Of a DNA stretch of 58,965 nt, positions 1-58,965 are shown in pieces. The notes under the pieces were generated by a model. The model had not been told where the DNA came from. It saw only the letters and a list, made by a program, of their open reading frames with translations, and did no database searches. The first letter of the stretch is position 1; each line of letters opens with the position of its first letter. The stretch is from Candidatus Ryanbacteria bacterium RIFCSPHIGHO2_02_FULL_45_17b. Its GTDB lineage: Bacteria > Patescibacteriota > Minisyncoccia > Ryanbacterales > 2-02-FULL-48-12. The position numbers and the translations under genes are program-made. The DNA lies in assembly GCA_001819815.1 (NCBI GenBank), contig MHNO01000010.1:67847-126811 (forward strand). The letters are read 5' to 3'.

Positions 1-67
1 TTGTGTTTGTGTATACAAATCGATAGGATGTCATCAGATGAGAGGAATACATGTGTTTCGTAATTCA
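1..67. repeat. Copy A, cut by the window edge, of a dispersed intergenic repeat that matches 45259-45325
   Basis: By-eye alignment gives 60/67 identical bases. A 38-bp core (30-67, GTCATCAGATGAGAGGAATACATGTGTTTCGTAATTCA) is perfectly identical. No reading frame is conserved between the copies. Confidence 0.8.
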
Positions 68-343
68 CGGTATCTTAAAAAGCGATAAAAGTCCATTGCA
101 GAATTTTTGAGCGAAGTCCGCGCGGATTCCTCCCCCCAACCCGCACAGAAAATCAGCCAAGGTTTTGCGAAATCCTTTTCCCCAGAAAAATAGTTTTCGC
201 AAAACCGAGTCCGAATTGAAGCCCCGCCATACTGCCTGAATACTTGGAAGGCAGAACCCTAAAGAAAAATGTCCTTTCCATTTTAGAAAAAAAATCACCC
301 CCGCGAAAAATCTTAAATAACAGGCAGCTCTCACAGAGCTACA

Positions 344-375
344 ACGACCCGCCTTTAAGAGGTCGTTTTTATTTT
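344..375 (+). terminator. Intrinsic-terminator-like hairpin with a T-tract on the + strand
   Basis: ACGACC (344-349) pairs with GGTCGT (361-366) around an 11-nt loop and is followed by TTTTTATTTT. The T-tract is on the + side only. A second small hairpin, AGCTCT/AGAGCT, lies at 326-340. Confidence 0.4.
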
Positions 376-640
376 ATCGGCGCAGTTGTACGCCAACTTT
401 TTCAGCAATTTGTTGAATCCAAACTTCGTGAAGCTTCATTTCTGAAACAAGCAAAGAATATTCTTGTTGTAAACTTTCATTTGCTTTAACAAGCTTGTCT
501 ACTGAAATCGCAAGTGATTGCACTATTTCTCGTAAACCAGAGACATCTTCTTTTAGCTCTTTTACATCGTGATGAATTGGAACAATCTCCGATTTTACGA
601 TTTTTTGAATTGCCTCTAAATCCTGTTGCGTGAGCGTCAT
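374..640 (-). CDS. Hypothetical 88-aa coiled-coil protein
   Basis: Complete ORF with a heptad-like, charged sequence (MTLTQQDLEAIQKIVKSE...). A good sigma70-like promoter lies immediately upstream. No family was recognised. Confidence 0.5.
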   Translation of the reverse strand: MTLTQQDLEAIQKIVKSEIVPIHHDVKELKEDVSGLREIVQSLAISVDKLVKANESLQQEYSLLVSEMKLHEVWIQQIAEKVGVQLRR

Positions 641-646
641 AAGTCA

Positions 647-675
647 ATAGTATGACCTGTCTGATATGGTGTCAA
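647..675 (-). promoter_or_regulatory. Sigma70-like promoter for the 88-aa gene, giving a near-leaderless mRNA
   Basis: On the minus strand: TTGACA (675-670), a 17-nt spacer, then TACTAT (652-647). Only 6 nt separate the -10 box from the ATG at 640. Confidence 0.45.
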
Positions 676-795
676 ATGGTTTTTCAAAGTAACTGCTCAC
701 AAAGTTGAGTAATCAGCATTTTCTGCATTTCCGGATGTGCCGAACCGATCCGGCTCGTGTTCTTTTACAAAAATTTGCTCATCATTAACAGTTTA

Positions 796-828
796 CCCTT
801 ACCATCTGTGGTAGGGGCTTTCTTTTTT
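796..828 (+). terminator. Strong intrinsic terminator on the + strand with no annotated + strand gene upstream
   Basis: CCCTTACCA (796-804) pairs with TGGTAGGGG (809-817): 9 bp including one G-U, with a 4-nt loop, followed by CTTTCTTTTTT. Confidence 0.5.
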
Positions 829-881
829 ATGAGCGGGCCGTCCCTTTGGGGCGATCCTCGCTCAATTTGCGAAGCAAATTG

Positions 882-952
882 AGCGGGTAGGGGGAATCGG
901 ACCCCCGTCCTTAGCTTGGGAAGCTAATGTACTACCACTGTACTACACCCGC
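882..952 (-). tRNA. tRNA-Gly (anticodon CCC)
   Basis: The reverse complement folds as a cloverleaf: GCGGGTG acceptor, GTAC/GTAC D stem, TTAGC-TTCCCAA-GCTAA anticodon arm, GGGGG-TCCGATT-CCCCC T arm. CCA is not encoded. The T-loop reads TCC rather than TTC. Confidence 0.85.
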
Positions 953-964
953 AATATGATTCGG

Positions 965-1037
965 AGCCACCTCCCAGACTTGAACTGGGGACCTTACCCT
1001 TACGAAGGGTCTGCTCTACCAACTGAGCTAAGGTGGC
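965..1037 (-). tRNA. tRNA-Thr (anticodon CGT)
   Basis: Reverse complement: GCCACCT-TA-GCTCAGTTGGTAGAGC-A-GACCC-TTCGTAA-GGGTA-AGGTC-CCCAGTTCAAGTCTGGG-AGGTGGC-T. CCA is not encoded. Confidence 0.9.
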
Positions 1038-1120
1038 TTATAATATAAGAAAAAGTACCATAAACGCGTTATGTTGTCACGTTTTGTGGCATTTTTTCAT
1101 ATCCATGATACAATATACAA

Positions 1121-2213
1121 ATGAACAATACCCTTACGGAGCGAATCCATGGGTTGGCAGATATGGTCCCACAACTGCGGGACCGTCTTTGACATTGCGG
1201 CAAAAAAAGAAGAAATAATCCACTTGGAGCACGAGACGCGACAGGCGCATTTCTGGAACAATTCTCTTCATGCCGCGGAAATAACGGGACAGCTCGCGAG
1301 TCTTAAAGAGATGGTTGTTTTTTGGGATAACTTACTGGCGGAAATACATGAGCTTGCTGAGCTGGTTGAAGTGGCAGGAAGTGACTCGGCATTGCGAGAA
1401 GAGTTGGAAAAAAAGACCGCGGACGTAGAAGCGCGTTATCGCGTTGCCGAGACTGAACTTTTATTTTCAGGCAGATATGATCGTGGAGATGCAACCGTGT
1501 CTATTCAAGGCGGGGCGGGAGGCGAAGATGCGGAAGATTGGGCGCGCATATTGTTGCGTATGTATCATCGCTATTGTGAAGGACGCGGCTGGCAGGTAAC
1601 AGAGTTGCATAAACATGAAAATGAGACTGGTGGTATCAAAAATGTAACATTTGAGGTTTCGGGAAAGCGCGCGTACGGATATTTGAAAGGAGAACAAGGG
1701 GTGCATCGGCTGGTCCGTATTTCACCGTTTTCCGCGAAAAAACTTCGCCATACCTCGTTTGCTTTTGTGGAAGTATTGCCTGATATCGGAGACGCGCCTG
1801 AAATTGAAATTCCTCCGGAAGATGTTGAAGTTGAGTTTACGCGCTCGGGCGGCAAGGGCGGTCAAAACGTAAATAAGCGAGAAACGGCAGTACGCGTAAC
1901 GCATAAGCCCACCGGCGTTGCGATACGCGTGGAGACACAGCGTTCTCAAGGACAAAATCGTGAGCGTGCCATGAATATGTTGAAAGCAAAACTTTTCCAA
2001 TTACGTGAACTGTCGCATAAAAAGGAGATTGCGGAGCTAAAAGGTGCTAAGATAGCAATTGAGTGGGGAAGCCAGATACGTTCATATGTGTTTCATCCAT
2101 ATCAAATGGTAAAAGATCACAGAACGGGCGTGGAAACTTCGCAGGTGGAAAAAGTTTTGGATGGGGAGTTGGATGAGTTTATTGAAGCAGAATTAAAGAG
2201 TAATCACGAATAA
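1121..2213 (+). CDS. prfB: Peptide chain release factor 2 with a programmed +1 frameshift at 1190
   Basis: The SPF motif (RISPFSA) and GGQ motif ([12 protein letters not shown]) are present. Frame-0 leader ATG 1121 encodes [23 protein letters not shown] and ends in CTT TGA C (CTT 1187-1189, TGA 1190-1192). The +1 frame continues [13 protein letters not shown]... in the 1149-2213 ORF. Confidence 0.95.
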
Positions 2214-2294
2214 TGCCAATTTTAACGAATATACAAATAATAAATTTCCGTATTCGTGTTATTCGTTGTTATTCGCATTATTAGCGAGTACTAT

Positions 2295-2978
2295 ATGATT
2301 TTTTTCGACAACGTTTCAAAAATATATAACAAAAACTCCATTGCGCTTGAAGGCGTTACTCTTTCCATTGAACCGCAAGAGTTTATTTCTTTGGTTGGTC
2401 AGTCAGGTGCGGGAAAAAGCACATTGCTCCGGTTGTTGTTGGCAGAAGAACGGCCGTCTGAGGGAACGGTGTTTTTTGATTCGGTTCCCATACAAAACCT
2501 CCGGCGAAACGAGCTTATGCATGTACGTCGCCGCATTGGCACGGTGTTCCAAGATTTTCGGTTGTTGAGCCACAAAAACACGTATGAAAATGTGGCGTTT
2601 GCCATGGAAGTGGCAGGACATCCAGATGATATTATTCACGCGGATGTTCCGCAGGTGCTGGAATTAGTAGGGCTTGTGGACAAGGCATGGAATTTTCCGC
2701 ATGAGCTTTCGGGCGGCGAGAAACAGCGTGTCGCCATTGCGCGCGCCATTGTGAATCGGCCTGACGTGGTTATTGCAGATGAACCAACAGGAAATCTTGA
2801 TCCCATAAACACCTGGGAAATTGTGAAATTGTTGGGTAAGATAAATGAGCTGGGTACGATTGTTGTGCTTGCAACGCACAACCGCGATATAATCAATGCA
2901 TTAGGAAAACGCGTGGTAACTTTAGAAAAAGGGAAAGTCGTACGGGATGAACAGAAAGGACGATACGTGTTACAATAA
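2295..2978 (+). CDS. ftsE: Cell-division ABC transporter ATP-binding protein FtsE
   Basis: Walker A GQSGAGKST, signature LSGGEKQR and Walker B VVIADEPTGNLD. It is followed by ftsX. The start was moved to the internal ATG (MIFFDNVSKIY). Confidence 0.9.
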   Translation: MIFFDNVSKIYNKNSIALEGVTLSIEPQEFISLVGQSGAGKSTLLRLLLAEERPSEGTVFFDSVPIQNLRRNELMHVRRRIGTVFQDFRLLSHKNTYENVAFAMEVAGHPDDIIHADVPQVLELVGLVDKAWNFPHELSGGEKQRVAIARAIVNRPDVVIADEPTGNLDPINTWEIVKLLGKINELGTIVVLATHNRDIINALGKRVVTLEKGKVVRDEQKGRYVLQ

Positions 2979-3007
2979 TCGCTAATACGCATTTATATCT
3001 TTTGCAT

Positions 3008-3916
3008 ATGTTTATTAACCTAAGACGCGTTATAAAAACAGGCACGGTAAGTTTTTGGCGAAACGGGTGGATTTCGTTTGCCACGATTCTTGTTATGGTA
3101 CTTGCTTTGTTTGTGGTGGGGGGATTGATTCTTTCGAATGTTATTTTGACTTCCGTACTTGCTTCCTTGGAAGATAAGGTTGATATTACGGTATATTTTC
3201 GTCTGGACGCGCCGGAGGAGGACATTTTTGCTGTACGTGATTCACTTGAAGGCTTAGGAGAAGTGAAAGAAGTGGAGTATATATCTCGCGCGGAAGCGTT
3301 GGCGCAATTTCGCGATCGGCATCGGGAAAACGCTTTGATTACGCAATCTCTTGATGAGCTTGAAGATAATCCTCTGGGTGCGAGTTTGAATGTGCACGCG
3401 GGTGACCCGTCGCATTACGAGGCGATCAGTGATTTTCTTGAAGCAAACGTGCTTTCGAGTATACTCGATAAAATAACATATCGCCAGAATGAGCTTGTGA
3501 TTGATAGGTTATCTTCTATTTTAGTAACATCCCGCGACATAGGCATTGTGGTGAGTCTCTTACTTGTGAGCATTGCATTTTTGGTCGCGTTCAATACTAT
3601 CCGCATGGCAATTTATACAAGCCGCGAGGAAATTAAGGTTATGAAATTGGTCGGCGCTTCCAATTGGTATACGCGGGGGCCGTTTGTGGTTGAGGGGTTT
3701 TTACATGGCCTGTTTGGAAGCGTGATAGCCCTGCTTATATTCTTTCCTCTTACCTATTGGCTGGGGCCCCAGTCAGAAAAATTCTTCGGCGGACCGGATT
3801 TATACGTGTACTATGTAACTCATATCTTGGAATTGTTTCTTGTACTCTTTTTAGTCGGTATTAGTATCGGCATTCTTTCAAGTTCCATTGCCATCCGGCG
3901 CTACTTACGCGCGTAA
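3008..3916 (+). CDS. ftsX: Cell-division permease FtsX
   Basis: N-terminus FINLRRVIKTGTVSFWRNGWISFATI, a large extracytoplasmic loop, three C-terminal TM segments, and adjacency to ftsE. Confidence 0.85.
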   Translation: MFINLRRVIKTGTVSFWRNGWISFATILVMVLALFVVGGLILSNVILTSVLASLEDKVDITVYFRLDAPEEDIFAVRDSLEGLGEVKEVEYISRAEALAQFRDRHRENALITQSLDELEDNPLGASLNVHAGDPSHYEAISDFLEANVLSSILDKITYRQNELVIDRLSSILVTSRDIGIVVSLLLVSIAFLVAFNTIRMAIYTSREEIKVMKLVGASNWYTRGPFVVEGFLHGLFGSVIALLIFFPLTYWLGPQSEKFFGGPDLYVYYVTHILELFLVLFLVGISIGILSSSIAIRRYLRA

Positions 3917-3942
3917 TCAGTCGTAAAAACACCAAAAAGAAA

Positions 3943-3971
3943 ACCACCGAACTATACTCGGTGGTTTTTTT
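3943..3971. terminator. Bidirectional intrinsic terminator between convergent genes
   Basis: ACCACCGA (3943-3950) pairs with TCGGTGGT (3958-3965). An A-run lies upstream and TTTTTTT downstream. Confidence 0.7.
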
Positions 3972-3980
3972 AAGACCACG

Positions 3981-4454
3981 TTATGAGCCATTTCTTTTTT
4001 CTTCTTCCGTGGGCATGGGCATATGTTCAAACGTGTCTTTGAGTATTTCCAACCTTGTCTCACCCGGTGTAAAAATTGCCACGCGCCAGTCTTCTAGAAT
4101 TACCCAAAGGTTGCTAGAATCATCTACATACCGCATAATGCAATATTGCATAAACGAGGTAAGCGCGCGGCGATCTTGCAATTCTTTCATAAATTCTTGC
4201 ACGGAAGAACAGTAAGGTGAACATCCGGGGTGTTTGTTTACATGCGTTTCAATTCTACTGTTTGCTTTGAGAGACAGGTTATGGTTTGCTGTTAAAATTT
4301 TCCGTAGCGCGACTGGCAGAGGTGCGCTCAAGACGACTCCTTTCGGTACAGGTCTTTGAGTCCACGGCGGCGGTATAGTATCAGGGAGCGTGTCAGCGAG
4401 GTTGAAAACTTTTTTAAACCAGGGAATTTCATTCAGCAGACTTTGAAAGTCCAT
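3981..4454 (-). CDS. Hypothetical protein (157 aa)
   Basis: Complete ORF with a terminator downstream. No confident family; there is only a faint resemblance to SMI1/KNR4-type proteins. Confidence 0.45.
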   Translation of the reverse strand: MDFQSLLNEIPWFKKVFNLADTLPDTIPPPWTQRPVPKGVVLSAPLPVALRKILTANHNLSLKANSRIETHVNKHPGCSPYCSSVQEFMKELQDRRALTSFMQYCIMRYVDDSSNLWVILEDWRVAIFTPGETRLEILKDTFEHMPMPTEEEKRNGS

Positions 4455-4616
4455 TATGCCAAACCTCCTTTGTATGTTTGTCTGAATTTAAGCGCATAAA
4501 AAAATGTTTGTAAAGCCATTGAATTTTGTCCTAAATGGAGTAGTATAAAAAATGCATTTCTACCATGGCGAAGTATTACCATAAGAGATGTTTTAAAAAA
4601 TAGTTGTCCGTAGAAT

Positions 4617-4690
4617 TGCCGGATCATCTAATGGTAGGATAGCGGACTCTGAATCCGTTCATCTAGGTTCGAATCCTAGTCCGGCAGCCA
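4617..4690 (+). tRNA. tRNA-Gln (anticodon CTG), CCA encoded
   Basis: TGCCGGA acceptor with U1-A72, GCGGA-CTCTGAA-TCCGT anticodon arm, CTAGG-TTCGAAT-CCTAG T arm, discriminator G, then CCA. Confidence 0.92.
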
Positions 4691-4728
4691 AAGTCAGTAG
4701 AGTATTATGAAGACTAATAAAATAGATT

Positions 4729-5352
4729 ATGAAACTTTTCCTTGCATCATCAATAGATAAAACCGCGACACTGCTCACACCCCTCTTATCAAAAGAGCCC
4801 AAGCTCACACGCCTGCTTTTTGTGGCGAATGCCGCCGATCCTTATACAGAAAAGTGGTGGATAGATTTGGATAGGGATAAGTTTATAGAGCTCGGATTTC
4901 AACTCACGGAAATTGATTTGCGACGTGTCTCGGCAGAAGAATTTTTGAAGATGTTGAACGAGTCGGACGTATTACATATTTGTGGCGGGAGTGTTTACTA
5001 TCTCATCAATCTTATTCGAGAAAACAATCTTGATAAAATTATCATTAATGCCGTCAAGAGCGAGAAGATAATATATACGGGAACAAGTGCTGGATCTATA
5101 ATTGTTTCTCGTTCTATTGCAGCTTTTTCTTACGACGAGGAGGAAAAAGAACATATACAGAAAGTACCGGACAAACTCGGTCTTGGTTTAATTGATTTCA
5201 CTCTTGTTCCTCATTGCAATAATGTTGATTTTATAAATGAGCACAAAAAAATAATCGAGCACATAACAAAGGACACTGATCCGCTTATTTTTCTACAAGA
5301 TAGTCAGGCTGTATTATTTGAAGGCGAGTCATTCAAAATCGTTTCTATATAA
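4729..5352 (+). CDS. Peptidase S51 (dipeptidase E-like) family protein
   Basis: HICGGSVYYL and the nucleophile-elbow motif YTGTSAGSII, with a length of about 207 aa. Confidence 0.7.
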   Translation: MKLFLASSIDKTATLLTPLLSKEPKLTRLLFVANAADPYTEKWWIDLDRDKFIELGFQLTEIDLRRVSAEEFLKMLNESDVLHICGGSVYYLINLIRENNLDKIIINAVKSEKIIYTGTSAGSIIVSRSIAAFSYDEEEKEHIQKVPDKLGLGLIDFTLVPHCNNVDFINEHKKIIEHITKDTDPLIFLQDSQAVLFEGESFKIVSI

Positions 5353-5364
5353 TTACCTCATCAA

Positions 5365-5532
5365 ATGAAACAAAACGGGTTACGCAGACCGGTGACGCTT
5401 ATCCATAAGGAATGTTTTCCAACACGGAGTGAAGCCTTGAAACGGGAAGCTGAAATAAAACGGTTGCCCCGAAAGAAAAAGATTGAGTTAGTAGAGAGTA
5501 GCATAGGTTACAAGATGTATCCCCGTGTCTAA
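5365..5532 (+). pseudogene. C-terminal remnant of a GIY-YIG (UPF0213-type) nuclease gene
   Basis: The 55-codon ORF contains RRPVTLIHKECFPTRSEALKREAEIKRLPRKKKIELV, which matches the C-terminal half of small GIY-YIG proteins. The GIY/YIG N-terminal half is absent. Confidence 0.55.
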
Positions 5533-5583
5533 ATCTGGTCGTATAATGAGAATTTTGGTTCTGTGGGCAGGAGCGTTCAGGGG

Positions 5584-5592
5584 TGGTATAAT
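5584..5592 (+). promoter_or_regulatory. Extended -10 element (TGGTATAAT) upstream of the VOC gene
   Basis: TG-G-TATAAT lies about 60 nt upstream of the ATG at 5652. A second TATAAT lies near 5536-5541. Confidence 0.3.
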
Positions 5593-5651
5593 CAACGTGG
5601 ATATGTAAAAATTAGATAACGAGTAAGCTTAAAAACTAGCATATAACATAT

Positions 5652-6089
5652 ATGGCGCGCGTAAGTACGTATCTTAATTTTCCTCGTTCAACCGAGGAGG
5701 CTTTTACTTTTTATAAATCCGTTTTTGGCACAGAGTTTGAGGGAGGTATCCATCGGATGAGCGAGGTGCCGCCGCAGGATGGCGCGCCGCCCATGGCTGA
5801 AGCAGATAAAAATTTAGTGATGCACGTTGCGTTGCCCGTGTTAGACGGACATATGCTTATGGGAACTGACGCGCCCGAGTCTATGGGGTTTAGGGTTGTT
5901 AACGGTAATAATGTTTATATCAACCTTCAGCCTGATACTAAGGAAGAAGCAGATCGCTTATTTACCGCGCTTTCTGATGGCGGCAAGGTAGAAATGCCTC
6001 TGCAGATGATGTTTTGGGGGGATTATTTTGGTTCATGCTCCGATAAGTACGGCATCAATTGGATGATTAATTATTCGTCAAAAGCATAA
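5652..6089 (+). CDS. VOC (glyoxalase/PhnB-like) family protein
   Basis: YLNFPRSTEEAFTFYKSVFG ... MFWGDYFGSCSDKYGINWMINY is typical of PhnB-like VOC proteins. Confidence 0.75.
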   Translation: MARVSTYLNFPRSTEEAFTFYKSVFGTEFEGGIHRMSEVPPQDGAPPMAEADKNLVMHVALPVLDGHMLMGTDAPESMGFRVVNGNNVYINLQPDTKEEADRLFTALSDGGKVEMPLQMMFWGDYFGSCSDKYGINWMINYSSKA

Positions 6090-6108
6090 TAATAAACTCC
6101 TATCAACT

Positions 6109-7230
6109 ATGCGAAAAAATATATTTTTAGTGTTGAGCTTTCTTGTATTGCCAGGACTGGTACTAGCGGCGGAGTTTCGAGGAGGAGAACATGTTTCTCT
6201 TAATATAGCAGAACGCGTTACCAATGATGTGTATCTAGGCGGCAGTAGTGTTTCAAGCGCGGGAATTGTTACCGGCGATGTAATTGCGGGCGGCGGACAA
6301 GTTCTTATAAGCGGTGATGTTTCAGGCGACGTGCTTGTGGGCGGTGGAAATGTGACCATTCTTTCCCATGTGGGTGATGATGTGCGCGCGGGCGGAGGCA
6401 CTGTTCTTTTGCAAGCCCGCATAGATGGCGACGCTATTATAGGCGGCGGACAGGTAACACTGGGCGGCGAAGGCGTGGGAGGAGATGCGGTAGTTGGGGG
6501 AGGAGTGGTGCAAATTGACGCGCCGGTATCAGGCAGTGTGCGCGTGGCCGGAGGTGACGTGTATATCAACGCGCCTATTGCCGGAGATGTTACCGTTAAA
6601 GCTGATATGCTAACGTTGGGGCGCAACGCAGTTATTTCGGGTAATCTTTTCTATAAGGCAACGAAGGAATTAACTCAGGAAGATGGAGCGGTGGTGCGTG
6701 GACGGGTGGACTTTCAACAGCGTGAACGCAAAGATGTGCCGCGCGCGCTGGTAGGAGCTTTTATTTCCATAGCGATGATTGGCAGGTTTTTAATGCTTTT
6801 ATTTTCTTCACTTCTTGTGGGTTTGAGTTTTCGTCGGTTTGGTAAAAAATTTATTGATACCGCAAGCGCAAACATGCTCGGAGAATTAGGGAAAGGACTT
6901 GTGGTATGTATCGCAACGCCAATTATTTCAAGTGTGTTATTTGTAACTATTATTGGTATTCCGCTTGGTGTCCTGGGATTATTGGGGTTTGTGATGCTGG
7001 TACTTGCGACGTGGATAGTAACGCCTCTGCTGGTTGGGAACATGTTTTTCCAGTATGTGCTGAAGAAGGAATCAGGGGTTTCCTGGCAGACTATAACCGT
7101 AGGGACGGTGGTCTTTAGTATGTTAGGGTTGGTGCCATTTATCGGATGGCTTGCGCAGATAATACTTCTTGTAATTTCACTGGGCGCGGTGTGTTCCACC
7201 AAGTGGGATATAGTAAAAGAATGGAAATAA
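6109..7230 (+). CDS. Membrane protein with an N-terminal signal peptide, bactofilin-like G-rich beta-helical repeats and a multi-TM C-terminus
   Basis: Signal peptide MRKNIFLVLSFLVLPGLVLA. Repeats of G-D-V-x-(A/V)-GGG-x-V occur between 6250 and 6620. There are 4-5 hydrophobic segments after residue 215. Confidence 0.6.
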   Translation: MRKNIFLVLSFLVLPGLVLAAEFRGGEHVSLNIAERVTNDVYLGGSSVSSAGIVTGDVIAGGGQVLISGDVSGDVLVGGGNVTILSHVGDDVRAGGGTVLLQARIDGDAIIGGGQVTLGGEGVGGDAVVGGGVVQIDAPVSGSVRVAGGDVYINAPIAGDVTVKADMLTLGRNAVISGNLFYKATKELTQEDGAVVRGRVDFQQRERKDVPRALVGAFISIAMIGRFLMLLFSSLLVGLSFRRFGKKFIDTASANMLGELGKGLVVCIATPIISSVLFVTIIGIPLGVLGLLGFVMLVLATWIVTPLLVGNMFFQYVLKKESGVSWQTITVGTVVFSMLGLVPFIGWLAQIILLVISLGAVCSTKWDIVKEWK

Positions 7231-7245
7231 CAAGAGTTCACAACT

Positions 7246-7638
7246 ATGTCTCTATCAGAAGAAGAATTCAGAAAAAAATTAACGGATGAACAATATAGAG
7301 TCTTACGAGAAAAAGGAACGGAAGCTCCTTTTTCCGGAAAACTCATTCACCCAAACAAAGATGGGTTCTATGCATGCGCCGCGTGCGGAAACCCGTTGTT
7401 TAAGGCTGAAGCAAAATTTGAATCAGGTACGGGTTGGCCAAGTTTTGATGAAGCATTACCCGGTGCTGTAAGAAATATTGAAGATACCTCTCATGGCATG
7501 AAAAGAACAGAGACGGTATGCGCGGTGTGCGGTTCGCATCTTGGACATGTGTTTGAAGACGGTCCTACGAAAACAGGAAAAAGATATTGCATGAATTCCG
7601 TGTGTTTTGAAGATGGTAACACAACATCGCATGAATAA
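7246..7638 (+). CDS. msrB: Peptide-methionine (R)-S-oxide reductase MsrB
   Basis: Two CxxC zinc motifs (CAACG, CAVCG), the GHVF motif, and the catalytic RYCMNS. Confidence 0.92.
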
Positions 7639-8116
7639 AAAAATAGTGCTTGCAGGCGGATGTTTCTGGGGGCTTGAAGATTTGATCCGTACTCAACCCG
7701 GGGTGGTAGGCACTGAAGTTGGTTATACCGGAGGAGAATACAAAAACCCTACCTATGAAAATCATCCAGGGCATGCCGAGGCTGTGGAGATTGAATATGA
7801 CCCGTCAAAAACATCATATAAAAACCTGTTAGATTTTTTCTTTCAGATTCACAATCCTACTACGCTCAATCAACAAGGAAACGACCGTGGAACATCATAC
7901 CGCTCGGCTATTTTCTATGGAAACGAGGAAGAGAAAAAGGAAGGAGAAGATTTTATCGCCATTGTAAATAAATCAAAACGCTGGAAAAACCCCGTGGTAA
8001 CCACGCTCGAACCGCTTACTACCTTTTATAAAGCGGAAGAGTATCATCAGGATTATCTCCAAAAACACAAAGGCGGTTATACATGTCATGCCATCTGGTT
8101 TGACAGTTATTTGTGA
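7631..8116 (+). CDS. msrA: Peptide-methionine (S)-S-oxide reductase MsrA
   Basis: [14 protein letters not shown] active-site motif. The start overlaps the msrB stop in ATGAATAA. Confidence 0.92.
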
Positions 8117-8210
8117 TGGAATGAACCTGTGATGTTAAACAGTCGCATGGGGAGTATTGATAGCTATTGCTATTTTTTTACTGATGGTGTATACTATGCC
8201 CACTACATAT

Positions 8211-8795
8211 ATGGCTCATTTTAACAGAGACAATAAGGGAGGCAGGGGGAAGTTCGGCAAAAAGAGTTTTGGCGGACGAGATAACCGGCCACAAATGCAT
8301 GACGCAACCTGTAACAAATGCGGGAAACGATGCCAAGTACCTTTTCGTCCTACGGGTGAGAGGCCTGTTTATTGCAGCGATTGTTTTGAAAAAGAGCGCG
8401 GTGATTCCATGCCGCAGAGAAACGAGGGACGAGATTTTGGTCATAAAGACAGAGGTGGATTTCATTCGGAAGAACGGCGCATGTATTCGGCAACGTGTGA
8501 TAATTGCGGCAAAAAGTGCGAAGTGCCTTTCATGCCAAGCGAAGGAAGGAAAACATATTGCAAAGAATGTTTTGATAATGGCGCGGCGGGCGAGCGCAAA
8601 AATAGAGACTCGCGCACGAATGCGACCAACAATAATGTTAATAAAACCGTAGACTCATACAAAGGACAATTTGAGGCACTCAATAAAAAGCTCGATGAAA
8701 TTTTACATGTCCTTACGCCAAAAAGCGCAGATAAACCGGTCAAGAAGAAGCCTGTCAAAAAGGCAGTAGCTCCTAAAAAAACAAAGAAAAAGTAA
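8211..8795 (+). CDS. CxxC-x17-CxxC zinc-ribbon protein with a duplicated module and a Lys-rich tail
   Basis: Two copies of C-x2-CGK-x-C-x-VPF-x-P-...-YC-x2-CF (CNKCGKRCQVPFRPTGERPVYCSDCF and CDNCGKKCEVPFMPSEGRKTYCKECF). The C-terminus reads KPVKKKPVKKAVAPKKTKKK. Confidence 0.75.
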   Translation: MAHFNRDNKGGRGKFGKKSFGGRDNRPQMHDATCNKCGKRCQVPFRPTGERPVYCSDCFEKERGDSMPQRNEGRDFGHKDRGGFHSEERRMYSATCDNCGKKCEVPFMPSEGRKTYCKECFDNGAAGERKNRDSRTNATNNNVNKTVDSYKGQFEALNKKLDEILHVLTPKSADKPVKKKPVKKAVAPKKTKKK

Positions 8796-8800
8796 AAGAA

Positions 8801-8833
8801 GCCCGCAAAAAATAATTCGCGGGTTTCTTTTTT
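8801..8833 (+). terminator. Intrinsic terminator after the zinc-ribbon gene
   Basis: CCCGC pairs with GCGGG and is followed by TTTCTTTTTT. Confidence 0.5.
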
Positions 8834-8840
8834 ACGCAAG

Positions 8841-10307
8841 ATGGCGTATGGTTGCATGATGTCCCGCGAAGAAGTAATTGTACGATTTGAAGACGTGTCG
8901 TTTGAGTATGGTCACAAGCATCCTATTGTAAAGGAGGTGTCTTTTTCGTTGCGCGGCGGTTCTAAAAGCGCGCTCATGGGACAAAACGGCGCGGGTAAAA
9001 GCACGCTTTTTGCGCTTATAACAGGCGCGTTAAAACCGGAATCAGGCGCCATTCACATTGCCCAGGGTTTGACGATCGCAACTGCAAGGCAGGTTATTTC
9101 ACGTGAGCAGGCGTATCTTTCAGTTCGGGAGTTTTTTGAGAACAGTTTCCGAGAAAAAGTATATGATATTGATCCGCGTATTGACGCGGTGCTTGAAGTG
9201 GTGCAGTTGGTCGCGCCCAAAGATAAACTCATCAAATCGTTTTCGGGCGGCCAGCAGGCGCGTTTGTTGTTGGCGGCCGCTCTGATACAAGATCCTGATT
9301 TACTTTTGCTTGATGAGCCAACCAACAATTTGGATGAGGCGGGGATTTCGCATTTGACCAAATTTTTAGTTGACTACAAAAAGACGTGCGTGGTTATTTC
9401 ACATGATGCGAAATTTTTAAACGCGTTTACCGACACGGTGTTGTATCTTGATGTGTTTACGCGGGTTATTGAGAAATATGCGGGCACCTATTTTAACGTG
9501 GTTAAAGATATCGCGGCGCGCGTAGAACGCGAAAACAAGAGAAACGCGCAGCTTGCGAAAGAAATTCAGGAAAATAAAGAGAAGGCAAACTTTTTTGCGC
9601 ATAAGGGCGGCAAAATGCGAAACGTAGCCAAAAAAATGCGAGACAAGATTGAGGTTATGGAAGAGGAACAGGTAGATACTCGTCAGGAAGATAAAACAAT
9701 CCGCCCGTTTCAAATTCCTGCCCAACAGGAAATTATGGGTGATATTGCCCGTATTACTTCCTATAGTACGATGCAAAACCATAAGCCAGTTTCGCATGCT
9801 ACCGATATTACGCTTCGAAAAAAATATCATCTCTTAATTAAAGGCCCTAATGGCATCGGCAAAACTACATTACTTGAAGCATTGGCGTCTGGCAAAGCGA
9901 AAGGCATGAGCATTATGCCGGAAGTGCGGGTAGGGTATTATCGTCAAGATTTTTCAACGCTGAATTTTGAGGATACTGTTTATGAGTCGTTAATGGCAGT
10001 CATGGACGTAAAATTGGAAGACGTGCTTCGCGGAACGGCCGCGCGGTTTTTAATTACGTCGGAGTCGATGAATATGAAGATTGGATTGCTTTCGGAAGGA
10101 CAAAAGGGGTTGGTGGCATTTGCGCGCTTGGTATTGCTTAAACCCGGATTACTTATTTTGGATGAGCCGACAAATCATATAAATTTTCGTCATATACCGG
10201 TTATTGCGCGTGCGCTCAATCAGTATGAGGGCGCTATGATTTTAGTGAGCCACGTTCCGGATTTTGTGGCGCAAATTCGCATTGACGAGATCCTTGATTT
10301 GGAATAA
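8841..10307 (+). CDS. ABC-F family ATPase (two ABC domains, no TM domain)
   Basis: Domain 1 has GQNGAGKST, FSGGQQAR and LLLLDEPTNNLD. Domain 2 has GPNGIGKTT, LSEGQKG and LILDEPTNHI. A charged linker joins them. The start could instead be 8856. Confidence 0.85.
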   Translation: MAYGCMMSREEVIVRFEDVSFEYGHKHPIVKEVSFSLRGGSKSALMGQNGAGKSTLFALITGALKPESGAIHIAQGLTIATARQVISREQAYLSVREFFENSFREKVYDIDPRIDAVLEVVQLVAPKDKLIKSFSGGQQARLLLAAALIQDPDLLLLDEPTNNLDEAGISHLTKFLVDYKKTCVVISHDAKFLNAFTDTVLYLDVFTRVIEKYAGTYFNVVKDIAARVERENKRNAQLAKEIQENKEKANFFAHKGGKMRNVAKKMRDKIEVMEEEQVDTRQEDKTIRPFQIPAQQEIMGDIARITSYSTMQNHKPVSHATDITLRKKYHLLIKGPNGIGKTTLLEALASGKAKGMSIMPEVRVGYYRQDFSTLNFEDTVYESLMAVMDVKLEDVLRGTAARFLITSESMNMKIGLLSEGQKGLVAFARLVLLKPGLLILDEPTNHINFRHIPVIARALNQYEGAMILVSHVPDFVAQIRIDEILDLE

Positions 10308-10335
10308 AAAAACGGGGCACTTTGTTAATGCCCCG
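10306..10335 (-). terminator. Intrinsic terminator for the minus-strand membrane-protein gene
   Basis: CGGGGCA (10313-10319) pairs with TGCCCCG (10329-10335). The T-tract on the minus strand corresponds to the A-run at 10306-10312. Confidence 0.55.
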
Positions 10336-10365
10336 CGGTGGGAATTTGCTCCCACTATTCCTCAT

Positions 10366-10884
10366 CTACAACCTTCGTGCGCGCTCTAGTCTAAGCGCCG
10401 CCTTCACAGCGGCGTCAATTACATTTTGATCGATAGGGTACTCTCGGAGCTCCTCTGCTCCGGGTGCGTTTGTTTTCCCTATCAAGAAAAACGACACTAA
10501 CGTTCCTACGACTAGAATCACTCCTCCGGTAAGGAGGAGCGGCCAAAAGTAGGGGCTCGAAAATTTCACAAAAGACACTACTGAGATAACAACAGCCATA
10601 GCTGTTATTTCTGCTCCCAAGAGGATGAAAAGCGGCCTATTACTGTCTGCCGGCATTGGGGCGGTCTCCCTGCCTATGTAATGCACGAGGAAGAGAATCG
10701 GAACAAAGATTCCAAACACCACGCCCATGGCGGGTAGGTATTCCTCCACGTATATCCGTGCGAGCGCACCCAGTACGCCCTCAACCTCTGTTACGTTGAA
10801 GTATTTTATTAAGGCCGTTGTGGTGATAAAAAAACCAACAAGGATTCCTCCAAGAACATTAAGTAACTTCTGTCCATGTAGCAT
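10366..10884 (-). CDS. Hypothetical integral membrane protein (about 4 TM segments)
   Basis: Complete ORF with four long hydrophobic segments. No family was recognised. Confidence 0.5.
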   Translation of the reverse strand: MLHGQKLLNVLGGILVGFFITTTALIKYFNVTEVEGVLGALARIYVEEYLPAMGVVFGIFVPILFLVHYIGRETAPMPADSNRPLFILLGAEITAMAVVISVVSFVKFSSPYFWPLLLTGGVILVVGTLVSFFLIGKTNAPGAEELREYPIDQNVIDAAVKAALRLERARRL

Positions 10885-11038
10885 TTTTTTCTCTCCTTTT
10901 TACCCCAACCTGCCTTGTGCTCAGGACTTATAGGGCATTCAAAGATTCTAAGAACATTGTACACTATTATATTGTTTATCTCAAGCTCTGCAAGCTAGAT
11001 AATATCTAAGCTATTTTTGTAACGGCTTGCTTGGAGTA

Positions 11039-11067
11039 TAAAAAATTGCTGACCATTGAGATCAGCA
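11039..11067 (-). terminator. Intrinsic terminator for the IMPase gene
   Basis: TGCTGA (11047-11052) pairs with TCAGCA (11062-11067), then AATTTTTT on the minus strand. A near-identical hairpin occurs at 12897-12915. Confidence 0.5.
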
Positions 11068-11080
11068 GGGAGGTTGTTAT

Positions 11081-11863
11081 TTATTTTTTCATTGATTGCA
11101 CAAGTTTCAAGAGCTCCTTATGGATGATGCCATTACTTGCCACCAATGACTTTGAGAATGGGTGCCATGGGCTGCCGTCAAAATCAGTAACTTCGCCCCC
11201 TATTGTTTTGAGAATCAATCCCGCCGCCGCGTGGTCAAAGGGTTCCGGGGCGGGGTGTATGTAGCCGTCAATATTACCCATTACAACAGCCATCATGCTC
11301 GCCGTACAACAGAGCCGTATTTGCGGATATCGCGTGTAGCGGGTTAGAATCTCAAAAAGGGAAGTCGTGAGGCGTGGATCTTTTTTATTGTGATCCGTCC
11401 AAACAGAGCATTCTTTTAACACGCCTCGTTTACTTATACCGATAGGAAGTACGTTGGGGTGGGTTTGTTGTTTTACTTGTACTTGTTTTCCATCTGTCAG
11501 GAATAGCTGTCTCTTTTTCGGAAGATATACTACGCCTGCTTTCGCGAGGCCGTTCTCTGTGTAGGCTATAGAGATACCCCATGTATCGTCTTGGCGGAAA
11601 AAGTTCCACGAACCATCCAAAGGATCAACTATCCACCCATGTTTTCCATCTTTCAGTTCTGCCTCTTCAGAGGAGTAGCGAATAGAAGGATACTCTTTTT
11701 TCAGATAATGTTGCAATATGAAATCTGAATCAATATCTGCCCTGGTTAAGAAATCTTTGTAAGTTACAAGATCTTTTGCCTCTTGTTGCGTGTTCATCAG
11801 CACTGATCCGGCAGTTACTGCAGCGTTTTCCATGATGTCAAGGAGCTTTTTTAAACTTCTCAC
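11081..11863 (-). CDS. Inositol monophosphatase family protein (SuhB-like)
   Basis: WIVDPLDGSWNF metal-binding motif, EEAE upstream of it, and a length of 260 aa. Confidence 0.8.
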   Translation of the reverse strand: MRSLKKLLDIMENAAVTAGSVLMNTQQEAKDLVTYKDFLTRADIDSDFILQHYLKKEYPSIRYSSEEAELKDGKHGWIVDPLDGSWNFFRQDDTWGISIAYTENGLAKAGVVYLPKKRQLFLTDGKQVQVKQQTHPNVLPIGISKRGVLKECSVWTDHNKKDPRLTTSLFEILTRYTRYPQIRLCCTASMMAVVMGNIDGYIHPAPEPFDHAAAGLILKTIGGEVTDFDGSPWHPFSKSLVASNGIIHKELLKLVQSMKK

Positions 11864-11945
11864 GTTTTACCTCCTGTTGCTGTATTTCTTGCATATCTAG
11901 CATGGTTAGATGCATGTCGCAAGGTTTGGCTTGCTCGGAGTATAA

Positions 11946-12915
<970 letters not shown>

Positions 12916-12927
12916 AGGAGTCGGGTT

Positions 12928-13557
12928 CTAGGTCGAAAAGATTGCATCAAGATCTAGGTCGTACTTTTTCTTAAGATGAGGGAGTGCGCGGAAGGTGGTG
13001 ATAATTGCTGATGGCTCTTCGACTTCTGTGAGGCATCTTCGAATCCATTTTTCTAATGGAACTTTTTCGACTGCAATATCTTCTATTTTATCAAGTTTAC
13101 CATCCTTTATTTTTTTGCAGTCCAAAGCAAGGAATGAAAAAAACCGTGTTGGTGAGTTGCGTGTTGCGATAAATTGCGGCGGCCCCAAAAAAATAAACTG
13201 CCCCGTGTATCCGGACGTTTCTTCTCCCAGTTCTCGCTTGGCCACGGTTTCCGGTTTCTCATCGGTAAAATTTGCAGTTCCTGCCGGCAATTCCTGAACA
13301 ATTTTATGACACCCTTGTTTGTATTGCCAAACTACCAAGACCTCTTTGTTTTCTGTAATGGCAAGCACCACCGACCAATCCCTTTGTGAAAAGTGTGTGA
13401 ATGTTTCTGTATGGCTGTCGCCTGGTCTCCTGTAACCTTGCTTGTATAGCCGCTTGCCGTACAGATCTTCAGCGAGTGTTTCCTCGTCTCCAACTTTTTC
13501 CCAAGATACTAATTCCTCGATCCGCATATGAGACATGATTATTTCCTTTCTTTGCAA
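12928..13557 (-). CDS. NUDIX hydrolase (ADP-sugar pyrophosphatase-like), paralog 1
   Basis: Nudix box AGTANFTDEKPETVAKRELGEETSG. It aligns clearly with the 15578-16135 product along the whole length. Confidence 0.8.
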   Translation of the reverse strand: MQRKEIIMSHMRIEELVSWEKVGDEETLAEDLYGKRLYKQGYRRPGDSHTETFTHFSQRDWSVVLAITENKEVLVVWQYKQGCHKIVQELPAGTANFTDEKPETVAKRELGEETSGYTGQFIFLGPPQFIATRNSPTRFFSFLALDCKKIKDGKLDKIEDIAVEKVPLEKWIRRCLTEVEEPSAIITTFRALPHLKKKYDLDLDAIFST

Positions 13558-13609
13558 AGTCTATTTTGAAGCAACTCTACTAGAGTAGAAACAATGTGTC
13601 AATGCAATG

Positions 13610-13638
13610 TTGACGTGTCTCTCTATGTATTGTAGAAT
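13610..13638 (+). promoter_or_regulatory. Sigma70-like promoter of the nucleotidyltransferase / MT-GT2 operon
   Basis: TTGACG (13610-13615), an exact 17-nt spacer, then TAGAAT (13633-13638) preceded by TG. The ATG at 13655 follows. Confidence 0.5.
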
Positions 13639-13654
13639 CGCCATATATCTCTTT

Positions 13655-14155
13655 ATGGATGCGAAACATAAAATAATTTCTTATAGACAAGCTGGAAAAG
13701 TAGCAGATCAGCTACATAAAGCAGGCAAAAAAATAGTCTTTAAGAGTGGTTGTTTTGATTTGTTTCATATCGGACATGTCCGGGCACTACAGGCTGCAAA
13801 GAATCAAGGAGATATTCTTTTCATCTCACTTGGCAATGATGCGTGGCTTCGGAAATATAAAGGACAAGGCAGACCTATATTTCGCCAAGAATTACGTGCC
13901 GAACTGTTGGCAAGTCTTGCGTGTGTGGATTATGTCGTTATCGCGCGTGAATCTATTGCAAACCGTATAGACCACAAGAAATTGTTTTCAATTATCAAGC
14001 CGCAGTATTATATGCTTCCGCCAAATGACAAAGCGCTTGTTGAAAAACGCGTGTTTGCAAAACAATATGGCGCAAAAATTGTTTTCAAGTCCGAAACAAG
14101 GGGTAAGTTCGCGTCTACCACGCGTCTTCATGTATTATTACAGTCCTTAGGCTGA
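13655..14155 (+). CDS. Cytidylyltransferase-fold nucleotidyltransferase (RfaE domain II / HldC-like heptose-1-P adenylyltransferase, or TagD-like)
   Basis: KKIVFKSGCFDLFHIGHVRALQAAKNQGDILFISLGND ... GQGRPIF ... VDYVVI, with a C-terminal ETRGKFASTT. The start was placed after the promoter. Confidence 0.7.
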   Translation: MDAKHKIISYRQAGKVADQLHKAGKKIVFKSGCFDLFHIGHVRALQAAKNQGDILFISLGNDAWLRKYKGQGRPIFRQELRAELLASLACVDYVVIARESIANRIDHKKLFSIIKPQYYMLPPNDKALVEKRVFAKQYGAKIVFKSETRGKFASTTRLHVLLQSLG

Positions 14156-14164
14156 GAGAAAATT

Positions 14165-15571
14165 ATGAAAAAAGAAGAGCGTACAACATATTTTGATTTA
14201 GCGGCTGAAGATCGCGATGCATGGAAAAAGCGTAATTGGTATTATCATTGGAATGTAGAAAAGCTGTTGCAATTTCTTGTGCCTTCAGGAGAGACGATCT
14301 TGGAAATTGGATCCGGCACGGGGGATTTGCTCGTTGCTCTAAAACCAAAACACGCTGTTGGGCTTGATGTAAGCGAACGCATGACAGCGTCAGCGAGAGC
14401 GAAATATCCGCACATAGAATGGGTGGTGGGGGACGCGGAAGATTTGAAGATTGGCGAACAGTTCAATTGGGTAGTCATGTCGGATTTGCTCGGTTTCCTC
14501 GACGATATTGAGCAGACATTTTCCAACTTAAATCGTGTTACTCACCCGCACTCTAAAATAGTGGTAACATATTATAATTATTTATGGGAGCCGATATTGC
14601 GGTTTGCAGAATTATTGCACTTGAAGAAAAAGCAACCACTGCAAAATTGGCTCTCGTCTAAAGATATAGAAAATATGCTTTCTTTAGGTGGTTTTGAGGT
14701 AATAAAAAGCGGTGTGAGGCTTCTGTTTCCTTTTTATATCCCATTCATTTCGTCTCTGCTTAACCGTTTTTTTGGCAATCTTCCTTTGATAAATAAATTG
14801 GGAGTTCTTCAATATACGATTGCGCGTCCTATATCGCGAGAAAAGCGTGATTATTCTGTTTCAGTAATTATTCCTTGCCGGAATGAAAAAGGGAATATTG
14901 AGCGCGCAATGGAAAGAATGCCGCAGTTTGGGACATATCTCGAAATTATTTTTGTAGAAAAAGGATCAAATGATGGTACTATGGATGAAATTAAGCGTGT
15001 TGCGAATCTATATGCAGGCAAACGCAACATTCGCATACTTGAGGGAGAGATTGATACAAAACGGGATAAAGTTCGGCAGGGATTTGAAGCCGCGAAAGGT
15101 GAGATGCTTATGATTCTTGATGCCGATCTTACGGTACGGCCAGAGGATTTGCCAAAGTTTTATCGTGCGATGGCATCGGGGCGCGGAGAGTTTATTAATG
15201 GATCACGTCTTGTCTACCAGCTGGAAAAAGAGTCTATGCGTTTTTTCAATGTTCTTGGCAATAAGTTTTTTAGCATCGCGTTTACCTGGCTTTTGGGACA
15301 GCGCTTGAAAGATACGCTCTGTGGCACCAAAGTATTGTTGAAAAATGATTATGAAGCTATAGTAAAAGGCAGGGACTATTTTGGTGATTTTGATCCGTTT
15401 GGTGATTTTGATCTTCTTTTTGGCGCGGCGAAATTAAATTTAAAAATAGTCGAGATGCCCATTCGATATCAAGCGCGGATATATGGCACTACCAATATTA
15501 AACGGTGGCGGCACGGCGTGATACTTTTACGTATGGTGTGGTTTGCCATGTGGCGTATAAAATTTATTTAG
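14165..15571 (+). CDS. Fusion protein: class I SAM methyltransferase (N-terminal) and GT2 glycosyltransferase (C-terminal)
   Basis: N-terminal ILEIGSGTGDLL. C-terminal VSVIIPCRNEKGNIERA, the DAD motif (LMILDADLT), and two terminal hydrophobic helices. Confidence 0.8.
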   Translation: MKKEERTTYFDLAAEDRDAWKKRNWYYHWNVEKLLQFLVPSGETILEIGSGTGDLLVALKPKHAVGLDVSERMTASARAKYPHIEWVVGDAEDLKIGEQFNWVVMSDLLGFLDDIEQTFSNLNRVTHPHSKIVVTYYNYLWEPILRFAELLHLKKKQPLQNWLSSKDIENMLSLGGFEVIKSGVRLLFPFYIPFISSLLNRFFGNLPLINKLGVLQYTIARPISREKRDYSVSVIIPCRNEKGNIERAMERMPQFGTYLEIIFVEKGSNDGTMDEIKRVANLYAGKRNIRILEGEIDTKRDKVRQGFEAAKGEMLMILDADLTVRPEDLPKFYRAMASGRGEFINGSRLVYQLEKESMRFFNVLGNKFFSIAFTWLLGQRLKDTLCGTKVLLKNDYEAIVKGRDYFGDFDPFGDFDLLFGAAKLNLKIVEMPIRYQARIYGTTNIKRWRHGVILLRMVWFAMWRIKFI

Positions 15572-15577
15572 ATTTTT

Positions 15578-16135
15578 ATGATTCAAGAGTGGCGCAAAGG
15601 TAAGGAAGAAATTCTTCTTAAAAAATTTGGAAAGGAAATGCGGTCGGTGTTATTTACAGACCCTCGTATGAATATTGAAGAGGAATTTATTTTATTTGGA
15701 AGCAAAGACTGGTCTGTAGTTCTGCCTCTTACGACGGATATGCGTGTTGTTACCGTACGACAATACAAGCAGGGTTGTGATAAGATTATTCGGGAATTGC
15801 CGGCTGGCGCTGCTGATTTGAATGAGAAACCAGAACATACGGCGCGTAGAGAATTCTTAGAAGAAACTGGATATGAAGCTATGGAAGGTATGCGGTTTTT
15901 GGGTCCCCCGCTTTGGATATCAACGCGAAGCTCGTGGACCCGGTTTTGGCCGTTTCTTGCCCTTGGATGCAAGAAAGTGGCAGAACAAAAATTGGATGAT
16001 GTGGAAGATATTGAAGTAGAATTGATTCCATTGGATGAGTGGATACATAAGGCGCTTTCCGAAATTGAGGAGCCATCCGCGGTGGTGGCGACATTTCGTG
16101 CTTTACCGCACATAGGATATAAAATAGAGAAATAA
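15578..16135 (+). CDS. NUDIX hydrolase, paralog 2
   Basis: Canonical Nudix box GAADLNEKPEHTARREFLEETGY. It is a paralog of the 12928-13557 product. Confidence 0.8.
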   Translation: MIQEWRKGKEEILLKKFGKEMRSVLFTDPRMNIEEEFILFGSKDWSVVLPLTTDMRVVTVRQYKQGCDKIIRELPAGAADLNEKPEHTARREFLEETGYEAMEGMRFLGPPLWISTRSSWTRFWPFLALGCKKVAEQKLDDVEDIEVELIPLDEWIHKALSEIEEPSAVVATFRALPHIGYKIEK

Positions 16136-16138
16136 CGC

Positions 16139-16810
16139 ATGCCTTCGAAACTTATCATTCCACCGCGGCATCTGATGACAAAAACCAACGATGAAGATCC
16201 GGTATTTTTTCATTATTATCCTCTCGCGCGGATTGTGTATCGGAAGCGTCTGAAAAATACATTATCTCTCATTCCTTCAGAAAAACAGTTTGGCAATCTT
16301 CTGGAAATCGGGTACGGGTCGGGAATATTTTTACCGACGCTTGCCGAGCTCGCGGATTCTGTCACGGCGCTTGATATTCATCCCGAAACCGCGGCAGTGG
16401 GCACATTGCTTGATCATTATAATTTGCGCGATCGCGTGCGTCTTGTTTCAGGCGACATTATGAAGATGCCGTTTTCCGATAACTCGTTTGATGCATGCGT
16501 GATCGTAAGCACGCTTGAGAATATTGAAAATTCAGCACAAGCGGTTTCAGAAATCGCGCGCGTGGTAAAGCCAGCCGGTGATATCATCATTTCATTTCCG
16601 GTTGAGAATTTTATCACTGATTTATTGTTTCGCATTGCGGGCGAGGATCCGCGAAAAATTCATCCGTCGAATCATCGGTATATCTTGGAATACTTGCGAA
16701 AAAACTTTACGGTAACGCGGATTATTCATTTTCCGTCTTTTATGCCAGTGAACCTGTCGCTGTACATTTCACTTCATTGCAGGAATGATGTTTTGAAAAC
16801 GAAAAGTTGA
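16139..16810 (+). CDS. Class I SAM-dependent methyltransferase
   Basis: LLEIGYGSGIFLPTL motif I, and DACVIVSTLENI. Confidence 0.75.
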   Translation: MPSKLIIPPRHLMTKTNDEDPVFFHYYPLARIVYRKRLKNTLSLIPSEKQFGNLLEIGYGSGIFLPTLAELADSVTALDIHPETAAVGTLLDHYNLRDRVRLVSGDIMKMPFSDNSFDACVIVSTLENIENSAQAVSEIARVVKPAGDIIISFPVENFITDLLFRIAGEDPRKIHPSNHRYILEYLRKNFTVTRIIHFPSFMPVNLSLYISLHCRNDVLKTKS

Positions 16811-16933
16811 GAGGACATGACTCTCTGGGTCGAAGGAAAGTCGTTTTCTAAAAAGGCCACCCCCTCTCCACAGCCCCTTTTCAGAAACCGCTTTCCTTCG
16901 ATTTCCACTCGCTTCTTGGTTGCCGTAATAATT

Positions 16934-18268
16934 ATGAAAACCGAACGCCTGCTTCTTATATTCATACTGAGCGTAAAAATTCTGCTGGTACTCGGCGTAT
17001 TTTTTTTCTTTGGCGAAAGTCGGTTTATGTGGGCGGATACGGAGCATTACGCAAGCTTAGGCAGAAATCTTGTCAGAGGAAACGGACTTTCCTTTCCATT
17101 GGACAACGCGCCGGGGTATGAACCAACTACCGAATTTATGCCGGTATACCCGGCGCTTCTTGGCGTAGCATCTCTTATACCGCATGGATTTATCGCGGTA
17201 TCCATCCTGCAAGCAATATTGGCGGGTGTCACGGCGTTGTATGTCTACCGTATTGCATTGTTTTTTTTGCCGTCCATGTGGGCAATTGGCACGGTGCTTA
17301 TATGTTCCTTTGAGCCGCTTGTTGCCGCCATGCATCTATTACTCATGCCGGAAACCATATACGTCTGTTTCGCAACAATGTTTCTTTATTACACGCTTGC
17401 ATACGCGCGGGATAATCGTCCGGCTGATATGCACGCGGCAGTTTTTACGCTTGCGCTTGCTATATATACAAAACCAATAGCTATGTATCTTACGGTTTTT
17501 GCGGCGTTGTTTCTTTTTGCAACAAAAGGAGGATTTCGAAAGACCGTTGTGTTTATAAGCATTCTTACGCTTTTGCTATTTCCGTGGATGGTTCGAAATT
17601 ATGTTCTCGCGGGTACCTATGCCATCAATACAAATGGCGAACGCAATTTTTGCAATTGGGGGCTTTCCAGTATTCTTGCGGTACGGTACGGCGTGGATTC
17701 CAGCAACTGGAATACCACCGTGCATATGCCCGAATATGAGGAAGTCAAAGGACGGTGCGCAAGCGTGGGCCGCGCGCTGTGGATTTTTAGCACGGAATAC
17801 CCGTCAAGTTTTATAAAAGTGTCAGCTCTTTCAACTCTTTCACTTCTGACAAACGATGGTTACACGGTGTTTTTTGAAAAACCGGAAGATGAACAAGTAA
17901 AAGCGCATCACAACTATATAACCCCTGCTGTTTTTTCAAACAAAGATTGGCGCATAAAAATATCCGCCGCGTTGCGGGAATTTTCTTTTATAGAACTTGG
18001 TATTATTTTTGCGGGAAAACTTTTTTGGGTGCTCGCCTCTTTGGGGGCTGGGGCAGGCGCGTTTATGTTGATTCGTAAAAAAGAAACGCGTCCGTACGCA
18101 TTATTCTTGTTCTGTATTGTTTTTTACTATGTGGCGGCAAGCGTTTTATCCACGGGGCTTTCGGTAGGCGCGCGGTTGCGGTACCCCATTGACGCGCTCT
18201 TGCTCATATTCGCCACATATGCGATGAGGTATATCATAACCAGTGGGTTTTCTACAGAGCAGGACTGA
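16934..18268 (+). CDS. GT-C membrane glycosyltransferase #1 (ArnT/PMT_2, GT39/GT83-like)
   Basis: About 11 TM segments, an early extracytoplasmic loop (GESRFMWADTEHYASLGRNL), and PVYPALLG. The start was moved to ATG 16934 (MKTERLLL). Confidence 0.7.
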   Translation: MKTERLLLIFILSVKILLVLGVFFFFGESRFMWADTEHYASLGRNLVRGNGLSFPLDNAPGYEPTTEFMPVYPALLGVASLIPHGFIAVSILQAILAGVTALYVYRIALFFLPSMWAIGTVLICSFEPLVAAMHLLLMPETIYVCFATMFLYYTLAYARDNRPADMHAAVFTLALAIYTKPIAMYLTVFAALFLFATKGGFRKTVVFISILTLLLFPWMVRNYVLAGTYAINTNGERNFCNWGLSSILAVRYGVDSSNWNTTVHMPEYEEVKGRCASVGRALWIFSTEYPSSFIKVSALSTLSLLTNDGYTVFFEKPEDEQVKAHHNYITPAVFSNKDWRIKISAALREFSFIELGIIFAGKLFWVLASLGAGAGAFMLIRKKETRPYALFLFCIVFYYVAASVLSTGLSVGARLRYPIDALLLIFATYAMRYIITSGFSTEQD

Positions 18269-18470
18269 CCCCATTAGTATTAGCCCGAATTGTTGACATG
18301 TGGTAGTATACCAAAAAGAAGATAATCATGTATCTCGTTTTATGCAATGGGTTACCTTAACTTATACCCAGTGATGTTAAAAAACCCTATGGTTTTTGAT
18401 CAATAATGCGAAATTATGGGCGACCAAAAAAGTATCTGGCGCCTTATTCTTATTTATGTTTTGATATTGT

Positions 18471-19087
18471 ATGGGAGATAAATTATTTTCACATGAATAT
18501 GACTTTTCCTATGATTCAAAGCGTCGCTTTGTAAGCTATTGGCATCAAATTCGCGAGGTTATATCGTGTGATCCTTTACAGGTATTGGAAATTGGTGTTG
18601 GGAGTGGATTTGTTAGCAGATATTTACGTGGGCGAGGTATAGCGGTGAAAACAGTTGATATTGATGCTTCACTGGAACCAGATGTGGTTGCTGATGTGAC
18701 AAAATTGCCATTTCTAGATTCATCATTTGATGTAGTTACTGCGTATGAAGTACTGGAACATATGCCATTTGAAAAATCTATAGAGGGGCTTTCTGAGTTG
18801 CGGAGAGTTTCAAGTAAATGGGTTTTAATTTCATTACCCGATGCGAGACACGCATTTCGGTTTGCGTGTACCATTCCACGTATTGGATATATGCAATATG
18901 TAGGCACGATTCCTTTTTAGTACCACCCCAAAGACCATACGCAAAAAGTCATACATGGGAACTTGGTATTAAAAATTATCCAATCTCACGATTTGTGGAT
19001 GTGTCTACGCGTATAGGTTTGCATGTAATAAAGACATACAGAGTGTTTGAAAATCCGTATCATCATTTTTTTGTTTTTAGAAAATAA
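18471..19087 (+). pseudogene. Class I SAM methyltransferase interrupted by a frameshift at a T5 run (18914-18918)
   Basis: The 18471 frame (VLEIGVGSGFVSRYL ... VLEHMPFEK) stops at TAG 18918. The -1 frame continues LVPPQRPYAKSHTWELG ... [16 protein letters not shown] to 19087. Confidence 0.5.
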
Positions 19088-19103
19088 AGAGTCAACGCAT
19101 GTT

Positions 19104-19820
19104 ATGAAAATTTCCATAGTACTTCCTATATATAATGAAGAACAGACTATTAAAGAGATTATCGCGCGTGTAAAAGCCGCGTCGTTTGGTTTTGAAGCTG
19201 AACGTGAACTGATTGCGGTAAATGACGGATCGCGCGACAAAACGCGGGAACTGCTGGATGAAATTTCGGGAATCACCACGATTCATTTTGAAACCAACAA
19301 AGGGAAAGGTGCCGCGCTTAAAGCGGGTTTTGAGCGCGCAACGGGAGATGTTATCCTTATACAAGATGCGGATCTTGAATATAACCCTGATGATTATCCA
19401 AAACTCCTTGCTCCCTTAGCGGAAGGGAAAGCTGACGTGGTGTATGGGTCGCGTTTTTACGGCGGACGCCAGCGCGTGCTGTATTTTTGGCATTATATGG
19501 GCAATAAGATGCTCACGTTTTTTTCCAACATGTTTACGAACTTTAATTTGTCCGACATGGAAACCGGTTATAAGGCATTTCGTCGGGAAGTTATCACGCG
19601 CATTGTGCCGCGTCTTCGTTCTCGGCGTTTTGGCATTGAGCCAGAGCTGACGGCTCGCATTGCCCACACGCGCAATGCCGCGGGCAAGCAATGGCGGGTG
19701 TATGAGGTGCCTATTCAATATGACGGCCGTACGTATGAAGAAGGGAAAAAAATCGGTTGGAGGGACGGTTTGAGGGCGGTCGGCGCGATTTTTTATTTTA
19801 ATATTATTGACCGTGGGTAA
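19104..19820 (+). CDS. GT2 glycosyltransferase (Dpm1/polyprenyl-phosphate sugar synthase-like, soluble type)
   Basis: [33 protein letters not shown], and [12 protein letters not shown]. Confidence 0.8.
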
Positions 19821-19841
19821 TGATTGTGCGTTACATATAGT

Positions 19842-20783
19842 ATGAAACTTTTTGTTACAGGCGTTACGGGTTTTATAGGGAGCCATTTTGGGCGTATGGC
19901 GCTTGCGGCTGGCCACGACGTTGTTGGTTTTGCGCGCCAAAGCGACACGCGGAATATTCGCCGTATTGAAGACTATAAAGCTTCACCTCGGTTTCGTCTT
20001 GTCTACGGAGATCTTATTGGTGATATATCAGGGTTGCTAGAGGGAGCGGATGCGGTGGTAAACTTTGCAGCCCGCACGTTTGTGGACCATTCAATTCTTG
20101 ATCCCGAGCCTTTTATTTCATCAAACATCGTAGGTACTTATAAATTATTGGAACAGGCGCGTAAATATAAACCAAAGCTCTATGTTCAAGTTTCTACAGA
20201 CGAGGTGTATGGAGCAATTCTTGAGGGCGCGTATAAGGAAGATGCCCGCCTGAATCCGACAAACCCTTATTCTTCCACCAAAGCCGCCGCAGACATGCTT
20301 TGCGTCTCATATTGGAACACGTACAAGCTGCCTATTATTATTACGCGGACGGAAAATAATTACGGACCATGGCAACATCCGCAAAAAGCGATTCCTGTGT
20401 TTGTAAAAAAAGCTCTTTCGGACGAAGCCTTGCCGGTATATGGCGATGGCAAGCATCGGCGCATGTGGTTGCATGTGGAAGATCATTGCGGGGCTATTTT
20501 ACATCTTCTCCAACATGGAAACGCGGGGGAGATTTACCATGTGGCAGGCGAAGAAGAACTGGAAAACATTGAACTCGCTGGGCGTATTCTTGATATTCTT
20601 GGGAAGCCGCAGAGTTTAATTTCATTTGTGCCGGATCATGATGTGCGTCCCGGGCACGATAGACGCTACGCGCTTGATGTAACGAAACTTCGCGCTACCG
20701 GCTGGAGGCCTAGTCATACTCTTCGGGAAGGTCTTGAAGAGACTGTCATGTGGTATAAAAATCATCCGGAGTGGCGCCTATGA
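19842..20783 (+). CDS. rfbB: dTDP-glucose 4,6-dehydratase
   Basis: VTGVTGFIGSH, VSTDEVYG and YSSTKAAADML. It is translationally coupled to rfbA through an ATGA overlap. Confidence 0.85.
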   Translation: MKLFVTGVTGFIGSHFGRMALAAGHDVVGFARQSDTRNIRRIEDYKASPRFRLVYGDLIGDISGLLEGADAVVNFAARTFVDHSILDPEPFISSNIVGTYKLLEQARKYKPKLYVQVSTDEVYGAILEGAYKEDARLNPTNPYSSTKAAADMLCVSYWNTYKLPIIITRTENNYGPWQHPQKAIPVFVKKALSDEALPVYGDGKHRRMWLHVEDHCGAILHLLQHGNAGEIYHVAGEEELENIELAGRILDILGKPQSLISFVPDHDVRPGHDRRYALDVTKLRATGWRPSHTLREGLEETVMWYKNHPEWRL

Positions 20784-21517
20784 ATAAAATATTGAAAGGC
20801 GTTCTTCTTGCGGGTGGTACCGGTTCCCGTCTGAACCCTCTGACACAGATTACCAACAAACATCTTTTGCCGGTATACGATAAACCAATGGTACATTACG
20901 CGCTTGAGACGCTTCGCGCCGTTGGTATTGTGGATGTGTTGCTTGTGTCTGGCCGGGGGCATGCGGGACATTTTCTTGATCTGTTGGGTTCCGGAAAAGA
21001 ATTTGGACTACGCCTTTCGTACGAGGTGCAGGAGGAAGCAGGCGGCATTGCGCAAGCGCTTGGTCTTGCGAAAGATTTTTCTCGCGGCCAGAATATTGCG
21101 GTTATTCTGGGAGATAATATATTCATGCGTTCTGATGAGCTTCGAGACGGCATAGCCGGGTTTGCGGACGCACAGAGGGGAGCGCGGTTATTTTTAAAAC
21201 GCGTTCCTGACGCAAGTCGTTTTGGCGTAGCGGAAATACAGCGGGAGAACATTGTGTCTATAGAAGAAAAACCAAAAAATCCAAAATCAGATCTTGCAGT
21301 GACTGGTTTCTATGCGTATGATGCTTCCGTGTTCGATATTATTAAAACATTACAGCCATCGGGGCGGGGAGAGCTGGAAATTACTGATGTCAATAATCAT
21401 TATATTCAAAACGGAATAATGACGCACCGTATCATAGAAGGCGAGTGGACGGACGCGGGCACATTTGATTCATTATTGCGCGCTTCCTGTCTTGTGGCAG
21501 AACAAAAAACATCGTGA
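20780..21517 (+). CDS. rfbA: Glucose-1-phosphate thymidylyltransferase (short form)
   Basis: KGVLLAGGTGSRLNPLTQITNKHLLPVYDKPM, and GGIAQAL. Confidence 0.85.
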   Translation: MNKILKGVLLAGGTGSRLNPLTQITNKHLLPVYDKPMVHYALETLRAVGIVDVLLVSGRGHAGHFLDLLGSGKEFGLRLSYEVQEEAGGIAQALGLAKDFSRGQNIAVILGDNIFMRSDELRDGIAGFADAQRGARLFLKRVPDASRFGVAEIQRENIVSIEEKPKNPKSDLAVTGFYAYDASVFDIIKTLQPSGRGELEITDVNNHYIQNGIMTHRIIEGEWTDAGTFDSLLRASCLVAEQKTS

Positions 21518-22572
21518 ATATAGTATTTTTCACAAAGGGCGACCGCATGGTAGGATCGAGCCGTCAGCGCGTGTGGCTATTGGCTGAAAAACTCAAAGAA
21601 CAGTACGGGTGGAATTATGAAGTAGTGCACAGTATCCAGCACAGATTTTTTTCTCTGACGTCATCGCGTTTTAGGATACTGGTCCAAATTATTTCCAAGA
21701 TACGAAATACAAAATATGAACTATTGTTTATTCATAAATCTCTTTTCCCCTGGGATGTTGTTTTTCTTATACTCGCGGGAGGGTTTTTTGGCAAGAAACG
21801 TTTGATATATGATCTCGATGACGCGGAGTGGGAGCATTCCTATCTGAAGACATTATTGTTGGTGAAGTCGGCACATAAAGTTTTTTGCGGCTCGCATCCT
21901 ATTTTAGAATGGGCACAACGGCATACCCCGCGGGCCGTGTTGATTCCAACCGTTGTTGATGCCGATCTTTATAAATCTTTTTCGGTACCGCATGGCGAGC
22001 ATGCTGTTGCAACAATTGGGTGGGTTGGCGTGGGGAGAGGACATTTTTTAGACGGACATTTTGCTATGATAAAACCGGCGCTGGACGAGCTTTCAAAAAA
22101 AAAGTACCGGTTCCGGTTTGTTATTCTCGGCGCGCAGAATTATCAGCCCTTGAAGGATTATTTTAAAGGGGTCTCTTATGAAGTGGTTTTTGTGGATGAT
22201 TTGGATTGGGCGGATTCTACTGCGGTGCCCCATGCCATACAGCAGTATCAGTTTGATATAGGAGTAATGCCCACATCAGATACGGCATTTAACCGAGCAA
22301 AGTGCGCGTTTAAAGCTATAGAGTACATGGCGTGCGGCGTGCCAACGGTTGCATCCCGTGTGGGGGAGGCAGCGTATCTTATTGAAGACGGCGTAAATGG
22401 ATTTTTGGCGGATACCACGGAAGAATGGGTTTTTGCGCTTTCTACGCTTTTTACTGATACTCATTTACGTTCTCGCATGGGTGATTTTGCCAAACAGACA
22501 ATCCATGAGAGATATTCGTATACCAGTATGGTTCCTAAAATCGTGCGTAGTGTTGAGTCTTTAAGTATGTGA
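21514..22572 (+). CDS. GT-B fold glycosyltransferase (GT4-like)
   Basis: C-terminal EYMACGVPTVASRVGEAAYLIEDGVNGFL (E-x7-E region). GTG start overlaps the rfbA stop. Confidence 0.75.
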   Translation: MNIVFFTKGDRMVGSSRQRVWLLAEKLKEQYGWNYEVVHSIQHRFFSLTSSRFRILVQIISKIRNTKYELLFIHKSLFPWDVVFLILAGGFFGKKRLIYDLDDAEWEHSYLKTLLLVKSAHKVFCGSHPILEWAQRHTPRAVLIPTVVDADLYKSFSVPHGEHAVATIGWVGVGRGHFLDGHFAMIKPALDELSKKKYRFRFVILGAQNYQPLKDYFKGVSYEVVFVDDLDWADSTAVPHAIQQYQFDIGVMPTSDTAFNRAKCAFKAIEYMACGVPTVASRVGEAAYLIEDGVNGFLADTTEEWVFALSTLFTDTHLRSRMGDFAKQTIHERYSYTSMVPKIVRSVESLSM

Positions 22573-23405
22573 TGTTTTGGCGTACAATCAAATGTATGAA
22601 GAACATGGATATATTTTTCTTTGAATCGGATGCATTACGTGATATTGCAGTGAGTTATAAACAGGCCTATGTTACAGCGGAGCCTTTTCCGCATGTGGTG
22701 ATTGATAATTTTTTGCCGGATGTTGTCACAGAAGCCCTACGGTTGTCTTTTCCGAGTCCCGAGGCAATTTCATGGAAAGACAAAACACATGAGCACAGTA
22801 AGAAACTTGCTTCAAACAAAGAAGCGGATATGCCGTCCGCAATACGGCAGTTTTTGCTCCAGTGTAATTCTTCTACTTTCATTTCTTTTCTTGAAGAGCT
22901 CTCAGGTATCGCGTCGCTTATTCCCGATCCGCATTATGAAGGCGGAGGTATGCACCAGATAAAATCGGGCGGGTATCTTGATGTGCATGCAGATTTTAAT
23001 TATCATCACATGTATCACTTAGATCGTCGGTTGAACATGCTTCTGTATCTTAATAAAGATTGGAAAGAAGAATACGGTGGACATTTGGAACTATGGGACA
23101 GGAGTATGAAAACGTGCGTGAAAAAAGTACTGCCTATTTTTAACCGGTGCGTGATTTTTACCACGAGCGATTTTTCTTACCATGGCCATCCGGTACCACT
23201 TACGGCTCCGCCGGGGGAGACGCGAAAGTCATTAGCGCTTTACTATTATACAAATGGAAGGCCTGAAGGGGAGACGGGCGGCATTTCACACAAAACACTG
23301 TATCAGTCTCCTAAAACACATAGGAATGTTTTATTGCGACATGTAAAACAGTTATTACCTCCTATTATTACTGAGATTATACGCAGAGTTCGTAAAAAAC
23401 TATGA
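22569..23405 (+). CDS. 2OG-Fe(II) oxygenase family protein
   Basis: GGYLDVHADFN (HxD), YGGHLELWD, and FSYHGHP with the distal His. The start could be 22572 or a later Met. Confidence 0.7.
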   Translation: MMFWRTIKCMKNMDIFFFESDALRDIAVSYKQAYVTAEPFPHVVIDNFLPDVVTEALRLSFPSPEAISWKDKTHEHSKKLASNKEADMPSAIRQFLLQCNSSTFISFLEELSGIASLIPDPHYEGGGMHQIKSGGYLDVHADFNYHHMYHLDRRLNMLLYLNKDWKEEYGGHLELWDRSMKTCVKKVLPIFNRCVIFTTSDFSYHGHPVPLTAPPGETRKSLALYYYTNGRPEGETGGISHKTLYQSPKTHRNVLLRHVKQLLPPIITEIIRRVRKKL

Positions 23406-24676
23406 ATGGCAATTTTAAACAGGAATATTTTTTTGTACTGGTCGGTCTCTGTTTTTTTATTTTGGCAGGATTGGTAAATGAATGGACAGTTGCTTCATGG
23501 TTGAGTTATGGCGGGTTTCTTGATGTGTTTGATCGTGTGGTTATTGCTGTATTTGATGTGCTTATGATGGTGTGTGGCATTTTTTTTATATGGAGACGAA
23601 AAAGATTGCATGTGGGTTTTCCGGAATTTGGATTATTTTGTGGTACTCTCGTATTATTGTTTGCAGGCAGTGAGGTTGTGGCGCGTGTAATTGATAATGC
23701 CCACGGACATGATTTTTTAAAAAATAAACAGCGGGCAGAACGCGGCATTGTCCCGTTTCGGATGTTTGGTCCCGATTGGTATGCTAAGGAAGGGGATATC
23801 CGTTATATTGTTGGCAGACATGGAGAACGATATCCATTTACAAAAGCAGAAGGAACATTTCGCATTGTCGCAATAGGTGGTTCTACTACACAACAGCAAG
23901 TTGAAGGCATAGATTTTCCACGTCGACTGGAAGAATTACTTCAAAAACAATATCCGGAAAAAGTTATTGAGGTCATAAATGTTGGGAATTCAAGCTATAC
24001 TACAGCACACTTTATTATTCTTCTTTCACTTGATATTATATCGTGGAATCCTGATCTTATTATTGCGAGTGAAAATATCAATGATTTAACCGCTACCTAC
24101 TTTCCTAATTTCGCACTGGATTATGGAAACAAATTTAGCAATGAAGCATTTTTAGCACAATCATCGCGTATGCAGGTTTTGTTTGGATGGTCGCGGTTAT
24201 ATTGGGTACTGCGGAGCAGGCTGGAGGCTTTTTCATACCGCATGTTGGAAGCTGCTGATATAGTGTATACACGTAAATCTTATGGGAATAATCCTCCGTT
24301 GGAAAGTAGTGCTGTATTTAGGCGTAATTGGGAAACAATTCTTTCAATAGCTCACGCAAAAAATATTCCTATTATAATGGCTTCTCAACCATTGGAGCCA
24401 TCTGAGGAATATTGGGATTTACATATGCGCTACAAGAAATATAATAATGTTTCCGTGTATCCTCTCCATGCGGAATTTTTATCGCATCATACGATGTTTA
24501 ATGATATTATAAAAAAAGTTGCAGGTTTACCTGGAGCTTACTTTCTTGATAATGCTGCAGTATTTTCTGGAAAGAAAGAATTATTTTCAGATTTTGTTCA
24601 TTATACACGCACGGGCATTGAACAGCTCGCAAAAAATTATGCGGCGTTTATTGCGCAGGAACATTTTATTAAATAA
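23402..24676 (+). CDS. Membrane-anchored SGNH/GDSL hydrolase (probable glycan O-acyl esterase/transferase)
   Basis: Three N-terminal TM segments, block I FRIVAIGGSTT, and block V DFVHYTRTG. Confidence 0.65.
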   Translation: MNGNFKQEYFFVLVGLCFFILAGLVNEWTVASWLSYGGFLDVFDRVVIAVFDVLMMVCGIFFIWRRKRLHVGFPEFGLFCGTLVLLFAGSEVVARVIDNAHGHDFLKNKQRAERGIVPFRMFGPDWYAKEGDIRYIVGRHGERYPFTKAEGTFRIVAIGGSTTQQQVEGIDFPRRLEELLQKQYPEKVIEVINVGNSSYTTAHFIILLSLDIISWNPDLIIASENINDLTATYFPNFALDYGNKFSNEAFLAQSSRMQVLFGWSRLYWVLRSRLEAFSYRMLEAADIVYTRKSYGNNPPLESSAVFRRNWETILSIAHAKNIPIIMASQPLEPSEEYWDLHMRYKKYNNVSVYPLHAEFLSHHTMFNDIIKKVAGLPGAYFLDNAAVFSGKKELFSDFVHYTRTGIEQLAKNYAAFIAQEHFIK

Positions 24677-24681
24677 GAGGT

Positions 24682-24846
24682 ATGCCTGAAGATTCCCAAA
24701 TAGGTATAAAAAAAATCGAACGTATATAAGCATCCGGTGGCGAAGAGTTGTATATGCCGATAGACGGGCATTTTAATACATATGGGCATGAGGTGGTTGC
24801 CGGCATTTTTCGGGAAGCTATTTTGAATAGCCATGCTTTAGAATAA
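24682..24846 (+). pseudogene. Relic of a second SGNH-hydrolase C-terminus with an in-frame TAA
   Basis: ATG 24682 opens MPEDSQIGIKKIERI, then a stop at 24727, and the same frame continues ASGGEELYMPIDGHFNTYGHEVVAGIFREAIL. This is an SGNH block V-like DGHxN..GH motif. Confidence 0.4.
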
Positions 24847-24853
24847 AAATACT

Positions 24854-25699
24854 ATGGAGAATATAGCATGCAACTTGTGTGGCGCGCGGAACGAACAATT
24901 CCTTTTTTATGGGTATGACATTGACTATCATACGGGTGAGGAGCAATTTCGGCTTGTACGCTGTGTTTCTTGTGGTTTAGTTTATATTAATCCACGTCCG
25001 GAAGAGAAAGAAATGAAAAATTATTACCCTGATTCGTATCGGCCTCATCACACGAAACATACAAAAGAGTCCTTATTTTATTATCAGGAGCCTCTACATC
25101 CCGAAAGGCGCGTATTGGATGTGGGATGCGGGAGCGGCGAACTTTTGGAATCCATTGCGGAACGAGAAAAAAACACCGCTTTATATGGCGTAGACATAGA
25201 CGAACGGGCAGTGGCGGCATCACGAGCGTCCGGGTTTCCTGTTATTCACGGAACGCTTTTTGACGCTCACTATCCGGATTCTTATTTTGACGAAATACAC
25301 ATGATACATATGCTGGAACACGTACAGGACCCAAAAGCGGTACTGCGGGAGGCAGCAAGAATTTTAAAACCTGCCGGGGTTTTAAAAATTGAGGTTCCTA
25401 ACTTTCACAACATATCCCGCATAATATTTGGCAACAAATGGAAGCGTCTTGATATGCCCCGCCATTTATATCATTTTACATCCAGAACTTTGACCGTGAT
25501 GCTTCAACGCGCCGGCTTCTCGCGGAGCACGGTTACCGGCATTGCCTCGCCGAAATATTTTTTGCAGAGCTTTGCGTTTTGGTGGCAGGGTAAAAAGCAA
25601 TCATATCCGCGTTTTGTGTGGTATTTTTTTACGCCTCCCGCGCGTCTCGCGGCTTTGTTAGGCATTTCAAGCACAATGAGGGCTGTTGTGCGGAAGTAG
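24854..25699 (+). CDS. Class I SAM methyltransferase with an N-terminal Cys4 zinc ribbon
   Basis: CNLCG ... CVSCG, followed by VLDVGCGSGELL. Confidence 0.75.
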   Translation: MENIACNLCGARNEQFLFYGYDIDYHTGEEQFRLVRCVSCGLVYINPRPEEKEMKNYYPDSYRPHHTKHTKESLFYYQEPLHPERRVLDVGCGSGELLESIAEREKNTALYGVDIDERAVAASRASGFPVIHGTLFDAHYPDSYFDEIHMIHMLEHVQDPKAVLREAARILKPAGVLKIEVPNFHNISRIIFGNKWKRLDMPRHLYHFTSRTLTVMLQRAGFSRSTVTGIASPKYFLQSFAFWWQGKKQSYPRFVWYFFTPPARLAALLGISSTMRAVVRK

Positions 25700-25716
25700 T
25701 ACAAAAAACGTTTCCA

Positions 25717-26484
25717 TTATGACTTTCGGAAGATTCCGACGAAACGTCTCGCGTGGTGTATCGGGACTTTGTTAAGAAAATGCGGATAGAAAGTTTTGGT
25801 GAGGAATTGTATGGCAGGATGCAATGTCCAGAGGCGGTTTTTTGCAAGTCGAAAAAAGAAAAGATATAATGTCCGAATATATCCTGTTCCATCTTGTCCT
25901 GTCACTTGATTTGCTATGAAATAGGGGGCAAGGGCGTTACAAAAAGTCGCTTCTGAAAAGTGCTGTTCGTGTTTTTCTATTACCGGCATGAGAAGTGAAG
26001 GACTACTTACGATAATAATACCATTGTCCCGTAGGATGCGTGAGAGTTCTTTTGCTATCCGTTCTCGCCCAGCGCTTGGAACATGTTCCAGTACCTCAAT
26101 AAGAAATATAATATCAAACGATTTGTCTGGGAAAGAAAGTTTATCGATTTGCTCCACATAAAATTTGGCATGTGGCGCAAGAAGTTGCGCAAAAGAGATT
26201 GCCCGTTCGGAGTAATCAACCCCTGTAACCGATTGAGGATTTTTTGTGGCTATCAGTGATGTAAAAAATCCATCGCCGCAGCCCGCATCAAGCACATTTT
26301 TTTCCTTAAAATTTCCCGCGTACATAAGAGCTATGTTCCAATATCCAAAATATACGGCGCCTTTTTTTGTGGCGCGTTCAATGAGCCAGTGATAGGGTAA
26401 AACATATTCTTCTTCTTGGAATTGCTGTGTGCCGCTTTGTCCGGGCGGGGTTGGATGGTTGTTGGTTTTGTCAGGCGTATTCAT
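25717..26484 (-). CDS. Class I SAM-dependent methyltransferase
   Basis: VLDAGCGDGFFTSLI, and DIIFLIEVLEHV. Confidence 0.75.
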   Translation of the reverse strand: MNTPDKTNNHPTPPGQSGTQQFQEEEYVLPYHWLIERATKKGAVYFGYWNIALMYAGNFKEKNVLDAGCGDGFFTSLIATKNPQSVTGVDYSERAISFAQLLAPHAKFYVEQIDKLSFPDKSFDIIFLIEVLEHVPSAGRERIAKELSRILRDNGIIIVSSPSLLMPVIEKHEQHFSEATFCNALAPYFIANQVTGQDGTGYIRTLYLFFFRLAKNRLWTLHPAIQFLTKTFYPHFLNKVPIHHARRFVGIFRKS

Positions 26485-26486
26485 TG

Positions 26487-27446
26487 CTACTTTATGTTAT
26501 TTTTTACTATTCGTTTTAAAACATATTGTATGTACGCATATATGTACAAGAACAAGTATTTACTGCGGAATGGTTTTGTGATAAAAGCAAGACGCGCATA
26601 GTCTCGCGCTTTTCCAAAGTTGTATTCCCTTACGGTAGCAAACGCATGGCCAAGCGTATACGCAAATTCAGCGGAAATATCGGGATATTGCATGTATAAT
26701 ATTCTATGCTTGAGGAATAATTGTTCTCGCGCCGCCCGCCGATCGCTTTTGTTCCGGGAAATACTGTCCTCTGAAACATGGAGCGTAACGCGCACATGAG
26801 GATTGTACAAAAATTCATAATGTTCCGCGAGACGCACAATAAAATCTCCGTCACCGAATACCCGAAAGTTTTCATCGAACTCGCCGATGTTTTCCAAGCA
26901 CGCTCTCTTAAAAAGTAATGCTTGCATGGTAATATAGAAATCCCCCCGCAATATGGTTGTGAGCAGATTATTGTTTGTATGTGTGTAGTTGACGGGCGGC
27001 ACGAAGGCCTTTATGCCACTAAAATATACTTTTTCAATCTGAGAAAATACGCCACCAATCATATCGGGTGTTCCTTGAATGAGAGCGACTTCTTCCCCCA
27101 GTTTTTTCGGATGCCATTCATCGTCCGAATCCTGCAATGCAATGTATGTTCCCACAGAATTTTTTATGCAGGTATTCCGTGATGGATACAAGCCTTTTTT
27201 TGTTTCGTGGCGAATATAACGGATACGGGGGTCATGAAATGAATCAATAAGCGATTTTGTATCATCTGTTGATCCATCATCAACGATAATAAGCTCAAAA
27301 TCCGTAAAAGTTTGGTTCAGGATGCTTTCTATGGAACGTCTTAAAAGGGGGGCGCGGTTGAATGTGGGGATAGAAACACTCACAAGAGGTATTGACATAT
27401 TGGTTCCGATCGTTACATAATTTTTGAGATGGGCACTAGTATTCAA
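26487..27446 (-). CDS. GT2 glycosyltransferase
   Basis: VSVSIPTFNRAPLLRRSIESILNQTFTDFELIIVDDGSTDDT, and LQDSDDEW. The true start may be the internal Met at 27398. Confidence 0.8.
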   Translation of the reverse strand: MNTSAHLKNYVTIGTNMSIPLVSVSIPTFNRAPLLRRSIESILNQTFTDFELIIVDDGSTDDTKSLIDSFHDPRIRYIRHETKKGLYPSRNTCIKNSVGTYIALQDSDDEWHPKKLGEEVALIQGTPDMIGGVFSQIEKVYFSGIKAFVPPVNYTHTNNNLLTTILRGDFYITMQALLFKRACLENIGEFDENFRVFGDGDFIVRLAEHYEFLYNPHVRVTLHVSEDSISRNKSDRRAAREQLFLKHRILYMQYPDISAEFAYTLGHAFATVREYNFGKARDYARLAFITKPFRSKYLFLYIYAYIQYVLKRIVKNNIK

Positions 27447-28116
27447 CCGTATCTCTGCCGCTCATGAGCTCGGCGCGTTCTACGCCCGGTGTGTTTCGCA
27501 GTGCGGCAAGAAACGCGCCGCTGGCAGATTCATTGGCAAGTTTAATACTCAGCGTGTATTCAGTAAACTGTTCATCCAGTGTTTTTGCACTCAAGAATTG
27601 CTGTGTTTTTAATGCTGTGTGCCAAGTAGCAGCTGTTTCCGGTAAAAAGGGCGGCTTTGCGAGGATTATAAGAATATAGCCTCCGCGGCCCGATGCTGCG
27701 GCAGAGGCGAAGTTATACTGATTCAAAAGAAGGATAATTCCTGATATTACCAAGGTGCCCAGAAGCGCAACCACATAATTATTTGTGCCCACCGCAACAC
27801 CAATCGCAAGAGCAAAAAACACAAACGCGATATCGCGGGTTTCTTTCATGATGGTGCGGAAGCGAATCAGGGAAAATGCGCCTAACAAGGCAAATGCGCC
27901 GACAATATTTTCGGTAACAACCATCATAATGAGGTTCGCGATAAGCCCCATAATGATCATGGTAAATATAAATGACTGAGAGTATGAAAGTGTGCGATGG
28001 GTTTTCCGATATACCCAGGCAATTACAAGTTCCAACCCAAACACAAAGAAGAGGTTTATCACCACAATGGCTGCGCTAACTTCTGTTTCTGCAAGTAAAA
28101 TGAAATTATCCAGCAT
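27436..28116 (-). CDS. DUF4956 family membrane protein
   Basis: The LGAFSLIRFRTIMKETRDIAFVFFALAIGVAVG signature, 4-5 TM segments, and position directly after a VTC-domain gene. Confidence 0.7.
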   Translation of the reverse strand: MLDNFILLAETEVSAAIVVINLFFVFGLELVIAWVYRKTHRTLSYSQSFIFTMIIMGLIANLIMMVVTENIVGAFALLGAFSLIRFRTIMKETRDIAFVFFALAIGVAVGTNNYVVALLGTLVISGIILLLNQYNFASAAASGRGGYILIILAKPPFLPETAATWHTALKTQQFLSAKTLDEQFTEYTLSIKLANESASGAFLAALRNTPGVERAELMSGRDTVEY

Positions 28117-28154
28117 ACAAAAATGATACGTCTAAACAAATAATTCGTCAAGCT

Positions 28155-28883
28155 TTATCGCGGAACCGGATGGTAGCGATAAATCGTTTCCACCGATCTG
28201 CCATATTTTGAAAATGCCGTACGCGAGATATCAAATTCACATAACAACAAGCGGAACCAATGGGGTAATGTGTAAGAAAATTTTACTTCCATGACAGTGC
28301 TATCAGTAACGCGCTCCATGAAGGGAATCTCACGCAAATCGCGCGCGGCACAGGCTTCTATATTGGAATCAAATGTTATGCGGAGAGAAGATTGGTGCGA
28401 AGCAATAAGCGGGTAGCGCACGTAGCGCACCGCAACAATCGGTTTCATGCCGTATATCATGAGCGGTAGAAAGATTGGGTGATTTTTGACAAGATCAATT
28501 CGCGGGCCGTAAAGAAGTTCTTGGTAGTTTTTTTCTGAAAGGAGCACACGTTTTTTTGAAACAAGCATTTCATATTTTTCTTTTTTCTCAAGCCATATCT
28601 CCGGTGTTTTATCGGTAAGAAAGGGCTGATAAATTCGGACGCGAATTTTTTTGCGGTGCAAGAAACCGCCGGCCTTATCCGCATAATCCTCTAAAGTGGG
28701 CGTATCAAAATACAAGCTGGTGACAGGATATGACCCGCTGGCATGAATTTGCAATGCTCTCGGGTCCGCTTTCATGCCAAAATGTAGCAAGCGTGAATGA
28801 ATTGCCTGCGCTCTATTTGGGTCCATCACGTATTTAAATTCAAAACGTGTATGCTGTTCCATGTGTTTGTTTAGAGTCCTCAA
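28155..28883 (-). CDS. VTC-domain (polyphosphate polymerase / triphosphate-tunnel) protein
   Basis: FEFKYVM, YPVTSLYFDTP, RKKIRVRIY and WLEKKEKYEMLVSKKRV: alternating basic beta-strands typical of the CYTH/VTC tunnel. Confidence 0.7.
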   Translation of the reverse strand: MRTLNKHMEQHTRFEFKYVMDPNRAQAIHSRLLHFGMKADPRALQIHASGSYPVTSLYFDTPTLEDYADKAGGFLHRKKIRVRIYQPFLTDKTPEIWLEKKEKYEMLVSKKRVLLSEKNYQELLYGPRIDLVKNHPIFLPLMIYGMKPIVAVRYVRYPLIASHQSSLRITFDSNIEACAARDLREIPFMERVTDSTVMEVKFSYTLPHWFRLLLCEFDISRTAFSKYGRSVETIYRYHPVPR

Positions 28884-28927
28884 GTGTACTATCTTTTAAT
28901 TAGTAACGATTATTTTTGAGATGGGAT

Positions 28928-29107
28928 CTAGAGACATCACACTATAGAATCGCACTCCATAAGACATTCGGAGGCGAAACCTCCGAAAATAGCTACTTGG
29001 TAAGATGAAGTCATGGATATATTTTCGGAGGTTTCGCCTCCGAATGTCTTAACGGTTCATCTGTTTTTTCCGCTTCTAAGCGCGATTTCATAGTGTGATG
29101 TCTCTAG
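28928..29107. repeat. Nested inverted-repeat (MITE-like) element between the CotH and VTC genes
   Basis: The outer 18-bp arms are perfect: CTAGAGACATCACACTAT (28928-28945) and its reverse complement at 29090-29107. The inner 31-bp arms are also perfect: AAGACATTCGGAGGCGAAACCTCCGAAAATA (28961-28991) and 29020-29050. Each inner arm also holds its own CGGAGG/CCTCCG hairpin. Confidence 0.85.
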
Positions 29108-31413
29108 TAGGCAATAAGACGCGAGTATTCATCGGCTACGCTATCCTGTTTATTGTCGATAAATATATTATCTTTGAGATACGCGGTTCCTCCTTCTTTG
29201 AAATGAGGTTTTTTTCGATAGAGTCCGATTGCAATTTCATTTGCTTCCATACGATTGTTCATAATCGTTGCAACTGATTGGTCTTTTACCGCAATGCCAT
29301 ATTGGCAGTTCCTGATGCTATTCTCTTTTATAACCGGCTTTGATATTTCTCCAATACTTACACCTTTGTCACTGCAACGTTCCACCGCATTGGAGAGCAC
29401 CTTTATATCGGAAAAGCTGAGATCTATCGCATCACCGTTTTTATCAGGAATAAAATTTTCTGAATAGGAAAATGTATTATGCGCTACAAGCGATTCTTTT
29501 GCGGCAAAATCAATATCAATATGGTCCGCGCTGTTATCTAAAAATAATGAATCCCCAATGCGAGCGGTTCCCGTAACCACATGAATACCATCATCGGCTC
29601 CGGCTCCTTCAATAAACCCATCGTGAAATTCAAAGTCGGCAGCATGCAAGGAGAGCATACCGCTGAAATATATGCCGTTTACTGTTGTGTCTCTGCCGCC
29701 TTGCAAACGGACATGCCGGAACATGTTTTTTTCTTTCCCGGTATTTATGACGGCAAATACTCCCCATTTGTCGTTTGCAAAAAACGGCCGCATGGTAATC
29801 GGTTGAGAGACCGTGCCCGGAGCGTTTATGGGGCTATAGGAAATAAAAGAAACGGAATCACTAAACAACAGATGTGCCCCTTCTCTGATAACAAGGTGAA
29901 GACCGGTGGGCACAATAACATCGCGCGTAAATGTGTGGGTGCCCGGCAATAAGATTATGGTGGTAGGATCAGCGCCCGCGGTAAATTGCGGATTTTTCGA
30001 GAGAAATTCACTTCGCGCGGCATTAATGGCAATGAATGACGCATACGCATCCGTTTTGAATGGCTCGCCAAGGGGATATGATTCCTCCGCAAAACGCAGA
30101 GCAAGGCCGCCATGTTCAATCATTGATTTAAGCGCGGAAAAATTATGTTCAAAAAGCGCGCGATCTTTTTTAATGGCGCTGGCAACTTCGAAAGATGTTG
30201 TCAGTTTTTGCGTGTCGCGATAGGCGGCTGGTCGAATCTGATTGGCGATTTCATCATAATAAGCAAGACCGTCGGGAAGAAAACCAGGATCTTCAAGATA
30301 GGAACCCGCAAATGCTTCAAAATCAGCCTTAAACGGTTCATGTCGAAGGATCCTGTTTAGAAGGCGGTTTTCACCCACATCAATTGAATCTGTAATATTG
30401 ACGAATATGCTGTCAAAAAATATGGATTCGAATTTACCGGTGGCCGGATTGAAATAAAGATTAAGATTTTCGTCGTTATTTTGATTAATTCTGCCGGAGA
30501 GCAAGGCCGCAAACGCCCATCGGAAAAATTGGTCTTTATCCAAAATGGTGAATATTTCATCCGCGAACATTTGTTCAGGGGCATTCGCCGTAAGTGCGGT
30601 AAGATATGCGAGTTGGGAAAATGATTCAGCAGGCATGGTTTCATCAAAGCGGTTTTGCCATTTTGAAAGCCCTTCGGGGCGCAGAAGGTCATTATGTGCT
30701 GGATTTTCTTTATCAGGAGGCATGTCGCGTTCGGCGAATATGGGGCCGAATGGTTTCCGTCGATTTTCCAAAAAAGACTCTTCCCATCCCTCTAGAAGGA
30801 TATAAACTCCCATATCGGAATTATTTAGAACAACGCGCGCCGGTTTTACGTCTGGTGTCATAAGATTCAGGCGATCCGCAAGATATGCCCACAAATAGGG
30901 TTGTACCCACCCTTTATCATCCGGCAACATGAAACGGTAGGCAGTTCTGCCATCCAACGGAGTTTCTGCGGGAAGACCAACTTGCCATGATTTTTTGACT
31001 GCGCTCCAGTGTGGCGATGTTTTGCCGCGGTAGCGAATTTTCGCGTCCGTGGTTACATAATTATTATGGCGAAATTCAGCTTTAACCGTTTTTTTTGACT
31101 CTTCGTACAAACGGCTTTCATCCGGATAATCGGGAAGGTTATTCAGAAGATTAGATCTATCATTGCGGCTGGTATATATTTCATAGACAGGCAATTGCCC
31201 TCCCCCATACAACATGCTGGCAATTACATAAGGAATATCAATAACTTTTTTAAGCGAACGCCACGCAGGCGCAAAATGCCGAACAAGCGGATTTGGATTG
31301 TATGAAATAATATCAAGCCGCGCAGTAAAATCGGCAATATAATCCGTGAAAACAAGGGCAACACCAAAAGAAACAAGAAGAATGAATGTGCCCGCAACCG
31401 CGATGCGTTTCAT
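29104..31413 (-). CDS. CotH kinase family protein with an N-terminal membrane anchor and a C-terminal right-handed beta-helix domain
   Basis: Signal anchor MKRIAVAGTFILLVSFGVALV. CotH-like core (VVLNNSDMGVYILLEGWEESFLENR, FFRWAFAALLSG). C-terminal parallel beta-helix repeats (DNSADHIDIDF, GDAIDLSFSD, CSDKGVSIGE, NCQYGIAVKD). The stop codon lies inside the outer IR arm. Confidence 0.65.
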   Translation of the reverse strand: MKRIAVAGTFILLVSFGVALVFTDYIADFTARLDIISYNPNPLVRHFAPAWRSLKKVIDIPYVIASMLYGGGQLPVYEIYTSRNDRSNLLNNLPDYPDESRLYEESKKTVKAEFRHNNYVTTDAKIRYRGKTSPHWSAVKKSWQVGLPAETPLDGRTAYRFMLPDDKGWVQPYLWAYLADRLNLMTPDVKPARVVLNNSDMGVYILLEGWEESFLENRRKPFGPIFAERDMPPDKENPAHNDLLRPEGLSKWQNRFDETMPAESFSQLAYLTALTANAPEQMFADEIFTILDKDQFFRWAFAALLSGRINQNNDENLNLYFNPATGKFESIFFDSIFVNITDSIDVGENRLLNRILRHEPFKADFEAFAGSYLEDPGFLPDGLAYYDEIANQIRPAAYRDTQKLTTSFEVASAIKKDRALFEHNFSALKSMIEHGGLALRFAEESYPLGEPFKTDAYASFIAINAARSEFLSKNPQFTAGADPTTIILLPGTHTFTRDVIVPTGLHLVIREGAHLLFSDSVSFISYSPINAPGTVSQPITMRPFFANDKWGVFAVINTGKEKNMFRHVRLQGGRDTTVNGIYFSGMLSLHAADFEFHDGFIEGAGADDGIHVVTGTARIGDSLFLDNSADHIDIDFAAKESLVAHNTFSYSENFIPDKNGDAIDLSFSDIKVLSNAVERCSDKGVSIGEISKPVIKENSIRNCQYGIAVKDQSVATIMNNRMEANEIAIGLYRKKPHFKEGGTAYLKDNIFIDNKQDSVADEYSRLIAY

Positions 31414-31463
31414 CAGTATATGCTACTATAAATTACTCAAAAAGTAAACCCTATTCTTATATT

Positions 31464-32747
31464 TTATATCATTGCCAGTTTTTTCTGAAAAAGGAAAAAA
31501 GCCAGAAAATAATTGAGGATAATTCCCGCGACGCGCACGGCAACCGCACCCCACAAACCATAGAGAGGAACAAAAACAAGGAAGGCCGCTATTTTAGCAA
31601 CAGGAGGGATGGTGCTTATGATAAACAATTTTTTAATATTACCTTCCGCTTTAAGCGCGCTGGTTGAGATGTTTAGTGGAAAAAAGATAAGGGAAAGAGC
31701 AAGGATTTGGGATGGGAGAATTGATTCCGTGTATGCTGGAAACAAGTAGTGATAGAGTACGGGAGCTGCGAGTATGTAGGCGAGAACGGCCGCCGCAGTT
31801 ACGGGCAATGAACGAAGAACTTTTACGCGAATAGCGCCTTTTAGTTTATCGGTTGTTTCGGCATTTTTTGTTTTCATGGCTATTTTGGGAAACACCATGG
31901 TTAATACCAAGTCAAACAATGTGCGAATTTGTTCTATGGGTGCTATTGCAAAGGAATATACGGCAAGCGTAGAGGGGCCGAGAAAATTGAAAAGTAAAAT
32001 TGCGTCTATGTTGTAGGCGACATTTGGAATAATATCGAGAAGGGTTAGGTGATATCCGTAGGTGAGAGATCCGGGTTCTGTGGGCGCGTTGGCGGGTATA
32101 TTTCGAAGAGATTTTATGGAGTAGATAATGTTTGGCAGACCGTGTCCGATGTAGCTGGCTCCTAGAAGAATGGCGAGGCTGATATTGATTGAAGCATGTC
32201 CATAATAAATGGCAGCAAGAGCGGTTGCCATGAGCAAGCCGTAGAATATGTTGCCCGATATGTTGCGCAGGGCTTTTTGTTTGAATTCTTTTTTCCCGTC
32301 TAAATATGCCCGCCATGTTCCCAATCCTTCTACGAGTGGCGCGAGCGCGGCGGCTACCACAAAGCCAAATGCGAGAGAAATGTTTTGCGGAAAGAAAAAG
32401 TAAAAAAAGGCAAATCCAAACCCAACAACCGTCATGCCGAAAGAAATGAAAAACATGCGCCATGCGGCATCACGGAATGTTCCTTCATAACCGCGCGCAA
32501 CACTGCGCATAACAGATGTCGCAAGGCCGGGGAATGTGAGGATGCTAAACATTCCCATAGCGCTCATGACGTAGCGAAATTCCCCGTAGACGTCCTTCGT
32601 GAGATATTTAGCATACGCCACGGAAAGAAAAAGAAGCACAAGCATGCTCATTATTTTGCCGAAACTCAGCCAAAAACCGTTCGTAATCATGTATGCCGAA
32701 TCAATTTGCAATAATCGGTCAGTGAATTTTCTGATGCGTTGTAGCAT
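31464..32747 (-). CDS. Wzx-like oligosaccharide flippase (MOP superfamily)
   Basis: 427 aa with about 12 TM segments, and the typical N-terminus (NGFWLSFGKIMSMLVLLFLSVAYAKYL). Confidence 0.7.
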   Translation of the reverse strand: MLQRIRKFTDRLLQIDSAYMITNGFWLSFGKIMSMLVLLFLSVAYAKYLTKDVYGEFRYVMSAMGMFSILTFPGLATSVMRSVARGYEGTFRDAAWRMFFISFGMTVVGFGFAFFYFFFPQNISLAFGFVVAAALAPLVEGLGTWRAYLDGKKEFKQKALRNISGNIFYGLLMATALAAIYYGHASINISLAILLGASYIGHGLPNIIYSIKSLRNIPANAPTEPGSLTYGYHLTLLDIIPNVAYNIDAILLFNFLGPSTLAVYSFAIAPIEQIRTLFDLVLTMVFPKIAMKTKNAETTDKLKGAIRVKVLRSLPVTAAAVLAYILAAPVLYHYLFPAYTESILPSQILALSLIFFPLNISTSALKAEGNIKKLFIISTIPPVAKIAAFLVFVPLYGLWGAVAVRVAGIILNYFLAFFLFQKKLAMI

Positions 32748-32798
32748 TATTTGTGTATTATATCAGTATGGTTTTTGCTATGATATAGTCATTGTTTT

Positions 32799-34175
32799 AT
32801 GACAAGAAACGACTGGACCAAATTTGCGTTTTTGAGCGCGTTTGCTATCGTGATAAGTCTTGGAATTGGATTTCTAAGTGGAACGTTGCTGCAAACATCT
32901 TTTGCAGATTATCACGATGATTCAAGCGCCTATATAAGAAGCGCCCGCGCTATACTACATGGGGAGTTTGCGTGGGAGGATGCAGAAGCGTTTAAGAAAC
33001 CGCCCGCGTATTCGATCTTTCTTGCGTTCGTGTATGCGATCATAGGGGAACAGCCGCGCTCTGTTTGGTTTATACAGCTTGTTTTATACATGTGCATACT
33101 ATTTTTTTGGTATCGGATAGGTCTAGAATTACTAAAAGAAAAATCGCACATATGTTTTTTTCTTTTATTGACAACCGCGTATTGGGGTCTTGTATATTAC
33201 GTTTTTAAAATTGAGTCGGAGCTGTTTGCTTTATTTCTTGTAACGGCATTCCTGTTCCTTTTGTTTCGGCGAGAGAATGAGCTCACATGGAAAAACACGG
33301 TTTTGGGGGGAGTAATTCTTGGTGCGCTCATTCTTACAAAGCCGATTTTTTTGTATGCCACCCCTTTTATTATTTGTTTTTTTGTGTGGGACGCATGGTG
33401 GAATGATCGCAAACGCGCAGTCGCACACGCACTGGTTTTTATAGGCATCGTCGCATTGCTGGCGGGTAGCTGGATGACTCGGAATTATCTAGTAACAGGT
33501 GATTATCAGATTGAGCAGCACACGGGACATATCATATGGGGGCGCGGTGCCATTGCAGAAGCGTCATGGCGCGATATTGGCGCCTATACCATTGCCTCCA
33601 TTGGTGGTGATCTTATTGCAGATATATTTATTTCTGGGTATGCGGAAGATCCTGTACCGCTTGCAAGCCGACGTCAAGTCCTCGAACGCATGGAAACAAT
33701 GAGAAATAATGGTGTGAGCGAGTATGATAGTAATGCGTTTTTTCTTACGGGTGGAATAAAAAAGATATGGCAGAATCCTTTTGGATATGTTGTCAGTTCT
33801 ATTCCCATCCTATTGGAGTTGAACGCGCCTGTTAACCATCGCGGATTTTCTCTTGCACATTTGTTTGTAGGAACACATGAAGAAATCCCGCATAGTATAA
33901 AACTTGTTGTTGTGGGTATGTTTCGTGCGGGATGGTTGCTATTTCTTGGGGTAGTTGTGTATGCTGCAGTGCAGGCATGGAGAACCCGCAATAGAAGATG
34001 GTTTATCCTTATTTTTTTCACGATTTACGTTAACATTGCCTATGCTCTTGTCATTACACCCATTGAGCCACGATTTTTAGTGCCGGTGTTGCCATTCTAT
34101 TTTATATTTTTTGTTGTTGGTATTCAGTCATGCTTGACGCGCGTTAGAAAGATATATAGCGTAGAAGTATCATGA
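32799..34175 (+). CDS. GT-C membrane glycosyltransferase #2 (ArnT/PMT_2-like)
   Basis: About 12 TM segments, an early loop DDSSAYIRSARAILHGEF ... KPPAYS, and TKPIFLY. Confidence 0.7.
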   Translation: MTRNDWTKFAFLSAFAIVISLGIGFLSGTLLQTSFADYHDDSSAYIRSARAILHGEFAWEDAEAFKKPPAYSIFLAFVYAIIGEQPRSVWFIQLVLYMCILFFWYRIGLELLKEKSHICFFLLLTTAYWGLVYYVFKIESELFALFLVTAFLFLLFRRENELTWKNTVLGGVILGALILTKPIFLYATPFIICFFVWDAWWNDRKRAVAHALVFIGIVALLAGSWMTRNYLVTGDYQIEQHTGHIIWGRGAIAEASWRDIGAYTIASIGGDLIADIFISGYAEDPVPLASRRQVLERMETMRNNGVSEYDSNAFFLTGGIKKIWQNPFGYVVSSIPILLELNAPVNHRGFSLAHLFVGTHEEIPHSIKLVVVGMFRAGWLLFLGVVVYAAVQAWRTRNRRWFILIFFTIYVNIAYALVITPIEPRFLVPVLPFYFIFFVVGIQSCLTRVRKIYSVEVS

Positions 34176-34954
34176 AAGTCGTTATTTTATGCGGAGGGCA
34201 GGGAACGCGCCTTCGGGAAGAAACCGAATATCGTCCTAAGCCGCTTGTTATGGTGGGAGATCGGCCTATTTTGTGGCACATTATGAAGTTGTATTCTCAT
34301 TATGGTTTCAATGAGTTTATTCTCTGTCTTGGCTACAAGGGCGACATGATAAAAAATTATTTTCTGAATTATGACGAACTTGCGCACGATTTTACCCTAC
34401 AGCTTGGTTCTGGCAAAAAGGAAGTCCATCATCATGCCAATAATACCCCTGACTGGAAAATAACATTTGCCGATACCGGCCAGGCATGCGAAACCGGAAG
34501 CCGTATCGCGCGTATTCAAAAGTATATTGGGGATGACGAAGAATTCTTTCTTACCTACGGGGATGCGGTAACGGATGTTAATATTTCGGACTTGTACCGG
34601 CATCACCGCGAAAAAGGAAAAATGGTTACGGTAACAGGTATTCAGCCACCCAATCCATTCGGAGTAATTGAGGCGCGAGAAGGCGTAGTTACGTCGTTTA
34701 CGGAAAAGCCGCAGTCGCAAGACTGGGCAAACGGCGGTTTTTTTGTGTGCAACAAACGCGTGTTTGCGTTTTTATCTTCTGATGGTTCTGTTATTTTTGA
34801 ACAAGGGCCTCTGCGTCAGGTCGCTTCTTTAGGGGAACTTGCGATGTATCACCACAATAAGTTTTGGCATTGCGTAGATACGTTTAAGCACTTGGAAGGA
34901 TTGAACGCCTACTATAACAAAGGTACGCGCCCTTGGATGGTGTGGGAAAATTAA
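34172..34954 (+). CDS. rfbF: Glucose-1-phosphate cytidylyltransferase
   Basis: MKVVILCGGQGTRLREETEYRPKPLVMVGDRPILWHIMKLYSHYGFNEFILCLGYKG matches the RfbF/DdhA N-terminus almost residue for residue. Confidence 0.9.
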   Translation: MKVVILCGGQGTRLREETEYRPKPLVMVGDRPILWHIMKLYSHYGFNEFILCLGYKGDMIKNYFLNYDELAHDFTLQLGSGKKEVHHHANNTPDWKITFADTGQACETGSRIARIQKYIGDDEEFFLTYGDAVTDVNISDLYRHHREKGKMVTVTGIQPPNPFGVIEAREGVVTSFTEKPQSQDWANGGFFVCNKRVFAFLSSDGSVIFEQGPLRQVASLGELAMYHHNKFWHCVDTFKHLEGLNAYYNKGTRPWMVWEN

Positions 34955-36000
34955 TACAGCATTTTTCGCATATCAGGGTCATAAGGAATCAGCGGCTCGC
35001 CGGTGGTTATTTTTTTTACAAAGTCCGGGTTTGCGAGAATAAAGCGGCCATAGGTTACTAAGTCTACAAAACCGTCTGTAATTTCTTTTTCCGCTTCTTC
35101 TGGCGGCAAGCTCGCGCCTGCCATGATAATATGGGGCCACAACGGGCGGGCCATGCGGACAATTTTTCCCGATGTGGAATGATAAATATCTAACGTGTCG
35201 CTTCGGGCACAGCTGATGTCTAGAATACGCAAACCAAGTTTATCCAATTGAGGAATGAGATACGCAAGCATAGTATCCATATCGGGCCATTCATACAACA
35301 CTCCTCCCATTTCACGCGAAGGGGAAATACGAAGCGCGGTTCGTTCGGGTCCTGCAACATCAAGCACTGCTTTGGTAACTTCCAAACCAAATCGGCAACG
35401 ATTTTCGACCGAACCACCGTACTCGTCGGCGCGTTGATTGATGCGGCTATCAAAAAACTGATCAATAATATATCCGTGTCCGCCATGAATTTCTACGCCA
35501 TCAAACTCTGCCAGGAGCGCTTTTTTTGTTGCGTCGCGGAACATATCAACAATTTCAGGAACCTCATCATGTTCCAGCGCGCGCGGGGTGACCATGGGTA
35601 CTTGCATGTGCGGGGCGTTTCCTTCCGGACGCACGGCGGAGGAAGAAACGGGAAGCTTGCCGCCGAGGTAATCAGGGTGGGATATGCGCCCGCAGTGCCA
35701 CAGTTGGCAGAAGATTTTTGCGCCGTGGATGTGCATCGCATTTGTAATTTTTTTCCATTCCGCAACCTGTTCGTCGGTATAGATATATGGCACATTGGGA
35801 TACCCGTCGCCGTTTGGGTGAATAATGGTGCCCTCGGTAAGAATAAGCCCTACATCGTTTGCGGCGCGGCGCTCATAATACGCGCGCATGAGATCGGTGG
35901 GGTTATGGTCAGCATCCGCAAAGTTTCGTGTCATGGCAGACATGACTACGCGGTTTTTGAGCGAGAGGCCGTATTTGGAAAATGGTTCAAGGAGTTTCAT
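34951..36000 (-). CDS. Old Yellow Enzyme family NADH:flavin oxidoreductase (ene-reductase)
   Basis: LKNRVVMSAMTR, HGAKIFCQLWHCGR, GVEIHGGHGYIIDQFF and RADEYGGSVENRCRF. Confidence 0.85.
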   Translation of the reverse strand: MKLLEPFSKYGLSLKNRVVMSAMTRNFADADHNPTDLMRAYYERRAANDVGLILTEGTIIHPNGDGYPNVPYIYTDEQVAEWKKITNAMHIHGAKIFCQLWHCGRISHPDYLGGKLPVSSSAVRPEGNAPHMQVPMVTPRALEHDEVPEIVDMFRDATKKALLAEFDGVEIHGGHGYIIDQFFDSRINQRADEYGGSVENRCRFGLEVTKAVLDVAGPERTALRISPSREMGGVLYEWPDMDTMLAYLIPQLDKLGLRILDISCARSDTLDIYHSTSGKIVRMARPLWPHIIMAGASLPPEEAEKEITDGFVDLVTYGRFILANPDFVKKITTGEPLIPYDPDMRKMLY

Positions 36001-36925
36001 GGAATAGGTTTTGAAAATAATCTTTTTGCAAATATTCTCCCAGCGCTTCCCGCCAATTTCTCATCCTGTCTAACCCCTTTTCTTGCAAACGTTTATTTTT
36101 CATCACGGCACGGTTGGGGCGTTTCGCTTTTTCTTTATATTCATCTGCCGATATTTTTGTAATAGTAATTTTATCGCTAATATCGAGTATTTGCACCATC
36201 GCGGTTGCTAATTCAAAAAATGATGCTTCCCCGTGGCTCGCCATATGATAGATGCCATTTTTTTTGTTCTCAAGCAACACGGTGCAGTTTTCCGCGAGGT
36301 CTTTTGTGTATGTTGGTTGCCAAACGCGATCACTAACGGAAATTGTTCGCACGTTTTCGTTTATGCTTTTTTTAAGGACGGACGCGAATTTTCCCACAAA
36401 GTTTTTATCTTTTTCAAATCCGCCAAAGAATCCGCCCATGCGTACTATAAGCGCGTCTGGCAATTCTTTACGGACAAGTTGTTCCGCTTCCCATTTTGCT
36501 TCTCCATATAAGGAAAGCGGGTGAGGTGTTGTTTCTTCGGTGATGGGATTCTCCGCGCCATCGAAAATAAGAAACGATTGCGGGTAACATAATTTTGCTC
36601 CAGTTGCTTTCGCAAGTTCAATAATGTTTTTTGTTCCCCCGAGATGATTTTCAAAACAAGCATCGCGATTCTCTTCGCAAAAATCCGCGTTCACAATGCC
36701 TGCACAATGAATTATGTAATCTGGTTTCCATTCCTGTTCCCGGAGCACCGTGTCGCGGTTGGCAACATCAAGCGCGGCGTGATCCAAAGCACGGACGAGA
36801 TATCCTTTTTCAGAAAGATGTTCCGCAAACGCACTCCCGAGCATTCCTCCGGCGCCTGTTATAAGCACGCATTTTTGAGTTGTGTCCATACGGAGCATGG
36901 TAGCGTATGTAATTTCTATTGACAA
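35987..36925 (-). CDS. RmlD-like SDR (dTDP-4-dehydrorhamnose reductase family)
   Basis: VLITGAGGMLGS, LDVANRDTV, IIHCAGIVNADFCEEN, and YGEAKWEAE (YxxxK). The start may be one of the internal Mets at 36898 or 36889. Confidence 0.7.
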   Translation of the reverse strand: MSIEITYATMLRMDTTQKCVLITGAGGMLGSAFAEHLSEKGYLVRALDHAALDVANRDTVLREQEWKPDYIIHCAGIVNADFCEENRDACFENHLGGTKNIIELAKATGAKLCYPQSFLIFDGAENPITEETTPHPLSLYGEAKWEAEQLVRKELPDALIVRMGGFFGGFEKDKNFVGKFASVLKKSINENVRTISVSDRVWQPTYTKDLAENCTVLLENKKNGIYHMASHGEASFFELATAMVQILDISDKITITKISADEYKEKAKRPNRAVMKNKRLQEKGLDRMRNWREALGEYLQKDYFQNLFHETP

Positions 36926-36983
36926 TACATGTTATATTTGGTAGGAAGAGTGAGACTTTGTTTGACAAGAAAGGAGGCTAGAG

Positions 36984-37670
36984 ATGGCTAAAGAAGGATT
37001 TACTGTAGAAGATGCCGAAGCAGAGGTTAGGGTTTTGATGGCGGACAAACATTCTTCTGAAGCGAGAAGTGGTATGGTGGCGTTTGACAGTAGTACGCTC
37101 TATACTAGAGATCCGGTGATCCACGATTTTGAAAGGCCTGTTATGCAGGCTGTTCTTCAGAAGCTCGCGTGTTGCGCTGAATATCATGCAAGACTTGGCA
37201 ACCTGCATGAACTTCAAACACTCACGAAACTTAATGTTTCTTGTGAGATGGTGGGGTTCAGCACGGATGGACGTGTGTATCTTGTACAGCGCCCATCGGT
37301 GGAGGAAAAGCCGGATGAGCCATATCCTTTAAAGTGGCACGCGCTTGGAAGTGGTGTGGAGCCCTATGAACACTGGGAAGATGTTTTTGTGCGGGTAGCG
37401 AAGAAGTTCGGGAAGCATGTGGTGCTTGAGCATACCCAATATGTCCCGCCGATAGGCTATCCGCTGATTGCGCATGATCCGCCGCGTGGTCCGTATCTTC
37501 TTTGCATCTTTACCACCCATTTATACGGTGATCCAACTAATCCCCGTGGCCGGTTTTTTTCTCGAGATGAAGTATCTAAACTTGATCTTGTGGAATCGCA
37601 CCGGAATATCATCCTACCCACGGCATTTCGTTGGTACGACGAGATTTGGGGTGGGGCCGGAAGTGTATGA
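36984..37670 (+). CDS. Hypothetical protein, Nudix-fold-like with a badly degenerate box
   Basis: A strong RBS (AAAGGAGG) lies 7 nt upstream. VYLVQRPSVEEKPDEPYPLKWHALGSGVEPYEHWEDVFVRVAKKFG resembles a Nudix core but lacks REUxEE. Confidence 0.55.
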   Translation: MAKEGFTVEDAEAEVRVLMADKHSSEARSGMVAFDSSTLYTRDPVIHDFERPVMQAVLQKLACCAEYHARLGNLHELQTLTKLNVSCEMVGFSTDGRVYLVQRPSVEEKPDEPYPLKWHALGSGVEPYEHWEDVFVRVAKKFGKHVVLEHTQYVPPIGYPLIAHDPPRGPYLLCIFTTHLYGDPTNPRGRFFSRDEVSKLDLVESHRNIILPTAFRWYDEIWGGAGSV

Positions 37671-37706
37671 TTTGGAAGCAATGAAACAAAACACAGGAGG
37701 TGAAAA

Positions 37707-38456
37707 GTGAAACATCCACGGTGGGATTTGCAACCGGCAGTTACAAAATTGTTGCCTGAGCAGCAAGAGCATCTGATTGCAATGCTACAACAAGTGGGGT
37801 TTGAGAGAACAGGAAAGGACGTGTTTGAAGCTTTTTTCCCGATTTTGCCATTTGTGCCTTCTGAACAGGCGGTGGTAAAAGAAATTAACGGTGTGCGGCA
37901 CGTTCTGATGTGGCACCGCGATGACGTTTTTTATCGCGGGTATCATTTGCCGGGCGGGTACTTATTGCGTGGTGAGTCATATCTGGAGTGGTGTGGTCGG
38001 GTTTTAAAGAAAGAGACCGGACTTCTTATCAAGAAGGCTGAACTTATCCGTACATTTAACACCCGACCGGAAACCGGATGGGTGCCGAACCAACAGATAG
38101 CGCATTTCTTTCTGTGCACTGTTGAAGGGGAGCCGACACATGGTCAATTTTTCCCGATAACGCAAGTGCCTCAAAACACGCTTGGTCATCACAAAAAATA
38201 TGTAGAGGAATATTTGCGAGCGTTCTTTCTGCGGCGGGAAACTATGAGGCAAGGTGGAATCTGGAATGATGGTCTATACGTTGCTCCGGAATGGAACTGG
38301 CTTGTTGTTGCGAGTAATGAAAAATGGGAGAAGTCTGAGGTTGTTTTTGATACTTTGGACAAAGCTCTTGCTCAGGTAGATCTTCATAGACAAACCACCG
38401 GATTGGCAGTATTGTATGACGATCTTGGTCATGAGATAGTGCAGTCAGGCTACTAA
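37707..38456 (+). CDS. Nudix-fold protein with a degenerate Nudix box (RVLKKETGL)
   Basis: AGGAGG RBS and a GTG start. GGYLLRGESYLEWCGRVLKKETGL keeps the exact Gx5Ex7R-U-EE-G-U spacing, but two of the three catalytic Glu residues are replaced (RE to RV, EE to KE). Confidence 0.6.
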   Translation: MKHPRWDLQPAVTKLLPEQQEHLIAMLQQVGFERTGKDVFEAFFPILPFVPSEQAVVKEINGVRHVLMWHRDDVFYRGYHLPGGYLLRGESYLEWCGRVLKKETGLLIKKAELIRTFNTRPETGWVPNQQIAHFFLCTVEGEPTHGQFFPITQVPQNTLGHHKKYVEEYLRAFFLRRETMRQGGIWNDGLYVAPEWNWLVVASNEKWEKSEVVFDTLDKALAQVDLHRQTTGLAVLYDDLGHEIVQSGY

Positions 38457-38468
38457 ATAAAACGTAGC

Positions 38469-38496
38469 ACGGAACCACTCGCGGTTCCGTTTTTTA
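38469..38496 (+). terminator. Intrinsic terminator
   Basis: ACGGAACC (38469-38476) pairs with GGTTCCGT (38483-38490), followed by TTTTTT. Confidence 0.75.
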
Positions 38497-38514
38497 TTAC
38501 CTATGTAAGGAGCA

Positions 38515-38548
38515 GGCGACCCGACTGCCAATGGGCGGTCAGGTCGCC
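38515..38548 (+). promoter_or_regulatory. GC-rich 15-bp hairpin in the leader of the GT-C #3 operon
   Basis: GGCGACCCGACTGCC-AATG-GGCGGTCAGGTCGCC has one mismatch and one G-U. A downstream CCGCC+TTTTTT (38568-38578) could pair alternatively with GGCGG (38534-38538). Confidence 0.35.
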
Positions 38549-38589
38549 AAACACAGATTGAAAAACCGCCTTTTTTGTTGTAACGTTTA

Positions 38590-40026
38590 ATGAGTATGAA
38601 GAATCTTTTCATATTTTTTCAAAAGCACAAAATGGAAACAATATTATTTTCTGCGGCAGTTCTTTTGCGCGTGGGGGCGTTTCTATTGTTGTTCTCTCTT
38701 GCTTCTTCGTCATCCGGATTTCTTTTTTCTTCAGCCACCCATATGTACCCAAACATTGGCGCTGATTCTGGCGGATACATCGGTACCGCGCATGTGCTAT
38801 TGGAAGAAGGCAGGTTTGCTTCCCCTGGCGAATCGGATCCGCAAAGTTATTTGATGCCCGGGTATCCGTTGCTACTCGCGTTTATTTTTTTTCTCGGTGG
38901 CGGTTTACCAAGTGTGATAGTATTGCAGGCGGTGTTGGCGGGATTTTCCGCAGTGCTTATTTTTCGCATAGGAGCATTTATTGCGCCGAAGATTGGTTTT
39001 ATTGCCGCGTGGATATATGTGCTTGATCCTATTTCAATTTTTTATGCGACCACTATTCTTACGGAGACTTTTTTTATTTTTTTTACGCTTCTGTGTGTAT
39101 ACTTGTTTCTTCGTGCGCACAAAAGCGCGTGGTGGGAAATGGTCGTTGTCGGGTTTTTGTTGGGACTTTTGGTTTACATTCGACCGAATGCCATTGTGTT
39201 TCCAGCGGTGTTTATGGGTATAATGCTTGTGTGGAAAAATTCCTTATGGACATGGCGGCAGACAATTTTACGCGCTGTCGCGCTTGGGGCAACGGCTTTT
39301 TTGATTGTGTTTCCGTGGATGCTTCGTAATAAAATTCTTTTTGACACATGGGATCTTACGGCAGTAGCTACTATACAATGGTACATGTATAATGCACCGC
39401 TGTATTATGCATATACCCATGGCGGTACGCACAGCGAAGCGCTTGAAGTATTTCGCAGGCGCCTGTATGAAATAAATCCCTATCAAAGCGACCAAGGCAC
39501 GTTGCGTAACGCGCCGTACATGCGGGAAGTCGCGTTTGAATATTTGCGGAAAGACCCATTCGGATACGCGTGGTTCCATGTGGTAAAATCGGCTCCCTTT
39601 TTTGTATCTGATGGCTTGCGTGATATTGCCCGTCGTATGGCGCTTGTGGGGGAACAGCCAGATATCGGCAGTTTGATTCTTACTGGCAACATTCGTGGTG
39701 TTATTGTGTTTTTCTCGGAGCATATGCGCGCCGCGGTTCTTTTGGCGGTGGGAGTTATGTTTTGGAGTTTGATTACGTTAGGCATGCTTGGAGCGGTAGT
39801 AGCTGGCAGAGTGTTGCCAATCGCGGGCAAACGCACGTTATATACATGTATTGGTATTGTATTCATCACCATGTTGGTTGCCGCGGGTCCGAACGCAAAC
39901 GCGCGGTATCGTTTAAGTGTAAGTCCGTTTATGTTTATTGCGGCGTCATATGGGTTAGCGCACTTGCGAAAATGGATAAATTATCGTACAATAATTTCGC
40001 ATGAATCCGGTATATTGGAAACATAA
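38590..40026 (+). CDS. GT-C membrane glycosyltransferase #3 (ArnT/PMT_2-like)
   Basis: About 12 TM segments, an early loop [23 protein letters not shown] ... MPGYPLL, and YIRPNAIVF. Confidence 0.7.
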
Positions 40027-40978
40027 AAATATATTTGTAACAGGTGCCACGGGGCTTTTGGGTTCGTGGCTCGTTAAGTTTTTGGTAGACGCGGAAGCAA
40101 ACGTAACAGTGCTTGTTCGCGACATTGTTCCCAAGTCAAACCTATATCATTCCGGATATATCAGTAAAGTAAATATGGTGCGCGGAGGACTTGAAGATTA
40201 CACAACCCTTGAACGCGCGCTGGGAGAATATGAAATTGACACCGTGTTTCACTTAGGCGCGCAAACTATCGTAGAAATTGCGAATCGAAACCCTTTGTCT
40301 ACGTTTGAGTCAAATATAAAAGGCACATGGAATGTGCTGGAGGCCGCGCGCCATAGTCCGCTCGTACGCAAAGTTATTACTGCTTCATCCGACAAAGCTT
40401 ATGGCATCCATGCGGAATTGCCGTACAGTGAAGAAGCGTCTTTGCGGGGCAACCACCCGTATGATGTTTCAAAAAGCGCGGCTGATTTGATTGCGCATAC
40501 CTATTTCAATACTTACAAATTACCGGTGGCGATAACACGGTGCGGTAATTTTTATGGCGGGGGGGATCTGAATTTCAACCGCATTGTGCCGGGCACGATT
40601 CGTTCCGTACTGCAGGGAACGCCGCCGGTGTTGCGTTCGGATGGCTCCATGATCCGCGATTATTTTTATATTGAAGATGCCGCGCATGCGTATCTTGCGC
40701 TTGCTGAAAATATGGATGATGAGCGTATTCATGGGCACGCGTTTAATTTTAGCAATGAAAATCAAGTTACCGTATTGGAATTGACGCAAAAAATATTGGC
40801 CGCCATGGGCAGTAATTTACAGCCGCAAATTCTTGCAACCGCAGTGCATGAGATTCCTCACCAATATCTTTCAGCCGCAAAGGCGCGCGAGATGCTCGGG
40901 TGGCAGCCGCGTTTTACGTTGGATGAAGGCCTTGGAAAAACGATAGCATGGTACAAAGATTTTTTTGGGAAAAAATGA
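40001..40978 (+). CDS. rfbG: CDP-glucose 4,6-dehydratase-like SDR
   Basis: [31 protein letters not shown] and [10 protein letters not shown]. rfbF and a 3-dehydratase lie in the same region. Confidence 0.65.
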
Positions 40979-40988
40979 AATCTGAAAT

Positions 40989-41930
40989 ATGACTAAAATT
41001 TTAGTAACAGGAGCAACAGGATTTGTTGGCGCTAATTTAGTACATCGGCTTGTGGCAAAAAAGGCCGACGTATATTGTATGGTCCGGCCAAAGTCTGACA
41101 TGTGGCGTCTTAAGGGGGTTTTGGGGCGTTTAGCCGTGCACAAGGCGGATCTCGCGGACGCGCGCGCGGTGAAGCGTGTTGTGCGGAATGTGCGGCCTGA
41201 CGTTGTGTATCATGCCGCCGCGCATGGTCTTTTTCTTAAGCAGGAAGAAGCCGAGCAAATGGCGGCGTCGAATGTTTTGGGAACAGTAAATCTTTTAGAG
41301 GCGCTCCATCACACGGGAACAGTGCGGCGTATTGTAAACATAGGAAGTTTTGCGGAATATAATCCGGACGAACTTTATATCAGCGAGAATTCCCCGTTGT
41401 GTCCGTCAAATGCATATGGTGCGTCAAAGGCATCACAGAGTTTTTTCGCACAGTACTATGCACGTTGTTACAAGATGCCTATTGTGATCATGCGGCCGAC
41501 TCTCATATATGGCCCGTACGAGGAAGCGCGGCGTTTGGTACCCGCGTCTATTTTAGCGCAATTGCGCGTCGTTCCTCTTAAGCTTTCTTCCCCAAAACCG
41601 CGAAAAGATTTTCTTTTCATCGAAGATGCGCTCGATGCGTTCGAATTGGCGGTTCGGCGCGATATTGCGCCGGGCGAGATATTTAACATCGGCTTGGGTA
41701 AAGAATACTCAATTCAAGAAGTTGTTTCTGCGATTCAGCATTGTACAAAGGTTTCCGTTCCGCTTCAGTGGGGATTGCTTGAAGGGCGTCCGTGGGATTC
41801 CCCGCAGAAGCATACCTATGATATATCAAAAGCGAAACGGCTGTTGGGTTGGCGTCCCTCGCACACGCTGGAAGACGGGTTACTGAAAACCATCCGATGG
41901 TTTAAGAAATATCACGCATTATATCCATGA
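40989..41930 (+). CDS. NAD-dependent epimerase/dehydratase family SDR (candidate 4-ketoreductase/epimerase)
   Basis: VTGATGFVGANLV, and YGASKAS (YxxxK). Confidence 0.7.
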   Translation: MTKILVTGATGFVGANLVHRLVAKKADVYCMVRPKSDMWRLKGVLGRLAVHKADLADARAVKRVVRNVRPDVVYHAAAHGLFLKQEEAEQMAASNVLGTVNLLEALHHTGTVRRIVNIGSFAEYNPDELYISENSPLCPSNAYGASKASQSFFAQYYARCYKMPIVIMRPTLIYGPYEEARRLVPASILAQLRVVPLKLSSPKPRKDFLFIEDALDAFELAVRRDIAPGEIFNIGLGKEYSIQEVVSAIQHCTKVSVPLQWGLLEGRPWDSPQKHTYDISKAKRLLGWRPSHTLEDGLLKTIRWFKKYHALYP

Positions 41931-42877
41931 ACAGCCATCTTACAAATAAACGCATATCAGTTGTCATCCCGTGTTATAATGAAGCGGAGAATATTCTGGT
42001 AATGCACGAACGCCTTACGAAGGTGCTGGAGCGCATAACGCCGGAACGAGAAATAATTTATGTTGATAACGCGAGCACGGATAACTCAGAAGCTTTGTAT
42101 AAACAACTTTGCCAAAAGGATCATACTGTATCTGCTATTCTAATGTCTCGGAACTTCGGCAATTCCGATACTTCTTATACCGCGGGTACGGAATACGCAT
42201 CAGGGGACGCGGTGGTATGGATAGATGGCGATATTCAAGACCCGCCCGATCTCATTTTAGAATTTGTAAAAAAATGGCAGGAAGGATATGATGTGGTATA
42301 TGGCGTGCGGAGCAAGCGGAAAGTGGGGCTTTTGCTTGGCTGGGCTTACAATACGTTCTATAAATTATTCAACCGGTATTCCTATATTCGCATGCCTCTG
42401 TACGCGGGAGATTTTTGCCTTATTGACAGGAAAGTTGTTAATATATTGAATACATTTCCCGAGCGTGACCGTTTTTTGCGGGGGCTTCGCGCATGGGCGG
42501 GCTTTCGCCAAACTGGCATAGAATATGTGCGGGAAGAACGCAAGGGAGGCCGGACTACGCAGAATTTTGGCAAATATTTTTATGCGGCAAAAAAGGGTAT
42601 TATCTCGTTCTCATACGCGCCGCTCGCGCTTATTTCCAATATTGCGTTAATCGCCATGGTACTGTCTCTTATTGCCATAGTGGCGTTTCCCGCGCTTGCG
42701 ATATTTTTTCCGGCCCCGCGCGGGTTTCTAACGATCATTGTCGTTATGCTGTGTTTGGGCAGTGTGCAATTTTTTATTCTTGCGATTTTGGGAGAATACC
42801 TGGGGCGCGTATTCGAAGAAGTAAAACAACGGCCCAAATATATTATTCGGGAAATTCTTAATGATCGTCACGCGTAA
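41927..42877 (+). CDS. GtrB/ArnC-type polyprenyl-phosphate glycosyltransferase (GT2 with two C-terminal TM segments)
   Basis: ISVVIPCYNEAENI, VDNASTDNS, DGDIQDPP, KKWQEGYDVVYGVR, and two C-terminal TM helices. Confidence 0.8.
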   Translation: MNSHLTNKRISVVIPCYNEAENILVMHERLTKVLERITPEREIIYVDNASTDNSEALYKQLCQKDHTVSAILMSRNFGNSDTSYTAGTEYASGDAVVWIDGDIQDPPDLILEFVKKWQEGYDVVYGVRSKRKVGLLLGWAYNTFYKLFNRYSYIRMPLYAGDFCLIDRKVVNILNTFPERDRFLRGLRAWAGFRQTGIEYVREERKGGRTTQNFGKYFYAAKKGIISFSYAPLALISNIALIAMVLSLIAIVAFPALAIFFPAPRGFLTIIVVMLCLGSVQFFILAILGEYLGRVFEEVKQRPKYIIREILNDRHA

Positions 42878-42915
42878 AATTATTTTATAAATTTTAAAAA
42901 TATTAAAATCAGCAC

Positions 42916-44115
42916 ATGCGAATACCTTACGCACAATCAGTTCATGGCAAAAAAGAAATAAACGCGGTTATTGAGGTGCTTCGCGGTAATACGGCCGTGG
43001 GAGCTCATACTGCGGAGTTTGAGCGGCGCATTGCGCGCTTGTTCGGCAAAAAGTATGGCATTATGGTCAACTCCGGTTCATCAGCGAACATGCTTGCCGT
43101 GGAATTGATGAATTTGCCGGAATGGTCCGAAGTCATAACGCCGCTTCTTACGTTTAGCACGGTAGTGGGACCGCTTGTCCAAAAACGCCTGATGCCCGTC
43201 TTTGTGGACGTTGTGCCGGGCACGTATCTTTTGGATATAGACCAAGTGGAAAAAGCTATTACAAAAAAAACACGGGCGCTCATGGTGCCCTCGCTTCTTG
43301 GAAATGTCCCCGATCTTATGCGTTTGCGGCGGATTGCGGATGCCCACAAGCTGATTCTTGTGGAAGATTCTTGTGACACATTGGGCGCTACTATAGGCGG
43401 GAAGCCAACGGGAAAATACTCCGATATTACCACCACAAGTTTTTACGGCTCGCATATTATTAACGGCGCGGGCGGCGGCGGTATGATAATGGTGCATGAC
43501 AAGCACATGGCTGGCCGCGCGCAGGTATTACGCGGATGGGGGCGGGCATCGTCTCTTTTGGGTGAATCAAAAGCGTCAGAGAATTTAGTAAAACGGTTCC
43601 AAACAAACGTGGACGGCGTTCCGTATGACGCAAAGTTTGTGTTCAGTGAAATGGGATATAATTTTTTGCCGCTTGAATTAAGCGCGGCATTCGGGCTTGT
43701 ACAGCTTGGCCGCCTGCCGAAGTTTACGGAGACGCGCGGTAAAAATTTTAAGCGGCTTTATTCATTTTTTGACCAGTATCAGAAATTTTTTGTGCTTCCC
43801 GAAACTACGCCGGGCGTTTCGACAAATTGGCTCGCGTTTCCGCTTACGATCCATGATGGCGCTCCATTTTCGCGGCAGGAAATTGCTTCCTATCTGGAAA
43901 AAAATGAAATTCAGACCCGCCCTGTTTTTACCGGAAACATTCTCCGTCAACCCGCGTTTCGGACCATTATGCACCGGAAAGCGGTACAGGAGTATCCGGC
44001 AACGGAACATGTCATGCGCGGCGGGTTTGTGGTGGGGTGCCATCAAGGGCTTACGAAAGGGCAGTTGGATTATATGGAAGAAGTGTTTAGGAAGTTTCTG
44101 AAAAAATATTCATAA
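42916..44115 (+). CDS. DegT/RfbH family sugar 3-dehydratase (ColD/E1-type)
   Basis: TTSFYGSHIINGAGGGG has His where aminotransferases carry the PLP-binding Lys. The RGWGR motif is present, but the Cys-rich Fe-S segment of Yersinia E1 is replaced by ASSLLGESKASENLVKRF. Confidence 0.65.
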   Translation: MRIPYAQSVHGKKEINAVIEVLRGNTAVGAHTAEFERRIARLFGKKYGIMVNSGSSANMLAVELMNLPEWSEVITPLLTFSTVVGPLVQKRLMPVFVDVVPGTYLLDIDQVEKAITKKTRALMVPSLLGNVPDLMRLRRIADAHKLILVEDSCDTLGATIGGKPTGKYSDITTTSFYGSHIINGAGGGGMIMVHDKHMAGRAQVLRGWGRASSLLGESKASENLVKRFQTNVDGVPYDAKFVFSEMGYNFLPLELSAAFGLVQLGRLPKFTETRGKNFKRLYSFFDQYQKFFVLPETTPGVSTNWLAFPLTIHDGAPFSRQEIASYLEKNEIQTRPVFTGNILRQPAFRTIMHRKAVQEYPATEHVMRGGFVVGCHQGLTKGQLDYMEEVFRKFLKKYS

Positions 44116-45056
44116 TGCCCTATCTTGTCGAGAAAAAATTATCTGTCGTCATCCCATGTTACAACGAGGAATCAAACATTCTGGAATTATACGCGCGGCT
44201 TTCAAAAGCGTTTCAGGAAATTACTCCGCAATATGAATTCATATTTGTTGACAATAACAGCCATGATAACACACGCGGCATCTTGCGGGAATTGGCGCAA
44301 AAAGACAATTGTGTAAAGGTGATTCTATTTGCGAGGAATTATGGTATTTCTCAGCATGGCATATCAGCCGGAACGGAATATGCATCGGGGGAGGCGGTGA
44401 TTTGGATGGAAGCTGATTTACAAGACTCACCCGAGATTATTGCCGAATTTGTAAAAAAGTGGCAGGAGGGGTATGACGTGGTATACGGCGTGCGGGCGCG
44501 TTTGACAGGAACACTACTATCCCGATTTTTCCGGAAATTATTTTACCGATCGTTTCATAAGCTTTCTTATCTTGATATTCCGTTTGACGCGGGAGATTTC
44601 TCTCTCTTGGACCGTAAGGTAGTCACTGCGTTTAATGCCATGCCGGAGCGGGTGCGGCTGGTGCGCGGTATGCGCGCGTGGCTGGGGTTTCGGCATACCG
44701 GCATTCCCTATGAGCGCAAAGAGCGCAGGCGCGGCGCAACTTCAAACTCAAGTTTTTCCAAGAATTTTTGGTGGGCGAAAAAATTTATTTTTTCATTCTC
44801 AGAAGCTCCCTTTGCGTTTATAACGCGTGTTGCGGTGTGGCTCGTCGTTCTTTTACCTTTTGTGATTGCCGCATTGCTTATGCTTGCGTATCTTAAAACT
44901 ATTTCATGGTTTGCCGCCCTTGTGTCGGCTGCCGCCGCGTGTATTTTGGTGCTTCAGACTACCGCCTTATCCTTTTTAGGCGAATCAATCAGTATTATAT
45001 TTGATGAGGTAAAACAGCGCCCCAAGTATGTGATCGAGGAAAAAATAAATTTTTGA
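44115..45056 (+). CDS. GtrB/ArnC-type polyprenyl-phosphate glycosyltransferase, paralog of the 41927-42877 product
   Basis: LSVVIPCYNEESNI, VDNNSHDNT, EADLQDSP, KKWQEGYDVVYGVR, and two C-terminal TM helices. Confidence 0.8.
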   Translation: MPYLVEKKLSVVIPCYNEESNILELYARLSKAFQEITPQYEFIFVDNNSHDNTRGILRELAQKDNCVKVILFARNYGISQHGISAGTEYASGEAVIWMEADLQDSPEIIAEFVKKWQEGYDVVYGVRARLTGTLLSRFFRKLFYRSFHKLSYLDIPFDAGDFSLLDRKVVTAFNAMPERVRLVRGMRAWLGFRHTGIPYERKERRRGATSNSSFSKNFWWAKKFIFSFSEAPFAFITRVAVWLVVLLPFVIAALLMLAYLKTISWFAALVSAAAACILVLQTTALSFLGESISIIFDEVKQRPKYVIEEKINF

Positions 45057-45148
45057 TTTCTCTTAGAAGAGAAAATCATTCCGAGCGTAGCTGAGGGATT
45101 ACCTTCACGCCCTGCGTTCTTGGCGCAGAGTAGTTTTTCTAATACCAT

Positions 45149-45324
45149 GAATTACGAAACACGCCATCATCTGATGACCACCACACGAATTGATAATGAG
45201 TTAAACAAGATGTGTAACGTCTTGCGATGACCCAATTTAGTCATCGCAAGACGTTATATTGTGCTTACGTATGTAAATCGATGGGAGGTCATCAGATGAG
45301 AGGAATACATGTGTTTCGTAATTC
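45149..45324. mobile_element. MITE-like palindromic element, 176 bp; its right half is copy B of the repeat at 1-67
   Basis: Terminal IR: GAATTACGAAACAC (45149-45162) and GTGTTTCGTAATTC (45311-45324). Subterminal IR block: TCATCTGATGACC. Central perfect 16-bp hairpin: AACGTCTTGCGATGAC (45216-45231) and GTCATCGCAAGACGTT (45240-45255). It sits in the largest gap of an otherwise tightly packed operon array. Confidence 0.6.
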
Positions 45325-45521
45325 AAAGTAATAGAAGTTGCATAAGTTCACATGCATATATGCGCTTGGACAAATTTCTCCCCTTCGTTTTATGATAGCT
45401 ACATTACCAGTAGCAGAGTGCCATATGTGGCGGACGGATACAAGAATTTGCCAATTGAGGTAAAAAATGGTACTCTTTTGGTGAAAGAAGTGCTTGTTTG
45501 TCTTTCATAGTATTGCATGGC

Positions 45522-46397
45522 ATGAACCGAAAAAAGATACAATGTGGCATTATTGGAACAGGCAATATCGGTATGGACCTGTTGTTTAAGGTGCGGCGGT
45601 CAGAATTGCTGGCATGCAGTATATTTACGGGGCGCGATCCGGAATCAAAAGGGATCCAGAAAGCGAAAGAAATAGGCATCAGAACGTCTGTTAATTCAAT
45701 CCAGGCCATTCTTGATGAGCCGGATATCTGCGAAATTGTTTTTGATACAACATCAGCAAAAGCGCACGCCATACACGCGCCCATCTTAAAGAAATTGGGC
45801 AAGTTTGTAATTGATTTAACTCCTTCCCGATTCGGCAAAATGTGCGTTCCTGTTATTGATCTTGAAGATGGCTTGCATTCCGAAAATATCAACATGGTTA
45901 CGTGCGGCGGCCAGGCAATAGCGCCTTTGGCAAAGGCGCTCATGGAAATTCATCCTGAAATAGAATATATAGAACTTGTTGCGGCAATTTCTTCCAAATC
46001 GGCCGGTTCCGGCACGCGCGCAAACATTGATGAATACACGCAGACAACAAAAGATGCTATTGAATATTATTCAGGGGTGCCTCGCGCAAAAGCGCTCATC
46101 ATTTTAAATCCCGCGGAACCTCCCATTCGCATGCATAATACCATGTATGCCGAAATTACTAATCCCAAGCTGGAAGAAATTATAAGAAAGGTTGCGGAGG
46201 TTGCCGCTCATATAAAAAAATATGTGCCGGGATATACGCTTGCTTTGGAGCCAACCTATGAGAATGGCCGCCTGACTATCATGGTAGAAGTCGAGGGCCA
46301 GGGAGATTATTTGCCCGCGTATTCCGGAAATTTAGATATTATTACTTCTGCGGCAGTTCGGGTTGCCGAAGAATACGCGAGAAAAAAATATGAATAA
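45522..46397 (+). CDS. Acetaldehyde dehydrogenase (acetylating), DmpF/MhpF-like
   Basis: GIIGTGNIGMDL, catalytic Cys in NMVTCGGQA, SAGSGTRANIDEYT, and ILNPAEPP. Confidence 0.85.
   Translation: MNRKKIQCGIIGTGNIGMDLLFKVRRSELLACSIFTGRDPESKGIQKAKEIGIRTSVNSIQAILDEPDICEIVFDTTSAKAHAIHAPILKKLGKFVIDLTPSRFGKMCVPVIDLEDGLHSENINMVTCGGQAIAPLAKALMEIHPEIEYIELVAAISSKSAGSGTRANIDEYTQTTKDAIEYYSGVPRAKALIILNPAEPPIRMHNTMYAEITNPKLEEIIRKVAEVAAHIKKYVPGYTLALEPTYENGRLTIMVEVEGQGDYLPAYSGNLDIITSAAVRVAEEYARKKYE

Positions 46398-58965: not shown

What the first reader, a model, noticed from the sequence alone, without database searches (positions are those of the whole stretch)
27436..31413. CotH kinase, VTC-domain protein and DUF4956 operon embedded in the glycan cluster
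The sequence shows three consecutive minus-strand genes. The first is a 769-aa membrane-anchored CotH-family protein fused to a right-handed beta-helix domain. The second is a soluble VTC (triphosphate-tunnel, polyphosphate-polymerase-type) domain protein. The third is a DUF4956 multi-TM protein. A GT2 gene and a methyltransferase gene follow on the same strand, and a Wzx flippase gene precedes them. CotH proteins are atypical protein kinases, and the VTC catalytic domain makes polyphosphate in eukaryotic VTC complexes. As far as I know, the bacterial CotH/VTC/DUF4956 association recurs in genomes without an assigned function. Inference: this could be a split, VTC-like machine in which the cytoplasmic tunnel domain works with the DUF4956 membrane partner. 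It might export polyphosphate or phosphorylate a surface polymer, with the extracytoplasmic CotH/beta-helix protein acting on the glycan or protein product.
Basis: partly seen in the sequence, partly recalled or inferred. Interest (0 to 1): 0.65.

Follow-up and report, generated by a model that had tools for sequence, protein, structure and literature searches.

The report
CotH–VTC–DUF4956 cassette in a glycan locus
An ultra-small groundwater bacterium carries, inside its surface-sugar gene cluster, a widespread but never-tested three-gene set: a yeast-type polyphosphate-making enzyme, a membrane partner and an outward-facing kinase-like, sugar-binding protein. The set is real and tightly conserved, its function is unknown, and the kinase-like active site is degenerate in this copy.

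Summary
Three minus-strand genes encode an N-terminally anchored CotH-fold plus beta-helix protein (769 aa), a soluble Vtc4-like VTC domain (235 aa) and a five-helix DUF4956 membrane protein. A Wzx flippase gene lies upstream, and GT2 and methyltransferase genes lie downstream. The host is Candidatus Ryanbacteria (CPR).

The linkage is far beyond chance. In 80 VTC-centred loci from other species, DUF4956 follows VTC in all 77 untruncated loci. CotH is adjacent in 76 and nearby in one more.

All nine Vtc4 catalytic residues are identical here, including K458, which marks active Vtc4.

DUF4956 is MgtC-like (five helices plus an ACT-like domain), not homologous to the eukaryotic VTC channel. The CotH domain lacks the catalytic Asp. 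Its clade normally has His there (141 of 150), and this copy has Asn. This copy has also lost two more hallmark residues of the clade.

The triad is already published as accessory genes of Gram-positive Pel loci, without a function. This is a beta-helix, His-type variant coupled to Wzx.

The parts
31464..32747 (-). Wzx-type (Polysacc_synt, MOP family) flippase, 427 aa, 50 bp upstream of CotH
   Evidence: Pfam PF01943 E=1.4e-11. It has many hydrophobic segments. A Polysacc_synt gene lies next to the triad in all four CPR relatives examined: L001, L081, L082 and L083.
29104..31413 (-). CotH-fold plus right-handed beta-helix protein, 769 aa, with an N-terminal signal anchor and the bulk of the protein extracytoplasmic
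   Evidence: Pfam CotH, Beta_helix and NosD. AF2 pLDDT 91, pTM 0.89. Foldseek gives 5JD9/5JDA at TM 0.81 and beta-helix lyases or hydrolases. There is a single membrane segment at residues 1-29.
31228..31320 (-). Conserved juxtamembrane helix of CotH (residues 32-62, RLDIISYNPNPLVRHFAPAWRSLKKVIDIPY), a candidate docking segment
   Evidence: This is one of the most conserved stretches in the 22-sequence alignment A1; P49 and D59 are nearly invariant. It is helical in the AF2 model, H42-69. The docking role is inference.
30094..31191 (-). CotH kinase-fold domain (residues about 75-440) with a degenerate catalytic loop: N310 where the clade has His and Bacillus has Asp, E315 where the clade has His, N318 where the clade has Arg. 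N316 and D334 are retained.
   Evidence: phmmer alignment to 5JD9, MAFFT alignment with Asp-type relatives, and a tally over 150 representatives. D228Q inactivates B. subtilis CotH (PMC7821199).
29104..29985 (-). C-terminal parallel beta-helix (CASH/NosD-like) domain, residues about 477-769
   Evidence: Pfam Beta_helix and NosD. Foldseek matches PL6 alginate lyase, GH87 glucanase, AlgG epimerase and NosD at E 1e-4 to 1e-2.
28928..29107 (.). Nested, near-perfect inverted repeat (hairpin of about 180 nt) in the CotH-VTC spacer. It is probably a multi-copy REP/MITE-like palindromic element and not part of the cassette's function.
   Evidence: RNA MFE -102.8 kcal/mol, z=-15. Arms I1 and I2. No Rfam family reaches its gathering score. 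Metagenome contigs break here, depth doubles, and the arms continue into unrelated flanks. It is absent from the same spacer in L001.
28155..28862 (-). Soluble VTC (Vtc4-type triphosphate-tunnel) domain protein, 235 aa counted from the ATG at 28862 (the ORF extends to a TTG at 28883)
   Evidence: Pfam VTC E=1.1e-31. The profile hits Vtc4 structure 3G3Q at E=1.8e-19. K10, R74, R76, K94, Y147, R149, E192, S218 and K219 correspond to Vtc4 K200, R264, R266, K281, Y359, R361, E426, S457 and K458. No membrane segment is predicted. The database entry P0037 is 235 aa.
27436..28116 (-). DUF4956 (MgtC-like) membrane protein, 226 aa: five membrane helices, an invariant cytoplasmic loop RFRTxxKETRD, a cytoplasmic ACT/ferredoxin-like C-terminal domain, and an invariant C-terminal -EY
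   Evidence: Pfam DUF4956 E=1.2e-12; MgtC E=0.007, below its cut-off. Alignment A3. AF2 pLDDT 76. Foldseek gives weak matches to the MgtC C-terminal domain 2LQJ, PGDH ACT and NikR. Charge distribution.
26487..27446 (-). GT2 glycosyltransferase, with its likely start at the ATG at 27398, directly downstream of DUF4956
   Evidence: Pfam Glycos_transf_2 E=1.1e-34, matching from residue 23. NCBIfam gives only sub-threshold hits to TuaG, WcaA and PglI.
25717..26484 (-). SAM-dependent methyltransferase, starting 2 nt after the GT2 stop
   Evidence: Pfam Methyltransf_11 E=2.4e-21.

Best explanation
SHOWN. This is the Candidatus Ryanbacteria copy of a widespread prokaryotic cassette, CotH-VTC-DUF4956, built into a Wzx-dependent surface-glycan locus. 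Its parts sit on both sides of the membrane:
- a cytoplasmic Vtc4-type tunnel enzyme with every catalytic residue intact;
- an MgtC-like membrane protein with five helices and a cytoplasmic ACT-like domain;
- a membrane-anchored protein that faces outward and carries a CotH kinase fold and a polysaccharide-type beta-helix.

INFERRED, the most likely mechanism. The VTC enzyme polymerises phosphate from NTP into a polyphosphate chain at the inner face of the membrane. DUF4956, probably as an oligomer, receives the chain at its invariant basic loop and passes it, or its phosphoryl groups, across the membrane. The CotH/beta-helix protein then holds the flipped glycan and uses or attaches the phosphate. 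The product would be a phosphate-bearing, anionic surface polymer.

In this particular copy the CotH catalytic loop has lost the clade's His, His and Arg. Its CotH domain may therefore only bind phosphate or polyphosphate and position it next to the beta-helix, not transfer it.
For: - Family and fold assignments.
- All nine Vtc4 triphosphate- and Mn-binding residues are identical, including K458, which separates active Vtc4 from inactive Vtc2 and Vtc3 (residue roles from bioRxiv 10.1101/2023.01.27.525886).
- Gene linkage is obligate across phyla. DUF4956 lies directly after VTC in 77 of 77 untruncated loci. CotH is adjacent on the same strand in 76 of 80 loci, and in L003 it lies directly downstream on the opposite strand. 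Two of the remaining three loci are cut by contig ends.
- The topology places VTC inside, DUF4956 in the membrane and CotH outside.
- Glycan genes dominate the neighbourhoods. A Wzx gene abuts the triad in all five CPR loci despite shuffled gene order.
- In one diderm variant (L010) CotH is absent, and an HlyD-like adaptor and an OEP-like channel follow DUF4956. That fits DUF4956 acting as an inner-membrane export component.
- The phosphate-binding N-lobe residues of CotH (R127, R129, G130, H135, K140, K141, S142), N316 and the metal-binding D334 are invariant.
- In S. intermedius, deleting the DUF4956 or CotH homologue changed Pel levels and aggregation (PMC12345266).
Against: - No bacterial VTC protein has been assayed, and no transport by DUF4956 or MgtC-type proteins is known.
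- DUF4956 is not homologous to the eukaryotic VTC channel. Its invariant basic residues lie in a cytoplasmic loop; they do not line the membrane helices.
- No kinase-fold enzyme is known to use polyphosphate.
- Deleting the VTC homologue in S. intermedius gave no reported aggregation or Pel phenotype, whereas deleting its two partners did.
- In this copy the CotH loop is degenerate: N310, E315 and N318. Among close CPR relatives the His position is variable (His in 23 of 32), which argues against an essential catalytic role there.
- An earlier internal check of this scan priced the export reading at about 5%.
Confidence: 0.3

Rival explanations
1. Regulatory or sensing module. The VTC tunnel domain binds or hydrolyses a triphosphate or short polyphosphate ligand as a read-out of phosphate or energy status. 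The MgtC-like DUF4956, through its ACT-like ligand-binding domain, passes this signal on to the glycan export and assembly machinery (Wzx, GTs) or to the outward-facing CotH/beta-helix protein. Nothing is exported.
For: - DUF4956 has the MgtC architecture. MgtC is a regulator (of F1Fo ATPase and PhoR), not a known transporter (discussion in PMC12345266; fold results).
- ACT-like domains are typical ligand sensors.
- The triphosphate-tunnel superfamily contains hydrolases and cyclases as well as polymerases. The bacterial proteins keep an E-x-K remnant of the CYTH ExExK motif: R6, E8 and K10 are nearly invariant.
- In S. intermedius the DUF4956 deletion produced more Pel, a regulator-like phenotype.
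Against: - Every residue shown to be needed for Vtc4 polymerase activity is conserved across distant phyla, including the polymerase-specific K458.
- A pure sensor would not need an obligate extracytoplasmic partner in about 78 of 79 loci.
- The HlyD/OEP variant points to export.
Confidence: 0.25
2. Two loosely coupled functions. VTC and DUF4956 form a PPK-independent, membrane-tethered polyphosphate synthase whose product stays in the cytoplasm as storage or as a metal or stress buffer. The CotH/beta-helix protein is an independent surface enzyme that binds or trims glycan (lyase, hydrolase or epimerase type), and its CotH fold is a non-catalytic module.
For: - The authors of the S. intermedius study themselves suggested the polyphosphate may stay cytoplasmic.
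- The beta-helix resembles lyases, hydrolases and epimerases.
- The catalytic loop of CotH is degenerate in this copy and relaxed in close CPR relatives.
- Some relatives lack the beta-helix, or carry extra CotH paralogues, which suggests modularity.
Against: - Same-strand adjacency of CotH to VTC-DUF4956 in nearly every lineage, and co-variation of cassette subtypes (the His-type or Asp-type CotH goes with different DUF4956 C-termini), argue for one functional unit.
- The phosphate-binding residues of the CotH N-lobe and the metal-binding Asp stay invariant.
Confidence: 0.15
3. Lipid-linked route. The VTC enzyme phosphorylates or extends a phosphate on a polyprenyl-phosphate-linked intermediate at the inner leaflet, with DUF4956 presenting the lipid. 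The neighbouring Wzx flips the charged intermediate, and the CotH/beta-helix protein transfers the phosphate-bearing unit to the surface polymer.
For: - A Wzx gene abuts the triad in 5 of 5 CPR loci. Its called start overlaps the end of DUF4956 in L082 and L083.
- PMT_2 (GT-C) transferases, which use polyprenyl-phosphate donors outside the membrane, sit in the same synteny block.
- All known extracytoplasmic phosphotransfer in bacteria uses lipid-linked donors (established knowledge: LtaS, EptA, TagU-type ligases).
Against: - Outside CPR, Wzx is rare next to the triad: 2 of 99 neighbouring genes. The cassette also accompanies synthase-dependent Pel and chitin-synthase-like systems.
- No triphosphate-tunnel enzyme is known to act on lipid-linked substrates.
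Confidence: 0.1
4. Classical CotH function. The outward-facing protein is an ATP-dependent Ser/Thr protein kinase, as in Bacillus spore coats, that phosphorylates surface proteins. VTC and DUF4956 are unrelated neighbours.
For: The CotH fold and Pfam membership are confirmed. B. subtilis CotH is a proven protein kinase (PMC7821199).
Against: - The catalytic Asp is absent: Asn here and His in the clade. The D228Q change kills the Bacillus enzyme.
- No ATP source exists outside a monoderm cell.
- The fused beta-helix points to a glycan substrate.
- The linkage to VTC-DUF4956 is obligate.
Confidence: 0.04

Closest known systems
cotH / 'poly-phosphate polymerase' (VTC) / DUF4956 (/DUF4832) accessory genes of Gram-positive pel operons (Whitfield et al. 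2020, PMC7112168; S. intermedius SIR_1594-1592, PMC12345266), and the VTC-'tubulin'-CotH genes of C. perfringens NELoc-2 (PMC2879425)
   Same: The same three families are present, adjacent and co-oriented, next to exopolysaccharide genes. CotH is predicted to be secreted or outward-facing, VTC cytoplasmic, and DUF4956 a membrane protein with an ACT-like tail. No function is assigned.
   Different: - No pel genes were found among the flanking genes scanned (window 14-50 kb); this locus is Wzx-type.
- No DUF4832 hydrolase was found among them.
- CotH is fused to a beta-helix where the published relatives carry Fn3 or LTD domains.
- The published type keeps the catalytic Asp. This clade has His, and this copy has Asn.
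- The 2025 paper states that the synteny was not found outside Pel loci. The loci examined here show otherwise.
Eukaryotic VTC complex (yeast Vtc4/Vtc3 or Vtc2/Vtc1; PDB 3G3Q, 7YTJ, 8I6V)
   Same: The catalytic tunnel domain is homologous (profile E=1.8e-19), with all triphosphate- and Mn-binding residues identical. As in yeast, the enzyme is paired with a membrane component.
   Different: - There is no SPX domain, and no fused three-helix VTC (DUF202) membrane domain.
- The membrane partner is a separate, unrelated MgtC-like protein with five helices.
- There is no Vtc1, Vtc2 or Vtc3 equivalent.
- The target compartment would be the cell exterior, not a vacuole lumen.
- Activity is untested.
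Bacillus CotH spore-coat Ser/Thr kinase (PF08757; PDB 5JD9/5JDA)
   Same: The fold matches (TM 0.81), the protein is a Pfam member, and it retains the catalytic-loop Asn (N316) and the metal-binding Asp (D334, corresponding to B. subtilis D251).
   Different: - The catalytic Asp (B. subtilis D228) is replaced.
- The protein is membrane-anchored and extracytoplasmic, not located in the mother-cell cytoplasm.
- It is fused to a glycan-type beta-helix.
- It is genetically tied to VTC-DUF4956.
MgtC/SapB family (Salmonella MgtC, E. coli YhiD; M. tuberculosis MgtC C-terminal domain, PDB 2LQJ)
   Same: Five membrane helices are followed by a cytoplasmic ferredoxin/ACT-like domain. There is a weak Pfam MgtC match and a weak Foldseek match to 2LQJ. 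JGI annotators name the homologues 'YhiD'.
   Different: The MgtC Pfam score is below its gathering cut-off (17.2 against 31.4 bits). The invariant RFRTxxKETRD loop and the C-terminal -EY are specific to DUF4956. MgtC is not linked to VTC or CotH.
Secretory-pathway glycan kinases with a protein-kinase fold (Fam20B xylose kinase, POMK/SGK196). This is an analogy from my own knowledge and was not tested.
   Same: A kinase-fold enzyme acts on a glycan outside the cytosol.
   Different: Those enzymes use lumenal ATP and keep the catalytic Asp. No homology was tested here.

Membership tests
CotH kinase family (PF08757; Bacillus CotH) | Match to the family HMM above the curated cut-off | tested here: met
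   66.7 bits against a cut-off of 23.8, E=3.4e-18, residues 126-422.
CotH kinase family (PF08757; Bacillus CotH) | Atypical kinase fold of B. cereus CotH | tested here: met
   The AF2 model (pLDDT 91) matches 5JD9 at Foldseek E=1.8e-14, TM (target) 0.81.
CotH kinase family (PF08757; Bacillus CotH) | Catalytic Asp (B. subtilis D228; the D228Q change is inactive) | tested here: not met
   The position aligns to N310 (next residue Q311). The clade has His in 141 of 150 representatives. Asp-type relatives in Firmicutes and Actinobacteria align cleanly with the Bacillus Asp.
CotH kinase family (PF08757; Bacillus CotH) | Metal-binding Asp (B. subtilis D251) and catalytic-loop Asn | tested here: met
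   D334 is Asp in 150 of 150 representatives, and N316 is Asn in 149 of 150.
CotH kinase family (PF08757; Bacillus CotH) | ATP-dependent Ser/Thr phosphorylation of protein substrates | not testable with these tools
   This needs a biochemical assay.
Vtc4-type polyphosphate polymerase (PF09359 VTC domain) | Match to the family HMM above the cut-off, and homology to the Vtc4 catalytic domain | tested here: met
   110.6 bits against a cut-off of 23. The A2 profile hits 3G3Q at E=1.8e-19.
Vtc4-type polyphosphate polymerase (PF09359 VTC domain) | Triphosphate- and Mn-binding residues K200, R264, R266, K281, Y359, R361, E426, S457 and K458 (K458 is Ile or Leu in inactive Vtc2 and Vtc3) | tested here: met
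   All nine are identical: K10, R74, R76, K94, Y147, R149, E192, S218 and K219. They are invariant in 31 homologues.
Eukaryotic VTC complex | Fused C-terminal three-helix VTC membrane domain forming a pentameric channel with Vtc1; N-terminal SPX domain | tested here: not met
   The protein is 235 aa with only the tunnel domain and no membrane segment. The partner DUF4956 has a different fold with five helices and no Vtc1-like match.
Eukaryotic VTC complex | Polyphosphate synthesis coupled to translocation | not testable with these tools
   This needs expression, a polyphosphate assay and reconstitution.
DUF4956 (PF16316) / MgtC-like | HMM match above the cut-off; multi-helix N-terminal domain plus a soluble C-terminal domain | tested here: met
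   48.3 bits against a cut-off of 30.6. AF2 gives five helices plus a beta-alpha-beta-beta-alpha-beta domain.
DUF4956 (PF16316) / MgtC-like | Membership of Pfam MgtC (PF02308) | tested here: inconclusive
   17.2 bits against a cut-off of 31.4. Foldseek to the MgtC C-terminal domain 2LQJ gives E=3.7e-3.
Gram-positive Pel accessory cluster (Whitfield 2020) | cotH, a VTC-type 'polyphosphate polymerase' and DUF4956 contiguous and co-oriented | tested here: met
Gram-positive Pel accessory cluster (Whitfield 2020) | Contiguity with pelDEA(DA)FG; a DUF4832 or DGC/PDE partner | tested here: not met
   Pfam scans of 30 flanking ORFs across window 14-50 kb show Wzx, GT1, GT2, PMT_2, sugar-nucleotide enzymes and methyltransferases, but no Pel-specific family and no DUF4832.
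Wzx/Wzy-dependent glycan assembly locus | MOP-family flippase together with glycosyltransferases and sugar-nucleotide genes | tested here: met
   Polysacc_synt, several GT1 and GT2 genes, RmlD-like and GDP-Man-dehydratase-like enzymes, and a DegT aminotransferase.
Wzx/Wzy-dependent glycan assembly locus | Wzy polymerase and an initiating phosphoglycosyl transferase | tested here: inconclusive
   No Wzy_C or initiating-transferase family was seen in the ORFs scanned. The 478-aa ORF at 38590-40026 has no Pfam hit and only a weak GT-C-like NCBIfam hit. A Wzy_C gene is present in the relative L082.

The most novel reading that the evidence does not exclude
Prokaryotes, including CPR bacteria with minimal metabolism, have their own VTC-type polyphosphate synthase-translocase: a soluble Vtc4-like tunnel enzyme docked on an oligomeric MgtC-like DUF4956 conduit. 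It delivers polyphosphate to the outside of the membrane. There a CotH-fold enzyme that has swapped its catalytic Asp for His uses polyphosphate in place of ATP to phosphorylate or polyphosphorylate surface glycans. That would be an ATP-independent energy and phosphoryl currency for the cell exterior. The Ryanbacteria copy, with Asn at this position, would be a derived form that only binds.
Probability: 0.08. Interest if true: 0.9.

Novelty: new variant of a known kind. Interest (0 to 1): 0.5.

Why it matters
Reviews treat VTC as the eukaryote-type polyphosphate polymerase and PPK as the prokaryote-type one (PMC12526157). A cassette found across many phyla of bacteria carries a Vtc4-like enzyme with a perfect catalytic site, always paired with one membrane protein and almost always with an outward-facing kinase-fold protein. 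It is therefore a sizeable blind spot; earlier notes of this scan also report it in archaea.

If the cassette exports polyphosphate or phosphoryl groups, it would answer how phosphate chemistry is powered outside the membrane without ATP. It would also add a new class of surface-polymer modification relevant to biofilms, since Pel loci of streptococci and clostridia carry it.

The present copy adds three things:
- The cassette is not specific to Pel loci.
- A large subfamily of beta-helix-fused CotH proteins uses His in place of the catalytic Asp.
- Within CPR bacteria the catalytic loop is decaying while the phosphate-binding residues persist. This helps separate binding roles from catalytic roles.

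As a single locus, however, it is one more instance of a module that is already published and that this scan has already seen many times.

Tried and rejected
- I could not count cassette copies in the genome, nor check for ppk1, ppk2 or ppx.
- A single-sequence PDB search with the VTC protein found nothing; a profile was needed.
- A PDB sequence search with DUF4956 gave only chance-level membrane-protein hits.
- NCBIfam has no model for any of the three proteins. PADLOC gave no hit, so there is no sign of a defence system.
- No Rfam family reaches its gathering score on the intergenic hairpin; there are only sub-threshold, hairpin-like hits.
- No RNA runs hold the locus, only DNA metagenomes, so operon structure could not be read from transcripts.
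- I tested whether an HlyD/TolC-type export pair generally follows DUF4956 in diderm loci. It does not. It occurs only in L010 among the loci examined, and the Pfam scores there are weak.
- My first CotH HMM, built from CPR sequences, missed the Firmicutes and Actinobacteria CotH proteins. This first looked like absence and was corrected with Pfam and a broader HMM.
- The overlap between DUF4956 and GT2 suggested by the longest ORF is probably an artefact of an upstream TTG. I therefore do not claim translational coupling.
- The original CotH kinase paper (PMC4922149) is not held. Residue roles were taken from PMC7821199.

Full report
**1. What is in the sequence**

The minus strand of window 25.7-32.7 kb carries six co-oriented ORFs. 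In order of transcription they are:

| Gene | Coordinates | Size |
|---|---|---|
| Polysacc_synt (Wzx-type) flippase | 31464-32747 | 427 aa |
| CotH + Beta_helix/NosD protein | 29104-31413 | 769 aa |
| VTC-domain protein | 28155-28883 | 235 aa from the ATG at 28862 |
| DUF4956 protein | 27436-28116 | 226 aa |
| GT2 glycosyltransferase | 26487-27446 | 319 aa |
| SAM methyltransferase | 25717-26484 | 255 aa |

All of these match their Pfam families above the curated cut-offs. The wider window is a very large glycan locus. It holds several GT1 and GT2 genes, two PMT_2 (GT-C) transferases, sugar-nucleotide dehydratases and epimerases, a DegT aminotransferase, a GDSL acylhydrolase, a 2OG oxygenase and several methyltransferases.

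The closest homologues of all three proteins come from Patescibacteria/Parcubacteria metagenome bins. Notes of this scan identify the genome as a groundwater Candidatus Ryanbacteria.

The best database match to the VTC protein is 235 aa long and begins MEQHTRFEFKY, so the ATG at 28862 is the likely start. The GT2 Pfam match begins at residue 23, and an internal Met at residue 17 gives the usual GT2 N-terminus. The apparent 11-nt overlap between DUF4956 and GT2 is therefore probably not real.

The locus is reproduced with zero differences in contigs of four metagenome runs from different samples and studies. The unusual residues described below are therefore not assembly errors.

**2. Anatomy of the three proteins**

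*CotH protein.* It has one hydrophobic segment at residues 1-29, preceded by the basic MKR. This is a signal anchor that puts the rest of the protein outside the membrane. The AlphaFold2 model built on 22 homologues is confident (pLDDT 91, pTM 0.89). Residues about 75-440 superpose on the B. cereus CotH kinase 5JD9/5JDA (Foldseek E=1.8e-14, TM 0.81). Residues about 477-769 form a parallel beta-helix. Its nearest structures are PL6 alginate lyases, GH87 glucanase, isopullulanase, AlgG epimerase and NosD. A juxtamembrane helix (residues 32-62) is one of the most conserved stretches among close relatives.

*VTC protein.* It has no membrane segment. A profile of 31 homologues hits the yeast Vtc4 catalytic domain (3G3Q, E=1.8e-19). 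In an explicit alignment, all nine residues that bind the triphosphate and Mn2+ in the Vtc4 cryo-EM structure are identical. These are also the residues whose mutation lowers polyphosphate (bioRxiv 10.1101/2023.01.27.525886):

| Vtc4 | K200 | R264 | R266 | K281 | Y359 | R361 | E426 | S457 | K458 |
|---|---|---|---|---|---|---|---|---|---|
| Window protein | K10 | R74 | R76 | K94 | Y147 | R149 | E192 | S218 | K219 |

R196, K294, R373 and K428 are also identical. K458 is the residue that distinguishes active Vtc4 from the inactive Vtc2 and Vtc3 subunits. These positions are invariant across the 31 homologues.

*DUF4956 protein.* The AF2 model (pLDDT 76) shows five membrane helices, a short helix in the loop between helices 3 and 4, and a C-terminal beta-alpha-beta-beta-alpha-beta domain. 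That domain gives weak matches to ACT-type and ferredoxin-like folds, including the MgtC C-terminal domain 2LQJ. The charge distribution puts the N-terminus outside. It puts the RKTHR loop, the RFRTIMKETRD loop and the C-terminal domain inside. The segment NIVGAFALLGAFSLIRFRTxxKETRD is nearly invariant, as is the C-terminal -EY. There is no similarity to the three-helix VTC membrane domain.

**3. Is the association more than chance?**

I fetched 80 loci around VTC homologues from one genome per species and scanned their ORFs with HMMs built here and with Pfam.

- *DUF4956.* It lies directly downstream of VTC in 77 of 80 loci. The three exceptions are contigs that end right after VTC.
- *CotH.* After I broadened the CotH model, CotH is adjacent on the same strand in 76 of 80 loci. 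In L003 it lies directly downstream on the opposite strand. Two of the remaining three loci are truncated; L006 retains only the beta-helix end of the upstream gene.
- *Exception.* Only L010 (Polyangiales) truly lacks CotH. There an HlyD-like and an OEP-like gene follow DUF4956 (weak scores).

The sample is redundant, with about 50 Collinsella species. It still spans CPR (Ryanbacteria, Paceibacteria, Peregrinibacteria), Planctomycetota, Alpha-, Gamma- and Deltaproteobacteria, Desulfobacterota, Campylobacterales, Fermentibacteria, Actinobacteria, Firmicutes and Tenericutes.

Among 99 genes flanking the triad in 27 non-redundant loci, glycan families are the most frequent: GT1/GT4, GT2, the PelF-associated DUF3492, UDP-glucose dehydrogenase, polysaccharide deacetylase and Wzx.

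In the CPR relatives the link to a Wzx gene is strict although the gene order is shuffled:

| Locus | Gene order | Source |
|---|---|---|
| Window | Wzx-CotH-VTC-DUF4956 | |
| L001 | CotH-VTC-DUF4956-Wzx | |
| L081 | Wzx-CotH-CotH-VTC-DUF4956 | |
| L082 | VTC-DUF4956-Wzx-CotH | |
| L083 | CotH-VTC-DUF4956-Wzx | |

L081 also shares the window's block of RmlD-like epimerase, OYE, NTP-transferase and PMT_2 genes next to Wzx.

**4. The CotH active site**

B. subtilis CotH needs D228 (the D228Q change is inactive) and D251 (PMC7821199). In the phmmer alignment to 5JD9, and in a MAFFT alignment of 26 CotH domains, the D251 equivalent is kept (D334) and so is the catalytic-loop Asn (N316). The D228 equivalent falls on N310.

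The alignment splits the VTC-linked CotH proteins into two types:
- *Asp type.* These are plain, LTD- or Fn3-fused proteins of Firmicutes, Actinobacteria and Tenericutes, and they keep the Asp.
- *His type.* These are mostly beta-helix-fused proteins of CPR, Proteobacteria, Planctomycetota and others, and they have His at that position.

A profile of the His-type domain finds 15,150 cluster representatives at E<=1e-3 and 1,353 at E<=1e-30. In the best 150:

| Position (window residue) | Clade residue | Count |
|---|---|---|
| 310 (N) | His | 141/150 |
| 315 (E) | His | 138/150 |
| 318 (N) | Arg | 139/150 |

The resulting clade motif is Q-[TS]-x-H-[YF]-D-x-x-H-N-W-R...W-D. The window protein reads G-R-I-N-Q-N-N-D-E-N-L-N...F-D, so all three hallmark residues are gone.

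In 32 close CPR relatives, positions 315 and 318 have diverged from the clade's His and Arg in essentially all of them. Position 310 is His in only 23. By contrast R127, R129, G130, H135, K140, K141, S142, N197, E208, N316, D334 and D400 remain essentially invariant. The part of the site that binds phosphate and metal is therefore under selection. The proposed catalytic base is relaxed in this lineage and absent in this copy.

**5. What it most likely does**

*Shown.* The parts are distributed across the membrane: VTC inside, DUF4956 in the membrane and CotH/beta-helix outside. Genetic linkage is obligate, the Vtc4-type active site is intact, and the cassette is embedded in glycan loci.

*Inferred.* The VTC enzyme makes polyphosphate at the membrane. 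DUF4956 takes the chain, or its phosphoryl groups, across. The outward-facing protein applies it to the flipped glycan. I put this at about 0.3, for these reasons:
- No bacterial VTC has been assayed.
- MgtC-like proteins are known as regulators, not channels.
- No kinase fold is known to use polyphosphate.
- In S. intermedius, deleting the DUF4956 and CotH homologues changed Pel level and aggregation, but deleting the VTC gene did not (PMC12345266).

*Main rivals:*
- A sensing or regulatory module, with the tunnel and ACT domains reading phosphate or energy status: 0.25.
- An intracellular polyphosphate synthase merely co-located with an independent glycan-processing surface protein: 0.15.
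- A lipid-linked route through the neighbouring Wzx: 0.10.
- A classical ATP-dependent protein kinase: 0.04.

For this copy specifically, the degenerate loop makes a binding or scaffolding role for the CotH domain more likely than catalysis.

**6. Comparison with what is known**

The triad is in print:
- Whitfield et al. 2020 list cotH, a poly-phosphate polymerase gene and DUF4956 (plus DUF4832 or a DGC/PDE) as accessory genes contiguous with Gram-positive pel operons.
- The 2025 S. intermedius paper describes and deletes them.
- C. perfringens NELoc-2 shows VTC with a 'tubulin'-annotated membrane protein beside CotH and a chitin-synthase-like GT2.

None of these assigns a function. A full-text search for DUF4956 returns only five papers, and none of those I read characterises the protein biochemically.

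The 2025 paper states that the synteny was not found outside Pel loci. The loci examined here, including this window, show that it is common outside them.

I did not find the beta-helix-fused, His-type CotH subfamily or the strict Wzx pairing in CPR in the searched literature. Earlier agents of this scan have noted both independently in other genomes.

Relative to the yeast VTC complex, only the catalytic domain is homologous. The SPX domain and the VTC membrane domain are absent, and the membrane partner is unrelated. The system may work like VTC but is not a member of that complex.

**7. Verdict**

This is a new variant of a known but unexplained cassette, not a new kind of system, and this scan has already met the cassette in hundreds of genomes. 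The value specific to this locus is threefold:
- the clean demonstration that every Vtc4 catalytic residue survives in a CPR genome;
- the Wzx coupling;
- the natural Asn variant at the His position.

Interest is 0.5. The boldest reading that the evidence does not exclude is polyphosphate as an extracellular phosphoryl currency used by His-type CotH enzymes. I put it at about 0.08; it would be of high interest if true.

**8. Limits**

Whole-genome questions (ppk genes, cassette copy number) remain open.
- No RNA data exist for this organism.

Noticed in passing
window 28928-29107: The 220-bp spacer between CotH and VTC is filled by a nested, near-perfect inverted repeat: 32-nt inner arms at 100% and 29-nt outer arms at 90%. 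Folded as RNA it gives -102.8 kcal/mol (z=-15). Metagenome contigs break exactly here, depth doubles, and the arms occur (with 2-3 mismatches) on other contigs with unrelated flanks. It is therefore a multi-copy palindromic (REP/MITE-like) element, and it is absent from the same spacer in another Ryanbacteria genome (L001).
   Followed up: partly
window 45137-45336: A second nested inverted-repeat pair with similar architecture (arms 45137-45162/45311-45336 and 45167-45191/45275-45299) lies in another intergenic gap. It may be another member of the same class of palindromic elements.
   Followed up: no
L001, L081, L082, L083 and window 31464-36925: In five Parcubacteria loci a Wzx (Polysacc_synt) gene always abuts the CotH-VTC-DUF4956 triad although the gene order differs. 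L081 also shares the window's block of RmlD-like, OYE (Oxidored_FMN), NTP-transferase, PMT_2 and Wzx genes. In L082 and L083 the called Wzx start overlaps the end of DUF4956.
   Followed up: partly
DUF4956 C-termini in L001-L080; window 27436-27444: The DUF4956 C-terminus co-varies with the CotH type. Cassettes with His-type, mostly beta-helix-fused CotH end in -[DE]-[VI]-[DE]-[YF]-COOH (here -VEY). Asp-type cassettes of Firmicutes and Actinobacteria end in -[DE][YF]xx (for example -GEYHG, -NDFGA). An acidic-aromatic tail could plug or dock on the basic VTC tunnel exit, by analogy with the acidic regulatory loop of yeast Vtc3. This is untested.
   Followed up: partly
L010 11428-13786: A Polyangiales locus lacks CotH. 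An HlyD-like adaptor and an OEP (TolC-like) gene directly follow VTC-DUF4956, with weak Pfam scores. This variant would fit DUF4956 being the inner-membrane part of an export route. It was not seen in seven other diderm loci checked.
   Followed up: partly
L002 6167-10014, L009 5524-9924, L081 8001-11652, L077 11370-18690: Several cassettes carry two or three tandem CotH paralogues, often one with and one without the beta-helix. One paralogue (L002a) has a fully degenerate catalytic loop, which suggests active and inactive pairs.
   Followed up: no
window 31228-31320 (CotH residues 32-62): The juxtamembrane helix just outside the membrane anchor (NPNPLVRHFAPAWRSLKKVIDIPY) is more conserved among CPR homologues than most of the kinase domain. 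It is a candidate contact site for a membrane partner.
   Followed up: no
Literature (PMC12345266): The 2025 mBio paper states that the three-gene synteny was not found outside Pel loci. The 80 loci examined here show that it is common in non-Pel contexts: Wzx-type loci, chitin-synthase-like GT2 neighbours, and loci with no glycan genes.
   Followed up: yes
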